The notes below the pieces were generated by a model. The model was not told the origin of the DNA and did no database searches. It saw only the letters and a list, made by a program, of their open reading frames with translations. From Acidobacteriota bacterium (GTDB lineage Bacteria > Acidobacteriota > Blastocatellia > Pyrinomonadales > Pyrinomonadaceae): a stretch of 64,000 nucleotides of DNA. Position 1 is the stretch's first letter, and the number at the start of each line of letters is the position of its first letter. The stretch spans positions 134,123 through 198,122 of the forward strand of contig JANORS010000005.1 in the NCBI GenBank assembly GCA_031415455.1, given 5' to 3'. Shown in pieces: positions 1 through 64,000 of this stretch. Made by a program: the position numbers and the translations under genes.

Positions 1-873
1 ATTGAACTTCAGCTAAAAGCTGCGATGCGACTCAATGAATTTCGCAAGAAAAACGGCTCGCTTGAGTTTGAATCTGTCGAATCTGTTCCGGTTTTTGATG
101 GCGAAAAAACAAAAGATTTACGAATAACTCAAACAAATTCCGCACGCAAAATTATCGAGAATTTTATGGTGACGGCAAATGTTGAAATGGCAGAATTTCT
201 TGATTCAAAAAATTTTACAAGCCTTCGTCGAATTGTGAAAACTCCGGCACGTTGGGATGGAATTCGCGAAATTGCAGAGAAATATGGCGTAAATTTGCCG
301 CTTGAGCCAAATTCGGCTTCCCTTTCAGACTTTCTAAAAACCCGAAAAAAAGCAAATCCTGAACAGTTTCCCGATCTTTCGTTGTCGATTGTAAAGTTAA
401 TCGGCTCGGGCGATTATGTTGTCCAAAAACCAAAAGAAACCGGCGACGGACATTTTGGGTTGGCTGTCCGTGAATATACGCATTCGACCGCACCAAACCG
501 CCGTTATCCAGATTTAATTGTGCAAAGATTAGTAAAAGCAGCGTTGAAAGGAGAAAAATCGCCGTATTCGGACGAAGAATTATCTGAAATTGCCGCACAA
601 TGTAACGAACGTGAAAGTGCTGCACGAAAAGTTGAACGTAAGATGCGAAAAGTAATTGCAGCAAGCGTTATGCAAGACCGAATTGGTGAAAAATTTGACG
701 CAATTGTTACAGGAATCAACTCGAATGGAACTTTTGCGAGAATTTTGCGTCCACCTGTTGACGGCAGAATTGTTGTAGGCGAAAACGGTTTGCGAATTGG
801 TCAAAAAGTTGAAGTTAAACTGCTCGCGACCAATATTCACAATGGTTATATTGATTTTGCTTGCCGCGAATAA
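1..873 (+). CDS. rnr: RNase R / RNase II-family 3'-5' exoribonuclease, C-terminal part (5' end lies outside the window)
   Basis: The frame is open from base 1. RNB motif YTHSTAPNRRYPDLIVQR is followed by an S1-like C-terminal domain (GEKFDAIVTGINSNGTFARI). TAA stop. Confidence 0.8.
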   Translation: MELQLKAAMRLNEFRKKNGSLEFESVESVPVFDGEKTKDLRITQTNSARKIIENFMVTANVEMAEFLDSKNFTSLRRIVKTPARWDGIREIAEKYGVNLPLEPNSASLSDFLKTRKKANPEQFPDLSLSIVKLIGSGDYVVQKPKETGDGHFGLAVREYTHSTAPNRRYPDLIVQRLVKAALKGEKSPYSDEELSEIAAQCNERESAARKVERKMRKVIAASVMQDRIGEKFDAIVTGINSNGTFARILRPPVDGRIVVGENGLRIGQKVEVKLLATNIHNGYIDFACRE

Positions 874-884
874 TATAAAGAAAT

Positions 885-2798
885 TTAATCTAAAAACTCT
901 CTCATCCAAAGTTCGAAAGTCAGCAATTGAAAAACTTGCAGATTATAATCTTCTTTGCCTGAATCATTGAGTTCGACTATTCTTTTTACCTCTGCAACGT
1001 TGAAAAATCCGCGACGTCTTATTGTTTCTTCAGAGAGCAAATCATCGATCATTGGTTTGAGAGATGTTCGCAGCCAACTTCTAATTGGAGCACTAAAACC
1101 AGCTTTTTTACGCCAAACCATTTCCTTTGGGAGCAAACTTTCAGCAGCTTTTTTTAAGATATATTTTCGCTCTAAACCTTTCATTTTCAAGGTGTTTGGA
1201 AGTTTTGCGGTCAATTCCAACAGTTCGTTATTTAGAAACGGAACGCGAACTTCGAGATTTGCCGCCATTGATGTTTTATCAGTTGTATCAAGATTTAATG
1301 CGGGCATAAACGTCTTAAAATCGACATACAATAAGCGATTTAATGGCGAAAAATCTTTAGATTTCTCAAAATATTGTTTGTGATATTTATAAGCGTCAAA
1401 TTGGGCGGAGCTTTCTTGAAAATCGGTTGAATAAATTCGCGATTTCATCTCATCATTAAAATATGTGCCAAACCCGAGATAGCGATTTTCGAAATCCATT
1501 GCCGCTGATTTTGCAAATTTCTTTGCGTTTCGCATCGGTGCTGTGAGCTTTCCTTTCATTCCGCCATAAAGCAAACTATCGACTGTTTTCAACAGCGGAC
1601 GTCGAATTGCAGTCGGCATAAAGTCTAATTTTCCTGCAATTTGCATCGCCATATGTCGAGGATAACCAGCGAAAATTTCATCGCCGCCCATTCCTGAAAG
1701 CATCACTTTATTTGTTAAACGAGCCTGTTCGGAAATTAAATATGATGGAATTGCCATATCAATAATTGGTGCTTCCATATGTCGCACTAATTTTGGCAAA
1801 AGCGTTGTTAAATCAGGAGTTAAAAGAATTTCGTGATATTCGATAGGTAAGATTTTCGCAACTTTTCGTGACCATTTAACATCGTCAGGAATAATATCGT
1901 AAGACAAATCTTCAGCAGAAATTGCGGTTGTGTAAGTTGAAACTTTACTCGCATGTTTCGTCATCAAAGCCACGATTGCCGATGAATCAACGCCGCCGCT
2001 CAAAAAAGCTCCAAGCGGAACGTCTGCAATCATTTCCATCTTCGTTACACGGTCGAGAGTTTCTAAAACTTTCTCTCGCCAAATGTTTTCATCAATATTT
2101 GTTTCTTCAACAGAATAATCCAAATCCCACCATTCTTTAATATCAATTTCACCATTTTTCCAAATAAGAAAATGTCCGGGTTGAAGCTGTTTAATATTTG
2201 AAAAAAGGGTATGCGGCGGAACTGTCCAAAGAAACGTCAGAAATTGATGAAAACCTTCCCGATCGAGTTCTGGTTTGATAAGTTTTGACGCGAGAATCGC
2301 TTTTATTTCTGATGCAAAAACAATCTGTTTATCAATTTTACAATAATAGAGCGGCTTTATTCCGGCACGATCGCGGGCGAGTGTGAGAGTTTTTTCATGT
2401 TCGTCCCAAATAGCAAAAGCAAACATTCCATTGAGTTTTGTTAAACAATCAGTTTTCCACTCGACAAAAGCATTTAATAAAACTTCCGTGTCAGAATCGG
2501 TCTGAAAAACATAACCTTTTGTTTCGAGTTCTTTTTTTACATCAAGATAATTATAAATTTCGCCATTATAAGAAAGAGCAAAACGTTTGTCTGTCGAAAA
2601 AAATGGCTGATTTCCGGCAGCCGAAGTGTCAATTATAGAAAGTCGGCGATGTCCGAGACACGTTTTAAGTTGTTCGTTTCCAAACGGTTCGGAGATAAAC
2701 ACACCTTCATTATCAAACCCGCGATGCTCGATTGATTTGAGCATTTCGCCAATTCGATCATTGGGATTTTGTGTTATTAAACCTGTTATTCCGCACAT
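885..2798 (-). CDS. asnB: Asparagine synthase (glutamine-hydrolysing)
   Basis: 637 aa. N-terminal MCGI class-II amidotransferase nucleophile, SGGVDSS PP-loop, full-length AsnB-like organisation. Confidence 0.9.
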   Translation of the reverse strand: MCGITGLITQNPNDRIGEMLKSIEHRGFDNEGVFISEPFGNEQLKTCLGHRRLSIIDTSAAGNQPFFSTDKRFALSYNGEIYNYLDVKKELETKGYVFQTDSDTEVLLNAFVEWKTDCLTKLNGMFAFAIWDEHEKTLTLARDRAGIKPLYYCKIDKQIVFASEIKAILASKLIKPELDREGFHQFLTFLWTVPPHTLFSNIKQLQPGHFLIWKNGEIDIKEWWDLDYSVEETNIDENIWREKVLETLDRVTKMEMIADVPLGAFLSGGVDSSAIVALMTKHASKVSTYTTAISAEDLSYDIIPDDVKWSRKVAKILPIEYHEILLTPDLTTLLPKLVRHMEAPIIDMAIPSYLISEQARLTNKVMLSGMGGDEIFAGYPRHMAMQIAGKLDFMPTAIRRPLLKTVDSLLYGGMKGKLTAPMRNAKKFAKSAAMDFENRYLGFGTYFNDEMKSRIYSTDFQESSAQFDAYKYHKQYFEKSKDFSPLNRLLYVDFKTFMPALNLDTTDKTSMAANLEVRVPFLNNELLELTAKLPNTLKMKGLERKYILKKAAESLLPKEMVWRKKAGFSAPIRSWLRTSLKPMIDDLLSEETIRRRGFFNVAEVKRIVELNDSGKEDYNLQVFQLLTFELWMREFLD

Positions 2799-2943
2799 AA
2801 GATAAAGAATTTAACGCAAAGTCGCTAGGTCGCACAGACTCAAAGTAAAGAAACGGACAATTACGCGGTAAATTTTTTGCTACATTCTTAAACTTTGCGT
2901 CTTGTTATCTTTGCGGCTTTGGGTTGAAATCGCTTCAAAATTC

Positions 2944-3447
2944 TCAACCCAATTTCGCCAACCAAATTGGCAATGGAAGCCATTTATTTTCGCCAAAAAT
3001 TTCTACATTTAGATTCCCGATTTTTGTTTCAATTCGGTCTTGCAAAAATTGAGGTGGCAAGTCTTCCTCGCGTTCGTAACAAGCGTGCGACACGCATGGA
3101 ACAGGTTTTGAATCGCCATGAACTGTGCAACCAATTCCTTTTTCAAAAAGCGGACACGAATATTTTTGCTCAAAAGTGTCACCATTTTCTGACAAATTAT
3201 AGTTTAAAATTGTCTGTTCAACTTTAGTTTTTACATTTAAAAAATTATTTTCATTTTTGAGCTTTTCGACAATTGCTAGTGCTTCAAGTTGAGTTATATG
3301 AACATTTACGAAATGAGCGTCAGTGCAACAAATACCTTGAGTTTCGCAAGTTAAGCAACTTTTTGCTTTGAATTCAAAATTTTCTTGAATGAGCGATTGA
3401 TAAGAAACTTTAATATTTTTTAGATGTTGCAAGCCTTCTTTGATCAT
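2944..3447 (-). CDS. YkgJ/UPF0153-type cysteine-cluster (Zn/Fe-chelating) protein
   Basis: 167 aa. Contains CLTCETQGICC (CxxCx5CC) plus further conserved Cys residues. Confidence 0.55.
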   Translation of the reverse strand: MIKEGLQHLKNIKVSYQSLIQENFEFKAKSCLTCETQGICCTDAHFVNVHITQLEALAIVEKLKNENNFLNVKTKVEQTILNYNLSENGDTFEQKYSCPLFEKGIGCTVHGDSKPVPCVSHACYEREEDLPPQFLQDRIETKIGNLNVEIFGENKWLPLPIWLAKLG

Positions 3448-3452
3448 AAAGT

Positions 3453-4712
3453 TTAAGCAGATTTAAGTTTTTTTTGAATCGAAAAATAATAGATTGCAAC
3501 CACCAATGCGATTGCCATAATTGCGGCGGCTCCAAAAAAATTTCTCATCAAGGTCGTATCGTCAACCTGATTCATTGAATTATTAAGCAAAACTCCGCAA
3601 ATTAAAGGTCCGATAACTCTCGCCAAACTCGCTGCTGATTGCATAATTCCCAAGATTTTTCCTTGATCGCGGTCGTCAGCGTTTTTTGACGCAAGAGTTG
3701 TCATTGAAGGCGAAGCCATTGAGTTTCCAAGTGAAAAGCAGCCTGCACCAAGTAACAAAGCCAAAAGTCCGCCCGAGTCTTTACTAACAAATGGAATTGC
3801 AATAAAACTCAAAACCAACATCAAACACCCAAAAATTGAAAGTTTTGCTTCGCCAAATCTTTTCGCAAGCCTGCCAAACAATACACCTTGCATTAGAACG
3901 GCAAGAAACCCAACATAACCAAGCAAATATCCGGTTTCAGCAACGCCGTATCCAAACTTATACATTGTGTAATAAGCAAAAGACGTTGTCATCATTGAAA
4001 AAGCTGTGACGAGCAAAAAATATTGCAACGTGATAGTTGTAAAGCGTTTATCTTGAAAGACTTCTGTAAGTTCAGTAAATCGACTCTGACGCTTAATGTT
4101 TTGATTATTTTCCTCAAATTTCCGCGATTCCGGCAAAATAAAATAGAGCATTAAAGCATTTGCAAAACTTAAAACTGCCGCAAAAACAAATGGAATATGA
4201 TGACCAAACGGACTTAAAATTCCGGCAATTACAGGTCCGAGAATAAACCCGAGACCAAATGCCATACCGAAAAGTCCCATTCCTTTAGCTCGATTTTCTT
4301 TGGTTGTGATGTCTGCGATATATGCTTGAGCAATAGATAAATTTCCACCGGTAATGCCACCAAGAATTCGTCCGGCAAAAATCATCCATAAAGCACCAGC
4401 ATAACCCATCATCAAATAACCAATTCCAGAACCGATAATGCTAATAAACAGAAGCGGTCTGCGTCCGTATTTGTCAGACAGCGTTCCGAGAAAAGGTGAA
4501 AAAATAAACTGCATCAAACTATATGAAGCGACAAGCAACCCGAGATCAAAAGGAGTTGCGTTAAATTCTTCAGCGTAAAAAGTTAGGAGCGGAATTACAA
4601 TTCCAAAACCAATTAAATCGATTAGAATTGTAATAAAAATGATTGCGAGTGGTTTTGTAAAAAACTTTTCCTTAATAATCTGTTCTGTCTGCATTTGGTT
4701 CAAAAGTAACAC
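3453..4712 (-). CDS. MFS transporter (TetA-like drug:H+ antiporter family)
   Basis: 419 aa, about 12 hydrophobic helices, MFS motif A GTLSDKYGRRPLL. Confidence 0.85.
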   Translation of the reverse strand: MLLLNQMQTEQIIKEKFFTKPLAIIFITILIDLIGFGIVIPLLTFYAEEFNATPFDLGLLVASYSLMQFIFSPFLGTLSDKYGRRPLLFISIIGSGIGYLMMGYAGALWMIFAGRILGGITGGNLSIAQAYIADITTKENRAKGMGLFGMAFGLGFILGPVIAGILSPFGHHIPFVFAAVLSFANALMLYFILPESRKFEENNQNIKRQSRFTELTEVFQDKRFTTITLQYFLLVTAFSMMTTSFAYYTMYKFGYGVAETGYLLGYVGFLAVLMQGVLFGRLAKRFGEAKLSIFGCLMLVLSFIAIPFVSKDSGGLLALLLGAGCFSLGNSMASPSMTTLASKNADDRDQGKILGIMQSAASLARVIGPLICGVLLNNSMNQVDDTTLMRNFFGAAAIMAIALVVAIYYFSIQKKLKSA

Positions 4713-5262
4713 GGCGATAAATTTCTGGTAAAGGAATAGTTAAATCAATCGAGGCAAATTCCACAACATCAATCTCTTCATTAAAAAGATAGGTTATCTA
4801 ACCGCCGTTCGCCTGTCTACGATGAACTTGAACTTTTTTTCGCTATTGGTCAACTACGACATACTATTGTTGCAAGCTCTCTATTTGTTGAAATAAAAAG
4901 ACTTTTTCACGGCGGTCAATGCGATTGGTTGATTTTGACACGATTTCAATTATCAAAATTGGATTATTACGGAAATATGAACTTTCTGGGGTTTCTTCGC
5001 AAGAAACTAAAATGTCGGGATAATAATAAACTGTTGGTGTAACGCGAATTTTAATGTCATTAAAAAAAGGTTCGCATGGCGAATCTTTAAGATGATTTGA
5101 AGGAGTATTTACAAGATTTCTTGCAATCCGATTATGATTATCACTCACTCCAGCTATCGCAAAAACTTCCCCATTAAAATATTCGTGTTTAACCGGGCTG
5201 ACTTTTTCGTTTTCCAAATAATCTTCAATACTAATTTTGGTCTTAAATTTCAGTAATCCCAT
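4672..5262 (-). pseudogene. Uma2-family (DUF820) endonuclease gene interrupted by three in-frame TAG codons
   Basis: ORF 4864..5262 carries the Uma2 N-terminal pattern (EYFNGEVF, SDNHNRI, IIEIVSKST..DRREK). Reading on in the same frame past TAG at 4864-4866, 4843-4845 and 4798-4800 gives YVVVDQ / RKKVQVHRRQANGG / ITYLFNEEIDVVEFASIDLTIPLPEIYRRV, the expected Uma2 C-terminus. That reading ends at TAA 4672-4674. Confidence 0.6.
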
Positions 5263-5341
5263 AACGTAATTTTAGCAAATAAATAAATCGTTGTAATATG
5301 TTAGCAGACAAAATACCTTTGAAAGAACTTTGCCAAGACTT

Positions 5342-7204
5342 ATGAGACTAAATTTAAACTTAAAAACGATATTCATTTTTCTAGTTGCCGTATTTTTTAT
5401 GTATCAAGAAAACCTTGAAGCACAGCCTAAAAAGCCGAAAGGCAAAAAACCTGTTGTAGTTGCAGAAATCAAACCCGCGATTCCGGAAATTAATTTTTCT
5501 GTTTCAATGTCGAAACCTTGGACTCATTTGTTAGAAGTTGAAACATCTCTGAAGTGGGCAACTATGCCCGAAAAAACTGACGTAATAATGCCCGTTTGGA
5601 CTCCTGGAAGTTATTTAGTTCGCGAATATGCTCGTCACGTCCAAAACTTTGCCGCAACTGACTCTAATGGCAATCCGATTGCCTGGCAAAAATCTTCAAA
5701 AAACACGTGGACAATTGAAACAAAAGGCTTGAAAGAAATTAAGTTTTCTTACAAGGTTTATGCTAATGAGCTAACCGTCCGTACCAACGAATTAAACGAT
5801 AATCACGCATTTTTTACGCCAGCTGCTTTGCTGATGCATCCAAAAGGGCAAATTTCTGCACCTTCAAAAGTAAAGATAAATCCTTATAAAGACTGGAAAA
5901 TTGCAACCGGTTTACCAAAAAGCGGAGACGACACTTTTGTTGCAGAAAACTTTGACGTTTTATACGATTCTCCGTTTGAAATTGGTAATTTTCGCGAAAT
6001 TAGTTTTGAAGTTCAAGGAAAACCACATCGTTTTGTTATCAATGGTGAAGGAAATTATGACATCGACAAAATTGCGAAAGATACAGCAAAAATAATCGAA
6101 GAAGCATACAAAATATTTGGCGAATTACCTTACAAAGATTACACATTTATTTTAAATTTACGCGGCGGCGGCGGACTCGAGCATCTTAATTCGACAGCTT
6201 TGCAATGGAATCGTTGGGGATTTTCCGGTAGTCGTTATACAGATTTCTTGACACTTGTCGCTCACGAATATTTTCATCTATGGAACGTCAAACGTATTCG
6301 TCCTGATGCTCTCGGTCCTTTTAATTACGAAGCAGAAAACTACACAAAACTGCTTTGGGTTGCGGAAGGTGGAACTTCTTATTTTGAAAATCTACTTGTT
6401 CAAAGAGCCGGATTAATGACCGATAAAACTTTTTTATCAGCAAGAGCTGCCGGAATTCAGGCACTTCAGCAACGTCCAGGGAGATTTGAAACAAGTCTTG
6501 AATCGGCAAGTTTTGACGCATGGATTAAATATTATCGCCAAGATGAAAATTCGGTAAACAATCAAATTTCTTATTACGATAAAGGTGAAATTGTAAACTT
6601 TATGCTCGATTTAGAAATTAGACGTTCGTCAACCGGAACTAAATCGCTCGATGATGTGATGCGTTATCTTTATGCGGAAATTTACAAAAAGAACAAAAAT
6701 TATACGCCGGAAGATTATCAAAAAATTTCGGAAATGATGGCTGGAAAAAGTTTAAATGATTTCTTCAATAAATATGTTCGCGGAACTGATGACATTGACT
6801 ACAACTCAATATTACAAAGTTTTGGACTTGAATTAACAACGCAAAACTCTGACGGACGAGCTTTGGCTTATATTGGTGCTGATTTTGCCCAAGAAGGCGA
6901 TAAATTTACTATTCGGTCAATTTCGGCAGGAACTCCGGCTTATGAACAAGGCTTAAACACGGGCGATCAAATAATTGCGATTGACGGAAATCGAGCCAGC
7001 CAAGCATTTTTAACTAATTATTTAACCGAAAAAAATCCAAACGAAAAAATTAAACTGACAATATTCCGGTTTGATCAATTGCGTGAAGTCGAAATTACTC
7101 TTGGCGGAAGAATTCAACCAAGCTATGCAATTTCTGCAATTAAAAATGCAACTGAAGAGCAGAAAGCCTTGTATTTTGCTTATTTAGGAAAAGATTTAAA
7201 ATAA
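5342..7204 (+). CDS. M61-family metallo-aminopeptidase with C-terminal PDZ domain, secreted
   Basis: Zinc motif HEYFHLWNV, PDZ-like GLNTGDQIIAIDG, N-terminal signal-like helix. The ORF opens at TTG 5330; the first ATG is at 5342. Confidence 0.8.
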   Translation: MRLNLNLKTIFIFLVAVFFMYQENLEAQPKKPKGKKPVVVAEIKPAIPEINFSVSMSKPWTHLLEVETSLKWATMPEKTDVIMPVWTPGSYLVREYARHVQNFAATDSNGNPIAWQKSSKNTWTIETKGLKEIKFSYKVYANELTVRTNELNDNHAFFTPAALLMHPKGQISAPSKVKINPYKDWKIATGLPKSGDDTFVAENFDVLYDSPFEIGNFREISFEVQGKPHRFVINGEGNYDIDKIAKDTAKIIEEAYKIFGELPYKDYTFILNLRGGGGLEHLNSTALQWNRWGFSGSRYTDFLTLVAHEYFHLWNVKRIRPDALGPFNYEAENYTKLLWVAEGGTSYFENLLVQRAGLMTDKTFLSARAAGIQALQQRPGRFETSLESASFDAWIKYYRQDENSVNNQISYYDKGEIVNFMLDLEIRRSSTGTKSLDDVMRYLYAEIYKKNKNYTPEDYQKISEMMAGKSLNDFFNKYVRGTDDIDYNSILQSFGLELTTQNSDGRALAYIGADFAQEGDKFTIRSISAGTPAYEQGLNTGDQIIAIDGNRASQAFLTNYLTEKNPNEKIKLTIFRFDQLREVEITLGGRIQPSYAISAIKNATEEQKALYFAYLGKDLK

Positions 7205-7205
7205 T

Positions 7206-8507
7206 ATGTTGTGGCGAGATTTAACAAAAATTGTATTGATTTTTAGTTTATTTATATTTTCGGCGTGCGAAAAAAATATCTTCAAATCTTCAGAAGTTTC
7301 GGCAACAACTTTGCGTGACGTTCCGGCTTTGAAACTAAATTTTCGATACGAAGCAGATGTTCCAACTCCTACTATTGCTGAAAAAACTGAACTTACTGAA
7401 CAAAAAAACACGGCAATACAAGCTGATTTTGATCAAAACCGACCTTTAGATGTTTTAGAGAAAACTCTTTCTTCGCCCGATAAACAAAGGTCTTTAGCAA
7501 TTTACCGAAAATCTGAAGATCATCCATCAGAGTTTAGACTTGATATGTATGCGTCTGATGGAAAACTGCTCAAAAACATTACACCAAATGGATTGGCGGT
7601 TCATTTTCAAGATTCAATAATTTGGTCTCCTGATGGAAATAATGTTGCTTTTGTCGGAATGATTCGTGTAAATCCGGCAAATCAGCAGCCAATTGTTGCA
7701 GACGCTCCAATTCCACTTGATTTAGAAACAGCAAATTCAAATTTAGAGGTTAATGCAAACGTTAATTCGAATATCGACGCAAATGCAAACACCAACGTTG
7801 CACCAAAAACTGAAAACGGAAAAGCAGTTTTAACTCTGCGAACTGAGCAACTTTATACATGCAATCGCGAAGGAAACGAACTAAAAATATTAACGCAAAA
7901 CGATGGTTTAATTTACTTTTACTTTGTTTGGTCGCCAGACAGTTTGGCACTCGTCGCACTTGCTGCAACTTGGAAAGAATGGCAGATTGGACAATTACAA
8001 GCTGACCGAAATGGCGAAATTTTTATTCCTAGCGGCAGACCAAGAGTAGTTGAAAAAAACGGTCGTGTTCGTATTTTAGATGATAATGTGACGAAAGTTC
8101 ATCCTGTTTGGTCACCTGATTCTTCAAAAATCGCCTTAGCTTTTGATAAAGATATTCGTATAAATGATGCAATTGGAAACTCTCCAACACAGGCTTCAAT
8201 TCCTCTCAAAAATAAATTATTAGAATCATCTGAAGTTTACGAAGAGTTTGTAAAGCGAACCGAAGCCGGAGAAAATGTCACTATTGATGTTGTAAAAAAC
8301 AGTAATTCAAATTCTGGTGTTAGAACTTTGCCCGCGGAAGATTCGCTTGTTTCTTTCAATCCAATATCAGAACTTCAATGGACAAACGACAATTTACTTT
8401 ATTTACAGACAGCTTTTATAAAAGACTATAAAGAATCGGCAAATAACACACGCAGTTTTTTGCGTTGGCATCGTCTGGCTTTAAGTCCGCAATCTGTTAG
8501 CTATTAA
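7206..8507 (+). CDS. Lipoprotein with TolB/PD40-like beta-propeller repeats
   Basis: Lipobox IFSAC, repeated WSPDG/WSPDS motifs, Asn-rich low-complexity insert. Starts 2 nt after the upstream stop. Confidence 0.55.
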   Translation: MLWRDLTKIVLIFSLFIFSACEKNIFKSSEVSATTLRDVPALKLNFRYEADVPTPTIAEKTELTEQKNTAIQADFDQNRPLDVLEKTLSSPDKQRSLAIYRKSEDHPSEFRLDMYASDGKLLKNITPNGLAVHFQDSIIWSPDGNNVAFVGMIRVNPANQQPIVADAPIPLDLETANSNLEVNANVNSNIDANANTNVAPKTENGKAVLTLRTEQLYTCNREGNELKILTQNDGLIYFYFVWSPDSLALVALAATWKEWQIGQLQADRNGEIFIPSGRPRVVEKNGRVRILDDNVTKVHPVWSPDSSKIALAFDKDIRINDAIGNSPTQASIPLKNKLLESSEVYEEFVKRTEAGENVTIDVVKNSNSNSGVRTLPAEDSLVSFNPISELQWTNDNLLYLQTAFIKDYKESANNTRSFLRWHRLALSPQSVSY

Positions 8508-8513
8508 AAAATT

Positions 8514-9068
8514 ATGAATTACAAAACAATTGGTGAAATTTACTCCACAAATGAAGTAATCAGACAACAATTAAAAGAAAAAATCTCGAATTTATCGGAA
8601 GCTCAACTTGTTTTTAAAATGTCTGAAAACAGTTGGACGATTACCGAAATTGTTGAACATATAGCAATTGTTGAAGGCGGAATGGCAAGCATTTGCTCCG
8701 CACTTTTGAAAAAATCTCAGGTAGAAAATTTACCTAATGATGGAAGTGCGAATCTTTCTTCAACATTTGCAGAAAGAACTGCATTACTAAAAGACAGAAG
8801 AAGCCGAAAAGTTGAAGCCCCGGAAAGAGTTTTGCCAAGCGGAACTTTATCAATTGCAGAATCATTAGCAAAAATGGACGAAAATGCTTTAATTTTAAAT
8901 GATCTGCGGCATAGTTTAGAAACTACCGACACTCAAAAAGCCACGTTTCCACATCCATTTTTCGGAGAATTATCTGCAACTGAATGGCTTGTGCTAATCG
9001 GCGGACACGAATTTCGACATATTGACCAAATTGACGAAATTAATGAAAACTTTTCTACACATAAATAA
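8514..9068 (+). CDS. DinB-superfamily (DinB_2) protein
   Basis: 184 aa. W..TEIVEHI near the N-terminus and GHEFRHIDQI near the C-terminus, the metal-binding His pattern of DinB folds. Confidence 0.7.
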   Translation: MNYKTIGEIYSTNEVIRQQLKEKISNLSEAQLVFKMSENSWTITEIVEHIAIVEGGMASICSALLKKSQVENLPNDGSANLSSTFAERTALLKDRRSRKVEAPERVLPSGTLSIAESLAKMDENALILNDLRHSLETTDTQKATFPHPFFGELSATEWLVLIGGHEFRHIDQIDEINENFSTHK

Positions 9069-10438
9069 TGAAACAAAAAATCAAAATCCTTCTCGCGGAT
9101 GATGACCCGATTTTACGGCGTATTTTACCATTTCAACTTTCCTCAAATGAGTTTGAAACAACTGCGGTAGAAAGCGGTCAAACTGCACTCGAAGCTCTCC
9201 GAAAACAAGATTTTGATATAGTTTTGCTCGATGTAAACTTGCCTGATGCTTCTGGTCTAGAAATATTACAAACTATCAAACAAAGTGAAGATTCGCCGGA
9301 AGTTGTGATGCTGACGGCTGATAATTCGCTAAAAACCGGAATTGAAGCAATGAGACGCGGAGCTTACGAATACATCACAAAACCTGCGATTCCCGAACAA
9401 GTTGAACAAATTATTCGCAAAGCAATAGAAAAACGAATTTTAATTCAACAAAATGCCCGTTTGAGAGTTGTCGCAAAACAGCAAAACACAAAAACGTTCA
9501 TCTCACCCGTTCATATAAACCCTGTTATGACAAAGATTTACAGTCAGGCAGAAATGGTTGCTAAAATTGACACAACAGTTTTAATTACTGGTGAATCTGG
9601 AACCGGAAAAGACGTTTTGGCTCGTTGGATTCATAATAAAAGCCCGCGAGCAGATTTTTCTTTAGTTTCAATAAATTGCGGTGCTTTGCCCGAAAATTTA
9701 TTTGAATCTGAATTTTTTGGACACGAAAAAGGTTCATTTACCGGAGCAAATACGCAAAAGCTCGGACTTCTCGAAGCTGCTGATAATTCAACTCTTTTTC
9801 TTGACGAAATTGGCGAACTGCCTTTATCAATGCAAGTAAAACTTCTTCATTTTTTGGAAAATGGAAATTTTCGGCGTGTTGGTGCAACCCGCGACCGCAA
9901 TGTTGATGTTCGCATTGTTGCCGCAACTAATAGACCTTTAGAGTTAGATATTTCAGATGGAAAATTTCGTTCAGATTTGTTTTATCGTCTCAATGTTGTT
10001 TCATTTCACATACCACCTTTGCGTGAGCGTCGCGAGGATATTTCTTCATTAGTTGTATATTTTATCGAAAATTTTAAATCGCGTTTTAATCGTCCAAATT
10101 TAGAATTGTCAGTTGAGGCAAGTAAAACACTAGAAAATTATGAATGGAAAGGTAACATTCGTGAGTTAAAAAACACTTTGGAAAGAGCAATTGTTTTCTC
10201 AGAAAGTGATTTTGTTGAAGAAATTTACGGTTTAAATCAAAACAATTCTCCATCCGTTTTAAGCAAAGTTACTAGCATCAACAATTCGGATAATATTCTT
10301 CCACTTTCGGAAATAGAGAAAAAATACATTCTTGAAGTGTTAACAAATGTTGGCGGAAAGCGTGAAAAAGCTGCGTCAATTCTCGGAATTACTTCCCGAA
10401 CTCTTTATCGAAAACTTAAAGAATTTGGTATGAGTTAA
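9068..10438 (+). CDS. Sigma-54-dependent response regulator (NtrC family: REC, AAA+, Fis-type HTH)
   Basis: REC domain with DIVLLDVNLPD, Walker A GESGTGKD, GAFTGA-type loop GSFTGA, C-terminal HTH AASILGITSRTLYRKLKEFG. Its ATG overlaps the upstream stop (TAATG). Confidence 0.9.
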   Translation: MKQKIKILLADDDPILRRILPFQLSSNEFETTAVESGQTALEALRKQDFDIVLLDVNLPDASGLEILQTIKQSEDSPEVVMLTADNSLKTGIEAMRRGAYEYITKPAIPEQVEQIIRKAIEKRILIQQNARLRVVAKQQNTKTFISPVHINPVMTKIYSQAEMVAKIDTTVLITGESGTGKDVLARWIHNKSPRADFSLVSINCGALPENLFESEFFGHEKGSFTGANTQKLGLLEAADNSTLFLDEIGELPLSMQVKLLHFLENGNFRRVGATRDRNVDVRIVAATNRPLELDISDGKFRSDLFYRLNVVSFHIPPLRERREDISSLVVYFIENFKSRFNRPNLELSVEASKTLENYEWKGNIRELKNTLERAIVFSESDFVEEIYGLNQNNSPSVLSKVTSINNSDNILPLSEIEKKYILEVLTNVGGKREKAASILGITSRTLYRKLKEFGMS

Positions 10439-10445
10439 AAAACAC

Positions 10446-10497
10446 GACATTTTGTCACACTTATTTTTTTACAAGACATTTTGTCGGACATTTTGTC
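10446..10497 (+). promoter_or_regulatory. Three copies of the palindrome GACATTTTGTC (GACA-N3-TGTC), a candidate enhancer (UAS) for the adjacent sigma-54 activator
   Basis: Identical 11-mers at 10446-10456, 10475-10485 and 10487-10497, about 85-140 nt upstream of the sigma-54-type promoter. Confidence 0.5.
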
Positions 10498-10582
10498 ACC
10501 ACTAAAAAGCTCTTTAATTATAAATTAGCTTTAAACCTATTATTATCAATACTTATAATATAAATTTTTTGCGTTAATTGTT

Positions 10583-10597
10583 TGGCACACTTCTTGT
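10583..10597 (+). promoter_or_regulatory. Sigma-54-type (-24/-12) promoter
   Basis: TGGCACACTTCTTGT versus consensus TGGCAC-N5-TTGC. The GG and the spacing are exact. The -12 element reads GT instead of GC. Confidence 0.45.
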
Positions 10598-10607
10598 AAT
10601 AGATAAT

Positions 10608-10836
10608 TATGTAATTGGTTGAAAAAATCAGTTGCACCCAAAATTTAACAACATTTGGTTTTGCTAGGGTCGGGGGAACTTAGTAAAACCAAATAACGCA
10701 AACGAAAGTTTGCATTTGGGTTACACGTGGTTGTGAGGTTGGGGGTAGCCAAACATCCGCTGGCTCAGTTTCAAAACTTTTGTAATGAAATTGAGCAACC
10801 TTTTTATGACGAGATTGAAAAATCTCGTCTTTTTTG
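10608..10836 (+). ncRNA. Putative sigma-54-dependent structured RNA (a free sRNA or an attenuating leader of the kinase operon)
   Basis: No ORF of 60 aa or more. Nested helices: 10657-10666/10681-10690 (10 bp), GCAAAC-GAAA-GTTTGC 10698-10713 (GNRA tetraloop), ACCCAAA 10636-42 / TTTGGGT 10715-21, 10764-10773/10786-10795 (10 bp), GGTTG 10729-33 / CAACC 10796-800. It ends in an intrinsic terminator. Confidence 0.35.
10808..10836 (+). terminator. Rho-independent terminator
   Basis: GACGAGAT-tgaaaa-ATCTCGTC followed by TTTTTT. Confidence 0.7.
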
Positions 10837-10864
10837 TGTTTTACACTATAATCAAAAATAATTT

Positions 10865-12874
10865 ATGATTGACTCGAATATAGAACCAAATTTGAAATCA
10901 AGCCTTAATCGAAATGAGTTAATTCTTCATTCAGCTGGAGAAGGAATTTGTGGAATAGATATTGATGGAAAAATTTCATTTGCAAATCCTGCTGCTACTG
11001 AAATTTTAGGTTGGAAAGATAAAAATTTTGTTGGTTTTTCTTATCGAAGCGTATTTTTTGGTTTTAATGAAGATCATTATGACGATTTAACTTTTTCTCC
11101 AATTGAATTTGCGTTATTTGACGGCGAATCGTCTCAAGTAAGTTCTGAAACCTTTTGTCGCCACGATAATTCGACGTTTTTAGTTGAATACATTTGCGTT
11201 CCGTTAATAGAAAACAAAAAAATAATTGGTGCGGTTGTTACGTTTCAAGACATAAATGAAAGAAGCGACATTGAAGCCGCAATTTCTGAAGCTCGCGATG
11301 CTGCATTAGAATCTGCACGAACAAAAATGGCATTTTTGGCTAATATGAGTCATGAAATTCGCACACCATTAAATGGAATAATTGGAATGTCAGGCTTTCT
11401 TGTGAATACAAAACTCATGCCTGAACAACTTCATTATGCCAACGTAATAAAAAATAGTGCTGAGTTTTTACTTCAAATCGTGAACGAAATTTTAGATTTT
11501 TCTAAAATCGAAGCCGGAAAATTGCAACTAGAAATTACTCATTTTAATCTTCGAGATTTAGTTTCGGGAATTATCGAATTTTTTAAATCAGAAGCGAGAA
11601 AAAAAGGACTAAATCTTCGTTTAGAAATGCAGGAAAATTTTGCTTTTGAAGTTTTAGGCGATTCAAACAGATTGCGTCAAGTTCTTAATAATTTGATTTC
11701 AAACGCCATAAAATTTACTGAAAATGGTGAAATTATTTTGAAGCTAGAATTACAAAATAAACACTCTGATGTAAGACAAGAAGTAAAGTTTAGCGTTTCT
11801 GATACAGGAATTGGAATCTTAAAAGATAAACAAGACTTTCTTTTTGAGCCATTTATGCAAGCTGATATTTCTACAACTCGCAAGTTTGGCGGAACCGGTC
11901 TAGGCTTGGCAATTTCCAAACAGCTTGTAAATATGATGGGCGGAGAAATTGGTGTTGAAAGCGAAATTGAAAAAGGTTCTGTTTTTTGGTTTTATGTTCC
12001 GCTAGAATTTGTGGATGAAAATGTAAATAATGAAACAGACTTTATAAAGTCAAATAAAACTATTTCACTTCATAGTGTCACATTAAATTCGCAATATTCG
12101 TTTGCTGGAAACAGAATTTTGATTGCAGAAGATAACGACATTAACCGGCAAGTTGCAATTGGAATGTTAAAGAAATTTGGTGTAGAAATTGACTTGGCAA
12201 AAAATGGATATGAAGCAATCGAAAAATTTAAAATTGGCAATTACGACTTAATATTAATGGATTGCCAAATGCCGGAAATAGATGGATTTCAAGCAACAAG
12301 AGAAATTAGAAAATTAGAAAACAAGGGGAAAAAAGTAATTATTATTGCGATGACTGCAAGCGTTTTAGAAATTGAAAAAGAAAAATGTCTCGTCAGCGGA
12401 ATGGACAACTTTCTTGGCAAACCATTTTCAGTCAATGATTTAGAAGATATTTTGATAAAGTATCTTGTTCCGCAAACAAAAATACTTGACTCAAACACGT
12501 CATTCGTTCAACATTACTTCAGTAGAATTTTAGAAGAAAATGCACTTGCAAATTTAATTGCAATTGAAGAAGGCGGCGAAAAGAATTTTGTTGTTGAAAC
12601 ATTAAATTTATACTTTGAGCAAGCCAATTTAACACTTGTAGAAATTGAAAATTCAATTAACGATAAAGACGTTGAAAACTTGATTCGAAAAGCTCATCTT
12701 TTGCGTGGAAGTAGCGGAAGTGTTGGGTTTACAAAGATTTTTCAACTTAGTTCTACTCTTGAAGACTCTGCAGAAATGCTCAAATGGAATAATTTGGGCG
12801 AAATTTATAAAGAAATAACTGACGAAGTTATTAAATCTCAAAAAGTAATTGCAGATTTTAAATTACTTCATTAA
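10865..12874 (+). CDS. Hybrid sensor histidine kinase (PAS, HisKA, HATPase, REC, HPt)
   Basis: H-box MSHEIRTPLNGI, N-box LISNAIKFT, G-boxes DTGIGI and GGTGLGLAI, receiver LILMDCQMPEIDG, HPt AHLLRGSSGSVG. Confidence 0.9.
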   Translation: MIDSNIEPNLKSSLNRNELILHSAGEGICGIDIDGKISFANPAATEILGWKDKNFVGFSYRSVFFGFNEDHYDDLTFSPIEFALFDGESSQVSSETFCRHDNSTFLVEYICVPLIENKKIIGAVVTFQDINERSDIEAAISEARDAALESARTKMAFLANMSHEIRTPLNGIIGMSGFLVNTKLMPEQLHYANVIKNSAEFLLQIVNEILDFSKIEAGKLQLEITHFNLRDLVSGIIEFFKSEARKKGLNLRLEMQENFAFEVLGDSNRLRQVLNNLISNAIKFTENGEIILKLELQNKHSDVRQEVKFSVSDTGIGILKDKQDFLFEPFMQADISTTRKFGGTGLGLAISKQLVNMMGGEIGVESEIEKGSVFWFYVPLEFVDENVNNETDFIKSNKTISLHSVTLNSQYSFAGNRILIAEDNDINRQVAIGMLKKFGVEIDLAKNGYEAIEKFKIGNYDLILMDCQMPEIDGFQATREIRKLENKGKKVIIIAMTASVLEIEKEKCLVSGMDNFLGKPFSVNDLEDILIKYLVPQTKILDSNTSFVQHYFSRILEENALANLIAIEEGGEKNFVVETLNLYFEQANLTLVEIENSINDKDVENLIRKAHLLRGSSGSVGFTKIFQLSSTLEDSAEMLKWNNLGEIYKEITDEVIKSQKVIADFKLLH

Positions 12875-12901
12875 ACACTTACTAATTAGGGGAATAATCC
12901 T

Positions 12902-13471
12902 ATGAAAGCTGAAATAAAAAAGCAAAACACAACAAATGAGCTAGCTGAAGACGGAAATATTGACAAAATTCGCGATATTCTTTTTGGAGTTCATTTACGA
13001 GATTCTGATCGCAAATTTGGTCGAATTGAAGACAGATTGGTTAAAGAGATTTCTGAAATTCGTGATGACACACGAAAAAGACTTGATGAACTTCAGGTTT
13101 TTATTCAAAGTGAAATAAAATCATTGACTGAAAGATTAATTAATGAGCAAACAACCCGTAATGATGCTATTTCAAACGTCACAAACGAGTTAAAAGATTT
13201 ATCGCAAAATGTTGACAAAAAAGTTCTCATTGTAAACGAGCAAATCGCCAAAAACGAAAGTGAATTGCGACAACAAATTTTAACTCAATCGAAAACTTTG
13301 TCAGAAGAAATTCAGAAACGAAGTAGCGATATGTTGCAATCTCTTGACCGCGATGCTTCTGAGTTACGCGAAGACAAAGCAGATCGTGTTGCACTTGCTC
13401 AAATGTTTTCGGATATGGCTTTGCGTTTAACCAACGATTTTAAATTTCCGGCAAATTTGAGCAACGACTAA
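12902..13471 (+). CDS. Coiled-coil protein of unknown function
   Basis: 189 aa, heptad-rich and charged, no TM helix. SD AGGGGA lies upstream. Its N-terminal IRDILFG..RIEDRL motif resembles the N-terminus of the next gene. Confidence 0.55.
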   Translation: MKAEIKKQNTTNELAEDGNIDKIRDILFGVHLRDSDRKFGRIEDRLVKEISEIRDDTRKRLDELQVFIQSEIKSLTERLINEQTTRNDAISNVTNELKDLSQNVDKKVLIVNEQIAKNESELRQQILTQSKTLSEEIQKRSSDMLQSLDRDASELREDKADRVALAQMFSDMALRLTNDFKFPANLSND

Positions 13472-13495
13472 TCTTTTGATTCGCATATTTTTAAG

Positions 13496-15289
13496 ATGAA
13501 ATCAAAAAGTTTGCAACAAGAAAAAGTTGAGCGAATTTTAGAATCTGAAAATACTTCTGATTCTTCGTTTACTGGCGAAGCATTAAAAAACAATGCCGAG
13601 ACTGCTGAATTTGATGAATTTGGCAGTTTGCGGCTTCTTCTTTTATCTCAAGAACAAAGTAAAATCTCGCAATTAGAAGCAAAAGTCAAAACTTTGCAAT
13701 CTCAGCTTGATACTCTTCCGCCAGCTTCAAGCGATGAAGTTTCTGACGTTTTGCCGAAAGCAATTAAGCAAAGAAATAAGATTGATAACCAACTTTCAAA
13801 GGCAACTTTGCCAATTGTTGTCGATAATATTCGCCAATCAGTTAAAGAAAATCCGCAAATACTAGCCGAAGCATTGTTTCCGGCAATTGGTCCGTCAATT
13901 CGTAAAGCGATTGCGGATGCACTTGCGACAATGGTTCAATCTTTGAATCAAACGATTGAATATAGTTTTAGTCCGCGAAGTATAAAATGGCGTTTAGAAG
14001 CGTTTCAAACCGGAAAATCATTTGCTGAAGTAGTTTTAATTAAAACACTTCTCTATCGTGTCGAAGAAATTTTTTTGATTCATAAAGAAACCGGTTTATT
14101 GGTTCAACACGTTTCTGCAAATATTGGAACAGGACAAGATGCCGATATGGTTTCGGCAATGCTGACGGCGATTCAAGATTTTGTGAGAGATTCTTTTTCA
14201 AACTCAGCGGATGCAAACCTCGACACATTAACGCTCGGCGAACTTTCTGTTTGGATTGAAAGATCACAAGATCTTCTTTTTGCGGCAGTAATTAGAGGAA
14301 ATGCTCCGCTTAGTTTGCGTGAAAAATTTCAAACGAGTTTGGAAGAAATTGTAATTGATCAAGAAGAAGAAATAAATAATTTTCAAGGTGAAGTTGATTC
14401 GTTTGAACGAAGTCGTCCTGTTTTGCAAGAATGTTTGCAATATCAACTTGGAAGTGAAAATCAAAGTCGCGGACTGCTTACGCCTTTTAATTTTGGTTTA
14501 GCTTTTTTAAGTCTATTATTGTGTGTCGTCGGAATATTTTGGTTTGTTGATTACTGGCGTTGGACAAGTTATATTTCGGATTTGAAAACCCAAAAAGGAA
14601 TTGTTGTCACTGAAACAGAACGAGGTTGGTTTCATCATTCAGTTGAAGGACTTCGCGATCCGTCAGCTATCGATCCGATTAACTTGTTGAAAACACATAG
14701 TTTAAATAGTGAAAAAACTTACTCACGTTGGGAAGAATATCAGTCTTCTAATCCAGAAATTGTTTTGAAACGTGCAAATGCTCTACTAAATCCGCCTAAA
14801 AATGTTTCTTTAACTTTTGCAGATGGAGTTCTTTTAATTAGTGGAAACGCCACAAAACAATGGATTGATAACGCAAAATTAGTTGCAAACGCAATTGTTG
14901 GAATTAAAGAAGTAAGAGCAAATAGTGTCTCTCTTTATGATTTGAAAGAAAAACTTGAGTCTTTAAATGTAATTTTTGTTTGTAATAGTGTTAACTATGA
15001 AAAAGATCAAAACCAAGTTATTTCAATCATTGCAAATCAAGTTTCTGAACTTAAAAATGTTGCAAATACACAAAATGTAAACCTTCGATTTGAAAGCCGC
15101 GGCAATGCAGACGGAAAAGGTTCAACAGACACCAATAATAAAATTAGTTTAAAACGTGCAGAGAAATTGGCTGACTCTGTTCGCAGTATTTTACCTGATT
15201 TAAAAGATCTAGAAATAAAACCAAACGGAATTGGAGTAACTGAAAAAGTTGGTTGCTCAGCAAGTATTAAGGCAACTTTAGAGCAATGA
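13496..15289 (+). CDS. Membrane-spanning protein: coiled coil, Roadblock/LC7-like segment, TM helix, BON-like and OmpA/MotB-like C-terminal domains
   Basis: 597 aa. Central segment ETGLLVQHVS..DADMVSAMLTAIQDFVRDSF..LGELSVWIERSQDLLFAAVIRG. TM helix FGLAFLSLLLCVVGIFWFV. BON-like LLISGNATKQWIDNAKLVANAIVGIKEV. OmpA-like RGNADGKGSTDTNNKISLKRAEKLADSV. Confidence 0.55.
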   Translation: MKSKSLQQEKVERILESENTSDSSFTGEALKNNAETAEFDEFGSLRLLLLSQEQSKISQLEAKVKTLQSQLDTLPPASSDEVSDVLPKAIKQRNKIDNQLSKATLPIVVDNIRQSVKENPQILAEALFPAIGPSIRKAIADALATMVQSLNQTIEYSFSPRSIKWRLEAFQTGKSFAEVVLIKTLLYRVEEIFLIHKETGLLVQHVSANIGTGQDADMVSAMLTAIQDFVRDSFSNSADANLDTLTLGELSVWIERSQDLLFAAVIRGNAPLSLREKFQTSLEEIVIDQEEEINNFQGEVDSFERSRPVLQECLQYQLGSENQSRGLLTPFNFGLAFLSLLLCVVGIFWFVDYWRWTSYISDLKTQKGIVVTETERGWFHHSVEGLRDPSAIDPINLLKTHSLNSEKTYSRWEEYQSSNPEIVLKRANALLNPPKNVSLTFADGVLLISGNATKQWIDNAKLVANAIVGIKEVRANSVSLYDLKEKLESLNVIFVCNSVNYEKDQNQVISIIANQVSELKNVANTQNVNLRFESRGNADGKGSTDTNNKISLKRAEKLADSVRSILPDLKDLEIKPNGIGVTEKVGCSASIKATLEQ

Positions 15290-15789
15290 TAAACAAAAAA
15301 ATATGTATGTTAGGTGCTTCGGGAGTGGGCAAAACGAGTCTTGTTCAGCGTTTTGTGCGGAGCATTTATTCGGGCAAATATCATATGACAATTGGAGTCA
15401 AGATTGATAAAAAACAGATTTCAGTTGCCGGTGAAGACGTTACTTTGATGCTTTGGGATCTTCAAGGTGAAGATGAAGAATTCAAAATTCGTCCATCCTT
15501 TTTACGCGGAGCATCAGGATATTTTTTGGTTGTCGATTCCACTCGTCATGAAACTTTAATTAACGCATTTGCTATTCAAAAAATGATTGAAACCGAACTT
15601 GGCAATGAAATACCTTTCGTTGCCTTGTTTAATAAATCTGATCTTACAGAGAATATTCAAATTTCTGCCGATGAATTTCAAGAATTTGAAAATCAAGGCT
15701 GGCAAATTATGAATACAAGTGCGAAAACCGGCGAAATGGTTGAAGAATCTTTTATTGAATTAACAAAGAAAATCCTCAAAATTTCTTGA
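15286..15789 (+). CDS. Ras/Rab-like small GTPase (prokaryotic Ras superfamily)
   Basis: 167 aa. G1 GASGVGKT, switch-I Thr in YHMTIGV, G3 WDLQGED, G4 NKSD, G5 TSAKTG. ATGA start/stop overlap with the upstream gene. Confidence 0.8.
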   Translation: MINKKICMLGASGVGKTSLVQRFVRSIYSGKYHMTIGVKIDKKQISVAGEDVTLMLWDLQGEDEEFKIRPSFLRGASGYFLVVDSTRHETLINAFAIQKMIETELGNEIPFVALFNKSDLTENIQISADEFQEFENQGWQIMNTSAKTGEMVEESFIELTKKILKIS

Positions 15790-15798
15790 ATTTTTCAA

Positions 15799-15827
15799 TT
15801 TGCACGGCGTAACAGATTTTATTACAA
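15799..15827 (+). promoter_or_regulatory. Sigma-70-type promoter for the tRNA
   Basis: TTGCAC-17 nt-TACAAT, about 18 nt upstream of the tRNA 5' end. Confidence 0.4.
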
Positions 15828-15844
15828 TAGCTGAGCGATAAACT

Positions 15845-15917
<73 letters not shown>

Positions 15918-16025
15918 TTTCCTAATTTCCCCATCTGCATTATTTATACAAAGTCTTGCTTTTGTCATTGTCAAACCGTTACACTAACAATGTAAACAAA
16001 TTATCAAGCATTTTTTCTTAACGTT

Positions 16026-16460
16026 ATGAACCTGCCAAGATTATTAATTTTTGTCTCAATTTTATTAGCTTTGTTCGGTTCATTTCCTCAATACTTTAGT
16101 AATACTGAAGTTATTGCAAGTGAAATTAGAAAATGTGCAATACCTAATTTTATTGAAGCAAAGAAGCAAGCAACGGCAATTTTTGTTGGAAAAATAATTT
16201 CTGAGAGTGAAACGTCTAATAGTAAAACTTATAAATTTAAGGTTGAGAAATATTGGAAGGGGAAAAAGTCTAAAACCGTTTTTATCAACGTAAATGAAAG
16301 TAGTCGTTTTCAATCTTGGTTTGAAGTTGGGAAAAAGTATTTAGTTTTTGCTGCCGTAAGCGAAAATAAAGAATTATTTGTTGGAAGATGTTCGAGAAGT
16401 AGTGATGTTGAGAGTGCTAAAAATGACATAAAGTCTCTTGGCAAAGCAAAGAAATCTTAA
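16026..16460 (+). CDS. Secreted hypothetical protein
   Basis: 144 aa with an N-terminal signal-like helix. No recognisable catalytic motif. Confidence 0.45.
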   Translation: MNLPRLLIFVSILLALFGSFPQYFSNTEVIASEIRKCAIPNFIEAKKQATAIFVGKIISESETSNSKTYKFKVEKYWKGKKSKTVFINVNESSRFQSWFEVGKKYLVFAAVSENKELFVGRCSRSSDVESAKNDIKSLGKAKKS

Positions 16461-16491
16461 AGTAAAATTTAAGTTAGGAGATAAGTTTTAA

Positions 16492-18474
16492 ATGAAAAAT
16501 GTAAAGTTTTTAATAAGTTCGCTAATCATTTCTTTGATTCTCGCGAGTGTTGTTTTTGGTCAAGGTGTTGCTTCGCCGCTAACTATTCGTTTGCAAACAG
16601 TTACGAGTGGATTATCACTTCCTATTCTAGTGACAAACGCCAAAGACGGAACAAAACGGCTTTTTGTGGTCCAACAACGCGGTATTATCAAAGTAATTCA
16701 GCCTGGTTCTAATGTGAATACTGATTTTATGAATATCGCTTCAAAAGTCAGTTCGTCAGGTAGTGAACGTGGACTTCTCGGACTTGCTTTTCATCCAAAT
16801 TTTTCAACTAATAGTTATTTTTTCGTCAATTACACTCGACAATCTGATGGAGCGACAATAATTGCCCGCTATACGGCGACAAATGGCAACACACTCGGCG
16901 ACCCAAACAGCGAAGTTATTCTAATGACAATTGGGCAACCGTTTTCTAATCATAATGGCGGAAACATAGTGTTTGGTCCAGACGGACATTTATATATTGG
17001 AATGGGTGATGGCGGTTCGGCAAATGATCCGGGTGCAAGATCGCAAAACATTAATGATTTACTCGGAAAAATGCTGCGAATTACACCAAGTGTTGCGGCT
17101 GTTCCACCAGTTCCGGCTTACACAAACCCGAGCGATAACCCTTACGTTGGAATCGCCGGAGCCGACGAAATATACGCAATTGGTTTAAGAAATCCGTGGC
17201 GTTGGTCGTTCGATCGTGGCGGAACAAACCAATTATATGCCGGTGATGTTGGGCAAGATGCAATAGAAGAAGTGGATATTATCACAAAAGGCGGAAACTA
17301 CGGCTGGAGAGTTTACGAAGGTAATTCTTGCACAAACCTCGATCCGGGTCTTTGCACTCCGGCGAATTACACATTACCGATACTTCAATATAGCCATTCA
17401 GGATCAAGATTTTCTATCACAGGTGGTTATGTTTACCGCGGAAATCTTGGAACAATTCCAAATGGAAATTATCTTTATGCAGATTACAGCTCAGGCGAAA
17501 TATTTATGCATAACGGAACCTCTCAATCTGTTTTATTGGATTTACCAACATTGGTTTCTTCTTTTGGTGAAGATGAAGACGGGGAAATTTACGTTTGTAA
17601 TTATAATTTTACAGCCGGTGCAAGCTCCGTATCAAAAATAGTCAGAGCCAAAGCAAATTCCGATTTTGATGGCGATTTTAGAACTGATTATTCTGTATTT
17701 CGCTCATCAAATAATTTTTGGTATGCGAATAATACTTCAAATAACACAATAAAATATCAACAATTTGGTGCTTCGGGCGACATTCTTACACCAGAAGATT
17801 TCGATGGCGATAATATTACTGATGTTGCAGTTTTTCGTCCTTCTGCTGGTTTCTGGTATGCGTTAAGAAGCAGCAACAACACACTTTCTGCAACAGGTTG
17901 GGGACAAAATGGAGATACACCAATTGCGGCTGATTATGACGGCGACGCAAAAGCCGATTGGGCAATTTTCCGCCCATCAAGCTCAACTTGGTATGTCTTA
18001 AAATCAACAAATTTGAGTTTTACATCAACTCAATTTGGAACAACCGGTGATAAACCAATTCCCGGAGACTTTGATGGCGATGGCAAGTTTGATTTAGCTG
18101 TTTTCAGACCAAGCACCGGCAATTGGAATTGGATTCAAAGCACAAATGCGACATTGCGAACATTTCAATTTGGTATTAGCACTGACATTCCGGTTCCTGG
18201 CGATTACGACAACGACAGTCGCACAGACATCGCAGTTTACCGCAGTGGAACTTGGTATATTCAGCGTTCAACAAACGGTTTCTTAGGCACCCAATTTGGA
18301 ATTGCAGAAGACATTCCAACAGTTGGCGATTATGATGGCGATGGAATTGACGACCTCGCGGTATGGCGACCAAGCGTCGGAAATTGGTATGTCAGCCGAA
18401 GCACGGGCGGATTTGTCGGCTTCAATTTCGGTTCGACCGGAGACGTTCCCGTTCCGGCTTATGATGTTCCTTAA
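16492..18474 (+). CDS. PQQ-dependent sugar (glucose/sorbosone) dehydrogenase-like beta-propeller fused to six FG-GAP/VCBS-like repeats
   Basis: Signal peptide. ERGLLGLAFHPNF, NHNGG and GLRNPWRW motifs of soluble aldose dehydrogenases. The C-terminal 270 aa is 6x D[FY]DGD..D.AVFRPS..WY. Confidence 0.75.
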   Translation: MKNVKFLISSLIISLILASVVFGQGVASPLTIRLQTVTSGLSLPILVTNAKDGTKRLFVVQQRGIIKVIQPGSNVNTDFMNIASKVSSSGSERGLLGLAFHPNFSTNSYFFVNYTRQSDGATIIARYTATNGNTLGDPNSEVILMTIGQPFSNHNGGNIVFGPDGHLYIGMGDGGSANDPGARSQNINDLLGKMLRITPSVAAVPPVPAYTNPSDNPYVGIAGADEIYAIGLRNPWRWSFDRGGTNQLYAGDVGQDAIEEVDIITKGGNYGWRVYEGNSCTNLDPGLCTPANYTLPILQYSHSGSRFSITGGYVYRGNLGTIPNGNYLYADYSSGEIFMHNGTSQSVLLDLPTLVSSFGEDEDGEIYVCNYNFTAGASSVSKIVRAKANSDFDGDFRTDYSVFRSSNNFWYANNTSNNTIKYQQFGASGDILTPEDFDGDNITDVAVFRPSAGFWYALRSSNNTLSATGWGQNGDTPIAADYDGDAKADWAIFRPSSSTWYVLKSTNLSFTSTQFGTTGDKPIPGDFDGDGKFDLAVFRPSTGNWNWIQSTNATLRTFQFGISTDIPVPGDYDNDSRTDIAVYRSGTWYIQRSTNGFLGTQFGIAEDIPTVGDYDGDGIDDLAVWRPSVGNWYVSRSTGGFVGFNFGSTGDVPVPAYDVP

Positions 18475-18550
18475 TTAATTGCCTAAACAAAATCTTATAG
18501 CAAACTATCTAGTAGGTTAATTCTTGCATCAAAATTAACCTTAACACTTA

Positions 18551-18594
18551 AGACGTAGAATTTGAGATTCAAATTCTACGTCTTTTTGTTTTGT
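18551..18594 (+). terminator. Rho-independent terminator
   Basis: Perfect 15-bp stem AGACGTAGAATTTGA / TCAAATTCTACGTCT, 3-nt loop, then TTTTTGTTTT. Confidence 0.85.
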
Positions 18595-18848
18595 AAAAAA
18601 AGGAAAAAGTTATGAAAATGAAAAAATCTCCTATGATAATTTAAGTCGCAGTTATAGAAATGTTTGGAGTTGTTTCATTTGTGAGTCCAACAATTTTTCT
18701 CAACAACATAACCGTTTCAATTAAAACGCTGCCGTATTCTCTTTAAAAAAAGATAAACTGGATCCTCAATAAGCCCCCAAAAACACCCCGATTACCTGTT
18801 TTCTGCAACAATTTTGTTTCATTTTGCAGTGCAGTGTTATAAGTCTGA

Positions 18849-18925
18849 TATGGTCTCATAAAACAGGACACAAAACTCTCTGATAAAATGACAGTCTGGG
18901 ATAATATGACAAAAAATCCAAGAAG
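18849..18925 (+). mobile_element. Solo remnant of the IS3-family left end (same sequence family as 37228-37305, opposite orientation)
   Basis: TATGGTCTCATAAAACAGGACACAAAACTCTC matches the reverse complement of 37273-37305 with 2 mismatches. A second shared block AAAAAATCCAA follows. No transposase ORF is attached. Confidence 0.4.
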
Positions 18926-18955
18926 CAAGTGAAATTTTCGTTCCCCTAAAAACAA

Positions 18956-21900
18956 CTATCTCTCAATCTGTCCCAACAGTTCCTTAACCGCCGCATCGAG
19001 TTGTGTATCTTTCCCCGTCAAGCTTTCGCCGATTGGTCGCGTTACCGGAATATCAACTTGCCGCGGATTCAATTCCATGTTTTTTCCATCGCTTCCTAAA
19101 ACTAATTGTCGCGGCAACCTTAGAGAACTTCCGTCAAAAAGTGTGCTTCCCCAAGTGAAAATAATCCAACCGGCAGTTGGTTCGCCGACGACTTTTCCGA
19201 GTTTTAGCGAGCGATAGCCTTCCGTAAAATCTTCCGCGTCAGAAAGAGAATGTTGATTTGTGATAAGAATTGTCGGTCGTTCGAGCGAGCGTTGCCCGAG
19301 TGCGGAACGTGATGGAACTTCCCAAAGTCCGCGTTCTTTCATCGTTAAATATCCGCGACGCGACAAAACATCGATCACATAAGGATTGATAAAACCGCCG
19401 TTATTATTGCGAACGTCAATCACAACTCCTTGTTTTCCTTGGTTTTCCGCGTCTAAATCAACATAAAGCTGATCGAGCGAACCAGACGACATATCTGGAA
19501 TGTGGACATAACCGAGCTTGCCACTACTAATTTTCGCGACATATTCACGGCTTGCTTCAACCCATTGACGATAAAGAAGCTGTTTTTCCACACCTGTGGA
19601 AATCGGCTTGACGATAACATCTTTGCTCGTAGTTCCATCGTTTGAAATTCCCAAAACAACGCGTTTGCCCACTTTGTTAGACAGAAGTTCATCGAGATTG
19701 GTTTTGCCGTCAATTTTTACGCCATCAACTGACAAAAGAAAATCACCAACATTCACCGTTTTTGTTATTGCAATTGGGCTAAGTGTAATGATTTCAGTGA
19801 TTTTCAGGCGACCAGTTGTTTCATATTCATTTCGGTCGAAACGAAGTCCGAGTTTGCCGATTGGTGTTGGCGTAAAACCAGTCGCACCGCCAACTCCGAG
19901 ATGCGAAGCATTTAATTCACCGACCATCAAATTCATAATGCGGCGAACTTCGTCCATCGTTCTTGCACCTTGAATGTATGGTTCGTAAGTTTTTTCTACG
20001 GCATTCCAGTCTGCTCCGTGATATTTTTCATCATAAAAATTATCACGCATATATCGCCAACCTTGTTTGAAAATTTCAATTTTTTCAGTCGCAAAATTCG
20101 CGTTCATCTCAGCATTTATCGAGAGCGGGCGAACATCGCGTTTGTCTAAATTAACAATATTCATTCGTCCATTTTCGAGAAAATAAACCTCTTTGCTGTC
20201 AGGCGAAAATTGCGGATTTGATTTAAACGTCGCGGTCGAAGTTAGCTGACGTGCAGAAGTGTCCGTCGCCAAATCATCAAGCGAAATCGTGTAAAGATTG
20301 AATTGACCTTCAGCAGAAGCAAGCACGAGAAGCGTTTTTCCATCCGGACTAATAGCTTGCTCACCAACATTCAATCCCAGACGCAAAAGGCTCAAACGTT
20401 GCCGAATTCCCTCGAAAACAACTTCAGTCGGCTTGGAATCTTCCTTCTTTTCATCAGGTTTTGCGGCGGGCGAAGCGGCAGGAATAGGCGACGAAGCTGG
20501 CGAAGGTGAAGTTGGTTTTTCTTTCGGATTCTCTTGTTTGAAAAGATCGCGGAAAGAATCTTCCTTAAACTTTGGCGTGCGAAGTTTTAGTTCAATGCGA
20601 GCAATTGCACCGTCTTCAGTTCGTTGCGAAGTGTCAAATAGAATGAACGTCCCATCTGGGCTCCACGAAATTGTTCCGGCGTTTGAATTTGCCAGCGAAC
20701 TGAGAGCCTGAGACTTTCCGCCGATGGCTGGAATCGCGTAAGCGTTTGTGTATGAACGAGTTTCAGGCGAATAGCTGAGATATGCGATCCATTTGCTGTC
20801 GGGCGACCAAGCTAAAAGTCGTCCACCTAGAACCGGCGGTGTGTCTGTAAAAACTTTGCACAATTCCTTCTCTTGCTTTGAATTGACATCGTAAGCCATG
20901 AGCGAACGACCATTGCGAATAAAGACCAGTGTTTTTCCGTCGGGCGAAAAAACAGGTGAAAAATCCTGGTTTTTACCTTTAGTAATTTGTGTCTCGGTTT
21001 CGCTTCCAAAATCGTAATTGAAAAGCTCGAGCGAACCATTTCTTTCTGATGAATAAACGAGTTTTTTACTATCGCCCGACCACGTTACAAAACTTTCCGG
21101 TGCTGCAGAATTTGTGATGCGAACTGCTTCGCCTCCTTCTTTAGTCGAAGCCGCAAAGATTTCACCGCGAGCTAAAATTGCAACTTTTTTGCCGTCCGGT
21201 GAAAGCGAAAATTCGCGGATGTTTGTTGAAAGGTTGGTGCGTTCGCTCGCAGGAATTGTCGACAAACCTCGTAAAGTTATCGCTAATTCAGTTGCTTTTC
21301 CGCCGTCGGCGTTAATTTTCCAAAGTCCAAAATTGCGTTCAAAAACAATTTCCTTGCCATCGTACGAGAGATTTGCCCATAAAACTCTGCCATCGGTAAA
21401 GTTCGTTAATTGTTTGGCTTGACCACCTTTTGGTTGCGACCAAAGGTTTTGCGTTCCGTTTCTGTCGGAAATATAAAACATCTTCGAACCATCTGCAGTT
21501 GCCATCACCCAAAGTTGTTTTGCTCCGCGAGGCGAAATTTGTTCGTATTTATCGCCTGTTTTTGACCAAATTTCGGTTTCGTCGATGTGACTTTTTCCCT
21601 TTCTCCACCATTGTCCGCTCGAAATACCACGGGCAGAAAAAATAATCGAACCGTCATTCAAAGGCATTGACCAAAATTCGCTGGCGTAACGATCAGACGA
21701 AACTTGCATCGGAGTTCCACCATTTGAACTGACGCGAAAAATGTCGTTCATTCCGGCAATGTCTTTGCTGTTTGAGGTGAAATAGAGCCAATTTCCATCA
21801 CGTGACCAAGCATCAAGTTGGTCGTTTGCATCGTCAAAAGTTATTCTCTGCAAATCGTTTGTTTCGAGATTCAAGACGTAAATATCGCCGTTTCCGGTTC

Positions 21901-22144
21901 GATTTGAACCAAATACGAGCCGCTTTCCGTCAGGCGAAAACATCGGTCTAGATTCGTTTGCTGCGTGGGAAACAAGTAGTTGAGCAGCTCCGCCAGTTGC
22001 GGAAACTGACCAAATATCGCCGCCTGAGACAAAAACAATTTCTTTACGGTCTGGCGAAAATGAAGGTTCGGTTAAGTATGATGCGGCAAAAATATTTAGG
22101 GAAAGAAGTACGATGGTAGCGATTACAGAAAAGTGTCGTTTCAT
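18956..22144 (-). CDS. Tricorn-like protease: two TolB/PD40 beta-propellers, PDZ, S41 peptidase domain; secreted
   Basis: 1062 aa. N-terminal signal peptide, many SPDGK/WSPD repeats, a Pro/Ser-rich linker, and a C-terminal PDZ plus S41-like region (VIDVRNNNGG). Confidence 0.8.
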   Translation of the reverse strand: MKRHFSVIATIVLLSLNIFAASYLTEPSFSPDRKEIVFVSGGDIWSVSATGGAAQLLVSHAANESRPMFSPDGKRLVFGSNRTGNGDIYVLNLETNDLQRITFDDANDQLDAWSRDGNWLYFTSNSKDIAGMNDIFRVSSNGGTPMQVSSDRYASEFWSMPLNDGSIIFSARGISSGQWWRKGKSHIDETEIWSKTGDKYEQISPRGAKQLWVMATADGSKMFYISDRNGTQNLWSQPKGGQAKQLTNFTDGRVLWANLSYDGKEIVFERNFGLWKINADGGKATELAITLRGLSTIPASERTNLSTNIREFSLSPDGKKVAILARGEIFAASTKEGGEAVRITNSAAPESFVTWSGDSKKLVYSSERNGSLELFNYDFGSETETQITKGKNQDFSPVFSPDGKTLVFIRNGRSLMAYDVNSKQEKELCKVFTDTPPVLGGRLLAWSPDSKWIAYLSYSPETRSYTNAYAIPAIGGKSQALSSLANSNAGTISWSPDGTFILFDTSQRTEDGAIARIELKLRTPKFKEDSFRDLFKQENPKEKPTSPSPASSPIPAASPAAKPDEKKEDSKPTEVVFEGIRQRLSLLRLGLNVGEQAISPDGKTLLVLASAEGQFNLYTISLDDLATDTSARQLTSTATFKSNPQFSPDSKEVYFLENGRMNIVNLDKRDVRPLSINAEMNANFATEKIEIFKQGWRYMRDNFYDEKYHGADWNAVEKTYEPYIQGARTMDEVRRIMNLMVGELNASHLGVGGATGFTPTPIGKLGLRFDRNEYETTGRLKITEIITLSPIAITKTVNVGDFLLSVDGVKIDGKTNLDELLSNKVGKRVVLGISNDGTTSKDVIVKPISTGVEKQLLYRQWVEASREYVAKISSGKLGYVHIPDMSSGSLDQLYVDLDAENQGKQGVVIDVRNNNGGFINPYVIDVLSRRGYLTMKERGLWEVPSRSALGQRSLERPTILITNQHSLSDAEDFTEGYRSLKLGKVVGEPTAGWIIFTWGSTLFDGSSLRLPRQLVLGSDGKNMELNPRQVDIPVTRPIGESLTGKDTQLDAAVKELLGQIER

Positions 22145-22217
22145 TTCGGGGAAATCCTTTTTTGCTAATTTCTAGTTTTCAGTATTACGGAAAACGTGTA
22201 AAAATGTTTTCAAAATT

Positions 22218-22658
22218 ATGTCACAGAATATTGAACAAACGTATCGCACGCAAATGATTCTTTGGGTTGCGTTTTTGATGTCGCAATTTATTTTTATTGT
22301 GGTGCTTTTTGTTTCAAAGTCCGAGATTTTTAAGTTCGACTTTACAAAGCCGATGTTTGAAGTGATGGCAATTGTGCTTGCATTAGTTGCCATTATCAGT
22401 TTTGCTCTGTCTTTCGTTTATAAAAATAAATATTTAAAACAAGCAATTGAAAAACAAGAAATTCCATTAGTTCAAGAATCGTTGATCATGGCGTTTGCTT
22501 TTTGCGAAGCGATTTGCATTTTCGGGTTAGTTTTGGCTTTTTCTGACTATCAATATTTCTTTGCATGGTTTGTTTTGGGAATTGCCGGAATTCTGATTCA
22601 CATCCCAAAACGCTCGTATTTAATTGACGCAAGTTACCGTAAAGACAGCGTAATTTAA
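22218..22658 (+). CDS. Small integral membrane protein, unknown function
   Basis: 146 aa with about 4 hydrophobic helices. Confidence 0.45.
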   Translation: MSQNIEQTYRTQMILWVAFLMSQFIFIVVLFVSKSEIFKFDFTKPMFEVMAIVLALVAIISFALSFVYKNKYLKQAIEKQEIPLVQESLIMAFAFCEAICIFGLVLAFSDYQYFFAWFVLGIAGILIHIPKRSYLIDASYRKDSVI

Positions 22659-23809
22659 GAATTTTGTTTCAATTGTTTTGGTCGAGTTGAACGAGCTAAA
22701 ATTTCTTGTGCCTTTTTGCTAAAACTCAACGCAGAAATTGCAATTTTCGCAAAATTTGGAACAAAAGCCGCTCGTCTTAGAACTGAACAAACTCTTAATC
22801 TTTGCCGAAATTTTTCATGGTGAAGTTGTTTATAATTTTCGAGTTGGTTTTGCGAAATACACTTCGCAAGAATCTCAGCACTTTCTAACGCCATCAGCAT
22901 TCCGCTTCCGGTAAATGGATCGATAAACGCTCCAGCATCGCCAACAGCAAAAAGATTATCAGTCGGATTTAGGTTTTTTACACCAAATCCGCTGACCGAA
23001 ACCGCCAGCCAATCAAACATTGCAGTCGCGTTTTCGAGTGTTTCTTTTGCACGTTTGTTTTTGAAAATCACTTCATTGACAATTGCATCCGCATTACCGT
23101 TAAACTCTTTAACCAATTGGCTTTGCACAAGAAAACAATGATTAGCAATTTCGTTTTCAACATAATTTAGTCCACCATAACCTCCGCGAAAAAAATAAAT
23201 CTCACACCGATTTTTTTCGAGCGAAACATTACGAAAATGCGATTTGAAACCAACAAGCTGATTTCCATTTTTTATTTTTTCGGTTCTTGATTTGAGTTTG
23301 CTTGCGAGTACACGTGATCTTCCTGTGGCATCAATTATTAAATCGGCAAAAATTTCGCTAGTTTTAGTTTTTACGCCGATTATTTTATCGTGTTCAGTCA
23401 ATAAACCTGAAACCTGAGTTTCTTCAAAAACAGTTACGCCGAGAGATTTTGCACGTTCCAACAGTTTCAAATCCATCTCCGAACGACTCAAGCCGAGAGC
23501 GTTTTCATTAGCACTAAACCATTTACTTGCAATAGTTACGTTTCTCCCATTTGGTTCGTAAAAGATAGTTTTTGAAATTGATTCGCCGTTGCTTGAAAGC
23601 ATTTGGTTTAGCACGCCGAGTTCTGCAAAATGCGGCAAACATTCGGGCGAAATAAATTCTCCGCACAATTTATGTCGCGGAAATTTCTCTTTTTCAATCA
23701 AAACTACATCAAAATTTTGCAAAGCTAAACGAATTGCGAGGCTCGTTCCAGCTGGTCCGGCACCAACGATGACTATTTTTGATTTTGGATTTGTGATTTT
23801 GGATTGCAT
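22655..23809 (-). CDS. FAD-dependent oxidoreductase (geranylgeranyl reductase-like family)
   Basis: Dinucleotide fold IVGAGPAGTSLAIRLA and the GDAGAFIDPFTGSGM motif. Confidence 0.75.
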   Translation of the reverse strand: MQSKITNPKSKIVIVGAGPAGTSLAIRLALQNFDVVLIEKEKFPRHKLCGEFISPECLPHFAELGVLNQMLSSNGESISKTIFYEPNGRNVTIASKWFSANENALGLSRSEMDLKLLERAKSLGVTVFEETQVSGLLTEHDKIIGVKTKTSEIFADLIIDATGRSRVLASKLKSRTEKIKNGNQLVGFKSHFRNVSLEKNRCEIYFFRGGYGGLNYVENEIANHCFLVQSQLVKEFNGNADAIVNEVIFKNKRAKETLENATAMFDWLAVSVSGFGVKNLNPTDNLFAVGDAGAFIDPFTGSGMLMALESAEILAKCISQNQLENYKQLHHEKFRQRLRVCSVLRRAAFVPNFAKIAISALSFSKKAQEILARSTRPKQLKQNS

Positions 23810-23833
23810 AACTTTAGGTTATTATACATTTTT

Positions 23834-24790
23834 ATGAAGATTATTCCGCTTTCAATTCCTACGCCTTTTTACGTTGGCGAAGTAAATGTTTATCTCATCA
23901 AAGAAACACCTCTGACGTTGATAGATGTTGGTCCAAAAACAAAAGAAGCGACTGAAGTTTTGCGTCGAAAATTGCGACAAAATGGAGTGGAATTTGCAGA
24001 TATTGAGCGAATTGTTTTGACACATGCTCACGAAGATCATTGCGGACTCGCAAAACAAGTTCGTGATGAAGCAAAAAATGCCACAATTTTTGTTCACGAA
24101 TGGGAAACAGGACATCTTTTTGGCAGACTTTCTCAAGATGAACATCGCAATTTAATGCTGCGTTCAGGAGTTCCAAATAGTGTTTTTAGCGAACTGCAAG
24201 AAATGTATGAAGAAATAAGTTTGCTGACAGATTCTTTGGTCGAAGGCGAATTTGAATTGTTGCACGATGGCATGGAAATTGAGTTTAATTCGGGAAGTTT
24301 GAAGGTTTTACACACGCCAGGACACACGCCAGGAAGTTGTAGTTTTGTCCGCGAAGCTAATCGGACATTGATTTGTGGTGATTGTGTTTTGAAGCGAATT
24401 ACGCCGAATCCGATGCTTTCGCCTGACCCAATAAATCCTAAAAATCGTTTTGCTTCTTTGGCGGAATATTTAGTTAGTTTAGCGAGAATTCGTTCGTTTT
24501 CTCCAACGTTAGTTTACGGCGGACACGGCGAACCAGTAACTGATTTCGAGGAGATTTTTAATCGCTATGTTCGTGCAATTGACGATCGGCAAAGGAAAGT
24601 TATTAATCTTGTATCTGTAAGCGGAATAACAGCTTATGAAGTTGCACAAAGGCTATTTCCTGATTCAATAAATCATAATGTTCATCGATTTTTGGCGATT
24701 TCCGAAGCAATTGCACATCTCGATTATGCAGAATCTGAAGGCAGAATCGGTTTGGAAATTGCCGATGGAATTGAGTTTTATCGAAAATAA
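23834..24790 (+). CDS. MBL-fold metallo-hydrolase
   Basis: HAHEDHCG (HxHxDH) and a downstream HTPGHTPGS. ATG 23834 is preferred over the TTG at 23804, which overlaps the divergent gene. Confidence 0.8.
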   Translation: MKIIPLSIPTPFYVGEVNVYLIKETPLTLIDVGPKTKEATEVLRRKLRQNGVEFADIERIVLTHAHEDHCGLAKQVRDEAKNATIFVHEWETGHLFGRLSQDEHRNLMLRSGVPNSVFSELQEMYEEISLLTDSLVEGEFELLHDGMEIEFNSGSLKVLHTPGHTPGSCSFVREANRTLICGDCVLKRITPNPMLSPDPINPKNRFASLAEYLVSLARIRSFSPTLVYGGHGEPVTDFEEIFNRYVRAIDDRQRKVINLVSVSGITAYEVAQRLFPDSINHNVHRFLAISEAIAHLDYAESEGRIGLEIADGIEFYRK

Positions 24791-24851
24791 AATTGCTTGG
24801 ACATTGTTTTTGCACAACTTTTTCAGCAAGTATAGAATCTACTAATAAAAT

Positions 24852-25799
24852 ATGAAATATCTATTTACAACTTTCGCAATATTGGCATTTTCTGTGAGTG
24901 TGTTCTCACAAGAACTTAATCTTGAAAGTTTTTTAGAAAAAGCTGAAAAATCTTCAAAAACATACGTTGAAACTTTTAAAAACTTAATTGCTGAAGAATC
25001 TAAATCAATCACAAAATTTAAGAAAAATGGTGATGTTGACGATTTGCGAATTATAAAATCAAATTTTATTGTCTATCAATCATTAAAAGATGAAAAATTT
25101 AGTGAGTTTCGGACAGTTTTTGAATTTAACGGAAAAAACGTTTCTGAAAATGATGAAGACGTTGTCAAGTTTTTTCAAAAACTAGAAACTTCGGAAAATA
25201 GCGAAGAAGAATTTAAGAAAGTTAAAAAGCAAAGTCAGCGATTTGATGGAAAATATTTGGTTTGGGGAATGACTCTCGGGCAAGATTTCTTATTGCGTTC
25301 TAACGTGAGAAAGATTTTTGAATATAAACTTCTCGGCAAAGAAAAATATAACGACAGAGAAGTATATGTTATTGAATATCGGCAAAAAATATATTCAAAT
25401 TACATCATGGTAAATCCGACAAAAACGGAAGAAAAAGCGAGCAACGGATTTCAATATGACACATTTATGTCTGATGATTTTCTCCCAACAAATCCGCGAC
25501 TCAATGGAAAAATGTTGCTTGATGCAGAAACTGGACAAATGTGGAAAAATGAATATGAAGTTGAAATTAAACCAAATAGTGTTGAAAAACCAATAGTTAC
25601 AAATCAAAGTTCTTACGAATATCAAGCAAGTAAGTTTGGCATTTTAGTTCCAAAATCAATTGTAATTACTTCGTTTCAGATTTTTGGAAAACCAACAAAA
25701 TCTTTTTTAGTCGCAAAGTTAGCAACAATGAAGGCGGAATATTCAAAATTTAGCAGTTTAGATTCTGAAGTAAAAGATTATATTGTGGATAAAAATTAG
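24852..25799 (+). CDS. Secreted hypothetical protein
   Basis: 315 aa with a signal peptide (AFSVSVFSQ). No motif recognised. Confidence 0.45.
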   Translation: MKYLFTTFAILAFSVSVFSQELNLESFLEKAEKSSKTYVETFKNLIAEESKSITKFKKNGDVDDLRIIKSNFIVYQSLKDEKFSEFRTVFEFNGKNVSENDEDVVKFFQKLETSENSEEEFKKVKKQSQRFDGKYLVWGMTLGQDFLLRSNVRKIFEYKLLGKEKYNDREVYVIEYRQKIYSNYIMVNPTKTEEKASNGFQYDTFMSDDFLPTNPRLNGKMLLDAETGQMWKNEYEVEIKPNSVEKPIVTNQSSYEYQASKFGILVPKSIVITSFQIFGKPTKSFLVAKLATMKAEYSKFSSLDSEVKDYIVDKN

Positions 25800-25880
25800 T
25801 TAATCAGAACCGAGATCGATAGCGAATGGGCAATAAAAGAAAGAAGAATAAAGAGCCAAGTCGCTATCGCTAACTTGCTC

Positions 25881-27386
25881 TTATGTTGGCAGATTTAAAA
25901 TAAATTTCGTTCCTTCTCCAATTTTTGATTCAACTTCAATTGTTCCGTTGTGGTCATCAACAATTTTTTTCACAATCGCCAAACCTAACCCTGTTCCTGT
26001 TTCTTTCGTCGAAAAATATGGTTCGAAGATTTTTGAAAGATTTTCAGCCGAAATTCCGCAACCTGTGTCTGAAATTTCTATTGAAGCAAAGTTTTGGTTT
26101 CTTTTAATTACCGTAGAAATTTGACCCGAATTAGCTTCGAAAGATTGCATCGCATTAATAAAAAGATTGTTAAAAACCGAACGCAAAACCTCAGAATCAC
26201 CAATTACTTGTGGCATTTCAGGCTCTTCCGAAACGAGCAAATTAATTTTTTGATCAGCCGCTTGGGCTTCAATAATCCGCAAAGAATCGTTTACTAATTC
26301 ACGAATTTCAATCGGTTTAAGTTCTAATTTTATTGGTCTCGAATATCGCAAAAAATCGCTGATTTGATTGTTAATTCTGCCAACTTCAGTTTTAAGTTGT
26401 GAAGTTAAGCGTTCAAAAGTTTCACGTTTTGAGTCATCTTCAGGGACAAATTTTGCACGCAAATGATCGAGCGTAAGATTAATATAATTTAACGGATTTC
26501 TAATTTCGTGAGCAATTGCTGAAGCAAGTCTGCCAACAACAGCAGATTTTTCAGTCTCTTGGAGTTTAAGTTCAAGCTCGCGTGTGGTTTCAAGCCGAGC
26601 AGTCATTTCATTAAAATGAAGAGCAAGTTTGCCCATTTCATCTGTGTTTCTCTCAAGCGGAACTCGAACATTAAGATTTCCGAGAGCAACATTTCGTGCC
26701 GCTTCAGAAAGTTTTGCAATAGGACTTGTAAATCGCCAAACGAGCAAAATAGTAATTAATGAAGAAACTAGCAAAACAGCTAATGTGTAAACCAAAGGTT
26801 GAGCCGCTCGCCAAGTTGCCTCACTCTTGTTGGCTTTTAAAACAACCATTACATACCAGCGACCGCGACTTGTTTGAATTGGAATAGCGTGAGATTCGCC
26901 GTTTGTTTCAGTCTCTACTTTTTCGCGTTGCTCTTCAGTCAATATTCTTGCATTTGGAAATTTTATACGATCTGCACCAAAACGTTCCGCGTCCATTAAT
27001 GGCGGCAAGTCTTTTATTTCTGATATTTTAAGATAAACAAGGTCTTGCTCATCATTTTTTTGCGGCAGATAATTCTGGTTGTTAAAACTGTCTTCAATTT
27101 CCCATTCTTCGTTAATTATTATTATGTCTTTGAGTCGCTCTTTGATATTTTCGTCAACAAAAGGCAACGTTCCTTTTTCATTTAACTGAGCAAATGTGTC
27201 ACTCGAAACCATTTTAGCAACGCCTAAAGTTATTCCCGCAACAAGAGTTTGTTCTTGAAGTTTACGAAGCCTTTTATTCTCAGCTTCCATTTGATAATTA
27301 AGAAAAAATTGCACTCCAAGAGTAACTATCAAAAGAATGGCAAGAATTACCAATAATCTGCCGCGAAATGTGTTGAAAAAACTCAT
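25881..27386 (-). CDS. Membrane sensor histidine kinase (HAMP, HisKA, HATPase; NtrB/AtoS-like), orphan
   Basis: Two TM helices, HAMP, H-box AHEIRNPLN, G-boxes DTGCGI and GTGLGLAI. No adjacent response regulator. Confidence 0.85.
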   Translation of the reverse strand: MSFFNTFRGRLLVILAILLIVTLGVQFFLNYQMEAENKRLRKLQEQTLVAGITLGVAKMVSSDTFAQLNEKGTLPFVDENIKERLKDIIIINEEWEIEDSFNNQNYLPQKNDEQDLVYLKISEIKDLPPLMDAERFGADRIKFPNARILTEEQREKVETETNGESHAIPIQTSRGRWYVMVVLKANKSEATWRAAQPLVYTLAVLLVSSLITILLVWRFTSPIAKLSEAARNVALGNLNVRVPLERNTDEMGKLALHFNEMTARLETTRELELKLQETEKSAVVGRLASAIAHEIRNPLNYINLTLDHLRAKFVPEDDSKRETFERLTSQLKTEVGRINNQISDFLRYSRPIKLELKPIEIRELVNDSLRIIEAQAADQKINLLVSEEPEMPQVIGDSEVLRSVFNNLFINAMQSFEANSGQISTVIKRNQNFASIEISDTGCGISAENLSKIFEPYFSTKETGTGLGLAIVKKIVDDHNGTIEVESKIGEGTKFILNLPT

Positions 27387-27523
27387 GCTTATTGTTGATG
27401 CGTTTGCCGTCTTTTTAGTTAAGTGTTATATTCTTTCATTATTTAGAGCAGTTTATTTCTAAAAAAAGCGTCACAAATTTAATAAAATTTTTTGATTTCC
27501 CCTTCCATTTTTTCGAAATTATA

Positions 27524-29023
27524 ATGAAGATTATTTTGAATTACAAAAAAAATCATTTGGAAAGTTACGCCTTATCGCAATCGGTAAGTTGGATTGTCGT
27601 TTCTGCCTTTAAAGTTTGCTTGATATTTGGATTATGTGCAATTTGTTTGAACGCACAAACAAAAACCGTCAAGACAGATAAAAAAGGAAATCCAAAATCA
27701 ACTGACAAAACAGTTGCTAAAAAACCAATTATTGCGAAAGAAAAATCAAACAATGTCTCAAAAAAAATCATAAGTGCTAAAAAAAATGAACGCACAGCTG
27801 AAAAAATCTTCAATAAAAACGATGAATTTTTTCGTCAGGAAACCGTTTCAAATATTTCGCAAGACGAATTTGAAAACGAAGATTTAGAAGTTAGAAGAAT
27901 AGCTGTTCAAGCACTCGGCAACAACGCTGGAACAATTGTAGTTTTAGAACCAACCACCGGACAAATTTTATCGATCGTTAATCAAACTTGGGCATTTCGA
28001 AGAAGTTTCAAGCCTTGTTCAACCATAAAATTAGTAACCGGAATTGCTGGCTTGAAGGCTAATGTTATTAATAGCGAAGGGAAGATTCGCCACAGTTTTT
28101 TCCCTTTAGACTTAACTAATTCGTTGGCTTATTCGAATAACAGTTATTTTCAAGCAGTTGGGGCAAGTATTGGACATGCAAAAATGGTTGCAACAGCTCG
28201 TGAACTTGGTTTTGGTGATACAACCGGAATAAATGCTGAGGGCGAAGTTAGCGGAAAACTTCCTGATTTTAAATTTGGGAGCGAAATTTATCGACAATAT
28301 TCGCACGGTGATGATTTTGAGGTAACAGCTTTGCAGTTAGCAGTTTTGGTTTCGACAATTACAAACGGCGGGAAACCGATTATTCCTAAAATTCAAAAAA
28401 TAAACACTGAAAACGCTTCATCAATAAAAACTTACCGACGTGAATTAAGTCTGAAATCTGAAATTTTTCAACGAGTTATTCCGGGAATGATTGGAGCTGT
28501 AAATTTCGGAACGGCTCAAAGTTCTTATGATGTTTCTGCAAATATTGTCGGAAAAACAGGTTCTTGTATTGAAGATGGAAATTGGCTTGGGCTTTTTGCC
28601 TCAGCTTCGTCAGCGGTAAATCCGAAACTTGCGGTTGTGGTTATCACAAAAGGTTCGGACGCACGAGGGAAAATTGCGGCGGAAATTGCCAGAAAAATAT
28701 ACAGCAATTTAAGAAATAGGTTTAATGGAAATGAGTTGGTTGCGGGTAATATGCAGCCAGTTACGCGAATTTCTGTTCAAAACTCAATTGATTTAGACAA
28801 AGCAAAAAGCGAAGATTCTGACGATCTTGGATACTTTTCAGGTGTTGCCAGTTCGCGAAAAATAAGAACTGTTAATGGCACTAAAGATATTGATAATAAA
28901 GAGTTTGGTGAATCTTCAAAAACAATTATTGCACCAAAAACATCCGTTTATGATCCGCCGGTTCAAATTAATCCAAACATTATTCGTCCGCGTATTGTGA
29001 GCGTAAAAAACAAAATTAACTAA
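27524..29023 (+). CDS. Penicillin-binding transpeptidase-domain protein with a short N-terminal module
   Basis: SxxK (CSTIK), SxN (SNN) and KTG (GKTGS) motifs in the right order. One TM helix plus a Lys-rich region. The start is uncertain because ATG 27524 overlaps a TATAAT-like hexamer. Confidence 0.7.
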   Translation: MKIILNYKKNHLESYALSQSVSWIVVSAFKVCLIFGLCAICLNAQTKTVKTDKKGNPKSTDKTVAKKPIIAKEKSNNVSKKIISAKKNERTAEKIFNKNDEFFRQETVSNISQDEFENEDLEVRRIAVQALGNNAGTIVVLEPTTGQILSIVNQTWAFRRSFKPCSTIKLVTGIAGLKANVINSEGKIRHSFFPLDLTNSLAYSNNSYFQAVGASIGHAKMVATARELGFGDTTGINAEGEVSGKLPDFKFGSEIYRQYSHGDDFEVTALQLAVLVSTITNGGKPIIPKIQKINTENASSIKTYRRELSLKSEIFQRVIPGMIGAVNFGTAQSSYDVSANIVGKTGSCIEDGNWLGLFASASSAVNPKLAVVVITKGSDARGKIAAEIARKIYSNLRNRFNGNELVAGNMQPVTRISVQNSIDLDKAKSEDSDDLGYFSGVASSRKIRTVNGTKDIDNKEFGESSKTIIAPKTSVYDPPVQINPNIIRPRIVSVKNKIN

Positions 29024-29227
29024 CTTTAACTTGACACTAAACTCTAATTTACGTGATTATTTTCTATTAAATAGATTATTTATTTCTAATAAAAAAGCGA
29101 ATCTTAAATAAATAAATCACCATAAAATGGCAACTTATTTTATATACAAAACATCTGAGATTTCGCTATAACGGAAGTTTAAAAAAATCCGTCTAGTTTT
29201 ATTGAAATGCTTGGAGGAAAAAACAAC

Positions 29228-30568
29228 ATGAAAACAGTTTTCAAATATTTAACAGTAGCAACTTTAGCCGTTGCATTTTCAGCAGCATTGGTAACAACAT
29301 CTTTTGCTCAAACCGATGAAGAAAAAATTGCAGCCGATAAAACAAGACTTTACGATAAAGGTTTTATTGGAGACGTCAACGCTTGTAAAAAAGACGCACC
29401 AAATCCGCAAGATTGTAACTACAAAACAACGGACAAGGTAAAAAGAAAAGCTGCATTTGAATCAGCACGCGAATATGTCAAAAAATATGAAGCCGATAAT
29501 GACGGAATCGTCACTTTTTTGAAAAAACGTATTGAAGCATACGATAAAGAAATTGCTCGTGAAGAACTTTTTGCACGATTTAATGACAGTGTTAAAAATT
29601 CGAAATGGGCAGAATCTTTTGCAAGTGGTAAAGAAATTTTGCGACAAGAGCCAGAATTGCTCGACATCGAAATAGTTTTAGCTTCTATCGCTTATGATCT
29701 TGCTGCCGCAAGTCCGCCGAACAACACTTTTAACGCTGAATCAATTGGCTACGCAAAATCTGTGATTCAAAAAGTTGAAGCCGGGAAAAAATCTGATAAT
29801 TTTGGAGCATTTGCTTATATTTATAAAACTCCAAAATATGCAGACGGTAAAGCAAATCTTCTCGGTTGGATGAATTACACAATCGGATTCCTTTTAAATG
29901 CACCGCGAACTAAAGTTGAAAAAGATACGCTTGATTATTATGCAAAAGCATTGACTTATAAAGGTTCAGAAGTTGTTGGATTTTCGGATATTCATCGAGC
30001 ATTTGCTTCATATTATGTTTCAGAATTTTCAAAAATTGATACGGATCGAGTTGCAAAAATCAAAGTTGCAAATGGCGAAGATACAGACGAAACAAAAGCA
30101 CTTTTAGCATTGCAAAAAGGTTATGCTGACCGTGCAATTGAAGCATACGCTCGTGCTCAAGATACTGCAAAAAAACAGTCTTTATCAGCTGATAACGCTA
30201 CAAATAAAGAGTTTTTTACCAAAAGAGCAACAGGTTATAATGATACTTTGACTCAATTATATCGTTTCCGTTTTGATAAAGACTCTGGTGCTGCTGTTCC
30301 TGCAAAAGACGTTGAGGTCTATGTTACAGGTGTTTTGGCAAAACCAATGTCTGATGTTAATACAGCCGTTACGCCTGTCGAAGAAGTAAAACCTGTTGTT
30401 GTGCCGCCAACCACAACTCCTGTTAAACCGACTACAAAACCAGTAACACCAACTGTTAAGCCAGCAACGCCGGCAAAGCCAGTTGCTACGCCGGCGAAGC
30501 CGGCACCGACAAAACCTGCAACTTCAAAAACGGCAGTTAAAAAACCTGTCGCTAAAAAGAAAACATAG
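29228..30568 (+). CDS. Secreted protein with a Pro/Thr/Lys-rich C-terminal tail
   Basis: GGAGG SD before ATG 29228. Signal peptide ending SFAQ. The last ~70 aa are PVKPTTKP-type low complexity. Confidence 0.5.
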   Translation: MKTVFKYLTVATLAVAFSAALVTTSFAQTDEEKIAADKTRLYDKGFIGDVNACKKDAPNPQDCNYKTTDKVKRKAAFESAREYVKKYEADNDGIVTFLKKRIEAYDKEIAREELFARFNDSVKNSKWAESFASGKEILRQEPELLDIEIVLASIAYDLAAASPPNNTFNAESIGYAKSVIQKVEAGKKSDNFGAFAYIYKTPKYADGKANLLGWMNYTIGFLLNAPRTKVEKDTLDYYAKALTYKGSEVVGFSDIHRAFASYYVSEFSKIDTDRVAKIKVANGEDTDETKALLALQKGYADRAIEAYARAQDTAKKQSLSADNATNKEFFTKRATGYNDTLTQLYRFRFDKDSGAAVPAKDVEVYVTGVLAKPMSDVNTAVTPVEEVKPVVVPPTTTPVKPTTKPVTPTVKPATPAKPVATPAKPAPTKPATSKTAVKKPVAKKKT

Positions 30569-30600
30569 TTTTAGAGGTTGTTACCTTCAAGTTAAAATAG

Positions 30601-30637
30601 AAATCGGACGTAATAATGCGTCCGATTTTCTTTTTCT
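30601..30637 (+). terminator. Rho-independent terminator
   Basis: AAATCGGACG / CGTCCGATTT 10-bp stem followed by a T-rich tract. Confidence 0.7.
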
Positions 30638-30656
30638 GTATAGTTATAATTGAGTT

Positions 30657-31358
30657 ATGAATTTTCTTGCTATTGAAAAAATATTAGGTTACTCATTTAA
30701 AAATACCGATTTGCTTGAAAGAGCATTAACGCATCGTTCTTTTGCCTACGAAAAAATGCCATTTGGACAAGAAATTGAGGTGCGAGCGTTGCATAATGAA
30801 ACACTAGAATTTGTTGGAGATTCGGTTCTTGGTTTAGCAATCGCTGAACAGCTTTTTATCAAACATCCAACTTTGAGCGAAGGCGATTTGACCTTAATGA
30901 AGCATCGTCTTGTCAGTACGGAAACTCTCGCTAAATTATCAGATAAATTGACTTTAGGAGATTTTGTCCGTTTTGGAAAAGGCGAATTAAAAACCGGTGG
31001 CAGAAAGAAATTAGCACTTCAAGCAGACATCGTAGAAGCATTAATTGGTGCAATTTTTTTTGATAGCGGATACATTGCAGCTCGAGCTTTTGTCGCAAAA
31101 ATATTTGTTGACGAACTACGGACAATAACACCAAGTTCGGCAATTGATTTTAAGTCAACATTGCAAGAAAAACTTCAAGCAAAAAAACTTCCGCCGCCAA
31201 TTTATAGTAAAACTCAAATGATTGGTCCATCGCATAAACCGGTTTTTCACGTTGATGTTTCTTGGGGCGGAAGTAAAGAAACCGGAATTGGCAATAGTTT
31301 AAAAGAAGCAGAAATGCGTGCGGCACAAAAGGCTCTGAAGAAATTAGCTGACGAGTAA
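30657..31358 (+). CDS. rnc: Ribonuclease III
   Basis: Signature ETLEFVGDSVLG and a C-terminal dsRBD. Confidence 0.9.
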   Translation: MNFLAIEKILGYSFKNTDLLERALTHRSFAYEKMPFGQEIEVRALHNETLEFVGDSVLGLAIAEQLFIKHPTLSEGDLTLMKHRLVSTETLAKLSDKLTLGDFVRFGKGELKTGGRKKLALQADIVEALIGAIFFDSGYIAARAFVAKIFVDELRTITPSSAIDFKSTLQEKLQAKKLPPPIYSKTQMIGPSHKPVFHVDVSWGGSKETGIGNSLKEAEMRAAQKALKKLADE

Positions 31359-31396
31359 TTTGGAAAATATTGATTTGAGACATACAATAAAACTTT

Positions 31397-32199
31397 ATGA
31401 GTAAAGAAGTAAAAAAGGTAGAAGCCAAGAAAACCGAACCCAAAACAATATTTCGAGAGTATTTTGAATCGCTTGTGACTACACTTGTGATGGCTATTTT
31501 TGGAATGACTTTTGTTGTTCAAGCTGTTACTGTTCCGACGGGTTCAATGCAAAACTCAATTCTTATTGATGATTTTTTCCTCGTCAACAAGTTTATTTTT
31601 CCACCCGAAAAAAATCCGTTACCTTTTCTTCCGCAAAGAAATATCGAACGCGGAGATATTATAGTTTTCAAATATCCGGGCTTTGGCGATGGCAGATCTG
31701 AACAAGCTCCGCCATTTGTTTCTAATTACATTAAACGAGTTATCGGTTTGCCGGGCGAAACTGTTGAATTTAAAGCAAATCAGGTTTTTATTAACGGCGA
31801 ATTGCTACCTGAGCATCGCCTTGTTTCAACAGATATCGGTTACGAAGCAGAAATGAAAAATACGGAAGTTGCTCCCAAGCAAGATAATGAAAAATATAGT
31901 GTTGTTTACTCTGATGATTCAATGGATTTGGTAAATAGTGGCAATAGCGTTGTTTCCAAAAATATGAAATTTGGTGTGAAAGGCGGAAAGATGGTAGTTC
32001 CAGAAAACCAATATTTTGTAATGGGTGATAATCGAGATAACAGCACAGATGGAAGATTTTGGGGATTTGTTCCGCGAGAGTATGTTATCGGAAGAGCTAT
32101 GTTTACTTACTTTTCTTGCGATCGCGAGTTAGCCAAAGGCGAAACACTCGGTTGTTTCAGGCATCCGCGTTTTAATCGAATTGGGAAATTTATACAATA

Positions 32200-32200
<1 letters not shown>
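31397..32200 (+). CDS. lepB: Signal peptidase I
   Basis: Catalytic Ser box PTGSMQNS, KRVIGLPGE, GDNRDNSTDGRFWGFV. Confidence 0.9.
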
Positions 32201-34406
<2,206 letters not shown>

Positions 34407-34410
<4 letters not shown>

Positions 34411-35063
34411 TGAAAAGAATTGCCTTTTATGGCGGAAGTTTTGATCCGCTTCACAACGGACATTTGACGATTGCAAAGAGATTGAGCAACGATTTCAGGC
34501 TCGATAAATTTGTTTTTATTCCGGCTTTTCACGCTCCGCATAAACGCACGCGAGTTCCGGTATCGGCATTTAGTCGCTATGCGATGCTTTGTTTGGCAAC
34601 AAGTTCGGAACCTGATATTTCAGTTTCGAAAATTGAACTTGAACTTCCTGAAAAGCCATATTCAATTGAAACTTTGACTAAGTTAAAGTCTCAATTTGGA
34701 GAAACGCACGAGATTTTCTTTGTTATCGGTGCAGATTCTTGGTCAGAAATTACAACGTGGCGAGATTGGGAAAATCTGCTCAAAATTGTAAATATTATTG
34801 TTGTTACACGTCCGAATTATCAAATTAATTTCTCGCATGTGACAGCAGAAATAATAGATAGAATCGTTGATTTGCGAGTTGGTAAACGCGATATTTCGCC
34901 ATTTGAGACAAGCATATTTATCACAGATGCGGTAAATATGGACATTTCCGCAACTAACATTCGCCAGCTTGTAGCGGAAAATCAACAAGATTGGAAAACG
35001 TTTGTTCCGGCAGAAATTGCGGAATATATTGAGAAATACGAACTTTATAAAGACAAAATTTAA
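34407..35063 (+). CDS. nadD: Nicotinate-nucleotide adenylyltransferase
   Basis: GGSFDPLHNGH (HxGH) motif and an ISATNIR-type C-terminal motif. Confidence 0.9.
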
Positions 35064-35064
35064 A

Positions 35065-35490
35065 ATGGAAGAATTACAAGAAAAGATTTTAGAACATGAA
35101 ACGCTTGAGATTGTTGAATTAAAAACACCTTTTGCCGAAGTTGATGAACCTATCAAGTTAGCTTTACACTGTGCAAGCGAGAAAAAAGGCTTTAATCTGG
35201 CAGTTATTGACTTACGTTCAATTGCCAGTTTTACTGAGTTTTTCGTGCTTGCCAGCGGAACAAATAGTCGGCAAGTTCAAGCAATTTGCGATGAAATTGA
35301 AGATAAGCTGAAATCAGAACTAAAACACCGACCGATTCGAATTGAAGGTTATCAAACAGCCGATTGGGTTTTGTTAGATTACGGCGATTTTATCGTGCAC
35401 ATTTTTGAACAAAAACAACGTGCTTTTTATGATTTAGAAAGACTTTGGCGAGACGCGAGAATGGTCGAATTACCAGAAAATTTGCAATAA
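35065..35490 (+). CDS. rsfS: Ribosome silencing factor RsfS
   Basis: DWVLLDYGDFIVHIF motif. ATG 35065 lies directly after the nadD stop. Confidence 0.85.
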   Translation: MEELQEKILEHETLEIVELKTPFAEVDEPIKLALHCASEKKGFNLAVIDLRSIASFTEFFVLASGTNSRQVQAICDEIEDKLKSELKHRPIRIEGYQTADWVLLDYGDFIVHIFEQKQRAFYDLERLWRDARMVELPENLQ

Positions 35491-35492
35491 TT

Positions 35493-35933
35493 ATGCGTTT
35501 TAAGTTTGTTTGGGTTGGCAAAACTAAAAACAAAAATTGGCTTGCACTTCAAGAAGATTATTTGCAGCGGCTTTCGCATTTTGTAAAGTTTGATGTTTCT
35601 GAGCTTCGTGATGGAACTAAAGAAAGCGAAGGGAAATTGATAGTTGAAACGTTAAATCCTCACAGTTTTTGTTGTGTCCTTGATGTTGTTGGAAAACCGT
35701 TTAGCTCTCACGATTTATCAAACAAAATTGAAAATTGGCAAAACCAAAGTTTCAAAGAAATTTCGTTTATTATCGGTGGTGCTGATGGAGTTTCGAGCCA
35801 AGTTTTGGAAAAATCAGATCAGCGAATTTCACTTTCGCAACTCACTTTGACCCACGAAGCGGCGAGAGTTTTGTTAATTGAACAACTTTATCGAGCATAT
35901 ACAATTCTCAAAGGTTTTCCTTATCAAAAATGA
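35493..35933 (+). CDS. rlmH: 23S rRNA (pseudouridine1915-N3)-methyltransferase RlmH
   Basis: SPOUT-type C-terminus (IIGGADG, LSLSQLTLTHE) and the usual position after rsfS. Confidence 0.85.
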   Translation: MRFKFVWVGKTKNKNWLALQEDYLQRLSHFVKFDVSELRDGTKESEGKLIVETLNPHSFCCVLDVVGKPFSSHDLSNKIENWQNQSFKEISFIIGGADGVSSQVLEKSDQRISLSQLTLTHEAARVLLIEQLYRAYTILKGFPYQK

Positions 35934-36667
35934 ATACAGCAAGCATTGCAAATAAAGTTTACGACAGTCTTTTAACGGTAATTTTCCCACAAGCGTGCGA
36001 AATATGCGGAAGAAGTGTCGAAAAATTTTGTGTTGGAAAATGCTGCGAAAAGTGCTGGAGCGAAACTCATATATTTAAAGGAAATGAAACACTTTGCGAT
36101 AAATGCGGTGCGTTTCTGCACGGAGAACCCCAAAAAACAAAGATATTTTGCCAAAAATGTAGCGAGCATTTTTACGATTCCGCACGTGCTGCTGGAGTTT
36201 ACGAAAAAGCAATCCGAGCTTCGGTTCTTCAACTAAAAAGCACACCTTTTGCACCACAAAAAATAACCAATATTTTAGTAAACGCCTTTCACAATTCGTC
36301 ATTTCAAGATACGACCAAAATAATTTCGGTTCCACTTTCACGACAAAGATTTGCGGAACGAACATTTAATCAAGCTGAGGTTTTATCAGCAAAATTCGGG
36401 AAAATAATTGGCATTGAAGTCGATAATCTAAGTCTTGCAAGAATCACACAAGTAGAAAAACGCCGAGCCGGAATGGACAAAAAAGCACGTTTCGCATCAG
36501 TCAAGAATGCTTTTGATGTAATGCGACCAAAGCTCATCGAAAACCAGAATATTTTGTTGATTGACGATGTTTTTACAACTGGTGCAACGGTTTCAAATTG
36601 TGCAAAAATTCTCAAGAAAAAAGGTGCAAGCAAAGTATATATTTTGACTGTTGCTCGCACCGTTTAG
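35930..36667 (+). CDS. comF: ComF-family phosphoribosyltransferase-like protein
   Basis: N-terminal Cys4 zinc-ribbon pattern and C-terminal PRTase loop LLIDDVFTTGATV. Confidence 0.75.
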   Translation: MNTASIANKVYDSLLTVIFPQACEICGRSVEKFCVGKCCEKCWSETHIFKGNETLCDKCGAFLHGEPQKTKIFCQKCSEHFYDSARAAGVYEKAIRASVLQLKSTPFAPQKITNILVNAFHNSSFQDTTKIISVPLSRQRFAERTFNQAEVLSAKFGKIIGIEVDNLSLARITQVEKRRAGMDKKARFASVKNAFDVMRPKLIENQNILLIDDVFTTGATVSNCAKILKKKGASKVYILTVARTV

Positions 36668-36699
36668 TTTTTTGCTTGAAACTAAATTCCATTTTTGTA

Positions 36700-37303
36700 G
36701 TTAAAGAATCTTCAAAAACTCAATAAATTTGTTTCCATACAACAGTTCAGCGGGTTCGGTTTTGTTTGTTTGCGGTCAGGAAATGTTGAATTAGAGTGTT
36801 GAAGGCGAAATGTTTTGTCATATTTGGGAGTAAATGATGAACTTTGTGCAGTACAACTAAGTTCATTAATAAAAAGATTCTTCAGTTTGTTATCATCAGA
36901 TTTCAAGAGATTTTTACTCGCCAAATTGTTGTCCGGCGTTGTCGTTTTCGTCACAAATCGCTTCAGATAAAACCGCGTTTCTACCATAATAAATTCGTAT
37001 TTATTTACCCGCTTTTGACAAAGATAGCCGTCGCCTTTTTTAGGATTTCATTCTCCATTTCAAGCTCGAATATCCACTTTTTCAGCTTCACGTAACCCCG
37101 GTTTCCTCCACTTATCTGCGGAATTAACTCCTTTTTCCACTTGTGAATCGTGTTCTACTTAACACCAATCTCCCGCGAAACCCCAGAACAATAAAGTAAC
37201 CAATTATCCATCCAAACACTTATTCACAACTTTTTTGGATTTTTTATCAAATTTTTTATCTGATTATTTTAAAAGAGAGTTCGTGTTCTGTTTTATGAGA
37301 CCA
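36700..37303 (-). mobile_element. Truncated IS3-family insertion sequence (orfA remnant plus the 5' part of orfB; no DDE core)
   Basis: Minus-strand orfA-like frame 37211->37005: REIGVK-TAG-NTIHKWKKE...LEMENEILKKATAIF. It includes the slippery heptamer A_AAA_AAG. The -1 frame continues (NKYEFI...) to 36712. The TG-starting end lies at 37303. Confidence 0.6.
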
Positions 37304-37402
37304 TAGTAGTTTGAGGTGTTAATATTTGTTGCGACAAATCGAAAAATTAATCTTGCTAGAATTGAAAAACTATTCACCCCAAAGCCGACAATCCAGCCTG
37401 AT

Positions 37403-38497
37403 TTAATGTTTAGAACCTTCCATTAAATCAACAAAACGTTGAAATAAATACTCAGAATCGTGCGGACCCGGAGCAGACTCCGGATGATATTGAACACTGA
37501 AGATAGGCAAAGTTTTATGTCGCAAACCGGCAACAGTTTTGTCGTTAAGGTTTATATGCGTAACTTCGATGTTGTCAGGTAGCGAATCGGCATCAACTGC
37601 AAAACCGTGATTATGTGCCGTTATTTCAACTTTTCCGGTTGTTAAATCTTTAATCGGCTGGTTACCGCCGCGATGTCCGAAAAGCATTTTGTAAGTTTTT
37701 CCACCAAAAACTTGACCGAGAATTTGATGTCCGAGACAAATTCCAAATATTGGAACATTTGATGCAGCTAGTTTTGTGATTTCTGAAACAACCAAACTCA
37801 TCGAACTAGGATCGCCCGGACCATTTGAGAGAAAAACTCCATCAGGCTTTAATTTTAAAACATCTTCGGCGGAAGTTTTAGCATTTATAACTGTTATTTT
37901 GCAGTTGTGTTTTTCAAATTCTCGCAGCGAATTAGTCTTAACTCCAAAATCGTAACAAACAATGTGATATTTTCCAGAAGTTGTGTATTCGTATGTTTCG
38001 CTAGTAGTTACAAGGCTAGCAAGTTCGCGATTCTTCATTTCGGCGGAAGAATTTACCTTTTCGAGCAAACTTGTTTCATTCAAGTCAACGCTTGAAATTG
38101 CCGCTCGCATTGCTCCTTTGTCGCGAATATGACGAACCAATGCACGAGTATCAATATGTTCAATTCCAACAATTTTGTGACGTTTCATATAAGAATCGAG
38201 AGTTTCTTCGGCACGCCAGTTTGAGGAAATTTTACATGCTTCGCGGACAACAAATCCTTCAGCCCAAGGTTTTTTTGATTCAGAATCTTCTGAGTTTGTG
38301 CCGTAATTTCCAATCAGCGGATAGGTCATACAAACAAGCTGTCCGGCATAACTTGGGTCGGTGAGAATTTCTTGATAGCCACTCATTGAAGTATTAAAGA
38401 CCATTTCTCCAAAGGTTTCGCCTTCTGCCCCGAAAGAATATCCGCGAAAAGTGCGTCCATCTTCAAGAACTAAAATAGCTTGTTTTTCTAAAGTCAT
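37403..38497 (-). CDS. carA: Carbamoyl-phosphate synthase small (glutaminase) subunit
   Basis: 364 aa. GICLGHQ catalytic Cys box and the HPE motif (QYHPESAPGPHD). Confidence 0.95.
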   Translation of the reverse strand: MTLEKQAILVLEDGRTFRGYSFGAEGETFGEMVFNTSMSGYQEILTDPSYAGQLVCMTYPLIGNYGTNSEDSESKKPWAEGFVVREACKISSNWRAEETLDSYMKRHKIVGIEHIDTRALVRHIRDKGAMRAAISSVDLNETSLLEKVNSSAEMKNRELASLVTTSETYEYTTSGKYHIVCYDFGVKTNSLREFEKHNCKITVINAKTSAEDVLKLKPDGVFLSNGPGDPSSMSLVVSEITKLAASNVPIFGICLGHQILGQVFGGKTYKMLFGHRGGNQPIKDLTTGKVEITAHNHGFAVDADSLPDNIEVTHINLNDKTVAGLRHKTLPIFSVQYHPESAPGPHDSEYLFQRFVDLMEGSKH

Positions 38498-38506
38498 TTT
38501 TATAAA

Positions 38507-41500
38507 TTAACGAACAAAAATAGTTGGAAGCGGTAAATCGCCACTTGCTCCAAACTGTTGTGAAACAAAATTATTGTTTAAACTTTGCAGATAATACCAA
38601 AAATTATTGGTTGAACGAAATACTGCAATATCACGTTTTCCATCGCCATCGAAGTCTGCTTGAAGCGGTAAATCAGAATTAATTCCAAATTGAAAAGCTG
38701 AAAAACCTTGCGTTGTTTTTTGCAAATACCAAGTTGAATTGCTTGGTCTGAAAACCGCAAAATCAGCTTTTCCATCGCCATCATAATCTCCAACGACAGG
38801 TTTATCGCCGTTTTGACCAAATTGAATTGCTCTAAATCCGTTATCTGAACTCTGCAAAACATACCAAACGCCAATGTTTGGACGGAAAACAGCAATATCA
38901 GATTTACCATCGTTGTCAAAATCAGCATTTACTGGCAAATCTTGGTTGCTTCCAAATTGTGAAGTTCGAATTTGCCCATTTGAGCTGTTTAAAATATACC
39001 AAGTGCCGTTTGATTGCCGAAAAACTGCGACATCAGCTTTTCCGTCTCCATCAAAGTCATCAGGCGTTTTTATGTCATTAGCTAAGCCAAAATTATTTAC
39101 TGAAATAGTTTGATTTGAACTATTTAAAACAAACCAAATATTAGTTGAAGGTCGGAAAATTGCGAAATCTGTTTTTCCGTCGCCATCATAATCGGCGTTT
39201 ACCGCAATGTCGTTTGTTGTTCCCCAAGAAACACCTTGAAGTGCAGAATTGCTACTTTGACGAACAACAAAATCAGGCAAATTATCGGCTGAAGTTGGTC
39301 TAAAAACACTTAAATCTGTATTCCCATCGCCATCAAAGTCAAACGGAGTTTTAAAACTCAAATTCTGGCGGCAACATTCATAATTGTCCAAAACTCTGAA
39401 GTTGTCGATAAACTGACCTTCGCGTGTTCCGCCAATATCTGTGCCAACTCTAAATCGAAATTGGACATTTTGTCCCGCCGCAGAAGCAGGAAGTTTTGCT
39501 CTCGTAGTTATAAAAACTGCTGTATTGTTGAGTCCGCTTTTGCCCGACCAACCAAGTCTTCCAGCGAGCGGATTTTGACAACAACTGTCAATTATTCCGT
39601 CATAACCGCCTGATAAAAACGTTCCACCTGCAGCCAAAATATCTTGCCAATTTCCGCTTCCAATTTTTATTTCTAAAACACTTCCATCGTAAAGTCGATT
39701 GCGTAAAAACGTCGATTCCAAGTCATATTTGTTACGAAACTCGAGTTCAGCTGTCGTCGAAACTATTGAGAATGTTGGTGTTATAAGTTCGTTACTGCCA
39801 ATTTGATTTGGAGTTGCAGAGTATGCACCGTTTGGCGGAGTGTCAAATGAACGTTCGGTTAAAACCCAATTAACGCCCATACCGGTCGATGAAGTTGTCC
39901 AACCTTTTGGCAGATTTGGAAGCGGAAAATTGTCGAATTCTTCATCAAGTGCAAAGCGACGCTTTCCGGCATTAAACCTAAACGAAACAGTGCCAAGATT
40001 CTCGCTTCCATCTTGCAAACTTAATGTTAAAACGATTTCATCACCACACGTTAAAGCAGAGTTTGCAGTGAAAGAAAATGGACGCGAAACGGTTGAACCA
40101 TTTATTGCTAATAAGCCGTAAGTTTGTGCGTTACTTGGGTTCGTTATGCCGCCAGTTGGTTGCAAAGTAGCGACTAAATTTGCAGTGTCGCGTGAACCAG
40201 TGTTGCGTAATGCGAGATTTATTTGAATCGCTTCGCCCGGATCAATGGTTTGATTTAGAGAACAGCTTTCTGCCGTAATTTCAGTGCCGGAATTTACCAA
40301 AACTGCAGTTGGTTGCAAGGCAAAATTTTGTGTCAAAGTTTGTCCGTTTATCGTCGGAACAGTAATTGTTTGCGATTTGTAACCTTTTGCTGTTGCCGTA
40401 ATTGAATAAGTGTTCGGCACAAGCAATAAAGTTCCATAATTTCCGCTTGAATTTGTGCCACGAGAGAAAGTTGAATTTGCCGTAACCAGTGCATTAGCAA
40501 TTGGTTGCGAAGTTTCTGTATTCGTCACAATTCCGATAATTGTTGAACGAGGTGCATTTATACATTCTGCAAAACGAAATTTTCCGATTCGAGTTAACCA
40601 ACCAAAATCGCTTTCGTTCTGACTTTCGAGAGTATAGTATTCGTTTGTAAACCAAAAAGTGCAATCGTCAGAAACGTCAGTGTTCATCGCACTATAATCG
40701 CCCCAACGAAAGCCAAACGCAGTCTGCACACCGCTTGCATTTGCTAAAGTTCCCTCGGTTCGAAATGTGCTTTCAGTGGAGAGTTTTCCCGAATAAGCCA
40801 CATTTGGAACTTTTGCGTCATTTGTAAAACTATATCCAATTGCTGAATTTCCTTGCCAATCTTGTGCAGCACTTCCCATCCAACGGCTAGATTCGTTATC
40901 GCCAATTGTCGAAGCTGTGTTCAGTGTAAACGTTGAACCAATTCGGTTTAACTCATAAACGCGAACTCCTGCACGATAAGGCAGACCAATTGCCGAAGTC
41001 CGCACAGTTTGGTTAAAAATCAATGAATCGTGCGTTCCAAAATTACGATAACCAACGCGATACATTAATCTGTCACTTTGCGAATCGAGTGCTTCAGCGG
41101 GAGAAGGCGGAAAAATATCATTTCTGCCATCAGGACTTGTCGGATCGAAAGCGGCAACTAAAACGGGACTTTCTGCACGTTCGTTAAAGGTTGATAATGT
41201 TGGGTTTGCGAAGTTAGGTTTGAAATCAAAGAGACGAACTGCATCAGCTGAATCGCCATATTCAGTTGCAGAATATCCAACAAAAGTGTTTGGTGTGTTT
41301 GCCGGTGGCGGCGACATTCCGTCTAAATCGCTCGGTAAAAGTCCACCAAAACGAATCGTTGAAGGCGAAGCTAAATCAAAATAAACATAACTTGCGTTTG
41401 CATCGCCAACCAACATTTTCGCTCTATCAAAAGCGAAAACACCGGAACCAGCATAATCACTGCCAATAAATTCGTCCGTGGCGAGATAATAACCATCGCT

Positions 41501-42253
41501 CCAAACTCCGAACTTGCTGTAATCATTGAGTTTATTGTTTGGCATTACAAATTCATAGATGAAATATGAACCTGTCGGATCACCGGTTTGCGAAACTGCA
41601 ATCATTTGACGAAACGGTGGTGCGAAAGTGCAAAATTGCGAAAGCATCCAACGATCTGCCAAAGTGTCATATAAAACAATCGGATCGCCATCATCGCGAC
41701 TTGAACAAGGTGTTCCAAGTGTTGTAAATAAACTACTTAACCTAAATGGTGGAGTTTGCGGATTACCATTTTTGTCAAAAACACGTATCAGCGAATTTAC
41801 AGCTTGAACATAATGATTTAAGCCAACATCGCCATTTGTGTCCGGCGGAACGATGCGAAATCCATAAGCCGCCGCATTGTCATTACTTGATAAACCGTCA
41901 AATGCCAGACTTGGGTTTGGCATCGGAAGACTTGAAAATCCGTTAAGATTTGCGTCAGCGTCACGAATTGCGTTTGGAGCTATTTTTCTAAAAGGTAGAT
42001 TATTTGGAATTTCGAGCGACTTTTCATCAGCACTTTTTTTACTTTTATTTTTGTTTGGCGAAGCCGGTGGAAATGAACTAACCGGCTCTGAAATACCAAA
42101 AGCTGCTGCTGTTTTAGATTGAGGTTGTAATTCAGAAAGAGTTTCTTTTTGAACAGTTTTTGAATCAAGTGTTGTGCTTTCAACACTTTGCCAATATGCC
42201 AACATCGAAATCGAAGTAGCAACAATCAAAAGTAACGAAATTCTGTTACGCAT
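38507..42253 (-). CDS. Large secreted multidomain protein: unknown ~550-aa N-terminal domain, CarboxypepD_reg-like and CARDB-like Ig folds, MAM/LamG-like domain, six FG-GAP/VCBS-like repeats
   Basis: 1248 aa with a signal peptide. Contains IIGIVTNTETSQPIANALV...YSITATAKGY. The C-terminal 275 aa is 6x DFDGDGK.D.AVFRPS..WY. Confidence 0.7.
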   Translation of the reverse strand: MRNRISLLLIVATSISMLAYWQSVESTTLDSKTVQKETLSELQPQSKTAAAFGISEPVSSFPPASPNKNKSKKSADEKSLEIPNNLPFRKIAPNAIRDADANLNGFSSLPMPNPSLAFDGLSSNDNAAAYGFRIVPPDTNGDVGLNHYVQAVNSLIRVFDKNGNPQTPPFRLSSLFTTLGTPCSSRDDGDPIVLYDTLADRWMLSQFCTFAPPFRQMIAVSQTGDPTGSYFIYEFVMPNNKLNDYSKFGVWSDGYYLATDEFIGSDYAGSGVFAFDRAKMLVGDANASYVYFDLASPSTIRFGGLLPSDLDGMSPPPANTPNTFVGYSATEYGDSADAVRLFDFKPNFANPTLSTFNERAESPVLVAAFDPTSPDGRNDIFPPSPAEALDSQSDRLMYRVGYRNFGTHDSLIFNQTVRTSAIGLPYRAGVRVYELNRIGSTFTLNTASTIGDNESSRWMGSAAQDWQGNSAIGYSFTNDAKVPNVAYSGKLSTESTFRTEGTLANASGVQTAFGFRWGDYSAMNTDVSDDCTFWFTNEYYTLESQNESDFGWLTRIGKFRFAECINAPRSTIIGIVTNTETSQPIANALVTANSTFSRGTNSSGNYGTLLLVPNTYSITATAKGYKSQTITVPTINGQTLTQNFALQPTAVLVNSGTEITAESCSLNQTIDPGEAIQINLALRNTGSRDTANLVATLQPTGGITNPSNAQTYGLLAINGSTVSRPFSFTANSALTCGDEIVLTLSLQDGSENLGTVSFRFNAGKRRFALDEEFDNFPLPNLPKGWTTSSTGMGVNWVLTERSFDTPPNGAYSATPNQIGSNELITPTFSIVSTTAELEFRNKYDLESTFLRNRLYDGSVLEIKIGSGNWQDILAAGGTFLSGGYDGIIDSCCQNPLAGRLGWSGKSGLNNTAVFITTRAKLPASAAGQNVQFRFRVGTDIGGTREGQFIDNFRVLDNYECCRQNLSFKTPFDFDGDGNTDLSVFRPTSADNLPDFVVRQSSNSALQGVSWGTTNDIAVNADYDGDGKTDFAIFRPSTNIWFVLNSSNQTISVNNFGLANDIKTPDDFDGDGKADVAVFRQSNGTWYILNSSNGQIRTSQFGSNQDLPVNADFDNDGKSDIAVFRPNIGVWYVLQSSDNGFRAIQFGQNGDKPVVGDYDGDGKADFAVFRPSNSTWYLQKTTQGFSAFQFGINSDLPLQADFDGDGKRDIAVFRSTNNFWYYLQSLNNNFVSQQFGASGDLPLPTIFVR

Positions 42254-42271
42254 AAAAATAAACTTTCTATT

Positions 42272-43006
42272 TTAATTACAAAATCTATCCAAAAAATGTG
42301 GCAACATTTTTCGCCACCAATCCCAATCGTGATTTACGTCATAACCCCAAACGTCCAAAACGTGCGGAATTCCTTTCGAATTAAGAACATTTGATAAATC
42401 GCGACTTCGGTTTGGAGCTTCAAAAGAACCTTGTCCGGTTGCAATCACAATCGAATCAGCTTTTCTCAAGTTAGATAAATGATAATCATCATTCAAATTT
42501 TGCAAATACTGAATCGGATTATTGAAATAAACATTTTCGTCGAAATAATCTTCTAAGTAGTTGTAAATATTATAGCTTCCACTCATTGCGATTGTTCCGC
42601 GAAAATCGTGTGAATGTTTGAAATAGCAATTTGCCGCGAGAAATGCACCAAGGCTTGCACCGGTCGTTAAAGGTTTTGCATCTTGACCGCATTCATTTCG
42701 AATTAACGGCAAAACTTCTTCCATAACGTAGTTGTCATAACGCGAAAGAAGCTCAGCTTTCCATTGCGGCGAGGCTTGTTTGTTGAGCAAACTATGACGG
42801 TTGACCGAATTTATTGAATAAGCACGAATCATTCCAGCATCAATAAAAGGTTTGATTGCGTCAACAAGCAAAAAACGCTCGTATTCAAGATAATCAGCCG
42901 CGGCGGTCGGAAACATTAAAAGCGGATAACCTGCGTGACCGTAAGCAACTAACGGCATTTCCATGCCCAAATTATGACTATACCAAGACGTTATATCACG
43001 TCGCAT
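42272..43006 (-). CDS. Esterase-family alpha/beta hydrolase (esterase D / enterochelin-esterase-like)
   Basis: 244 aa with nucleophile elbow GASLGA. Confidence 0.6.
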   Translation of the reverse strand: MRRDITSWYSHNLGMEMPLVAYGHAGYPLLMFPTAAADYLEYERFLLVDAIKPFIDAGMIRAYSINSVNRHSLLNKQASPQWKAELLSRYDNYVMEEVLPLIRNECGQDAKPLTTGASLGAFLAANCYFKHSHDFRGTIAMSGSYNIYNYLEDYFDENVYFNNPIQYLQNLNDDYHLSNLRKADSIVIATGQGSFEAPNRSRDLSNVLNSKGIPHVLDVWGYDVNHDWDWWRKMLPHFLDRFCN

Positions 43007-43032
43007 TTTTTAAATTCTCCAAATAAGTAATT

Positions 43033-43680
43033 TCAATAAAGTATAGACGAATTAAAGACTTCTGTGAAATTCTTGACGATTTTTTCTTCAACTTCAGCGA
43101 GCGAAACTTCTTTTCCGAGCAATTTTTCAAGACTCGTTACCGGTTCACCTTCACATGCAATAATCCAATTAAAGTAACTCAAATCTGTGTTTACATTTAG
43201 AGCAAAACCGTGAGTTGTCACCCAACGTTTAATGTGAATTCCAATTGCCGCAATCTTTCCGTCGTGTGTGTGAACGCCTGTAAGTCCTTCAATTCTAAAG
43301 GCTTCAACGTCAAAATCAGCCATTGTTTTAATCAAAACTTCTTCAATATCACGAACATATTTATGAACATCTTCGCGGTCTGGCGAAAGGTTTACAATCG
43401 GATAACCAACAATTTGTCCAATTCCGTGATAAGTGACTTTACCGCCACGATTTATTTCAAAAACCTTTGCATCAAGTTTTTTCAGCATTTCGGCATTTGC
43501 AAGAACACCTTCATTTTTTGCTCTTCGCCCAAGTGTATATGTGTGCGGATGCTCAAGAAGCAACAAAACATCGCGGTCACGATTGACGATTACGTCATTT
43601 TGCGTAGATTTTTGCAGCTCCAAGCCGTTTTCATAATCAAGTTTACCAAGACGGCGAACCTCTAAAAGTCTTTTTTGCAT
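43033..43680 (-). CDS. lipB: Octanoyltransferase (lipoyl(octanoyl) transferase)
   Basis: RGGKVTYHGIGQ motif, lipB-like length and layout. Confidence 0.9.
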   Translation of the reverse strand: MQKRLLEVRRLGKLDYENGLELQKSTQNDVIVNRDRDVLLLLEHPHTYTLGRRAKNEGVLANAEMLKKLDAKVFEINRGGKVTYHGIGQIVGYPIVNLSPDREDVHKYVRDIEEVLIKTMADFDVEAFRIEGLTGVHTHDGKIAAIGIHIKRWVTTHGFALNVNTDLSYFNWIIACEGEPVTSLEKLLGKEVSLAEVEEKIVKNFTEVFNSSILY

Positions 43681-43716
43681 CTCAATTTATGATAAAATTT
43701 AATCGGTAAAAAAACT

Positions 43717-44235
43717 ATGAGAAAAACAATTTTATTCGCGACAGTTTTGATGTGTTTATTTGGCTTGAGCATTTCGGTTGAAGCTCAGAAAAAAAAACCA
43801 ATAAAGAAAAAACCAAAAGTAACAACAGTTTTGGCAAATGAAACGAAAGAAGCTGCTGAAAAAGTTGCGATTCAGATAAATAATGTTTCGAAATTTCTTT
43901 ATTTACTCGGCGGAATTTCACGTGGCATCGAAGATATTGATAAAGATGTGAAGAACGGAAAAATTTCGGTTCGTTCTAAAGTTGCCAACGATAACGAAAG
44001 TTACAAACAAAGCGTTCTAATTGGAGTTAGAAATTTAAGAACCGGTTTGATTCAAATTGAAAGCGATTTTCGTGTGAAACCAAAACTTCAACCTTATCTT
44101 GCAAGTCTTCAAGGTATTACAGAACTTTCAGGAACAGCAGAAGATCAAGCAATGAATGGAAATTTTACAAATTCTGGCAAAACACTTTTGCTTGTAATTG
44201 AAAAACTTGCCGCCGGATTAGTTGCTTTGCCTTAA
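43717..44235 (+). CDS. Secreted hypothetical protein
   Basis: 172 aa. Signal peptide followed by a Lys-rich stretch. Confidence 0.45.
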   Translation: MRKTILFATVLMCLFGLSISVEAQKKKPIKKKPKVTTVLANETKEAAEKVAIQINNVSKFLYLLGGISRGIEDIDKDVKNGKISVRSKVANDNESYKQSVLIGVRNLRTGLIQIESDFRVKPKLQPYLASLQGITELSGTAEDQAMNGNFTNSGKTLLLVIEKLAAGLVALP

Positions 44236-44897
44236 GGTTTTTTTGAAGAAATTTTAATTTCTTTCTCGGTGCAGGCTTCAATAACTTTTTTTTCAGCCGA
44301 AGCGACTTTTTTGTCTTCGGCTGAAAGTCCTAATTGCTTTCTGATAAAAAGCTCAGTTTCGTCATTAATAAATTCTCCGTTGACGATAAACGCCTTTTTT
44401 GTAAGAAATTCGCTGTCTTTTTTGATTTCATCTGGAATAAGAAACAAATTCCACGGTGAACCCCAATTTCTTGTGTCACCTGTTTTCATCCGATATTCAT
44501 AATGTGGAGTTTTCTGTTTGGCATCGCGTGTTTCTGATTCAGAAACTACTGTAAAAGTTAAGGCTTTTTCAATTAAATGCTTTTTTACTAGATCAATTGA
44601 TTCATATTCGCTGACACCAATTACGTCAAATCCTTTGTCTTTATATTTTGCATAAAGCGATTGAGTTAAAGGTGCCTGATATTTCCAGTTTGGACACCAA
44701 GCCGCAAAATAAACAACCATTACGAGCTTTTTGCCTTTTGCAAATTCACGCAAATTAACATCTTTACCGTCAACAACATTCTTGTAAGTCCAATCTTGAT
44801 ATTTCACCTCTTTTTCTACAATAGGTGAATATTCATGCTGTGCAGAAATTGCACTGAATGCTAATAACATAAGAAATAAAGCCGCAAATAATTTCAT
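44232..44897 (-). CDS. TlpA/AhpC-like thioredoxin-fold protein, secreted, single active-site Cys
   Basis: FAAWCPNW sits where the CxxC motif would be, with the second Cys absent. ATG 44897 gives a normal signal peptide (MKLFAALFLMLLAFSAISA). Confidence 0.6.
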   Translation of the reverse strand: MKLFAALFLMLLAFSAISAQHEYSPIVEKEVKYQDWTYKNVVDGKDVNLREFAKGKKLVMVVYFAAWCPNWKYQAPLTQSLYAKYKDKGFDVIGVSEYESIDLVKKHLIEKALTFTVVSESETRDAKQKTPHYEYRMKTGDTRNWGSPWNLFLIPDEIKKDSEFLTKKAFIVNGEFINDETELFIRKQLGLSAEDKKVASAEKKVIEACTEKEIKISSKKP

Positions 44898-45032
44898 ATT
44901 GAAAAACCCCAAAAACCTTATCAGAAACAAAAGATAAACCTTGTGATGATTAAATTCAAGAAAAAGGTGCAAAAAAAAGCGACTTGCAAAGAAGCCGCGG
45001 TTTCAAAACAATAAGGTTTTGACTTTAATTTT

Positions 45033-45245
45033 TTAAACCTCAACCTTCAAAACGTTCTCAGCTTGAGGTCCTTTCGGTCCAGTTGTTACTTCAAATTCAA
45101 CATCTTGACCTTGAATCAAAGTTTTGTAACCATCTCCACCAATCGCACTGTAATGAACAAAAATATCTTGCTCGCCGTCTTGTTCGATGAAACCGTAACC
45201 TTTTGCGTTATTAAACCATTTAACTTTACCAATACTTTTTGACAT
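45033..45245 (-). CDS. cspA: Cold-shock protein (CspA family)
   Basis: 70 aa. RNP1 KGYGFI and RNP2 VFVHYS. Confidence 0.95.
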
Positions 45246-45506
45246 GTTTTTCTAATTCCTCCTGCAAACTTCAGTGAATTTTTCACTACTTAAGGGATAT
45301 TTTGAAAATATTTCTCATTTTCAAAGCTAATTTGTTCAAGATAAAAACAACAATCGCAATGCTAAACCCTGATTTTATTCAGAATTTTTCAGTTGCAAAT
45401 TTAACCATTAATCAATCTGAAAATGAAAAATTTCACTCAAAATTAACTAATCTTTTAAATCGCAAGATTCTTTAAATTTTATTGATGTTTTATTAGAACG
45501 ACACGA

Positions 45507-45535
45507 AATTTAACTAATAGTTTCAGTTATGTCAA
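45507..45535 (-). promoter_or_regulatory. Sigma-70-type promoter for csp
   Basis: Minus strand TTGACA-17 nt-TAAATT, implying a ~255-nt 5' UTR. Confidence 0.4.
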
Positions 45536-45616
45536 GAAAAATTTGGTAATTTGTTACATATTTAAGACAAAAACATTAAAAAAGCTCAAATTTGCTAAAA
45601 AATGGTCAAATTTGGG

Positions 45617-46627
45617 TTATAACATTTTTATAAGAAACGGCATTTCTGCCAAAACGTGAGCCATCGCAAAAGCAAAATACACATCTCTCGTAAAAGTGTA
45701 GTTTGTAAAAAATCCAAACCATAATGTGAAAATCAGTAAAACGCTTAACCCCAACAAACCAATGACAAGTTTTGGAAAACCTTTTTCTTTTGCAAACATC
45801 GGAATTTGATTTAATTTCCATGGAACTGCTCGAAAATCGACTAAAGGAATTAACAAGATCCAAACAGCATAATGAATTGTTTCAAGAAAAACGTGAGTCG
45901 CAACGAGAAAATGACTTGAAACATTTGTCAAAATTCCGCTTCCGGCGTGTTGGGTTATTCGCCAAAACAGTTGGGTTTCTTCTGACAAATTTGGTTGATT
46001 TGCAAAGATAAACCAAAGTGAAATAACGAAAAATGGAATTGTTGCCAAACAGAAATGATAAGCCTTAAGCCATTCTGGTTTAGTGCGTCGAATTTGCCTT
46101 TCAAGGAACCACATTGCAACAAATGGGTGCAAGTAAACAAGCGAAAGACTCCAATAATTCGGAAACATCCAAGCGATTGCCGAAACAAGAAATGCTATTG
46201 CAAATGCTAAGCTCCAATCTTTTCGTTTCTGCTTTCCACGCAGAAAAAAGAGCAATGCAAACCACAAAACAAAAAGCGTATTCCAACAGGCAACGACAAT
46301 TCCATAATTTGTTAAGCTCCAAAGCCAGTTTCCGCTACCGAAATAAATCAAAAGATAAATTGCAGTTAAAAAAATAGTTCCGGCAATTCCTACACTATAA
46401 AAAAGTTTCGATTTACCCCAACGAAGCGGCATTCGGGCGAGAAAATAACGAAACTCAAAAAAATTGTGGATTCCAGCAAATAGAAAAATCGTGACGATTG
46501 ATAATGTAAGTGGTTGCCAGCCGATCAGAATTGCGACAATTGAGCAGGAAAAAATAAACACACAAACAAAAATGAGCGGTGAAATAGCCGCTCTATTTTG
46601 TTTACTAAAATTATTTACCGTCTCCAT
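45617..46627 (-). CDS. Polytopic integral membrane protein, unknown function
   Basis: 336 aa with about 9-10 hydrophobic helices and several conserved-looking His residues. Confidence 0.5.
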   Translation of the reverse strand: METVNNFSKQNRAAISPLIFVCVFIFSCSIVAILIGWQPLTLSIVTIFLFAGIHNFFEFRYFLARMPLRWGKSKLFYSVGIAGTIFLTAIYLLIYFGSGNWLWSLTNYGIVVACWNTLFVLWFALLFFLRGKQKRKDWSLAFAIAFLVSAIAWMFPNYWSLSLVYLHPFVAMWFLERQIRRTKPEWLKAYHFCLATIPFFVISLWFIFANQPNLSEETQLFWRITQHAGSGILTNVSSHFLVATHVFLETIHYAVWILLIPLVDFRAVPWKLNQIPMFAKEKGFPKLVIGLLGLSVLLIFTLWFGFFTNYTFTRDVYFAFAMAHVLAEMPFLIKML

Positions 46628-46633
46628 TTTCTT

Positions 46634-47356
46634 TTATTTAACGCTTTCAAGAATAAAAGTTTCTATCTCAATTTTAAGATTGCCATCGGTTTCTTTTTGA
46701 ATGTTTACCAACATTTGTTTGCCCCAATTTTCTATTGATGCAGTAATATCGTCCATCACATTCGTGATTAACTTATCAGTAAACTTTTCGAATGTTGGCA
46801 TTTTTACAGCAGTCGCAAACTTCATAAAAAGTTCTTCTCCCTCGGCTCCTATTTCTGATTCTTTTCCGTTAATTCCGCCGGAAACCTTTTCATTAAAGAC
46901 TTTAATAAACACTTTACCATTCTCGGTTTTGAAAAAAGTGTTTAGCCTTCGCAACTCTACTAAAGTGAACTGCATCGAATATTGTTTCTCGAGCGATTTT
47001 GTTGCCCACGACTTAACGTTAAAATCACGCTCCATAATACCGAGAGTTTTTTGCGATAAACTTTTTGCAAAAGCAGGAATTTTCAATTTAATTTCCGCTT
47101 TTTTTTCTTCAGTCAGATTAGACTGCTCCAGTTGTTCTCTCAATTTACCATTAATGCTTGCTTCAATTTCAATCGCTGCCTCTTTATTTTTTGTTTTTAG
47201 TGTATTTTCAAAAATTTGAATTGGAAATAGATCCACTGTGTTTACAGCCAATTGGGTTGCTAATTTCTTTGCCGCTGGCGAAGTTGCTTTTTGGGCAAAC
47301 GAAATTTGCATTAACGCAACAATAACAACAGAAATTATAATTAATTTTTTAAACAT
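46634..47356 (-). CDS. Secreted hypothetical protein
   Basis: 240 aa, signal peptide, helical and Lys/Glu-rich. Confidence 0.45.
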   Translation of the reverse strand: MFKKLIIISVVIVALMQISFAQKATSPAAKKLATQLAVNTVDLFPIQIFENTLKTKNKEAAIEIEASINGKLREQLEQSNLTEEKKAEIKLKIPAFAKSLSQKTLGIMERDFNVKSWATKSLEKQYSMQFTLVELRRLNTFFKTENGKVFIKVFNEKVSGGINGKESEIGAEGEELFMKFATAVKMPTFEKFTDKLITNVMDDITASIENWGKQMLVNIQKETDGNLKIEIETFILESVK

Positions 47357-47451
47357 TTGTGCTCCATTTAATTTGGCATTGAGGTCGAACGGTTAAAAAT
47401 TCGACCTCTTAACTTGAATCGCAAGAAAAGTATTCAAACTGGGTCAAAATT

Positions 47452-48066
47452 CTATTCTTTGTCAGTTTTATTTGAATCATCATTTAATGGAACCAGAAGT
47501 TTTATGTCCGTGTTTGATTCGGCTACGACTTTAACCCGAACTTTTCCGCGTGCATAAGCAAATTGTTGAATTTCATCGGCGAAAATGTTTTTTGAAATTG
47601 AAAATAAACGAGGTGGTGCAACATTTCCCCAAACCAAAACGGTTGAAGCACCAAAAAAAGCGACTGCAAATAAAGCTACAGTAGCTTTACTCGGCTTATT
47701 TTTCACAAACCAAACTCCTCCAAAAACAAATGCAAGCGACAAAAACAATCCACCAACAATCGTTTGAATCGAACCGATTGTTGAAGCTGATTTTGTTCCT
47801 TCGTTTTCTGTTTGCGTTGCGAGATTGTCTATTCCTTCGGCTTCATCCAAAGCGGCACGGAGATTTTTGACCGAACTCTTTTTTATAACAAGAGTCGGCT
47901 CAGAAACTTCCGAAGTTACGTCAATCATCAAATCAACCTGTTTTCCGGTTATCGGTTTCATTGTAGCTGTTGGCTGTGGTTTTGGCGGTTCCGGCATACG
48001 AATGTCGGCGAACGCATATATCGAAAGAAATGCAACCAAAATTGCAATTAGGGATAGTTTTTTCAT
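47452..48066 (-). CDS. Hypothetical envelope protein (signal peptide plus two C-terminal TM helices)
   Basis: 204 aa. MKKLSLIAILVAFLSIYA signal and hydrophobic segments near residues 100-145. Confidence 0.45.
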   Translation of the reverse strand: MKKLSLIAILVAFLSIYAFADIRMPEPPKPQPTATMKPITGKQVDLMIDVTSEVSEPTLVIKKSSVKNLRAALDEAEGIDNLATQTENEGTKSASTIGSIQTIVGGLFLSLAFVFGGVWFVKNKPSKATVALFAVAFFGASTVLVWGNVAPPRLFSISKNIFADEIQQFAYARGKVRVKVVAESNTDIKLLVPLNDDSNKTDKE

Positions 48067-48173
48067 TATTTTCTCCAGATTAGTTTTGTCAAACTGAGCA
48101 ATTATAGCAAGAATTTGGTAAATATTACCTGCAAATTTTACGTGGTTCGCTGTTTGGGTTAATATTTCACATT

Positions 48174-49475
48174 ATGCGAACACAACTTAAAAAATTTATT
48201 GAAGCGATTGGTAAAGATTCAATTGCAATTATTCCGGCTAACCATGAACAAACACGGAGTTACGACACCGAATTTAAGTTTCATCAGAATCCAGATTTTC
48301 AATATCTAACGGGTTTTCCTGAACCTGATGCGGTTGCAGTAATCGACCCTGCAAGCAAGAAAAATCCATACACTCTTTATGTTCGACCAAAAGATGAAAA
48401 AATGGAGACTTGGTATGGCAGACGCGAAGGCATTGAAGGTGCGAAAAAGAATTATAAAGCTGATAAAGCTGTTTCTATTGAACAACTAGAAAAAGATTTC
48501 GCCAAGCTGGTTAATGGACACGACAAGCTTTATTACCGCTTTGGTGTTGATAAAAATCTTGATGCGGTTGTACTCAAATATCTATCGTTAGGTCGTTTTG
48601 GGAGGCTCAAAACTCCGTATCCGCCACACACAATTATTGATCCAACAATTTTGATTCATGAAATGCGTCTTCATAAAACGCCGGAAGAGATTGAACTGAT
48701 GAAGCGTGCGGGAGAAATTGGAGCTGATGCACACATTCTTGCAATGCAAAGCTGCAAACCGGGAATGAATGAATCACAGATCGAATCAATTATCGAACAC
48801 TATTTCCGTATGAATGGAGCAATTGGAACTGCTTACAATTCGATTGTCGGCGGTGGCAAAAATGCTTGCATTCTCCATTATGTAGAAAACAATGCACCGC
48901 TGAAAGATGGTGATTTATTATTGATTGACGCTGGTTGTAATTACGAAGGTTATTCATCAGACATTACTAGAACATTTCCAATTAACGGTAAGTTTACGCC
49001 TGCCCAACGAGAAATATACGATGTAGTTTTGGAAGTTCAATTGGCTTGCATCGATCTGACAAAAGTGGGCGTAACCGTCAAAGACAGACAAAAAGCCTCA
49101 ATTGAAATGCTAACTGAAGGAATGGTCAAAATTGGACTTCTCAAAGGAAAGGTAAAAGATTTAATCAAGAAAAAAGCATACATGAAATATTATATGCACG
49201 GTGTTGGGCATTATCTCGGGCTTGATGTTCATGATGCCGGAAGATATTTTACCGATCAAGCTGCCAAAAAATCGCGTCCATACGAAGCGGGAATGGTTTT
49301 AACAGTCGAACCGGGAATTTATGTTCCACCAAATGATAAATCTGCACCAGCAAAATTCCGTGGAATCGGCGTGAGGCTCGAAGACGATGTTTTAATTACT
49401 GAAACCGGAAATTTGAATCTGACCTCGAAAGTGACGAAAGATCCTGATGAAATTGAGGCTTTGATGGCAGGTTAA
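48174..49475 (+). CDS. pepP: Xaa-Pro aminopeptidase (M24B)
   Basis: Metal-ligand motifs LIDAG, HGVGHYLGLDVHD, VEPGIY. Confidence 0.9.
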   Translation: MRTQLKKFIEAIGKDSIAIIPANHEQTRSYDTEFKFHQNPDFQYLTGFPEPDAVAVIDPASKKNPYTLYVRPKDEKMETWYGRREGIEGAKKNYKADKAVSIEQLEKDFAKLVNGHDKLYYRFGVDKNLDAVVLKYLSLGRFGRLKTPYPPHTIIDPTILIHEMRLHKTPEEIELMKRAGEIGADAHILAMQSCKPGMNESQIESIIEHYFRMNGAIGTAYNSIVGGGKNACILHYVENNAPLKDGDLLLIDAGCNYEGYSSDITRTFPINGKFTPAQREIYDVVLEVQLACIDLTKVGVTVKDRQKASIEMLTEGMVKIGLLKGKVKDLIKKKAYMKYYMHGVGHYLGLDVHDAGRYFTDQAAKKSRPYEAGMVLTVEPGIYVPPNDKSAPAKFRGIGVRLEDDVLITETGNLNLTSKVTKDPDEIEALMAG

Positions 49476-49479
49476 TATT

Positions 49480-49752
49480 ATGGATTGGAAAATATTTGCA
49501 ACCGCGTTTGTTACACTTTTTGTTGCTGAACTTGGCGATAAAACTCAGCTTGCGGTTATTTCGATGACGGCTAACACCTCGAAGATTTGGTCAGTTTTTC
49601 TCGGGGCGAGTTTGGCATTGGTTTGTGTTACGCTTTTGGGAGTTTTGTTTGGCGGCATTATTACGCAATATGTGCCGACAGAATGGCTTCAGCGGATTGT
49701 TGCCGCTTCTTTTATTATTATTGGAATTTTAATGCTTTTAGGTAAATTATAA
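49480..49752 (+). CDS. GDT1/TMEM165 (UPF0016) family membrane protein, single-repeat form
   Basis: 90 aa with signature ELGDKTQ. Confidence 0.75.
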   Translation: MDWKIFATAFVTLFVAELGDKTQLAVISMTANTSKIWSVFLGASLALVCVTLLGVLFGGIITQYVPTEWLQRIVAASFIIIGILMLLGKL

Positions 49753-49755
49753 TTT

Positions 49756-50262
49756 GTGGCGAAAAGAATTGTTTTCACAGGATTTATGGGCGTTGGGAAA
49801 TCGACTGTCGCGAAATGTCTCTCATACATTCTGCGATGCGATAGAGTTGACCTCGATATTTTTATTGAAAAAGCCGAAAATCGCGAGATTATTGACATAA
49901 TAGACCAAGACGGCGAAGACAGATTTCGCGATATTGAAACTGAAAGCCTCAAAAAAATTCTTAATGGAACAAAAATACCGATAATTTCGCTTGGTGGCGG
50001 AACTTGGATTAACGAAGAAAATCGTAAAATAATTAAAGCTGAAAATTGCACAACGGTTTGGCTTGAATCAACCTTTGAGCATTGTTGGCGAAATATTAAT
50101 AACTCAAAAACTCGACGTCCATTGGCTAAAAACCGCCAAATTGCTGAAAATTTGTTTAATGACAGGCAAAAATATTATTGTCTTTCTGATTGGCATTTTA
50201 TCGTCAAACCGGAACTTACATCTTTTGAAATTGCTAAACAAATTGCGGAAGAAATATTTTAA
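49756..50262 (+). CDS. aroK: Shikimate kinase
   Basis: GTG start. P-loop GFMGVGKST and SLGGG. Confidence 0.85.
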   Translation: MAKRIVFTGFMGVGKSTVAKCLSYILRCDRVDLDIFIEKAENREIIDIIDQDGEDRFRDIETESLKKILNGTKIPIISLGGGTWINEENRKIIKAENCTTVWLESTFEHCWRNINNSKTRRPLAKNRQIAENLFNDRQKYYCLSDWHFIVKPELTSFEIAKQIAEEIF

Positions 50263-50305
50263 TTTATTATTATGTGAATTTTTTCTTAAAATGAGTTAGA
50301 TTAGA

Positions 50306-50334
50306 TTGACAAAGATATAGTAGTCGAGTATTTT
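50306..50334 (+). promoter_or_regulatory. Sigma-70-type promoter
   Basis: TTGACA-17 nt-TATTTT, about 130 nt upstream of the BON gene. Confidence 0.4.
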
Positions 50335-50464
50335 CATTTGGACTTGTTGATAAGAGACATTTCAAATGTTAATAAAATTCATATAAGTCTTTGAAACGCA
50401 ATAACTTAAGAGTTATTCGTATTTGTTAAAACAAAATATTTGGAAGAAATTTTCTGGAGGGAAA

Positions 50465-50941
50465 ATGAAAAATTTTTTATTAGTTCTTAGTATTGCCGCA
50501 ACGTTAGCGTTTTCGGCTTGTAAAGGCACACCAAGTGATGCTGATTTGATAAAAGCAGCAACTGAGAAAGTTGCGAATCCTGCTGTAACAGTCATGGTAA
50601 AAGATGGCGTTGCAACATTGAAAGGCGAACTTGCTGATCAACCAGCTGTTGACAAAGCGAAAGCTGCGGCAATGGTTGAAGGTGTAAAATCAGTTGTAGT
50701 TACAGATTTAAAAGTTAAACCAACACCAGCACCAATCGTTGCTGCAACAAATCCAATGTTGAAAAGCGACATCGAAAAAGCATTAGTAGCTAAAGGCTTC
50801 AAAGATGTAACAGTTGATGTAACAACAACACCTGCAACTCTTCGTGGTTCAGTTGCTAAAGGCAAATTGGCTGAAGTTGTTCAAGCTGCACAAGCTGCCA
50901 ATGGCGGCAAACCGGTTAAAAATGAAGTTACCGAAAAATAA
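50465..50941 (+). CDS. Lipoprotein with two BON domains (OsmY-like)
   Basis: GGAGG SD, lipobox LAFSAC, two V.V.V..G.ATL.G segments. Confidence 0.75.
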   Translation: MKNFLLVLSIAATLAFSACKGTPSDADLIKAATEKVANPAVTVMVKDGVATLKGELADQPAVDKAKAAAMVEGVKSVVVTDLKVKPTPAPIVAATNPMLKSDIEKALVAKGFKDVTVDVTTTPATLRGSVAKGKLAEVVQAAQAANGGKPVKNEVTEK

Positions 50942-50966
50942 TTCGGTTAATTTAGGAGATTTTAAA

Positions 50967-51338
50967 ATGTCATTAGTTGAAAAATATCAATCACTTATTG
51001 ATTTAGCAGGAACTCTTGGAGTTTCAGGATTAAATGTTACTGAAGGCGAAGGCTTTTTGAATATTAGCGGAGCAGCATCAAGTGCAGAAGCTAAACAAGC
51101 TCTTTGGGATCATTATGGACAAATCGATCCTGATTATCGCAGTGGCGATTTGGTTTTAGAAGTTTCCGCACCGGAAGCAGCTTCATCAACATACACTGTG
51201 CAATCAGGCGACAACTTGAGCAAAATCGGCAAGCAATATGGCGTAACTTGGCAACAAATTTTTGAAGCCAACCGCGATAAACTTAGCGATCCTGACAAAA
51301 TTCAAATTGGACAAGAACTTACAATTCCACAAGCGTAA
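50967..51338 (+). CDS. LysM peptidoglycan-binding domain protein
   Basis: AGGAG SD before ATG 50967. C-terminal LysM YTVQSGDNLSKIGKQYGVTWQQIFEAN...IQIGQELTIP. Confidence 0.75.
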   Translation: MSLVEKYQSLIDLAGTLGVSGLNVTEGEGFLNISGAASSAEAKQALWDHYGQIDPDYRSGDLVLEVSAPEAASSTYTVQSGDNLSKIGKQYGVTWQQIFEANRDKLSDPDKIQIGQELTIPQA

Positions 51339-51364
51339 GTTTGTAGTTAGTAAGAAAAATAATT

Positions 51365-51420
51365 AGACGCTTTGATTTTAGGCAAAATGCTTAAAGTCAG
51401 AGCGTCTGTTATTTTGATTT
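51365..51420 (+). terminator. Probable rho-independent terminator
   Basis: AGACGCTTTGA / TCAGAGCGTCT (10 of 11 bp) followed by a T-rich tract. Confidence 0.45.
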
Positions 51421-51447
51421 ATACTTATTTTTGGAGTTACAAGTTCT

Positions 51448-52311
51448 ATGCGTTACTTAATTACTACGTTTTTACTGTGTTTATTCACCATTTCGACAGG
51501 TTTCACACAATCTCGCGAACAATCAATTGAACAATTGATGTCATTTAAAGAACAAGTAAAAACAATCGAACAAAATATTCTTGCGGCTGATAAAACTGAT
51601 TTGGAAACTGCAAAATCACAAAACTTGAGTGTTTTTAGAATTTTGCCAAGAGAAACTTACGGAAATACTTGGTCTTCAATTCCCGGTGGTGGTGCTTATT
51701 ATTCATTTACAAAAAAAACTCACAGTTATAATGAAACACCGCAAATCGAATTACAGCAAAACAATCTTTCCGTTGGATTCGCTGGTGCCGATTACGGATT
51801 TATTAGTGATTTAGGAGAAATAACGCTTGAAACTGTCGATAAAGATTCAAATGCTGTTAAATTTTTGGTTGACTACAAACCACCAACGCTTGAGGCTTTT
51901 GCTAGAACTGAAAAAAATAATACAACAAATACTCAAAGCAACGGAGTAAATTATCAGCGAAGTATTCCAGCAATTATTGGACACACTTATGTTTTGCGTG
52001 CAATAAGCTATGAAAGAGCAGATGCATTAGTTGTGTTTACAATAAACCGAAAAGATTCTGATGGTAGTTTGATAATTTTCTGGAAACTAATTCAACAATT
52101 TGAAAAAACGATTTTACTTCGCCAAACTGACGAAGATTTGTCGCAAAAAATTGATAAAATCCTTCAAGAAAATAAATTTAATGACGTTACATATGAAGTA
52201 AATCAAGGAATAGTTGCTTTTAGCGGAAGTTTGCCTCGGCTGAATGAAGTTCTAAAACTGATTACTCCTGCGGGTCCGAGAGGATTTATATTAAAATATA
52301 GCGACAAATAA
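51448..52311 (+). CDS. Secreted hypothetical protein
   Basis: 287 aa with a signal peptide. No motif recognised. Confidence 0.45.
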   Translation: MRYLITTFLLCLFTISTGFTQSREQSIEQLMSFKEQVKTIEQNILAADKTDLETAKSQNLSVFRILPRETYGNTWSSIPGGGAYYSFTKKTHSYNETPQIELQQNNLSVGFAGADYGFISDLGEITLETVDKDSNAVKFLVDYKPPTLEAFARTEKNNTTNTQSNGVNYQRSIPAIIGHTYVLRAISYERADALVVFTINRKDSDGSLIIFWKLIQQFEKTILLRQTDEDLSQKIDKILQENKFNDVTYEVNQGIVAFSGSLPRLNEVLKLITPAGPRGFILKYSDK

Positions 52312-52315
52312 TAGA

Positions 52316-52702
52316 TTATTTTTTAGATTTTTTAGATTTTTCAATATTCTTAATCATCTTTCTGATTTCTTTCATTTCAGCAACTTCTAATGGCTTTGAA
52401 ATTAAGATATGCTGCACAAATTCGATAGAAGAACCGCGAAAAACAGTTTCGAGAAGTTTTGCAACCATATCTTTTTTTAAGTCCCAAGTGTTTGCAGAGG
52501 CTTTATAAATATGAGCTTTTTTCGAGGTTTCTCGCTCAACGAAACCTTTTTCACTCATAATCTGCATCGTTTTCAAGGTCGTTGTATAGACCGTTGGTTT
52601 TGCTTCACTAATTATTTCGTGAACTTCGCGAACAGTTGCAGTTTCACGTTCCCAAAGAATCGAAAGAATTGCTAATTCGGCAGTCGTTGGTTGAATATTC
52701 AT
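52316..52702 (-). CDS. BlaI/MecI/CopY-family transcriptional repressor
   Basis: 128 aa. Winged-helix N-terminus ELAILSILWERETATVREV..TTLKTMQIMSEKGFV. Confidence 0.8.
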   Translation of the reverse strand: MNIQPTTAELAILSILWERETATVREVHEIISEAKPTVYTTTLKTMQIMSEKGFVERETSKKAHIYKASANTWDLKKDMVAKLLETVFRGSSIEFVQHILISKPLEVAEMKEIRKMIKNIEKSKKSKK

Positions 52703-52791
52703 TAGAAAATAATTTATACGACAATCTTCGTATGTGTCAAGAACTAATTTCTAGTTCGTAATAAGCGTTTAAATTTGTTACATTTTTGTTT

Positions 52792-54354
52792 ATGTCGTTG
52801 GAAACTGATTTCATCGTTATTGGAAGCGGAATCGCTGGGTTACGTGCATCAATTGAACTCGCAAGTTCGGGTGCGAAAGTTACTGTTTTGACCAAAGACA
52901 AAGCAAGCGAGTCGAACACAGAATATGCTCAAGGCGGCGTTGCGGTCGTGCTTTCAGACGACGACAAAGCATCGCTTCACGAAGAAGACACGCTAATTGC
53001 CGGTGCCGGACTTTGCGATGTCGAAGCCGTAAATACGCTTGTTACTGAAGGCACAATTTATATTCAACAACTTATTGATTGGGGAACAGAATTCGACCGC
53101 GAAAGTGGAAGGTTGGTTTTCACACAAGAAGCTGCTCATTCGCGACGCCGAATTCTACACGCACACGGCGATTCCACGGGAAAAGAAATCGTTCGAGCTT
53201 TGATTTCGCGTGCGAGACAAGAAAAATCAATCGTTTTGATGCCTTTTGCGAATACTGAAAGTTTAATTGTCTTAGATGGAAGATGCGTCGGAGTTCGTTT
53301 TCTTGACCCAATTCTGAAATCGCCGCGAGAAATTTATGCAAAAGCCGTGATTTTATGCACAGGTGGAGCCGGACAATTGTATCAACACACGACAAATCCG
53401 CCCGTTGCGACAGGTGATGGAATGGCGATGGCATATTTTGCTGGTGCGGAAATGGCTGATATGGAATTCGTGCAATTTCATCCAACTGCGTTAAATCTTG
53501 AAAAAGCACCGAGATTTTTGTTGAGCGAAGCAATGCGTGGCGAAGGCGGAATTTTGCGAAATGCACAAGGCGAAAGATTTATGTCGCGTTATGATGAAAG
53601 GCTCGAACTCGCTCCGCGAGATATTGTTTCGAGATCAATTGTTTCTGAAATGCGTCGCACCGGAACTCGAACTGCTTATCTTGATATGACTGCTTTGGAT
53701 GAAGAATTTCTCAAACATCGTTTTCCAAAAATTTACGAAGTTTGCAAAAGTTATAACTTAAATATCGCTAAAGATATGCTTCCGGTTTCGCCAGCGTCGC
53801 ATTATTGCATGGGCGGAATTCGTTCAGACTTAAACGGAAGATCAACTCTTGCAGGACTTTACGCGGCAGGCGAGGTTACTTGCACTGGAGTTCACGGAGC
53901 AAACCGTTTAGCATCAAATTCTCTGCTCGAAGGTTTGGTTTTTGGTGCGAGAGCCGGAAAAGCGGCAATTTCAGATTGTGCAAAATTTGAAGTAAAAACT
54001 TTAAAATCAGAGGTCACAAACATCCAAAATGTGAATACTGACGAAATAAATGTTGCGGTTAGAAAACGAGTCAAACGTGTAATGTGGGAGAGGGTTGGTA
54101 TTGCCCGCGACAGAAACTCTCTAAATCGTGCATTAACAGAGTTTAGACAAATAGAAAAAGCAAATTTAGGAACTTCTTCGCGTAATTTTGTGACACTTGC
54201 AAAACTGATTGCAAAATCTGCTTTGTGGCGTGAAGAATCTCGTGGCGGACATTTTCGTGATGATTTTCCGAATCGCAACGATGAACAATGGGACAAACAT
54301 TCGATTCAAAAACTTGGAAACGAGATTGGATCAAGTGAAAAAATAACTTTTTAA
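52792..54354 (+). CDS. nadB: L-aspartate oxidase
   Basis: FAD fold IVIGSGIAGL, AQGG, HPTAL, RGEGG and AAGEV..TGVHGANRLASNSLLE motifs. Confidence 0.9.
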   Translation: MSLETDFIVIGSGIAGLRASIELASSGAKVTVLTKDKASESNTEYAQGGVAVVLSDDDKASLHEEDTLIAGAGLCDVEAVNTLVTEGTIYIQQLIDWGTEFDRESGRLVFTQEAAHSRRRILHAHGDSTGKEIVRALISRARQEKSIVLMPFANTESLIVLDGRCVGVRFLDPILKSPREIYAKAVILCTGGAGQLYQHTTNPPVATGDGMAMAYFAGAEMADMEFVQFHPTALNLEKAPRFLLSEAMRGEGGILRNAQGERFMSRYDERLELAPRDIVSRSIVSEMRRTGTRTAYLDMTALDEEFLKHRFPKIYEVCKSYNLNIAKDMLPVSPASHYCMGGIRSDLNGRSTLAGLYAAGEVTCTGVHGANRLASNSLLEGLVFGARAGKAAISDCAKFEVKTLKSEVTNIQNVNTDEINVAVRKRVKRVMWERVGIARDRNSLNRALTEFRQIEKANLGTSSRNFVTLAKLIAKSALWREESRGGHFRDDFPNRNDEQWDKHSIQKLGNEIGSSEKITF

Positions 54355-54355
54355 T

Positions 54356-55060
54356 ATGGAAATAACGCCAGAACTTTCAATATTTTCGATTCTTGTAATC
54401 GGCTTTCTTTTAGGATTGCAACACGCGACTGAAGCAGATCATCTAGCAGCAGTTTCAACGATTGTGAGCGAAAAAAAGAACCTCTTTGCTTCGTCAATTA
54501 TCGGCGGAATGTGGGGAATTGGTCACACAATTTCGCTTTTTGTAGTCGGTTTGTTAGTAATATTTTTGAAACTTCAAATATCAGAGAGTCTTGAAGCAAA
54601 ACTCGAAGCCGGAGTTGGTATAATGCTTGTTTTGCTTGGTTTAAATGCTTTGAGAAAATTATTATTTACAAAAGATTTACACGTTCACAAACACGATCAC
54701 GCCGGACACGAACACCTGCATTTACACGATCACAGCAAAAATTCTGAAGAAAAATGGCATCATAATTTAAGTCCACGATCAGTAATTATCGGAATGATTC
54801 ATGGCTTGGCTGGAAGTGCAGCATTGATGCTTTTGGTTGTGCCAACAATAAAATCACCTTATTGGGCAGTTGCTTACATCCTGATTTTTGGACTTGGCTC
54901 AGTTGGCGGAATGATGCTGATGAGTTTTATTGTCGGTTTGCCATTTCATTTTACCGCAACAAATTTTGTAAGTTTGAACAAAATTATCAGATTTTCAGCG
55001 GCGATTTTTAGCTTTGGGCTCGGGCTTTATATTGTTTACGAAAAATTATTTGCAGTTTAA
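54356..55060 (+). CDS. NiCoT/UreH-like metal-transporter-type membrane protein with a His-rich loop
   Basis: About 6 TM helices. QHATEADHLAAV resembles the NiCoT HA.DADH signature. Loop HVHKHDHAGHEHLHLHDH. Confidence 0.5.
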   Translation: MEITPELSIFSILVIGFLLGLQHATEADHLAAVSTIVSEKKNLFASSIIGGMWGIGHTISLFVVGLLVIFLKLQISESLEAKLEAGVGIMLVLLGLNALRKLLFTKDLHVHKHDHAGHEHLHLHDHSKNSEEKWHHNLSPRSVIIGMIHGLAGSAALMLLVVPTIKSPYWAVAYILIFGLGSVGGMMLMSFIVGLPFHFTATNFVSLNKIIRFSAAIFSFGLGLYIVYEKLFAV

Positions 55061-55063
55061 TAA

Positions 55064-55687
55064 TCAACTACCAATTTGCCAGGTTTTTATAGATTTAAGC
55101 GGATAAAGCAACATAATAATATTCACGATTAAACTATCGCGAATCCAAAAAAGTAAGATAATTTCAGTTACCAAAAAGAAAGCTAAAGACCACCACAATT
55201 TCAATTTGTAGGCAATATAAAAACCAACTCCGCAACTAAAAATATCGCTCAGTGCGTTTGCAATCGAATCTCCGGTGTAATCTAAAGAGATTGTTTCCGC
55301 ACGGTATCTTTCGATTATATACTTTGAATTTTCTAGAATTTCCCAACTACAAGCAATAACTATTGCAAGAGTAAATTGCCAAATCAACGGCATTTTCTTA
55401 AAGACTAAAGTAATCAACCAAAAGTATAAAACGCCGTGAAGAATGTGCGTAAATGTATATGGATCAAAGAGATGTTGCGAGTTGTGTCGCGTCCAAATAT
55501 CGCTCGACCAAGGTGTAAAAGAATCGTTTGCACACCACCAAATTCTTCCTTGCGATTGAAGAATTAATGCCGTTGCGATAAATGCAAAAATAACTGTTGA
55601 GATTGGGTTTATATTTTTTGCGTTAAAAACTTCTTTCATATTGGCAAATTGTAACCTAAAAACAAAAAGTCGCGAACTTTCGTCCAC
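55064..55687 (-). CDS. DUF2585/UPF0314-family membrane protein
   Basis: FTHILHG and WEILENSKYIIERYRAETISLDYTGDSI match my recollection of UPF0314 proteins. Confidence 0.65.
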   Translation of the reverse strand: MDESSRLFVFRLQFANMKEVFNAKNINPISTVIFAFIATALILQSQGRIWWCANDSFTPWSSDIWTRHNSQHLFDPYTFTHILHGVLYFWLITLVFKKMPLIWQFTLAIVIACSWEILENSKYIIERYRAETISLDYTGDSIANALSDIFSCGVGFYIAYKLKLWWSLAFFLVTEIILLFWIRDSLIVNIIMLLYPLKSIKTWQIGS

Positions 55688-55721
55688 GACTTTTGGTTAC
55701 TTATTTTGATTTTATAAGAGT

Positions 55722-57848
55722 CTAGTTTGCAACTGCCGGCAGATCACCTAGTCTTCCGAAAGGAACTGCAACGAAACTCGAATCTGAACTTCGTAAATAG
55801 TACCAAACTCCGTCGCTTGGTCTCCATACAGCTATATCCGTTTGATTGTCGCCATCATAGTTTCCAGCGACAGGAACATCGCCATTTCTACCAAACGCAA
55901 CACCGTAAAATGAACCGTTAGAGCTTCTGAGAACATACCAAATTCCAGTTGATGGTCGGAAAACAGTAAAATCAGCTTTGTTATCACCATCGAAATCGCC
56001 TGAGATTGCAATATCGTCTTGTGTTCCGAATTGGGCTGCAAAGAAACCACCATCCGAACTTCGAAGACCATACCAAATTCCAGTTGATGGTCGGAATACA
56101 ACTACATCGTCGCGTCCATCGCCATCGAAATCAGCCGCAACCGGTCTGTCTGTCGCAATGCCGAATGGAACGACGGTCAATCCATTGTCCGAACTCCGCG
56201 AGATATACCAAATACCGCTTCGATAAACTGCCAGATCTTTACGACCGTCGCCATCGAAATCGCCATTTACAGGTGCGTCTGAGGCTAGCCCGAATTGCTG
56301 AATTGTTTTTCCGCTATCAGAACTTCTCACAATCTCCCAAACTCCCAATCCACCTACATTTCTGTAAACTGCACTGTCAGTTTTTCCATCGCCATCGTAG
56401 TCGCCGGAGACCAATTTGTCGCCTGCTCCACCGATTATGGTTGTGGTGAATGCACCAGTTACGCTGCTTTGACTATACCAAGTTCCTGTCGAAGGACGGA
56501 AAACGCTAAAGTCATTTGATCCATCACCATCGAAATCTCCGCCATTATTATGTGACGTAAGTCTTCCGGCAATTTCACCGTTTGGATTATTGACGCTTGA
56601 AATGGTTGCAATCCACAAACCCGAACGGAGTGAATTTACTTGACTTGCAGTAACCGGAATTGTCGCAGTTGCGAAGTTGCCGTTTGTTCCACCGATTGTA
56701 CCGAGATCGCGAATCAAAGTTGTAGTTCCACCAACTGTTACTTCAATTTTTGCCGAAGTTTGGTTGCTCGAAAGTCTGTGAAACTCACCAGAAATTGTCG
56801 CTTGTGTTTCGTCTGAATTCAACAAAATCTTAACTTCACCATCTGCAATTGATGTTACTGGTGGTGTTACTTGCGATCCGCTCAAATGTGTTTCGAAATA
56901 TCGTCCTTGTCCAGTTGGAGTTGGCGATGGTGATGGCGAAGTTCCATTTCGGAATGTTCCGGAAAGGATCGTCGCACCTGCATTTTTTACTTGCAATGTC
57001 ATTCCATCTGTTATGACCGGAACGTTAGCACCTTGATCAGACCGAAGTCTTAAACGTGTTTCTCCACCGGAAATCGCAGATTGTCCAACTTGAGTATTTC
57101 CAACAAAAAATTGGACAGCTGTTCCGCTTGGAAGGTTGATCTGACGTAAGTTGACTTCCAATTCAGTGCGGCTGCTATGAATTTCGTAGGCTCCAACTCC
57201 TCTCGGAACTACGCCGTTAATCGTTGCACCTGTCAAAATCGCAGTGATGTCGTTGTCGTCACCTGGCGAAGGTGATGGTGATGGCGAAGCGGTTGGGCTT
57301 GGTGACGCTGTTGGGCTTGCTGTTGGCGATGCTGAAGGCGATGCCGTTGGACTCGCTGTTGGCGATGCTGTTGGAGTTGGAGTTCCAATTGGTCCGTCAA
57401 AAACACCCGCAACCAAGGTCGTTGATCCGGCTCTCATTTGAGCAGTTGAACCTGCATTTACAGTTGGAACTATATCGCCAAACTCAGTTTTCAACTTAAT
57501 CTGTGCTCTTTGATCCAACAACGGTGCTTGACCTACTTGATTTCCGTCTACAAAGCCTGTAACGATTGTTCCGTCAGGCATATTTACGTCTTCAACCTCA
57601 AGCTCGAGTTCTCGCTTGTTCGTCGAATATACTTCGTATGTTCCAACACCGTGCGGGTTTACAGTTCCGGTCGGCGAAACAAGATTTGCTGTGCGAACGA
57701 GAATCGGTATGTCGCCCGCGAGTTCATCATTTGCACTTGTTATCATCGCAATCGGCATGATTGACAAAATCACAGCTGATATTGCCAAGAGCATGCCATT
57801 AAAAAATTTATTGTTTTTTTGCTTTTCGTTTTTCATATACGGTGCCAT
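55722..57848 (-). CDS. Secreted protein: duplicated N-terminal ~130-aa domain, Pro/Thr/Ala/Ser linker, CHRD-like domain, six FG-GAP/VCBS-like repeats
   Basis: 708 aa. Internal duplication GVGTYEVYS...VDGNQVGQ versus GVGAYEIHS...VGNTQVGQ. CHRD-like HLSGSQVTPPV. C-terminal 6x DFDGDG..D.AV[FY]R. Confidence 0.7.
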   Translation of the reverse strand: MAPYMKNEKQKNNKFFNGMLLAISAVILSIMPIAMITSANDELAGDIPILVRTANLVSPTGTVNPHGVGTYEVYSTNKRELELEVEDVNMPDGTIVTGFVDGNQVGQAPLLDQRAQIKLKTEFGDIVPTVNAGSTAQMRAGSTTLVAGVFDGPIGTPTPTASPTASPTASPSASPTASPTASPSPTASPSPSPSPGDDNDITAILTGATINGVVPRGVGAYEIHSSRTELEVNLRQINLPSGTAVQFFVGNTQVGQSAISGGETRLRLRSDQGANVPVITDGMTLQVKNAGATILSGTFRNGTSPSPSPTPTGQGRYFETHLSGSQVTPPVTSIADGEVKILLNSDETQATISGEFHRLSSNQTSAKIEVTVGGTTTLIRDLGTIGGTNGNFATATIPVTASQVNSLRSGLWIATISSVNNPNGEIAGRLTSHNNGGDFDGDGSNDFSVFRPSTGTWYSQSSVTGAFTTTIIGGAGDKLVSGDYDGDGKTDSAVYRNVGGLGVWEIVRSSDSGKTIQQFGLASDAPVNGDFDGDGRKDLAVYRSGIWYISRSSDNGLTVVPFGIATDRPVAADFDGDGRDDVVVFRPSTGIWYGLRSSDGGFFAAQFGTQDDIAISGDFDGDNKADFTVFRPSTGIWYVLRSSNGSFYGVAFGRNGDVPVAGNYDGDNQTDIAVWRPSDGVWYYLRSSDSSFVAVPFGRLGDLPAVAN
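57262..57385 (-). repeat. Low-complexity coding repeat (PTASPTASPTASPSASPTASPTASPSPTASPSPSPSP)
   Basis: Imperfect tandem 12-15-nt units are visible on the plus strand as GGCGATGCTGTTGG-type repeats. Confidence 0.6.
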
Positions 57849-57972
57849 TCCTAGAATTTAGTTTTTCTTTATAAATCGCTTTCACGATTTGATTATTTGT
57901 GTCGCACGAATTGCGGCTTTCAATAACACAGTGCAGAAAATTAGTGAAAAAGACATTATTTCAAAAAAATTC

Positions 57973-58003
57973 AAAAAAAAGAGCCAGCTGTTTAAGCTGA
58001 CTC
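57973..58003 (-). terminator. Rho-independent terminator after the S8 peptidase gene
   Basis: Minus strand GAGTCAGCT-taaac-AGCTGGCTC (9 bp including one G-U pair) followed by T8. Confidence 0.6.
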
Positions 58004-58031
58004 GAGCCGAGGAGGCATTTTGTAATTAAAT

Positions 58032-59375
58032 TTAAGGTTGAATCGCGATATTTGTTCCTGTGCAAAAAAGATTATTATCAACTGCACATTTAGCATCAAC
58101 CTTTTGATTTTTGATTCTCCCGCGAATCGGGTCATTATAATCAAGTCTAATACCTGTTTCTTTCAATTGATCGAGTACAGCCTGAGGCGTAAGTGCTGGA
58201 AATTTCGCCTTAATTAAAGCTGCAATTCCAGTAGAAATTGGAGCTGCCATTGAAGTTCCGCTCCAACTTCCATACCTTCCGCCGGGCAAGGCACTAACAA
58301 TATCTTCTCCAGGAGCAAGTGCTTCAATCCAGTCTGAACCACCACCATCAGTATTGAAGCTCGAAAAAGTAGAAAGTCTATTCAAACGATTGCTGGCTCC
58401 AACCCCAATTGACGCATTCAAGTCTTCACCTGCTGGATAAACTCTATTGGTATTTGCCCCGTTTCCACCAGCAATTACAGCGGCAATCCGCCTATTTCCA
58501 ATTTCTGGGAAACCAGGCAACCCATCACATGCGGAATCCAAAACTCGTTTCAAAATTTTAGACTCTTGAGGATAACCAAAACTCAAATTGACAATATCTG
58601 CACCTTGATTAGCAGCGTAAATAAGAGCCGCAGTAATTCGCCAGCTTTCACCTTCTCCATTTGAATTCAAAATCCGAATAGGGATTATTTTCGCTTCAGG
58701 TGCAACCAACGCGACAATTCCAGAAACGTGTGTTCCATGTCCATAAGCTCCTTGACGGAAAAAACCAACTTCGCTCGGATCATTGTCGTTATCAACAAAA
58801 TCAAATCCAGGCAATAATTTTCCCGCAAATGCCGGATGAGTTGGGTCTATTCCAGTATCTAAAACCGCAATCTTCACAGGCTGATTGTTGTCGCTTCGAG
58901 TTCCTCTTGTAACCCGATGTGCTTCGGCAAGTCTAATATTATTTGTAAACCAATTTTTGGCATAACCTTTAGAACTTCCACCTACACTCCAAGAAACTCC
59001 AACACTCCAAGAAACCCCAACGCTCCAGGAAACTCCAAGTGTTTCAGGATAAATCATGCACCAATTTGGCTCGACAAAAGTTACACGTAAATCTCCACCA
59101 ATTGCTGTAACAATTTGCATTGGTGTGTTGCCGTTTGTAATTTGCAGAAGATAAATTGGTGGAGTTCCAACCCGTCCGAGAGGTGTCGGATTAAGCCCGT
59201 ATTGAGTTGCAATAGTTGGTAAATCTGTGGCGTTGACCAAACCAATCACTACTTGATTTGGGACAAAACAGTCGCTATTTCCACCTTGTGCAAATGTTGT
59301 ATTTTCAAAAATAAACGCAAATAAAACAAAGGCAAACAATTGCAACAATAACGTTTTAAACCACTTTTTATTCAT
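58032..59375 (-). CDS. Secreted S8 (subtilisin-family) serine peptidase
   Basis: Triad motifs AVLDTGID, HGTHVSG, SGTSMAAP. ATG 59375 gives a signal peptide (MNKKWFKTLLLQLFAFVLFAF). Confidence 0.85.
   Translation of the reverse strand: MNKKWFKTLLLQLFAFVLFAFIFENTTFAQGGNSDCFVPNQVVIGLVNATDLPTIATQYGLNPTPLGRVGTPPIYLLQITNGNTPMQIVTAIGGDLRVTFVEPNWCMIYPETLGVSWSVGVSWSVGVSWSVGGSSKGYAKNWFTNNIRLAEAHRVTRGTRSDNNQPVKIAVLDTGIDPTHPAFAGKLLPGFDFVDNDNDPSEVGFFRQGAYGHGTHVSGIVALVAPEAKIIPIRILNSNGEGESWRITAALIYAANQGADIVNLSFGYPQESKILKRVLDSACDGLPGFPEIGNRRIAAVIAGGNGANTNRVYPAGEDLNASIGVGASNRLNRLSTFSSFNTDGGGSDWIEALAPGEDIVSALPGGRYGSWSGTSMAAPISTGIAALIKAKFPALTPQAVLDQLKETGIRLDYNDPIRGRIKNQKVDAKCAVDNNLFCTGTNIAIQP
58983..59036 (-). 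repeat. Perfectly in-frame 18-bp tandem repeat x3 encoding (GVSWSV)3
   Basis: Units 58983-59000, 59001-59018 and 59019-59036 differ at 2-4 synonymous or near-synonymous positions. Confidence 0.85.
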
Positions 59376-59494
59376 AAAAAACCTCGAAATAAACAAATTC
59401 TTTATTCCATTCCACATGCACAGTGTTCCGATTTTAACAGAAAAGACAATTAAAAATAAAAAGTTTTGAAAAATGAAAAATTATTTGCTTAGTT

Positions 59495-62299
59495 TTAGCA
59501 TTTGCCGATTATAACAAATGGTGACCAATAATAAGGATGTGAATTTTGACTAATAAAACTGATTTGTGAGGTTCTCAGACTTTCACTGAATGACTTGCCT
59601 TTTTTGACTTCTGTATAAAAATATTTCATCAAATTTTGCGTAGCTTCGTCATTAACATTCCACAAACTCAACAATAATGTGCTTGCTCCGGCGGATAGAA
59701 ATCCGCGAGATAATCCAAGTAACTCTTCGCCTTCTGAAAGAAGATTTAAACCTGTTTCACAAGCACTAAGTGTAACTAATTCAGTGTTTAGCTTCATTGA
59801 ACAAACATCGCGAACCGTTATCCAACCATCTGATAGACGTAACGAAGAAAACATCGGATTGTCTTGCCTAAACTCTCCATGACAAGCTATGTGAAGAATA
59901 TCAAACTTGTCTGCATATTTATTGAAATTGGCAAAAGTTGCATTTTCACCGGTTAATGCAACTTTTTCATCAAAGATATTTGAGAGAGTTTTTATCTCTT
60001 CATTTACAAGCGGAATTTTTTCATCGGCATAGCCAATAAATAACGCATTTTTTAATTTACGTTCTGGTTTTGAGAAGCAAATTTGAAAAACAAAAGCACT
60101 TGGTGCAGTTGAAACTTCTCTTTTTTCAATAAGATAACAATCACCATCGTGCAGTGCGTTAAAAGGAACATAGTGTAATTTTCCGAATGGAATAATAACT
60201 AAATTACGATTTTCCAAAAAACTCTCGAGTGGTTTTATGAGCTTTTCATACAATTTTTTCAGATAAAAATCAGCTCGCTTTTTTAATTCAACGGCAAAAC
60301 CGACAAGATTTTTTGCTCCATAACTCAATGCTCCAAATTGAAAATGTAAACCTTCAAGTAAATTTGTAATTTCATCATTTTTTATCAAGTTATCTATAAA
60401 GTAAACATCTTGATTGGTGACGACAAATGCCGATATTTCATCATCAAACCCGACAAATTCAATCAAAACTTTATCTTTGCCAAGTTGATTTTGTAATTTT
60501 GGTATATCAATTAAGTTTCTTTTATTAAATGACTTATCGTTAGTGTTGTTTAATTTTCTTTGAACTTCAGTAATTGCCTGTTCGCGTTTTTTAACTTCTT
60601 CTTGTAAAACTTCAATTTCAGAATCGCTTGCACGAATTAAACGACTATAAAACCAATTTAATTCTTCGCGTAAATTATCGAGTTGTTTGCTTAGTTTTGT
60701 CGAAACTTTATTAGATTTGAGTGAATTATTTTCAGTTCCAAGACTATCTACCAAAGTTCTTGAGCGTGAATGTTCGATAAACAGCAATGCTTCTGCAAAA
60801 CGTTTTTCACGGATATAAATCTTCGCAAGCTCTTGATATGGAACGAGTTTGTTTGCTAAAAATGCCATCCGAAACTCTTCGGCAGGCAAAGGATCACGTA
60901 ATAACTCAATCAACTCGATCGCTTTTTTAAAATACTTTTTCGCATCAGTTATTCTATTTTCTAATAAAGCTAATTTACCCAAAGAAATTTGTGAAGCCTG
61001 TGCAATTTGTCCGTTTTCTTGATTGATTGCTGCGATAAAAGTTACTTCAAGAATCTTTTTTGCCGATTCAAATTTTTTGAGATTGATAAAACATTCTGCT
61101 TTTAACCAACTTGCAGTTAACTGATGTCGAAAATTGCCGGATTTAACTAATAATTCGTCAGCCTTAAGTGTTAATTTAAGAGCTTTACCATAATTTTTTT
61201 CACTAACTTCGAGTTGTGCTTCACTTAATTTAACAACCGCTGCACCAACTAAATTTTTTTCTGAAACATAGAGTTTTGCTGCTTTGTGGAGTTCCAAAGA
61301 TGCAATTTGTGACATGCCTAAATTAATTGCAACACGCCCGAAATTAGCCCTTGATCGAGCTTCTTCACCTTGCATTTTTAGAGTTTTAAAAGAATTAACA
61401 ATGCGTTCATAAATGTCAAACGCTTCGCTATTCAGGTTCAAATCCAAATAAGCGTCGGCAATTTCCAGTTCAGCTGTGGCAACTTGATGTGGCATCTTTA
61501 GTTCATCATATTTCTGCCTTGAAAACTCTAAATATTTTAATGCTTCATCATATCGACCTCTAAAAAGAGCAAGATTTCCAAGGCTAGATTCAATTTCCGC
61601 TTCGGTCACAAACATCTTTGCGGCTTTAGCATGACTTAATGCTTCAGAATAAACTTTATCGGCTTCATTAAATCTATTTTGTGAAGTGTAAACCGTGGCT
61701 AAGCAATTTTCGACCATTGTAAGCTCTTTATAATTACCTACTTTTTCAAATCGCTTCATTGCGGATAGAAATCTTTTTTCTGCATCATCATAGAAATCTC
61801 GACGCCAAAAAATGTTTCCAATATTCTTCTCAACTTTTCCGACTGCTAATTCATCGTGACATTTTTTGAATATTTTTATAGCCTCTTTTCCACAATTTAT
61901 AGCTTCATCGTATCTCCCAAGCATTGCTAGAGCATACAGTTTGCTGACTTGAGTTTGTGCAGATTCATTATCCTTGCCCAGAACAATAAAGCTTTCAGAT
62001 GCATTATTAAGACTTTCGATGGCTGAAATCAATTTTCCCTTGGTCAGTAAAGCAATTCCGGAAACCCAGAAATATAAAGCTGTAATTTCGTCATTGGTAG
62101 TTAATTTAAGGATGGTTTTTATAGCTTTTGAGGCTTTCAAAACTCTTTGCGGTTCGTTTGTCCACGAATCGTAATAAGTGTCTTTGAGTGCTTGAGCAAT
62201 GCTGAGAAATTGGTCTTCTGGAATTTCCTTCAAAAGATCAAGACGTTCAGACTCTTTGGTTGCAACAATCAATTTTTCAGCTAGTTTTTTGTATTCCAT
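59495..62299 (-). CDS. TPR-repeat protein with a C-terminal CHAT (caspase-like) protease domain, cytoplasmic
   Basis: 934 aa with no signal peptide. About a dozen TPR-like A..Y/A..L repeats. CHAT dyad contexts ILHIACHGEF and LVTLSACETG. Confidence 0.85.
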   Translation of the reverse strand: MEYKKLAEKLIVATKESERLDLLKEIPEDQFLSIAQALKDTYYDSWTNEPQRVLKASKAIKTILKLTTNDEITALYFWVSGIALLTKGKLISAIESLNNASESFIVLGKDNESAQTQVSKLYALAMLGRYDEAINCGKEAIKIFKKCHDELAVGKVEKNIGNIFWRRDFYDDAEKRFLSAMKRFEKVGNYKELTMVENCLATVYTSQNRFNEADKVYSEALSHAKAAKMFVTEAEIESSLGNLALFRGRYDEALKYLEFSRQKYDELKMPHQVATAELEIADAYLDLNLNSEAFDIYERIVNSFKTLKMQGEEARSRANFGRVAINLGMSQIASLELHKAAKLYVSEKNLVGAAVVKLSEAQLEVSEKNYGKALKLTLKADELLVKSGNFRHQLTASWLKAECFINLKKFESAKKILEVTFIAAINQENGQIAQASQISLGKLALLENRITDAKKYFKKAIELIELLRDPLPAEEFRMAFLANKLVPYQELAKIYIREKRFAEALLFIEHSRSRTLVDSLGTENNSLKSNKVSTKLSKQLDNLREELNWFYSRLIRASDSEIEVLQEEVKKREQAITEVQRKLNNTNDKSFNKRNLIDIPKLQNQLGKDKVLIEFVGFDDEISAFVVTNQDVYFIDNLIKNDEITNLLEGLHFQFGALSYGAKNLVGFAVELKKRADFYLKKLYEKLIKPLESFLENRNLVIIPFGKLHYVPFNALHDGDCYLIEKREVSTAPSAFVFQICFSKPERKLKNALFIGYADEKIPLVNEEIKTLSNIFDEKVALTGENATFANFNKYADKFDILHIACHGEFRQDNPMFSSLRLSDGWITVRDVCSMKLNTELVTLSACETGLNLLSEGEELLGLSRGFLSAGASTLLLSLWNVNDEATQNLMKYFYTEVKKGKSFSESLRTSQISFISQNSHPYYWSPFVIIGKC

Positions 62300-62323
62300 C
62301 GCAACTAAACTTTAACAACAAAT

Positions 62324-62355
62324 AAAAAAAAGCGAGAAGCCTTTCGACTTTTCGC
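62324..62355 (-). terminator. Rho-independent terminator (or attenuator) between the 169-aa gene and the CHAT gene
   Basis: Minus strand GCGAAAAG-tcgaaagg-CTTCTCGC followed by T8. A second hairpin CGTTTCT/AGAAACG lies at 62360-62383. Confidence 0.55.
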
Positions 62356-62384
62356 TAGTCGTTTCTAACCCCCGAAAGAAACGA

Positions 62385-62894
62385 TTAAGTTAACTCAATT
62401 CCCTGAATAGTAATTTCTTTTTCACCATTTTTTATAATCAAATCGCAAATTCCGCTTGGAATATTCGAAAATGTAAATTCGCTCATTTCATTTGCTTTTG
62501 CTGAAAATTCTCCAAGCCAAATTTCACAATTCACAAAACCTTCACCAAGAATTTGTCCTTTGACTTCGCCGTTGTTAATACGAATGTCAATGCTATTTTC
62601 GCCAGCTTGAAAGAGCATTTGTCGCGATTTTGAAACAGACGCGGAACGCTCACCAAAGGCAGGTTGACCTTGCTTCAAATCTATCTGTAATACTGCTAAC
62701 ACCTTTTGCATCAACGACTTTCTAGGTTCGGATACTTTTGAGCGAAAGATATTTTTCGACCATTGTATCGCGTCTTTTGGTGCGTCAAAGGAATTATCTT
62801 TTTGCATTAGACTTACAATTTTGTCGATCAGATTGTCATTTGAGTTTGCCATTGTGTTCATTTTCGTTGTCCGCCTCATTGGTTTCTCAAACAT
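62385..62894 (-). CDS. Soluble 169-aa protein, candidate sigma-factor partner; C-terminal beta-sandwich-like segment
   Basis: Lies 44 nt downstream of the ECF sigma gene. No TM helix and no HxxxCxxC. The C-terminus (GQILGEGF...FTFSNIPSGICDLII) looks like a CarboxypepD_reg fold. The start codon is uncertain, with several ATGs in the first 15 codons. Confidence 0.45.
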   Translation of the reverse strand: MFEKPMRRTTKMNTMANSNDNLIDKIVSLMQKDNSFDAPKDAIQWSKNIFRSKVSEPRKSLMQKVLAVLQIDLKQGQPAFGERSASVSKSRQMLFQAGENSIDIRINNGEVKGQILGEGFVNCEIWLGEFSAKANEMSEFTFSNIPSGICDLIIKNGEKEITIQGIELT

Positions 62895-62938
62895 ACAGTG
62901 CGAGAAATGTCAGACAAAAGACAAATACTTGAAAAAAT

Positions 62939-63523
62939 TTAGTTAATTAGAATTTTAGCTAATTTATCTAAGCAGCGTTTACGCAGTGGACTAATACTTG
63001 TTTCACCAACTCCAATTGCTTCCGAAACTTCTAAATAACTTGCCGCAGAATCACGCAAATAAATCATTGAGAGAATTTTTTGGCAGCGTTCTTCTAATTG
63101 TTTTAAAGCGTTTCTAATCTGATATTGTTGTTCTATTTCGATTAAAACTTCATCAGCAAGTGGCGAGTTGTCAGCTAAACTCGCCATTTCAAGTTCCATT
63201 TCTTCTTCGGTTTCTGGCGAATAAAAACCTTTTTCGCCGCGAATCATTCCCCAAGTTTTAAATTTTGCGGTTGTTACAAGCCAAGAACGAAGTTTTTCAG
63301 GTTGTTTTATTTCGCTCATTTTCTCAAAAAGAACTAAAAAAACTTCTTGCAAAACATCTGACGATTGTTCTTCTGATAGTCCTGCCCGCCGCGGAATTGT
63401 CACAATTAACCGTTGATAACGATTTACTAACTCATTCCAAGCAGATTCATCGCCATGCTGGCAATTGCGAAGCAGTTCGGTATCAGATTGTCCCAAATTT
63501 GATTCAGAAAACAGTTCAGTCAC
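62939..63523 (-). CDS. ECF-type RNA polymerase sigma-70-family factor
   Basis: 194 aa with a GTG start. Region 2 DVLQEVFLVLFEK and region 4 HTH SYLEVSEAIGVGETSISPLRKRCLDKL. Confidence 0.85.
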   Translation of the reverse strand: MTELFSESNLGQSDTELLRNCQHGDESAWNELVNRYQRLIVTIPRRAGLSEEQSSDVLQEVFLVLFEKMSEIKQPEKLRSWLVTTAKFKTWGMIRGEKGFYSPETEEEMELEMASLADNSPLADEVLIEIEQQYQIRNALKQLEERCQKILSMIYLRDSAASYLEVSEAIGVGETSISPLRKRCLDKLAKILIN

Positions 63524-63601
63524 GATGAATATTTATTGCAAAAATGTAAGCCTTTTCATATTTGAAGTTTATCTTATTGGTCTAAAATTGAAAACAAAAA
63601 C

Positions 63602-63634
63602 AAAAAAAGACAGAAATGTTAAATCTGCCTTTTA
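63602..63634 (-). terminator. Probable terminator downstream of tRNA-Ala
   Basis: Minus strand AGGCAGA-tttaacatt-TCTGTCT (6 of 7 bp) followed by T7. Confidence 0.45.
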
Positions 63635-63659
63635 AGTATATATCGGAAAAGTTTTTTAT

Positions 63660-63732
63660 GGAGACGAGGGGGATCGAACCCCTGACCTCATGACTGCCAG
63701 TCATGCGCTCTCCCAGCTGAGCTACGTCCCCA
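63660..63732 (-). tRNA. tRNA-Ala (GGC)
   Basis: Reverse complement GGGGACGTAGCTCAGCTGGGAGAGCGCATGACTGGCAGTCATGAGGTCAGGGGTTCGATCCCCCTCGTCTCC. Anticodon loop CTGGCAG. The G3:U70 alanine identity pair is present. The base after the acceptor stem reads C rather than the usual A. Confidence 0.9.
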
Positions 63733-63794
63733 AATTTTCAAACTAACAATCATCAAAAATACGAAAGAAACTTCTGCAAGTCAAGCAATCGGAT

Positions 63795-64000
63795 TTAAAA
63801 CTGCTTGATATTGAGTGTTTTAGCGAGTTGGGGCGAAACGCCGAAACGATCGTAATGCGATTTTCGTTCGCGAAAAAGTGCAACTAATTGCGTGTGAGTT
63901 AATTTGTATGTTTCGGCAAATTTAGTGTTTGCACGAAGTTTGTCTAAAACACGCCGCACAATTTCATTCAAACTTGCGACATAAATTTTGGTATTTATCT
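63795..64000 (-). CDS. 3' end of an unidentified CDS (5' part lies outside the window)
   Basis: The minus-strand frame is open from the window edge to TAA 63795-63797 (...KIYVASLNEIVRRVLDKLRANTKFAETYKLTHTQLVALFRERKSHYDRFGVSPQLAKTLNIKQF). No motif recognised. Confidence 0.3.
   Translation of the reverse strand, partial: INTKIYVASLNEIVRRVLDKLRANTKFAETYKLTHTQLVALFRERKSHYDRFGVSPQLAKTLNIKQF

Follow-up and report, generated by a model that had tools for sequence, protein, structure and literature searches.

We describe an Acidobacteriota copy of the catalogued “Group 1 Rup” gene cluster, which is built around a bacterial Ras-like GTPase, and report that the unnamed domain of one of its proteins, DUFX, models as a Roadblock/longin-type fold. 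The cluster lies in a 64-kb stretch of an Acidobacteriota contig (hereafter, the window). Its core features are all on the forward strand:

10865-12874, +, soluble hybrid histidine kinase (HK), PAS-HisKA-HATPase-REC-HPt (Pfam)
12902-13471, +, DUFY, 189-aa cytoplasmic long-helical or coiled-coil protein (weak Pfam matches, synteny, PMC4316618)
13496-15289, +, DUFX:OmpA, 597-aa bitopic inner-membrane protein (homologues, AF2 model, hydrophobicity)
15286-15789, +, Rup1 (Group 1 Rup), 167-aa Ras/Rab-like small GTPase with Glu at the Ras Gln61 position (Pfam Ras)
15844-15918, +, tRNA-Met (CAT), 55 nt 3' of the GTPase gene (ARAGORN and Rfam)

ORF positions give spacings of 27 nt (HK-DUFY), 24 nt (DUFY-DUFX), and −4 nt (DUFX-GTPase), the last being an ATGA stop/start overlap at 15286-15289 that was read directly from the sequence. 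Here the ORF coordinates reproduce those of an initial annotation of this DNA. A terminator scan found no terminator-like site within the gene junctions from HK to GTPase; it did place a terminator-like hairpin, together with a sigma70-like promoter, upstream of the HK gene. The tRNA-Met gene marks the end of the Rup module. Base composition of the locus is similar to that of its flanks.

A catalogued gene cluster in an additional phylum

The initial annotation took the arrangement to be undescribed, which is not borne out: it is the “Group 1 Rup” neighborhood listed in Table S2 of Wuichet and Sogaard-Andersen 2014 (PMC4316618), comprising DUFY (a coiled-coil protein), DUFX(:OmpA), and a Rup GTPase without the G3 glutamine, plus a signaling protein. 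That study catalogued 27 GTPases, none from Acidobacteria, Planctomycetes, or KSB1, and lists the order DUFY>DUFX:OmpA>Rup> for Anabaena, Nostoc, Nitrospira, Mesorhizobium, Sorangium, Alteromonas, and others (PMC4316618). [quoted passage not shown] They gave DUFX no fold (PMC4316618). In the literature, we found neither a published experiment on any Rup1 system nor a published Roadblock/longin assignment for DUFX.

The window shares with the published clusters (PMC4316618) its gene order, Ras-like G1-G5 motifs without the G3 Gln, GTPase size (167 aa here versus 158-181 aa there), a coiled-coil protein, a second protein that combines an unknown conserved domain with a transmembrane (TM) helix and OmpA, and associated two-component signaling genes. 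It differs in belonging to a phylum outside the published set (PMC4316618) and in lacking the usual downstream effector, a signaling gene with the N-terminal Gln region; what lies upstream instead is a conserved structured RNA together with the genes for a sigma54 regulator and a soluble hybrid HK.

As a unit, the DUFY, DUFX:OmpA, and GTPase genes have been conserved in several phyla. DUFY is immediately 5' of DUFX in 69 of the 73 related metagenomic loci with enough sequence, and the GTPase gene is 3' of DUFX, on the same strand, in 39/44. The triad also occurs in Acidobacteriota, Cytophagia (L002), KSB1 (L004), and Chloroflexota (L005, L092, and L093). The three genes thus keep their synteny from phylum to phylum, a point that the initial annotation had proposed to check. 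In Chloroflexota versions, the cytoplasmic part and the GTPase remain but the TM and OmpA parts have been lost, which argues that the GTPase travels with the cytoplasmic domain and not with the OmpA part.

The 167-aa GTPase matches Pfam Ras (1.5e-31), and its best solved relatives in the PDB are a Thorarchaeota Rab and eukaryotic Rabs. Its motifs are GASGVGKT (G1), T35, D58-L-Q-G-E62, N116-K-S-D, and S145-A-K, confirming the earlier reading of a Ras/Rab-like GTPase with its G motifs present and Glu replacing Gln61. Glu also predominates at this position among 48 syntenic GTPases (31/48, with Gln in 4/48).

DUFX carries a predicted Roadblock/longin-type domain

Five regions can be delimited in the 597-aa protein, which has more than 1,700 homologues and whose AF2 model has a mean pLDDT of 75:

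13616-14011, +, cytoplasmic helical region, residues 41-172 (AF2 helices and conservation)
14021-14440, +, Roadblock/longin-type alpha/beta domain, residues about 176-315 (AlphaFold domain model and Foldseek)
14486-14554, +, single TM helix, residues about 331-353 (Kyte-Doolittle and AF2)
14753-14926, +, periplasmic BON-like domain, residues about 420-477 (model, fold matches, Pfam BON in homologues)
14933-15286, +, periplasmic OmpA/Pal-like peptidoglycan-binding domain, residues about 480-597 (fold and family Pfam)

AlphaFold models of moderate confidence (pLDDT 75-78) support a Roadblock/longin-type fold for the central domain, at the level of the fold. The full-length model and a domain-only model (residues 160-318; pLDDT 78, pTM 0.68) have the same order, alpha-beta-beta-alpha-beta-beta-beta-alpha. 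All 50 listed Foldseek matches of the domain-only model are longin/Roadblock proteins or complexes containing such proteins, with no PAS or GAF protein among them. The leading matches are AP-1/2 sigma (2.4e-5), zeta-COP, Mon1-Ccz1 (5.8e-4), and the Sec22b longin domain (TM 0.63/0.76), while Roadblock proteins rank lower (LAMTOR, 1.5e-3; LC7, 2.7e-3; MglB, 3.7e-3). Most of the matched proteins are established partners of small GTPases: AP sigma/mu (Arf1), Mon1-Ccz1 (Ypt7), TRAPP, LAMTOR, and MglB.

The scores are modest (E 1e-5 to 1e-3; TM mostly 0.4-0.6). Searches of Pfam, NCBIfam, and PDB sequences returned no match for the window's central domain, and neither the window protein nor a 16-sequence profile had a significant match to a Roadblock/longin family. 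One homologue (P0231) passes the Pfam Robl_LC7 cut-off of 23 with 24.6 bits, and two homologues have weak Fuz_longin_1 matches in Pfam. Thus, the earlier proposal of a Roadblock/LC7-like center stands for the superfamily, or fold, and for the secondary-structure order; longin domains match better, and the sequence link is a single homologue that barely passes Robl_LC7.

At E ≤ 1e-3, the central domain is represented by 5,200 representative clusters. One distant relative, a 195-aa protein that combines the domain with two predicted TM segments, is encoded directly 5' of a 271-aa Rab-like GTPase on three contigs. In the wider family, none of the polar residues is invariant, so a catalytic finger contributed by this domain is unlikely. 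Because the longin, Roadblock, PAS, GAF, and profilin folds are mutually alike, a ligand-binding role is possible.

Outside the central domain, the envelope-spanning architecture anticipated by the initial annotation, one TM helix followed by BON-like and OmpA-like domains, is confirmed. A single segment of the protein is hydrophobic (Kyte-Doolittle 19-residue mean, 2.58 at residue 333), and AF2 models a helix there at 330-365. The BON-like unit is modeled as alpha-beta-beta-alpha-beta, its fold matches BonA, DolP, and OsmY, and Pfam BON in homologues P0098 and L002 corresponds to window residues 423-477. The OmpA-like domain matches Pal, OmpA, and YfiB by fold (about 1e-4). Pfam OmpA is found in 43/51 family members and has no match in the window protein itself, which has an NCBIfam YfiB match (6e-5) below the cut-off. 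G536, N547, and S551 are conserved, R554 is invariant, and D539 is present.

The helical region begins with a long N-terminal helix bearing an LR.LL motif, followed by conserved amphipathic helices with a repeated AL.P..G..IR..V-like motif (AF2 helices 41-73, 79-97, 105-118, 120-154, and 160-172; pLDDT 55-74). An LR.LL-type motif had been proposed as common to the 189-aa and 597-aa proteins. It does form their top local profile-profile alignment (residues 9-48 versus 31-66), at weak support (E 0.039, probability 1.3%). In Pfam, the 189-aa protein itself has sub-threshold helical-repeat matches only (Apolipoprotein, 3.7e-5).

A conserved, putatively regulatory upstream region

Four further features precede the HK gene:

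9068-10438, +, sigma54-dependent response regulator (RR), REC-sigma54 AAA+-Fis HTH (Pfam)
10446-10497, +, three GACATTTTGTC repeats, at 10446-56, 10475-85, and 10487-97 (sequence reading)
10583-10598, +, sigma54-type promoter-like element, TGGCAC-N5-TTGTA (sequence comparison)
10610-10838, +, candidate structured small RNA or 5' leader, about 230 nt (folding and covariation)

The RR matches Sigma54_activat (1e-66), Response_reg (3e-27), and HTH_8 in Pfam and is the probable phosphoacceptor of the HPt domain of the hybrid kinase. Its gene is likewise 5' in L001, L007, and L008, where GACAT...TGTC elements are also kept. The repeats resemble an upstream activator site and may be bound by an enhancer-binding protein. 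The promoter-like element is invariant in the window and these three loci and missing from 88 other loci. Between the RR and HK genes, it is accompanied by the conserved structured RNA, whose transcription it would drive. The candidate RNA has a minimum free energy of −88.2 kcal/mol (shuffles, −50.9 ± 4.65; z = −8.0), compensatory changes at 20/43 consensus pairs in four sequences, and, at its 3' end, a hairpin (10808-10829) with a T run after it, in the manner of an intrinsic terminator. It matched no Rfam family.

In relatives, the signaling enzymes are encoded 3' of the GTPase: HKs, adenylate/guanylate cyclases, HD-GYP proteins, and sigma54 enhancer-binding proteins. These share an N-terminal region with a conserved Gln, and 21/24 have no TM segment. 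Adjacency of an HK to the Rup triad in the order seen here is conserved in four loci only.

Comparison with known systems

Like the MglA/MglB polarity switch of Myxococcus xanthus and Thermus thermophilus, the cluster combines a small Ras-superfamily GTPase with an adjacently encoded Roadblock-like protein. However, the match of the central domain to MglB (3t12_C) is weak (E 3.7e-3, TM 0.40), with longin domains better; MglA lacks the G3 Asp and Ras-like motifs (PMC4316618), both of which the window GTPase has; and MglB is a small soluble homodimer, whereas the window domain is embedded in a 597-aa membrane protein that is predicted to be peptidoglycan-anchored. In actinobacterial conservons (CvnA-D/Mfp), too, a single locus encodes a small GTPase, a histidine kinase, and a protein of Roadblock type. 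There, CvnD is an MglA Group 2 GTPase, CvnC (DUF742) has no counterpart in the window, and the kinase CvnA, which has HAMP and a C-terminal LPxR motif, sits in the membrane; in the window, it is the Roadblock-like protein that is membrane-bound, and the kinase is soluble.

Structurally, the central domain is matched best by eukaryotic/Asgard longin platforms for small GTPases (AP sigma/mu-Arf1, Mon1-Ccz1-Rab7/Ypt7, TRAPP, DENN, and Sec22b). As in those platforms, it is paired with a GTPase, here of a clade that clusters with eukaryotic Rab/Ras/Rho/Ran. They differ in having no detectable sequence similarity to it and in serving membrane traffic rather than bacterial envelope signaling, and GTPase binding and activity on the GTPase are putative here. 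YfiB of YfiBNR, which links envelope stress to c-di-GMP, resembles the OmpA-like domain by fold and weakly by NCBIfam, and likewise ties a peptidoglycan-binding domain to a cytoplasmic second-messenger or kinase output. YfiB, however, is an outer-membrane lipoprotein acting via periplasmic YfiR, whereas the window domain is part of a protein of the inner membrane that has a cytoplasmic domain of its own and a GTPase.

Proposed mechanism and alternatives

We favor, with moderate confidence, a Rup1 small-GTPase signaling system in which wall-anchored DUFX:OmpA regulates the GTPase, which relays to soluble enzymes. Within the module, DUFX:OmpA alone has a TM segment: none was found in the window RR or HK (maximum KD19 of the HK, 1.19). 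Fixed to the cell wall, DUFX:OmpA would serve as input or scaffold. Its Roadblock/longin domain, probably dimerized via the N-terminal helices and/or DUFY, would dock the GTPase and set its nucleotide state, either by promoting exchange or as an allosteric GAP in the manner of MglB. The GTPase would then act on soluble signaling enzymes. In most relatives, this enzyme would be the one encoded just 3', a kinase, cyclase, HD-GYP protein, or sigma54 activator with the shared Gln-bearing N-terminal domain; in the window and three relatives, it may be the upstream soluble hybrid kinase, phosphorylating the adjacent sigma54 regulator. The signal might, speculatively, be the state of the envelope or peptidoglycan.

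The link to the kinase is open to a different reading, to which we give a low but appreciable probability: that the HK and RR are mere neighbors and the real effector of the triad is encoded elsewhere in the genome. The window HK lacks the Rup-associated N-terminal domain, no copy of which occurs anywhere in the 64 kb; the RR-HK upstream order is found in just 3 of 90 other loci (L001, L007, and L008); and the terminator-like hairpin and sigma70-like promoter precede the HK gene. The wiring to the kinase is less general than the initial annotation suggested: in most relatives the signaling partner is 3' of the GTPase and carries the distinctive N-terminal domain missing here. Against mere proximity, the order RR-RNA-HK-DUFY-DUFX-GTPase persists among sequences in which the DUFX cytoplasmic part is no more than about 51-54% identical (L007 and L008), the 27-nt HK-DUFY gap is free of terminator-like sites, the HK is soluble with one PAS domain as its only sensor, and hybrid HKs and sigma54 activators are the fourth gene in other Rup1 loci. 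It is unlikely that the central domain is instead a PAS/GAF/profilin-like sensor of small molecules or proteins, or a new fold to which AlphaFold gives a falsely familiar shape, with the GTPase regulated otherwise, for example by the conserved Gln of the fourth protein as GAP. The lack of significant family sequence matches and the modest Foldseek scores would fit such a domain; the uniformly longin/Roadblock-type matches, the agreement of both models, the Robl_LC7 and Fuz_longin_1 matches of homologues, and the adjacency of distant domain relatives to Ras-family GTPases argue against it.

OmpA/MotB-type anchors are typically found in stators and trans-envelope machines. Equally unlikely, in our view, is that the cluster is no signal relay but a scaffold with a positional or mechanical role, in which the peptidoglycan-anchored protein fixes a GTPase-controlled cytoplasmic assembly in place for polarity, gliding, division, or envelope remodeling, resembling the action of MglA with envelope-spanning motility complexes, and the neighboring two-component genes merely control expression. 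Besides the anchor, long-helical DUFY and the coiled DUFX N terminus resemble scaffold elements, and the sigma54-type promoter 5' of the operon could put it under the regulator's control. However, no motor, secretion, or cytoskeletal genes are conserved beside the triad in 80 metagenomic loci, the genes conserved 3' of the GTPase encode signaling enzymes with a common N-terminal domain, and the TM and OmpA parts are wholly missing from Chloroflexota versions. An anti-phage or conflict system, with an NTPase and a membrane effector, is highly improbable. In its favor are only weak matches, of the coiled-coil type between the 189-aa protein and ZorA tails (E about 1e-3) and between the P-loop and PtuA; against it stand the lack of a significant match to the 597-aa protein in PADLOC and of any nuclease, protease, or pore effector, an unexceptional base composition, and a conserved, mostly vertically inherited neighborhood with housekeeping-type signaling partners.

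The new point, resting on structural models, is the predicted fold of the DUFX domain. In eukaryotes, the Roadblock/longin-type fold is a small-GTPase-regulating fold.

A Group 1 Rup neighborhood in Acidobacteriota

The locus encodes the triad of a Group 1 Rup neighborhood, which is a coiled-coil protein (DUFY), a membrane protein (DUFX:OmpA), and a small Ras-like GTPase (Rup1), behind a sigma54 response regulator (RR) and a hybrid histidine kinase (HK). Its features are as follows:

9068-10438, + strand: sigma54-dependent response regulator, upstream of the kinase gene (Pfam)
10865-12874, + strand: hybrid histidine kinase, PAS-HisKA-HATPase-REC-HPt (Pfam)
12902-13471, + strand: DUFY, 189-aa helical protein (ORF)
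13496-15289, + strand: DUFX:OmpA, 597-aa protein (ORF)
15286-15789, + strand: Rup1 GTPase, 167 aa (Pfam Ras, 1.5e-31)
15844-15918, + strand: tRNA-Met (CAT), 55 nt past the GTPase stop codon

Gaps of 27 nt (HK-DUFY) and 24 nt (DUFY-DUFX) separate the genes, and the DUFX stop codon overlaps the GTPase start codon as ATGA. Re-reading the ORFs returned the four co-directional genes, the spacings, and the overlap exactly as the initial annotation had described them. No terminator-like site was found between the GTPase and tRNA-Met genes. The nearest genome match, an Acidobacteriota MAG, has an identical gene order and ~90% protein identity.

The window GTPase is a single-domain protein of 167 aa, within the Rup1 limit of <=240 aa, and carries the Ras-like G1-G5 motifs that define the group, including the G3 Asp. 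Comparison with 48 syntenic GTPases bears out the earlier reading of a complete motif set with Glu replacing Ras Gln61: the GxxxxGKT, T35, D58xxG, NKxD, and SAK elements are kept in 45 to 48 of the 48 (G2 Thr in 47; G3 Asp D58 and the G1, G4, and G5 motifs in all). At the Gln61 position, which is E62 in the window, 31 of the sequences have Glu and only 4 have Gln. A PDB sequence search places the window GTPase closest to a Thorarchaeota Rab and eukaryotic Rabs. All of the best 60 matches listed are of the Rab type, and MglA is absent among them. [quoted passage not shown]

Group 1 Rup GTPases were defined by Wuichet and Sogaard-Andersen in 2014 as lacking the G3 Gln and having three conserved partner genes, which encode a coiled-coil protein; an unknown-domain protein, in which a TM helix and OmpA often come after that domain; and a signaling output protein (PMC4316618). 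The output protein has an N-terminal region with an invariant Gln, and its gene was termed “highly conserved” rather than universal (PMC4316618). Table S2 of that work records the neighborhood “DUFY>DUFX:OmpA>Rup>” in Anabaena, Nostoc, Nitrospira, Mesorhizobium, Sorangium, Alteromonas, and others; its 27 GTPases include none from Acidobacteria or Planctomycetes (PMC4316618). Carriers of the cluster in that table include Anabaena variabilis (Ava_0879), Nostoc punctiforme (Npun_F1891), Flavobacterium branchiophilum (FBFL15_2718), and Pseudoalteromonas atlantica (Patl_3989). No Rup member had been characterized as of 2014, and an MglB-like partner was predicted to be absent (PMC4316618). Our literature searches returned no experimental test of the Rup system and no fold, Roadblock and longin included, assigned to DUFX.

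The window shares with this group a GTPase without the G3 Gln, a DUFY gene 24 nt upstream of DUFX, and a DUFX without Pfam match that has a TM helix and an OmpA-like fold. It differs in having no fourth gene with the Gln-bearing N-terminal region; instead, there is an upstream hybrid kinase that lacks this region. The gene arrangement, which the initial annotation took to be undescribed, is thus already catalogued (PMC4316618) and is not itself new.

Two better-known GTPase systems resemble the module in part. MglA/MglB also pairs a small GTPase with a Roadblock protein, but MglA lacks the G3 Asp (PMC4316618) that is invariant in the window GTPase family (D58, 48/48). There is also no stand-alone MglB: the Roadblock-like element lies inside the 597-aa membrane protein as one of its domains. 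The actinobacterial conservon combines a kinase-like protein with Roadblock and Ras-like partners, but the window has no match to DUF742 (CvnC), and whereas conservon CvnA is a membrane kinase with a C-terminal LPxR, the window kinase is a soluble protein with an HPt domain at its C-terminus. A defense system was also considered and rejected, as the PADLOC matches are coiled-coil and P-loop noise, and a paper on conflict systems (PMC7159879) does not describe this cluster.

The intergenic region between the regulator and kinase genes contains additional elements (10446-10838):

from 10446, + strand: three GACATTTTGTC repeats (sequence reading)
10583-10598, + strand: sigma54-type element TGGCAC-N5-TTGTA (sequence reading)
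10583-10598, + strand: sigma54-type element TGGCAC-N5-TTGTA (sequence reading)
10808-10829, + strand: terminator-like hairpin at the end of the structured region

A sigma54 regulator gene followed by a soluble kinase gene precedes the triad only in the window and in three related loci (L001, L007, and L008). The intergenic region is conserved in these three loci only, with compensatory changes at 20 of 43 consensus base pairs across only four sequences. The TGGCAC-N5-TTGTA element is invariant in all four and absent from the 88 other loci examined. Rfam contains no family for this RNA. It may be a small RNA dependent on the regulator (an enhancer-binding protein) or an operon leader.

DUFX contains a predicted Roadblock/longin-type domain

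The 597-aa protein has >1,700 homologs, many labeled as OmpA family proteins. It matches no Pfam family, and no Roadblock, longin, OmpA, or BON model scores above threshold. NCBIfam likewise gives nothing above threshold, with sub-threshold OmpA-like matches to YfiB, YiaD, and PorE, and phmmer against PDB sequences returned nothing. Its AlphaFold model (pLDDT 75) resolves the following parts:

residues 41-172: long cytoplasmic helices
residues 176-288: alpha-beta-beta-alpha-beta-beta-beta-alpha unit
residues 330-365: single TM helix, the sole strongly hydrophobic segment (KD19 2.58)
residues 420-475: periplasmic alpha-beta-beta-alpha-beta unit (BON-like)
after the BON-like unit: C-terminal alpha/beta domain

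Foldseek matches of the full model to the PDB comprise Pal, OmpA, and YfiB domains, the BON proteins BonA, DolP, and OsmY, and adaptor sigma subunits. Model and fold matches largely uphold the architecture first proposed, with a helical part, a Roadblock-like domain, one TM helix, a BON-like unit, and an OmpA-like domain; what does not stand is its novelty as an arrangement.

Pfam OmpA matches 43 of 51 aligned family members, the window protein itself being below threshold, and the motif GNAD(539)...N547..IS..R(554)A is kept, with R554 in 48/48 and D539 in 25/48 sequences including the window. We take D539 and R554 to be the canonical peptidoglycan-contacting Asp and Arg of the OmpA motif, and the C-terminus is predicted to bind peptidoglycan. 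Pfam BON matches 2 of 51 relatives plus locus L002, mapping to window residues 423-477, with no match in the window protein. Three related loci (L054, L080, and L081) have a tandem duplication of the initial part of the periplasmic region; their GTPase gene is farther downstream and on the other strand.

Within the cytoplasmic helices, two consecutive helices (window 13790-13930, residues ~100-145) carry a repeated AL.P..G..IR..V-type motif, ATLPIVVDNIRQSV and EALFPAIGPSIRKAI. The motif, which has no family match, also occurs in L002 (1927-2400) and is kept from Acidobacteriota to Cytophagia and Chloroflexota. A further LR.LL-type motif was proposed to be common to DUFY and the DUFX N-terminus; hhalign does align the two, but at E 0.039 and a probability of 1.3%, so that the support is weak.

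The central domain (residues ~176-315) is predicted to have the fold of the Roadblock/longin superfamily. Residues 160-318 modeled alone (pLDDT 78, pTM 0.68) show the same order of elements as the full-length AF2 model, a Roadblock/longin beta-beta-alpha-beta-beta-beta core with flanking helices. For the domain model, each of the 50 Foldseek matches listed is a longin protein, a Roadblock protein, or a complex that contains one. They include zeta-COP, AP mu N-terminal domains, TRAPP, and CPLANE subunits, and the following:

Foldseek matches of the central domain model
AP-1/AP-2 sigma: E 2.4e-5
Mon1-Ccz1: E 5.8e-4
Sec22b longin: TM 0.63/0.76, rmsd 2.7 Å
LAMTOR (Roadblock): E 1.5e-3
Dynein LC7 (Roadblock): E 2.7e-3
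MglB (Roadblock): E 3.7e-3

The conserved core of the wider family begins at the first strand and takes in two C-terminal helices, which we take to be the longin order of elements. Sequence profiles give fainter matches: Pfam Robl_LC7 is absent from every protein of the window module and reaches 24.6 bits, against a cut-off of 23, in one homolog (P0231). Fuz_longin_1 matches two homologs weakly (E 0.05-0.1), and a 16-sequence central-domain profile against the PDB gave noise only (E > 0.5). The Roadblock guess of the initial annotation is thus supported at the superfamily level, while membership of the MglB family is not.

The central-domain family comprises 5,200 representative clusters at E <= 1e-3 and has no invariant polar residue. 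A catalytic finger is therefore less likely than an exchange-factor or allosteric, MglB-like role. Synteny is the support for dimerization of the domain and for its direct binding to the GTPase; the binding is somewhat favored. No domain-GTPase fusion occurs among seven long or atypical homologs. The giant protein P0246 (2,171 aa, from the representative library) has three stretches that match the central-domain profile (best, residues 1676-1796), along with CARDB, TPR, and DUF5915 matches and no OmpA match. The domain also occurs alone, after a TM helix, in archaeal contigs (L006 35-1237, from a Methanobacteriota MAG, and L087 4001-4525); in L006, a large extracellular N-terminal part precedes the domain. 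No GTPase was seen near either archaeal domain, the L006 contig being only 2.6 kb; the central domain thus does not always come with a GTPase.

Conservation of the triad and its signaling partners

A search of metagenomes with an alignment yielded 80 loci, all close relatives (44-54% identity), and a search of genome contigs with a single query sequence yielded 6; synteny in distant lineages thus rests on a handful of loci. Among the 80 metagenomic loci, the DUFY gene lies just upstream of DUFX in 69 of the 73 with enough room. In 39 of 44, a GTPase gene comes after DUFX and has the same orientation; of the five exceptions, four carry a GTPase elsewhere in the locus. The GTPase genes are syntenic with the 597-aa and coiled-coil genes. 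The triad also occurs in Cytophagia, KSB1, and Chloroflexota, whose GTPases are 36-37% identical to that of the window. In the Chloroflexota loci, the middle protein lacks both the TM and the OmpA parts and the GTPase gene still comes next; the GTPase thus goes with the cytoplasmic domain.

A different pairing is seen in three contigs (L088 1901-3394, L089 1900-3393, and L090 898-2391). Here, a gene directly upstream (~90 nt) of that for a 271-aa Rab-like GTPase encodes a 195-aa protein, in which two TM segments are predicted and a distant version of the central domain (32% identity) is present. The GTPase retains the G3 Gln (WDILGQ) and is extended by ~100 aa at its C-terminus. Two other small central-domain relatives have no adjacent GTPase.

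The GTPase gene of related loci is followed by one for a signaling protein (e.g., L016 7218-8240, L032 6568-8025, L043 7232-9028, and L009 7720-10809), which may be a histidine kinase, adenylate/guanylate cyclase, HD-GYP protein, or sigma54 activator, and 21 of 24 such downstream proteins have no TM-like segment. Their N-terminal regions (~150 residues) form one BLAST-linked family that has no Pfam model and shares a conserved Gln, in agreement with the 2014 work (PMC4316618). The region is joined to diverse outputs, including a hybrid kinase that has an HPt domain in addition to two REC domains. It resembles a portable Rup-binding module, either an effector or a GAP. A tblastn search for it in the 64-kb window found none; its only matches fell within the AAA+ portion of the sigma54 regulator gene.

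A proposed pathway and its significance

DUFX:OmpA is the sole transmembrane element of the system, and its periplasmic end is predicted to bind peptidoglycan. Its Roadblock/longin domain is probably where the GTPase docks and is regulated, and the domain might act as an exchange factor or allosterically, as MglB does. The GTPase would then act on soluble signaling enzymes; in the window, these would be the hybrid kinase and, via its HPt domain, the sigma54 regulator. A single transmembrane partner together with soluble downstream enzymes suggests a pathway that runs from the envelope to the GTPase and on to second-messenger or transcriptional output. We regard the family assignment as very probable. 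We propose the direction for the window, from envelope to GTPase to kinase, only tentatively, and consider it rather doubtful.

Here, we present a fold assignment for DUFX, an extension of the Rup1 system to Acidobacteriota and other phyla, and a variant of its wiring in which a hybrid kinase lies upstream together with a sigma54 regulator and a candidate RNA. The broader reading is that the DUFX domain is a true longin/Roadblock GTPase platform beside Rup1, tethered to the cell wall, coupled to signaling enzymes, and paired in this way across Bacteria; we regard the case for it as evenly balanced. If true, Ras-like GTPases paired with longin-type regulators would be common in Bacteria (~5,200 sequence clusters) and coupled to kinases, cyclases, HD-GYP (c-di-GMP phosphodiesterase type) proteins, and sigma54 activators. 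This would also overturn what was predicted in 2014, namely the lack of an MglB-like partner for Rup GTPases, and would represent a bacterial counterpart of receptor-to-GEF-to-Ras-to-effector signaling.

Rup1 GTPases are the bacterial proteins most like eukaryotic Ras and Rab, and more than 10 years after they were catalogued, we found no experiment in the literature on their role or regulator. The Roadblock/longin assignment turns an unnamed DUF into a specific hypothesis, that of a membrane-anchored GEF or GAP platform. It bears on how bacteria sense their envelope and on the origins of GTPase-longin pairs.

Follow-up and report, generated by a model that had tools for sequence, protein, structure and literature searches.

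The window analysed here, a 64-kb stretch of DNA from an Acidobacteriota bacterium, encodes on its minus strand a five-gene cassette that is widely conserved in soil Acidobacteria and comprises an ECF sigma factor, a small partner protein, a TPR-CHAT protease, a subtilase and a secreted propeller protein. Judging from the sequences, we give roughly even chances to the possibility that this cassette is a stand-alone cytoplasmic proteolytic switch for the ECF sigma factor.

Conservation of the cassette

An initial annotation of this DNA had listed four minus-strand genes (ECF sigma factor, small soluble protein, TPR-CHAT protein and S8 peptidase), all of which were recovered where it had placed them; however, it overlooked a fifth gene at 55722–57848, outside the region it described. 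Among 80 fetched Blastocatellia/Pyrinomonadaceae genomes, the order sigma, partner, TPR-CHAT, S8 is preserved in 80/80 loci as far as the contigs reach (CHAT present in 72, S8 in 56), and the arrangement is therefore far beyond chance. The sigma gene lies upstream of the partner gene in 78/80 loci, the remaining two contigs being cut, and the fifth gene follows S8 in about 50 loci; in locus L033 it has been relocated upstream on the opposite strand and retains its promoter-like motif (see below). The initial annotation had named a lack of synteny in other genomes as evidence against its own proposal; the order is kept in these 80 loci and also in Rubrivivax sp. A210 and two high-GC loci, the same four genes being found in Rubrivivax sp. 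A210 and a second high-GC locus with identical flanking genes, and in a metagenome contig of 72 % GC.

Within one bacterial family the cassette is near-universal, not patchy. Pyrinomonadaceae additionally carry a paralogous cassette of the same four genes, in which an 820-aa gene encodes the S8 peptidase (44–45 % identical to the window S8), and a variant locus (L086) retains partner, CHAT and S8 genes without an adjacent sigma gene and adjoins a sigma-54 activator.

The sigma factor and its partner protein

The first gene (62939–63523, minus strand) encodes a 194-aa ECF (group IV) sigma factor, as had been annotated: Sigma70_r2 (residues 32–89) and Sigma70_r4 (residues 139–189) are both present, sigma2 and sigma4 are its only regions, and the protein scores 75.4 bits against the ECF superfamily model TIGR02937 (cutoff 42.9).

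The adjacent ORF (62385–62894, minus strand) was initially described as a 169-aa protein with neither a zinc anti-sigma motif nor a TM helix, and this description holds, HxxxCxxC being missing from the window partner and all short forms of its family, and hydrophobicity reaching a KD19 maximum of 0.67. Its length is probably 158 aa rather than 169 aa. The true start is most likely M12 (giving 62385–62861), because the first ATG of the mechanical ORF overlaps the −10 half of a promoter-like motif; this start agrees with the family alignments and the usual motif-to-start distances. The 169-aa ORF returned no Pfam or NCBIfam match.

The partner family has at least 617 members, including longer paralogs (~200 aa) that carry the HxxxCxxC motif, with H32, C36 and C39 at least 90 % conserved. 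One of these (P0146) exceeds the Pfam cutoff for zf-HC2 (23.3 bits, cutoff 22.2) and several others fall just under it. An hhalign comparison of the short partner with these zinc anti-sigma (ZAS)-bearing paralogs gave a probability of 100 % (E value 5e-38; residues 22–169 on 45–201), the window partner aligning to the long form only from mid helix III onward and lacking the equivalents of residues 1–44, including helices I–II and H32/C36/C39. The partner-family profile further matched RsiW (5wuq_C, E value 1.7e-4) and the anti-sigma domain of DdvA (8rlz_A, E value 0.008). This homology places the window partner, truncated at its N-terminus, in one family with the longer paralogs that bear the zinc anti-sigma motif and, as had been supposed, makes the small protein a credible sigma partner.

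In the predicted layout, two N-terminal helices correspond to helices III–IV of the zinc anti-sigma domain; they are followed by an invariant F-G-E-R-S loop, which is disordered, and a beta-sandwich forms the C-terminal part. AF2 modelled the long form with four N-terminal helices and a beta-sandwich, and the N-terminal helices of the window partner at low confidence. Foldseek searches with both models returned no anti-sigma match and none with an E value ≤0.001, generic beta-sandwiches dominating; as whole-chain Foldseek was thus uninformative, the anti-sigma link rests on sequence evidence. Weak matches of the beta-sandwich to CarboxypepD_reg and the pyrogallol-transhydroxylase beta-subunit hint at a carboxypeptidase-regulatory/transthyretin-like type.

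Nine residues of the retained helices are invariant in 30 short partner sequences (L29, D33, S35, D37, A38, P39, D41, W45 and K47), as is the loop F80-G81-E82-R83-S84, whose G and R are also invariant in the long forms and whose pLDDT is <50 in both AF2 models. The A-F-G-x-R-S loop is therefore probably best regarded as a candidate CHAT cleavage site. Arg at P1 would be a guess, and one unlike Craspases, which cut after Met or Leu. As helices I–II and the zinc motif are gone, the window partner may bind sigma weakly, differently or not at all. The short form is old, being shared with Rubrivivax-type cassettes, and thus reflects a stable design and not decay.

The TPR-CHAT protease

The third gene (59495–62299, minus strand) encodes a 934-aa caspase-like protease with a CHAT domain (PF12770: 214 bits, E value 4.6e-63), preceded by matches to TPR families in its N-terminal half, the best stretches falling within residues 52–463. 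The His and Cys contexts reported initially are intact (ILHIACHGEF, His807; LVTLSACETG, Cys847) and, of the full-length orthologs, 53/54 retain the first motif and 54/54 the second, so that the predicted catalytic dyad is both intact and conserved. A hydrophobicity scan detected no TM or signal segment, consistent with a cytoplasmic protein. Against the Csx29 family model NF041237 the protein scored 80 bits (cutoff 300), matching over the CHAT core only, and the best solved-structure match of that core was Csx29 itself (7y9x_B, E value 3.5e-7 over ~135 residues).

The secreted proteins

The fourth gene encodes a subtilase with a prodomain-like N-terminal region (Peptidase_S8, PF00082: 146 bits, E value 2e-42; weak Fervidolysin N-pro match), whose best matches among solved structures are Ak.1 protease and subtilisin. 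In line with the initial description of a secreted S8 peptidase (mechanical ORF 58032–59417, minus strand), it has an N-terminal hydrophobic, signal-like segment (KD19 2.06) and an intact triad. Its true start is most likely the ATG at 59375 (58032–59375, 447 aa), because the first ATG of the mechanical ORF falls just after the −10 half of a promoter-like motif; family alignments and the usual motif-to-start distances agree. Counted from this ATG, the triad motifs are D173, H213 and S375, and they are conserved in 54/54 orthologs.

The fifth gene (55722–57848, minus strand) encodes a 708-aa protein that has a signal-like segment and two repeated modules at its N-terminus, together with Pro/Thr/Ala/Ser linkers; its recognizable domains are CHRD and FG-GAP repeats (matches to CHRD, FG-GAP and FG-GAP_3).

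Promoter-like motifs and terminator-like hairpins

A bipartite promoter-like motif, TGTCTTTTT-N12-GCACTGT, precedes the partner, S8 and FG-GAP genes. The first copy (62895–62923, minus strand; TGTCTTTT-N13-GCACTGT, an exact GTCTT-N17-CACTG, PWM score 27 bits) lies 34 nt upstream of the partner start and overlaps the first ATG of the 169-aa ORF. The second (59420–59448, minus strand; exact match) lies 45 nt upstream of the S8 start and precedes the first ATG of the mechanical S8 ORF by 4 nt, and the third (57928–57955, minus strand; GTCTT-N16-CACTG, spacing one base shorter, PWM score 29.5 bits) lies 80 nt upstream of the FG-GAP start. The 64-kb window contains exactly these three matches, all within the cassette, where 0.41 would be expected.

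At a PWM threshold of 18 bits, with no shuffled sequence scoring above 10.7 bits, the motif was detected upstream of the partner gene in 75/81 loci, S8 in 55/56 and the FG-GAP gene in 45/51, and upstream of the CHAT gene in 0/72 loci and the sigma gene in 0/78. Exact matches are similarly concentrated, 144 of the 168 found in 946 kb falling at partner, S8 or FG-GAP upstream positions. The −35 half, GTCTT here, is replaced in the paralogous and proteobacterial-type cassettes by GTATT or GTATC, in every case before the partner and S8 genes. We infer that the motif is read by the cassette sigma factor. Two features count against the proposed switch: AAC is common in ECF −35 elements and is lacking from this motif, and ECF sigma genes are usually autoregulated, unlike the sigma gene here, which has no motif copy. 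A consensus scan for sigma-70-type promoters returned 17 sites, compared with 21 in shuffles, and none in the gaps relevant to the CHAT or sigma gene.

The two hairpins and T8 tract reported after the partner gene were found at 62323–62383 (minus strand; RNAfold dG −13.2) and are terminator-like. The terminator scan listed the second hairpin (62331–62356) on the plus strand only. A hairpin with a T-run separates the partner and CHAT genes in 56/72 loci (78 %) and the sigma and partner genes in 9/81. An intrinsic-terminator-like hairpin with a T8 tract also follows S8 (57973–58003, minus strand; nine-pair stem and TTTTTTTT), a site of this kind separating S8 from the gene that follows in 44/51 loci, and the hairpin scan placed another terminator-like hairpin after the FG-GAP gene (55665–55694). 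An Rfam search of the window returned two tRNAs only, with no structured RNA between the partner and CHAT genes.

Relationship to known systems

The gene combination itself has already been noted for ECF54 and so is not new as an observation. In its treatment of ECF54, a review from 2022 (PMC8999054), which cites Huang 2015 and Casas-Pastor 2021, describes neighbours carrying CHAT, subtilase and carboxypeptidase domains and proposes proteolytic control. The likeness to our cassette (an ECF sigma without a canonical membrane anti-sigma, with CHAT, subtilase and carboxypeptidase(-regulatory-like) neighbours) lies in the neighbouring genes: CHAT and S8 are clear in the window, the partner beta-sandwich has only weak CarboxypepD_reg-type matches, and the neighbourhood is kept in all fetched loci. 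ECF54 was defined in Actinobacteria, unlike the acidobacterial locus here, and the 2021 reclassification (Casas-Pastor) stresses a 4Fe-4S neighbour instead. In the ECF54 literature surveyed we found no description of the partner's anti-sigma ancestry, the promoter layout or the fifth gene, and no report of an experimental test of this type of neighbourhood, although it has been listed for a decade.

The initial annotation had likened the locus to Craspase, in which Cas7-11-Csx29 cleaves Csx30 and frees CASP-sigma (PMC10028731), an experimental precedent for a protease that releases an ECF sigma by cutting a soluble anti-sigma. The parallel in logic stands: in both cases a TPR-CHAT protein, a soluble inhibitor of an ECF sigma (inhibition by the partner being proposed here) and the sigma itself are encoded together, cleavage relieves inhibition (again proposed here) and sigma-binding motifs lie within the locus (predicted here). 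Homology is another matter. The profile comparison that the initial annotation had proposed for the 169-aa protein matched anti-sigma families (RsiW and DdvA) but neither Csx30 nor Csx31, and we rejected a relationship to either after phmmer and family-profile searches against PDB sequences and Foldseek with the two AF2 models. Csx31 also has no counterpart, there being no extra small gene in the cassette, and the window protease, with its long TPR region, is not a member of the Csx29 family. Moreover, Craspase is activated through RNA-bound Cas7-11, whereas the window has no array and no Cas protein among the ORFs examined, and the predicted outputs of the window cassette are secreted proteins, unlike those of Craspase. 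The likeness on these sequence comparisons is thus one of logic only and not of descent, and of the initial interpretation the conserved unit, the credible sigma partner and the CHAT dyad survive, while the family-level tie to Craspase does not.

DdvA of Myxococcus xanthus combines an anti-sigma domain and TPR-CHAT in one protein, and CHAT-mediated anti-sigma cleavage has been proposed as the trigger of the DdvA-DdvS system (PMC11506125). The partner-family profile detects the DdvA anti-sigma domain, as noted above. Nevertheless, DdvA spans the membrane as one polypeptide, its TPR-CHAT being periplasmic and lacking a three-helix motif, and it works with RseP in the control of a CBASS/CRISPR island; the window encodes two separate cytoplasmic proteins, neither with a TM segment, and its partner lacks the zinc motif. 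The long paralogs share their HxxxCxxC domain with SigW-RsiW and other class I zinc anti-sigmas, and the regulated anti-sigma proteolysis that frees SigW is the route proposed here. RsiW, however, is membrane-bound and cut by site-1 and site-2 proteases, whereas the partner family is soluble with a C-terminal beta-sandwich, and the window partner lacks the helices I–II and zinc ligands of the class. According to a preprint summary, the type III-B CalpL-CalpT-CalpS system (SAVED-Lon), a second experimental precedent, likewise has a soluble protease, the substrate of which is a soluble anti-sigma-like protein in complex with an ECF sigma, an arrangement proposed for the window; CalpL differs in its Lon protease class, its SAVED sensor for cyclic oligoadenylate and its CRISPR linkage, and has no sequence relation to the window cassette.

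A proposed switch and its alternatives

In the proposed switch, basal co-expression of the sigma factor and the partner is probable, as the sigma gene has neither a motif copy nor a terminator after it. The soluble anti-sigma-type partner, which has a beta-sandwich and, of a zinc anti-sigma domain, just the final two helices, would keep sigma inactive until the TPR region reads a cytoplasmic signal and activates CHAT, which would then cut the partner, likeliest at the A-F-G-x-R-S loop with Arg at P1. The freed sigma would direct RNA polymerase to the three motif copies, driving expression of the subtilase, the CHRD/FG-GAP protein and fresh partner, the last of which would reset the switch. The CHAT gene, behind the terminator-like hairpin, would probably be expressed in small amounts by read-through.

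The genes might instead represent an ordinary sigma/anti-sigma pair with its regulon next door, in which TPR-CHAT is an output or an unrelated neighbour (e.g. an effector protease of the cytoplasm) and inactivation of the partner takes a different path, redox or a general protease being examples. The zinc motif of the long paralogs is of the type linked by the authors of the DdvA study to ROS sensitivity (PMC11506125), and in locus L084 a 4-nt overlap between the genes for partner and CHAT means that CHAT can be co-induced with the partner and is not clearly an independent sensor; the window CHAT gene likewise has no room for its own promoter past the terminator and is probably transcribed by read-through from the sigma-dependent transcript. 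Yet the outputs S8 and FG-GAP each have a motif copy and CHAT never does, the hairpin sets CHAT apart from the partner in most loci, and strict partner-CHAT adjacency in at least two phyla and the paralogous cassette, together with the fusion in DdvA (PMC11506125), suggests a direct functional tie. We consider this explanation unlikely. That the short partner is no longer an anti-sigma at all, with sigma under the direct control of TPR-CHAT (through cleavage or through retention on the TPR region) and the partner serving as decoy, adaptor or protease inhibitor, seems to us rather improbable. This would fit the lost N-terminal segment, the low-confidence helices and the age and apparent stability of the short form, as well as the ECF54 statement in the review PMC8999054. 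The strong conservation of the retained helices, on the other hand, implies a maintained binding function, and a predicted sigma-dependent promoter before the partner gene is the classic negative-feedback layout of anti-sigma genes. Short two-helix anti-sigma modules also exist, for example in the CnrY/NepR class.

As for CRISPR and defence, the initial annotation's statement that the window has no array and no cas gene agrees with our searches: no spaced direct-repeat array was found anywhere in the 64 kb, and no cas-like domain in ten other large ORFs scanned, including the only two ORFs >1000 aa (a tricorn-like protease and an FG-GAP protein). A scenario in which the type III-E accessory module (Csx29-Csx30-Csx31-CASP-sigma) shed Cas7-11 and the array, leaving the cassette as its relic or true relative, seems to us scarcely credible. 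By protein class the two parts lists are identical and the CHAT core matches the Csx29 structure best, but the Csx29 family score falls far below its cutoff, the partner is unlike Csx30 and Csx31 by phmmer, profile and fold with no candidate gene for Csx31, no cas family is annotated in the related loci with listed genes (L081–L086), and the cassette sits amid housekeeping genes (nadB, carA, asparagine synthase and PBP). An anti-phage or abortive-infection function, with TPR-CHAT sensing infection and triggering a defensive response, is very unlikely. CHAT proteases and protease-released ECF sigmas do recur in Craspase, SAVED-CHAT, CalpL and DdvA, and in locus L081 a KAP-NTPase-CHAT gene adjoins the paralogous cassette; against this, PADLOC returned no meaningful match for the five cassette proteins (a generic subtilase and generic TPR only), no plasmid match was found, near-universality in one family and housekeeping flanks do not suit a defence island, and both predicted sigma-driven outputs are secreted and thus ill-suited to be an intracellular defence effector.

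The cassette bears on how ECF sigmas that have no membrane anti-sigma become active. If the proposed switch is correct, CHAT proteases would regulate transcription beyond CRISPR and phage defence, and the logic of Craspase would be one specialized instance of a broader scheme; if not, the cassette is a sigma/anti-sigma pair with protease neighbours. The locus supplies checkable parts, namely a candidate anti-sigma with its candidate cleavage loop, a catalytic Cys and a three-copy promoter-like motif usable as a reporter, and the paralogous cassette with its one-base −35 change offers a natural specificity control. More speculatively, and improbably on balance, the ECF sigma, anti-sigma-domain partner and TPR-CHAT may form an old free-standing module spread across Acidobacteriota, Burkholderiales-type genomes and probably Actinobacteria, of which the DdvA sensors, with their fused domains, and the sigma arm that CHAT releases in type III-E CRISPR systems would be later offshoots or convergent re-uses. 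Its TPR region would sense a cytoplasmic ligand, possibly a peptide re-imported after release by its own subtilase, in a self-reinforcing quorum-like circuit run by a caspase-like protease; a demonstrated role for a caspase-type protease in ordinary bacterial gene expression, outside defence, would be a first.

Neighbouring tRNA genes

The tRNA-Ala reported to adjoin the locus is present (tRNA-Ala(ggc), 63658–63732 of the window), but its position is incidental, because among 20 loci checked it is common only to L054, the closest relative; we therefore rejected it as an integration or island marker. Elsewhere in these 20 loci, a tRNA-Leu lies ~3 kb upstream in two, and a tRNA-Arg adjoins the sigma gene in one.

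Organization of the cassette

Five genes follow one another along the minus strand between 55.7 and 63.5 kb: an ECF sigma factor (62939-63523; Sigma70_r2 and r4, TIGR02937 above cutoff), a small partner ORF of 169 aa (62385-62894), a 934-aa TPR-CHAT protein (59495-62299; CHAT E=4.6e-63, with many TPR models in the N-terminal half), a 461-aa S8 peptidase (subtilase) ORF (58032-59417; Peptidase_S8) and a 708-aa ORF with CHRD and FG-GAP domains in our domain scan (55722-57848). The initial annotation had described the first four in this order, which the ORF coordinates and domain scans bear out; the fifth lies outside the coordinates that it covered. The window proteins contain the CHAT motifs ILHIACHGEF (His807) and LVTLSACETG (Cys847), together with the S8 triad motifs, as had been reported. 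No hydrophobic segment was found in the sigma, partner or CHAT proteins, in agreement with the earlier description of a partner lacking a TM helix, and the N-termini of S8 and of the 708-aa protein resemble signal sequences. Domain scans of the partner returned no Pfam or NCBIfam matches. The two hairpins, followed by a T8 run, do lie between the partner and CHAT genes, and no CRISPR-like array was found in the window, again as described. Ten other large window ORFs, among them the only two exceeding 1000 aa, were scanned and comprise a tricorn-like protease, an FG-GAP protein, sensor kinases and housekeeping enzymes. Taken together, the domain scans, motifs, hairpins, lack of a CRISPR-like array and content of these ten ORFs confirm the observation, and the cassette is real. 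The tRNA-Ala(ggc) that had been placed at the locus is indeed upstream of the sigma gene; however, this adjacency is incidental, as among 20 loci checked it is common only to the window and its nearest relative, L054.

In the S8 gene, at the prodomain-catalytic domain junction, an 18-bp unit is tandemly repeated (58984-59038, 3.1 copies), which places GVSWSV there three times; this may represent a repeated autoprocessing site. The paralogous S8 of locus L081 has GNGWNV twice at this position, and Rubrivivax-type S8 proteins have a single W-x-I-G at the same junction. The gene for the 708-aa protein has a degenerate 12-bp repeat (57271-57384) that gives rise to a long (P/S)-T-A-S-P linker joining two N-terminal modules; PDB matches of this protein to circumsporozoite protein are spurious and are caused by the linker.

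Conservation and variants

The partner family comprises at least 617 clusters, nearly all from Acidobacteriota/Pyrinomonadaceae. A scan of GTDB species genomes yielded 80 loci from Pyrinomonadaceae, other Blastocatellia and Chloracidobacterium. Searching these by tblastn with the window proteins, we found that the order sigma, partner, TPR-CHAT, S8 is kept in 80/80 as far as the contigs extend (sigma in 78 loci, CHAT in 72 and S8 in 56), so the ECF sigma and TPR-CHAT neighbourhood seen in the window is a recurrent one. A CHRD/FG-GAP gene lies 3′ of S8 in about 50 loci and is missing from a few. L054 shares 75-92 % amino-acid identity with the window per gene, except for CHAT at 59 %.

Other versions of the cassette were also identified. 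Its short-form partner type, that of the window, occurs with sigma, TPR-CHAT and S8 in Rubrivivax sp. A210, in a second high-GC locus whose flanking genes match those of Rubrivivax sp. A210, and as a four-gene cassette on a metagenome contig of 72 % GC. A paralogous Pyrinomonadaceae cassette encodes a sigma factor, a long-form partner bearing a zinc anti-sigma domain (ZAS, HxxxCxxC), a TPR-CHAT protein (946 aa) and an 820-aa protein, which is an S8 peptidase with 44-45 % identity to that of the window plus a C-terminal extension. Locus L086 (8001-13149, with upstream region 7812-8000) has a ZAS-form partner, TPR-CHAT and S8 with no ECF sigma gene alongside; these genes come immediately after those for a histidine kinase and for a sigma-54-dependent response regulator, and a sigma-54-like TGGCACG-N4-GTGCA precedes the partner gene. 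The unit is the four-gene core, to which Acidobacteria have added the CHRD/FG-GAP gene. In L081, a convergent gene immediately after the paralogous cassette (16740-20315) encodes a second CHAT protein, a 1191-aa KAP-NTPase-CHAT fusion of a type that we take to be associated with conflict systems.

A probable relationship of the partner to anti-sigma factors

Searching 1.84 billion representatives by profile, we detected a second partner subfamily of about 195-210 aa, with an N-terminal extension of 42-46 residues. These long forms carry HxxxCxxC; one exceeds the curated cutoff for Pfam zf-HC2, several fall just under it, and some are named 'anti-sigma factor RsiW' by JGI. Among anti-sigma families, the partner-family profile matched RsiW (5wuq_C, E=1.7e-4) and the anti-sigma domain of DdvA (8rlz_A, E=0.008), in line with the partnership proposed earlier; the comparison with Csx30 and Csx31 did not bear fruit, with no match to any Craspase entry. 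The two subfamilies align with each other (hhalign E=5e-38), window residues 22-169 corresponding to long-form residues 45-201. AF2 predicted four N-terminal helices and a beta-sandwich for a long form, and two low-confidence helices and the same sandwich (pLDDT >90) for the window partner; Foldseek searches with both models returned generic beta-sandwiches alone. The profile matches, alignment and models suggest that the window partner is of the anti-sigma type, with helices I-II and the zinc ligands lost. The short form is old, since Rubrivivax-type cassettes carry it too.

A shared promoter-like motif and conserved hairpins

One bipartite motif, TGTCTTTTT-N12-GCACTGT, emerged when spaced dyads were counted across the intergenic regions of every locus. 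At a threshold of ≥18 bits (shuffled-sequence maximum, 10.7 bits), it lies upstream of the partner gene in 75/81 loci, S8 in 55/56 and the FG-GAP gene in 45/51, and is upstream of neither sigma (0/78) nor CHAT (0/72). Exact matches across 946 kb of loci number 168, with 144 upstream of one of these three genes and several of the others preceding displaced FG-GAP-type genes. One such gene, in the rearranged locus L033 (about 4977-7091, minus strand), is relocated upstream of sigma on the opposite strand and keeps a GTCTT-N17-CACTG motif, indicating that the motif travels with the CHRD/FG-GAP gene. All three window matches (62895-62923 for the partner, 59420-59448 for S8 and 57928-57955 for the FG-GAP gene) fall in the cassette, against 0.41 expected, and three were reached in 0/100 shuffles. 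They lie 34, 45 and 80 nt from the gene starts (family medians 34, 43 and 80), distances that point to predicted true starts at the in-frame Met M12 (62861) for the partner and at 59375 for S8.

The paralogous and high-GC cassettes share the layout with GTATT or GTATC as the -35 half, and the high-GC ones have CTCTGT or a near variant as the -10 half; before the S8 gene of L086, which lacks the sigma neighbour, the motif is reduced to its -35 half. As the -35 half differs between cassettes, the motif varies in step with the cassette's sigma, which would be expected if it were that sigma's own promoter. A terminator-like hairpin with a T-run follows the partner gene in 56/72 loci and S8 in 44/51, and is rare after sigma (9/81) and CHAT (7/56).

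A putative proteolytic switch and its alternatives

The model of the initial annotation, a proteolytic switch, is reasonable. In our version, sigma and partner would be co-produced at a low level, with sigma held by the partner, and small amounts of TPR-CHAT would arise by read-through of the hairpin. A cytoplasmic signal would activate TPR-CHAT to cut the partner, and freed sigma would fire the three promoters; two of these would supply secreted proteins, the subtilase and the CHRD/FG-GAP protein, and the third would replenish the partner as negative feedback. Here we infer the binding, the cleavage and its site, the signal and sigma as reader of the motif, and give the model as a whole an even chance of being correct. 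As cut site, the strongest candidate is the partner loop A-F-G-E-R-S, which is invariant among short forms (G and R also among long forms) and disordered in both AF2 models; its Arg is R83 in ORF numbering, or R72 counted from M12, and cleavage would be expected at or close to G-E-R|S.

Four main rivals stand against this switch. CHAT could be an output and not the activator; the short partner may no longer bind sigma, with CHAT acting directly on sigma instead; the cassette could be a defence system; or it could be a Craspase relic. A direct tie between partner and CHAT is supported by the conserved CHAT His/Cys dyad together with DdvA, in which an anti-sigma domain is fused with TPR-CHAT (PMC11506125). 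In Craspase, Csx29 cleaves Csx30, relieving inhibition of CASP-sigma (PMC10028731). The resemblance to it that had been pointed out holds for the regulatory logic proposed here, as it does for the type III-B CalpL/T/S system; however, the link is an analogy. An ECF sigma is the sole defining feature of Craspase found here, and descent of the cassette as a Craspase relic is effectively excluded.

The gene combination is already catalogued and its kind is known. Conserved CHAT, subtilase and carboxypeptidase-domain proteins occur next to ECF54 sigmas, for which proteolytic control was proposed (2022 review, PMC8999054); in the 2021 reclassification, ECF54 is an Actinobacterial group to which no clear regulator is assigned. 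This neighbourhood is the closest described counterpart, likened by neighbouring genes rather than by sigma clade, and DdvA-DdvS of Myxococcus xanthus is the nearest relative in design among those studied experimentally. To these our analysis adds a probable descent of the partner from anti-sigma factors, the fifth gene, the conserved hairpin, the candidate cleavage loop and a new layout of three promoter-like sites whose -35 half is specific to each paralog.

Other features of the window

Three further genes have no cassette motif upstream in the window scan: those for a 1248-aa FG-GAP protein with a CarboxypepD_reg domain (38507-42253, minus strand), an FG-GAP protein fused with a glucose/sorbosone dehydrogenase domain (16492-18474, plus strand) and a 1062-aa tricorn-like S41 protease (18956-22144, minus strand). 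A 597-aa ORF (13496-15289, plus strand) gave no Pfam matches at E≤1e-5. Upstream of a hybrid PAS-histidine kinase/receiver/Hpt gene (10865-12874), ACA(C/A)GACATTTTGTC occurs in two direct copies 29 nt apart (10442-10494) and may be a regulator binding site. Finally, the plus-strand gene at 54356-55060 encodes a 234-aa membrane protein whose His-rich loop (HVHKHDHAGHEHLHLHDH) suggests a candidate metal transporter.
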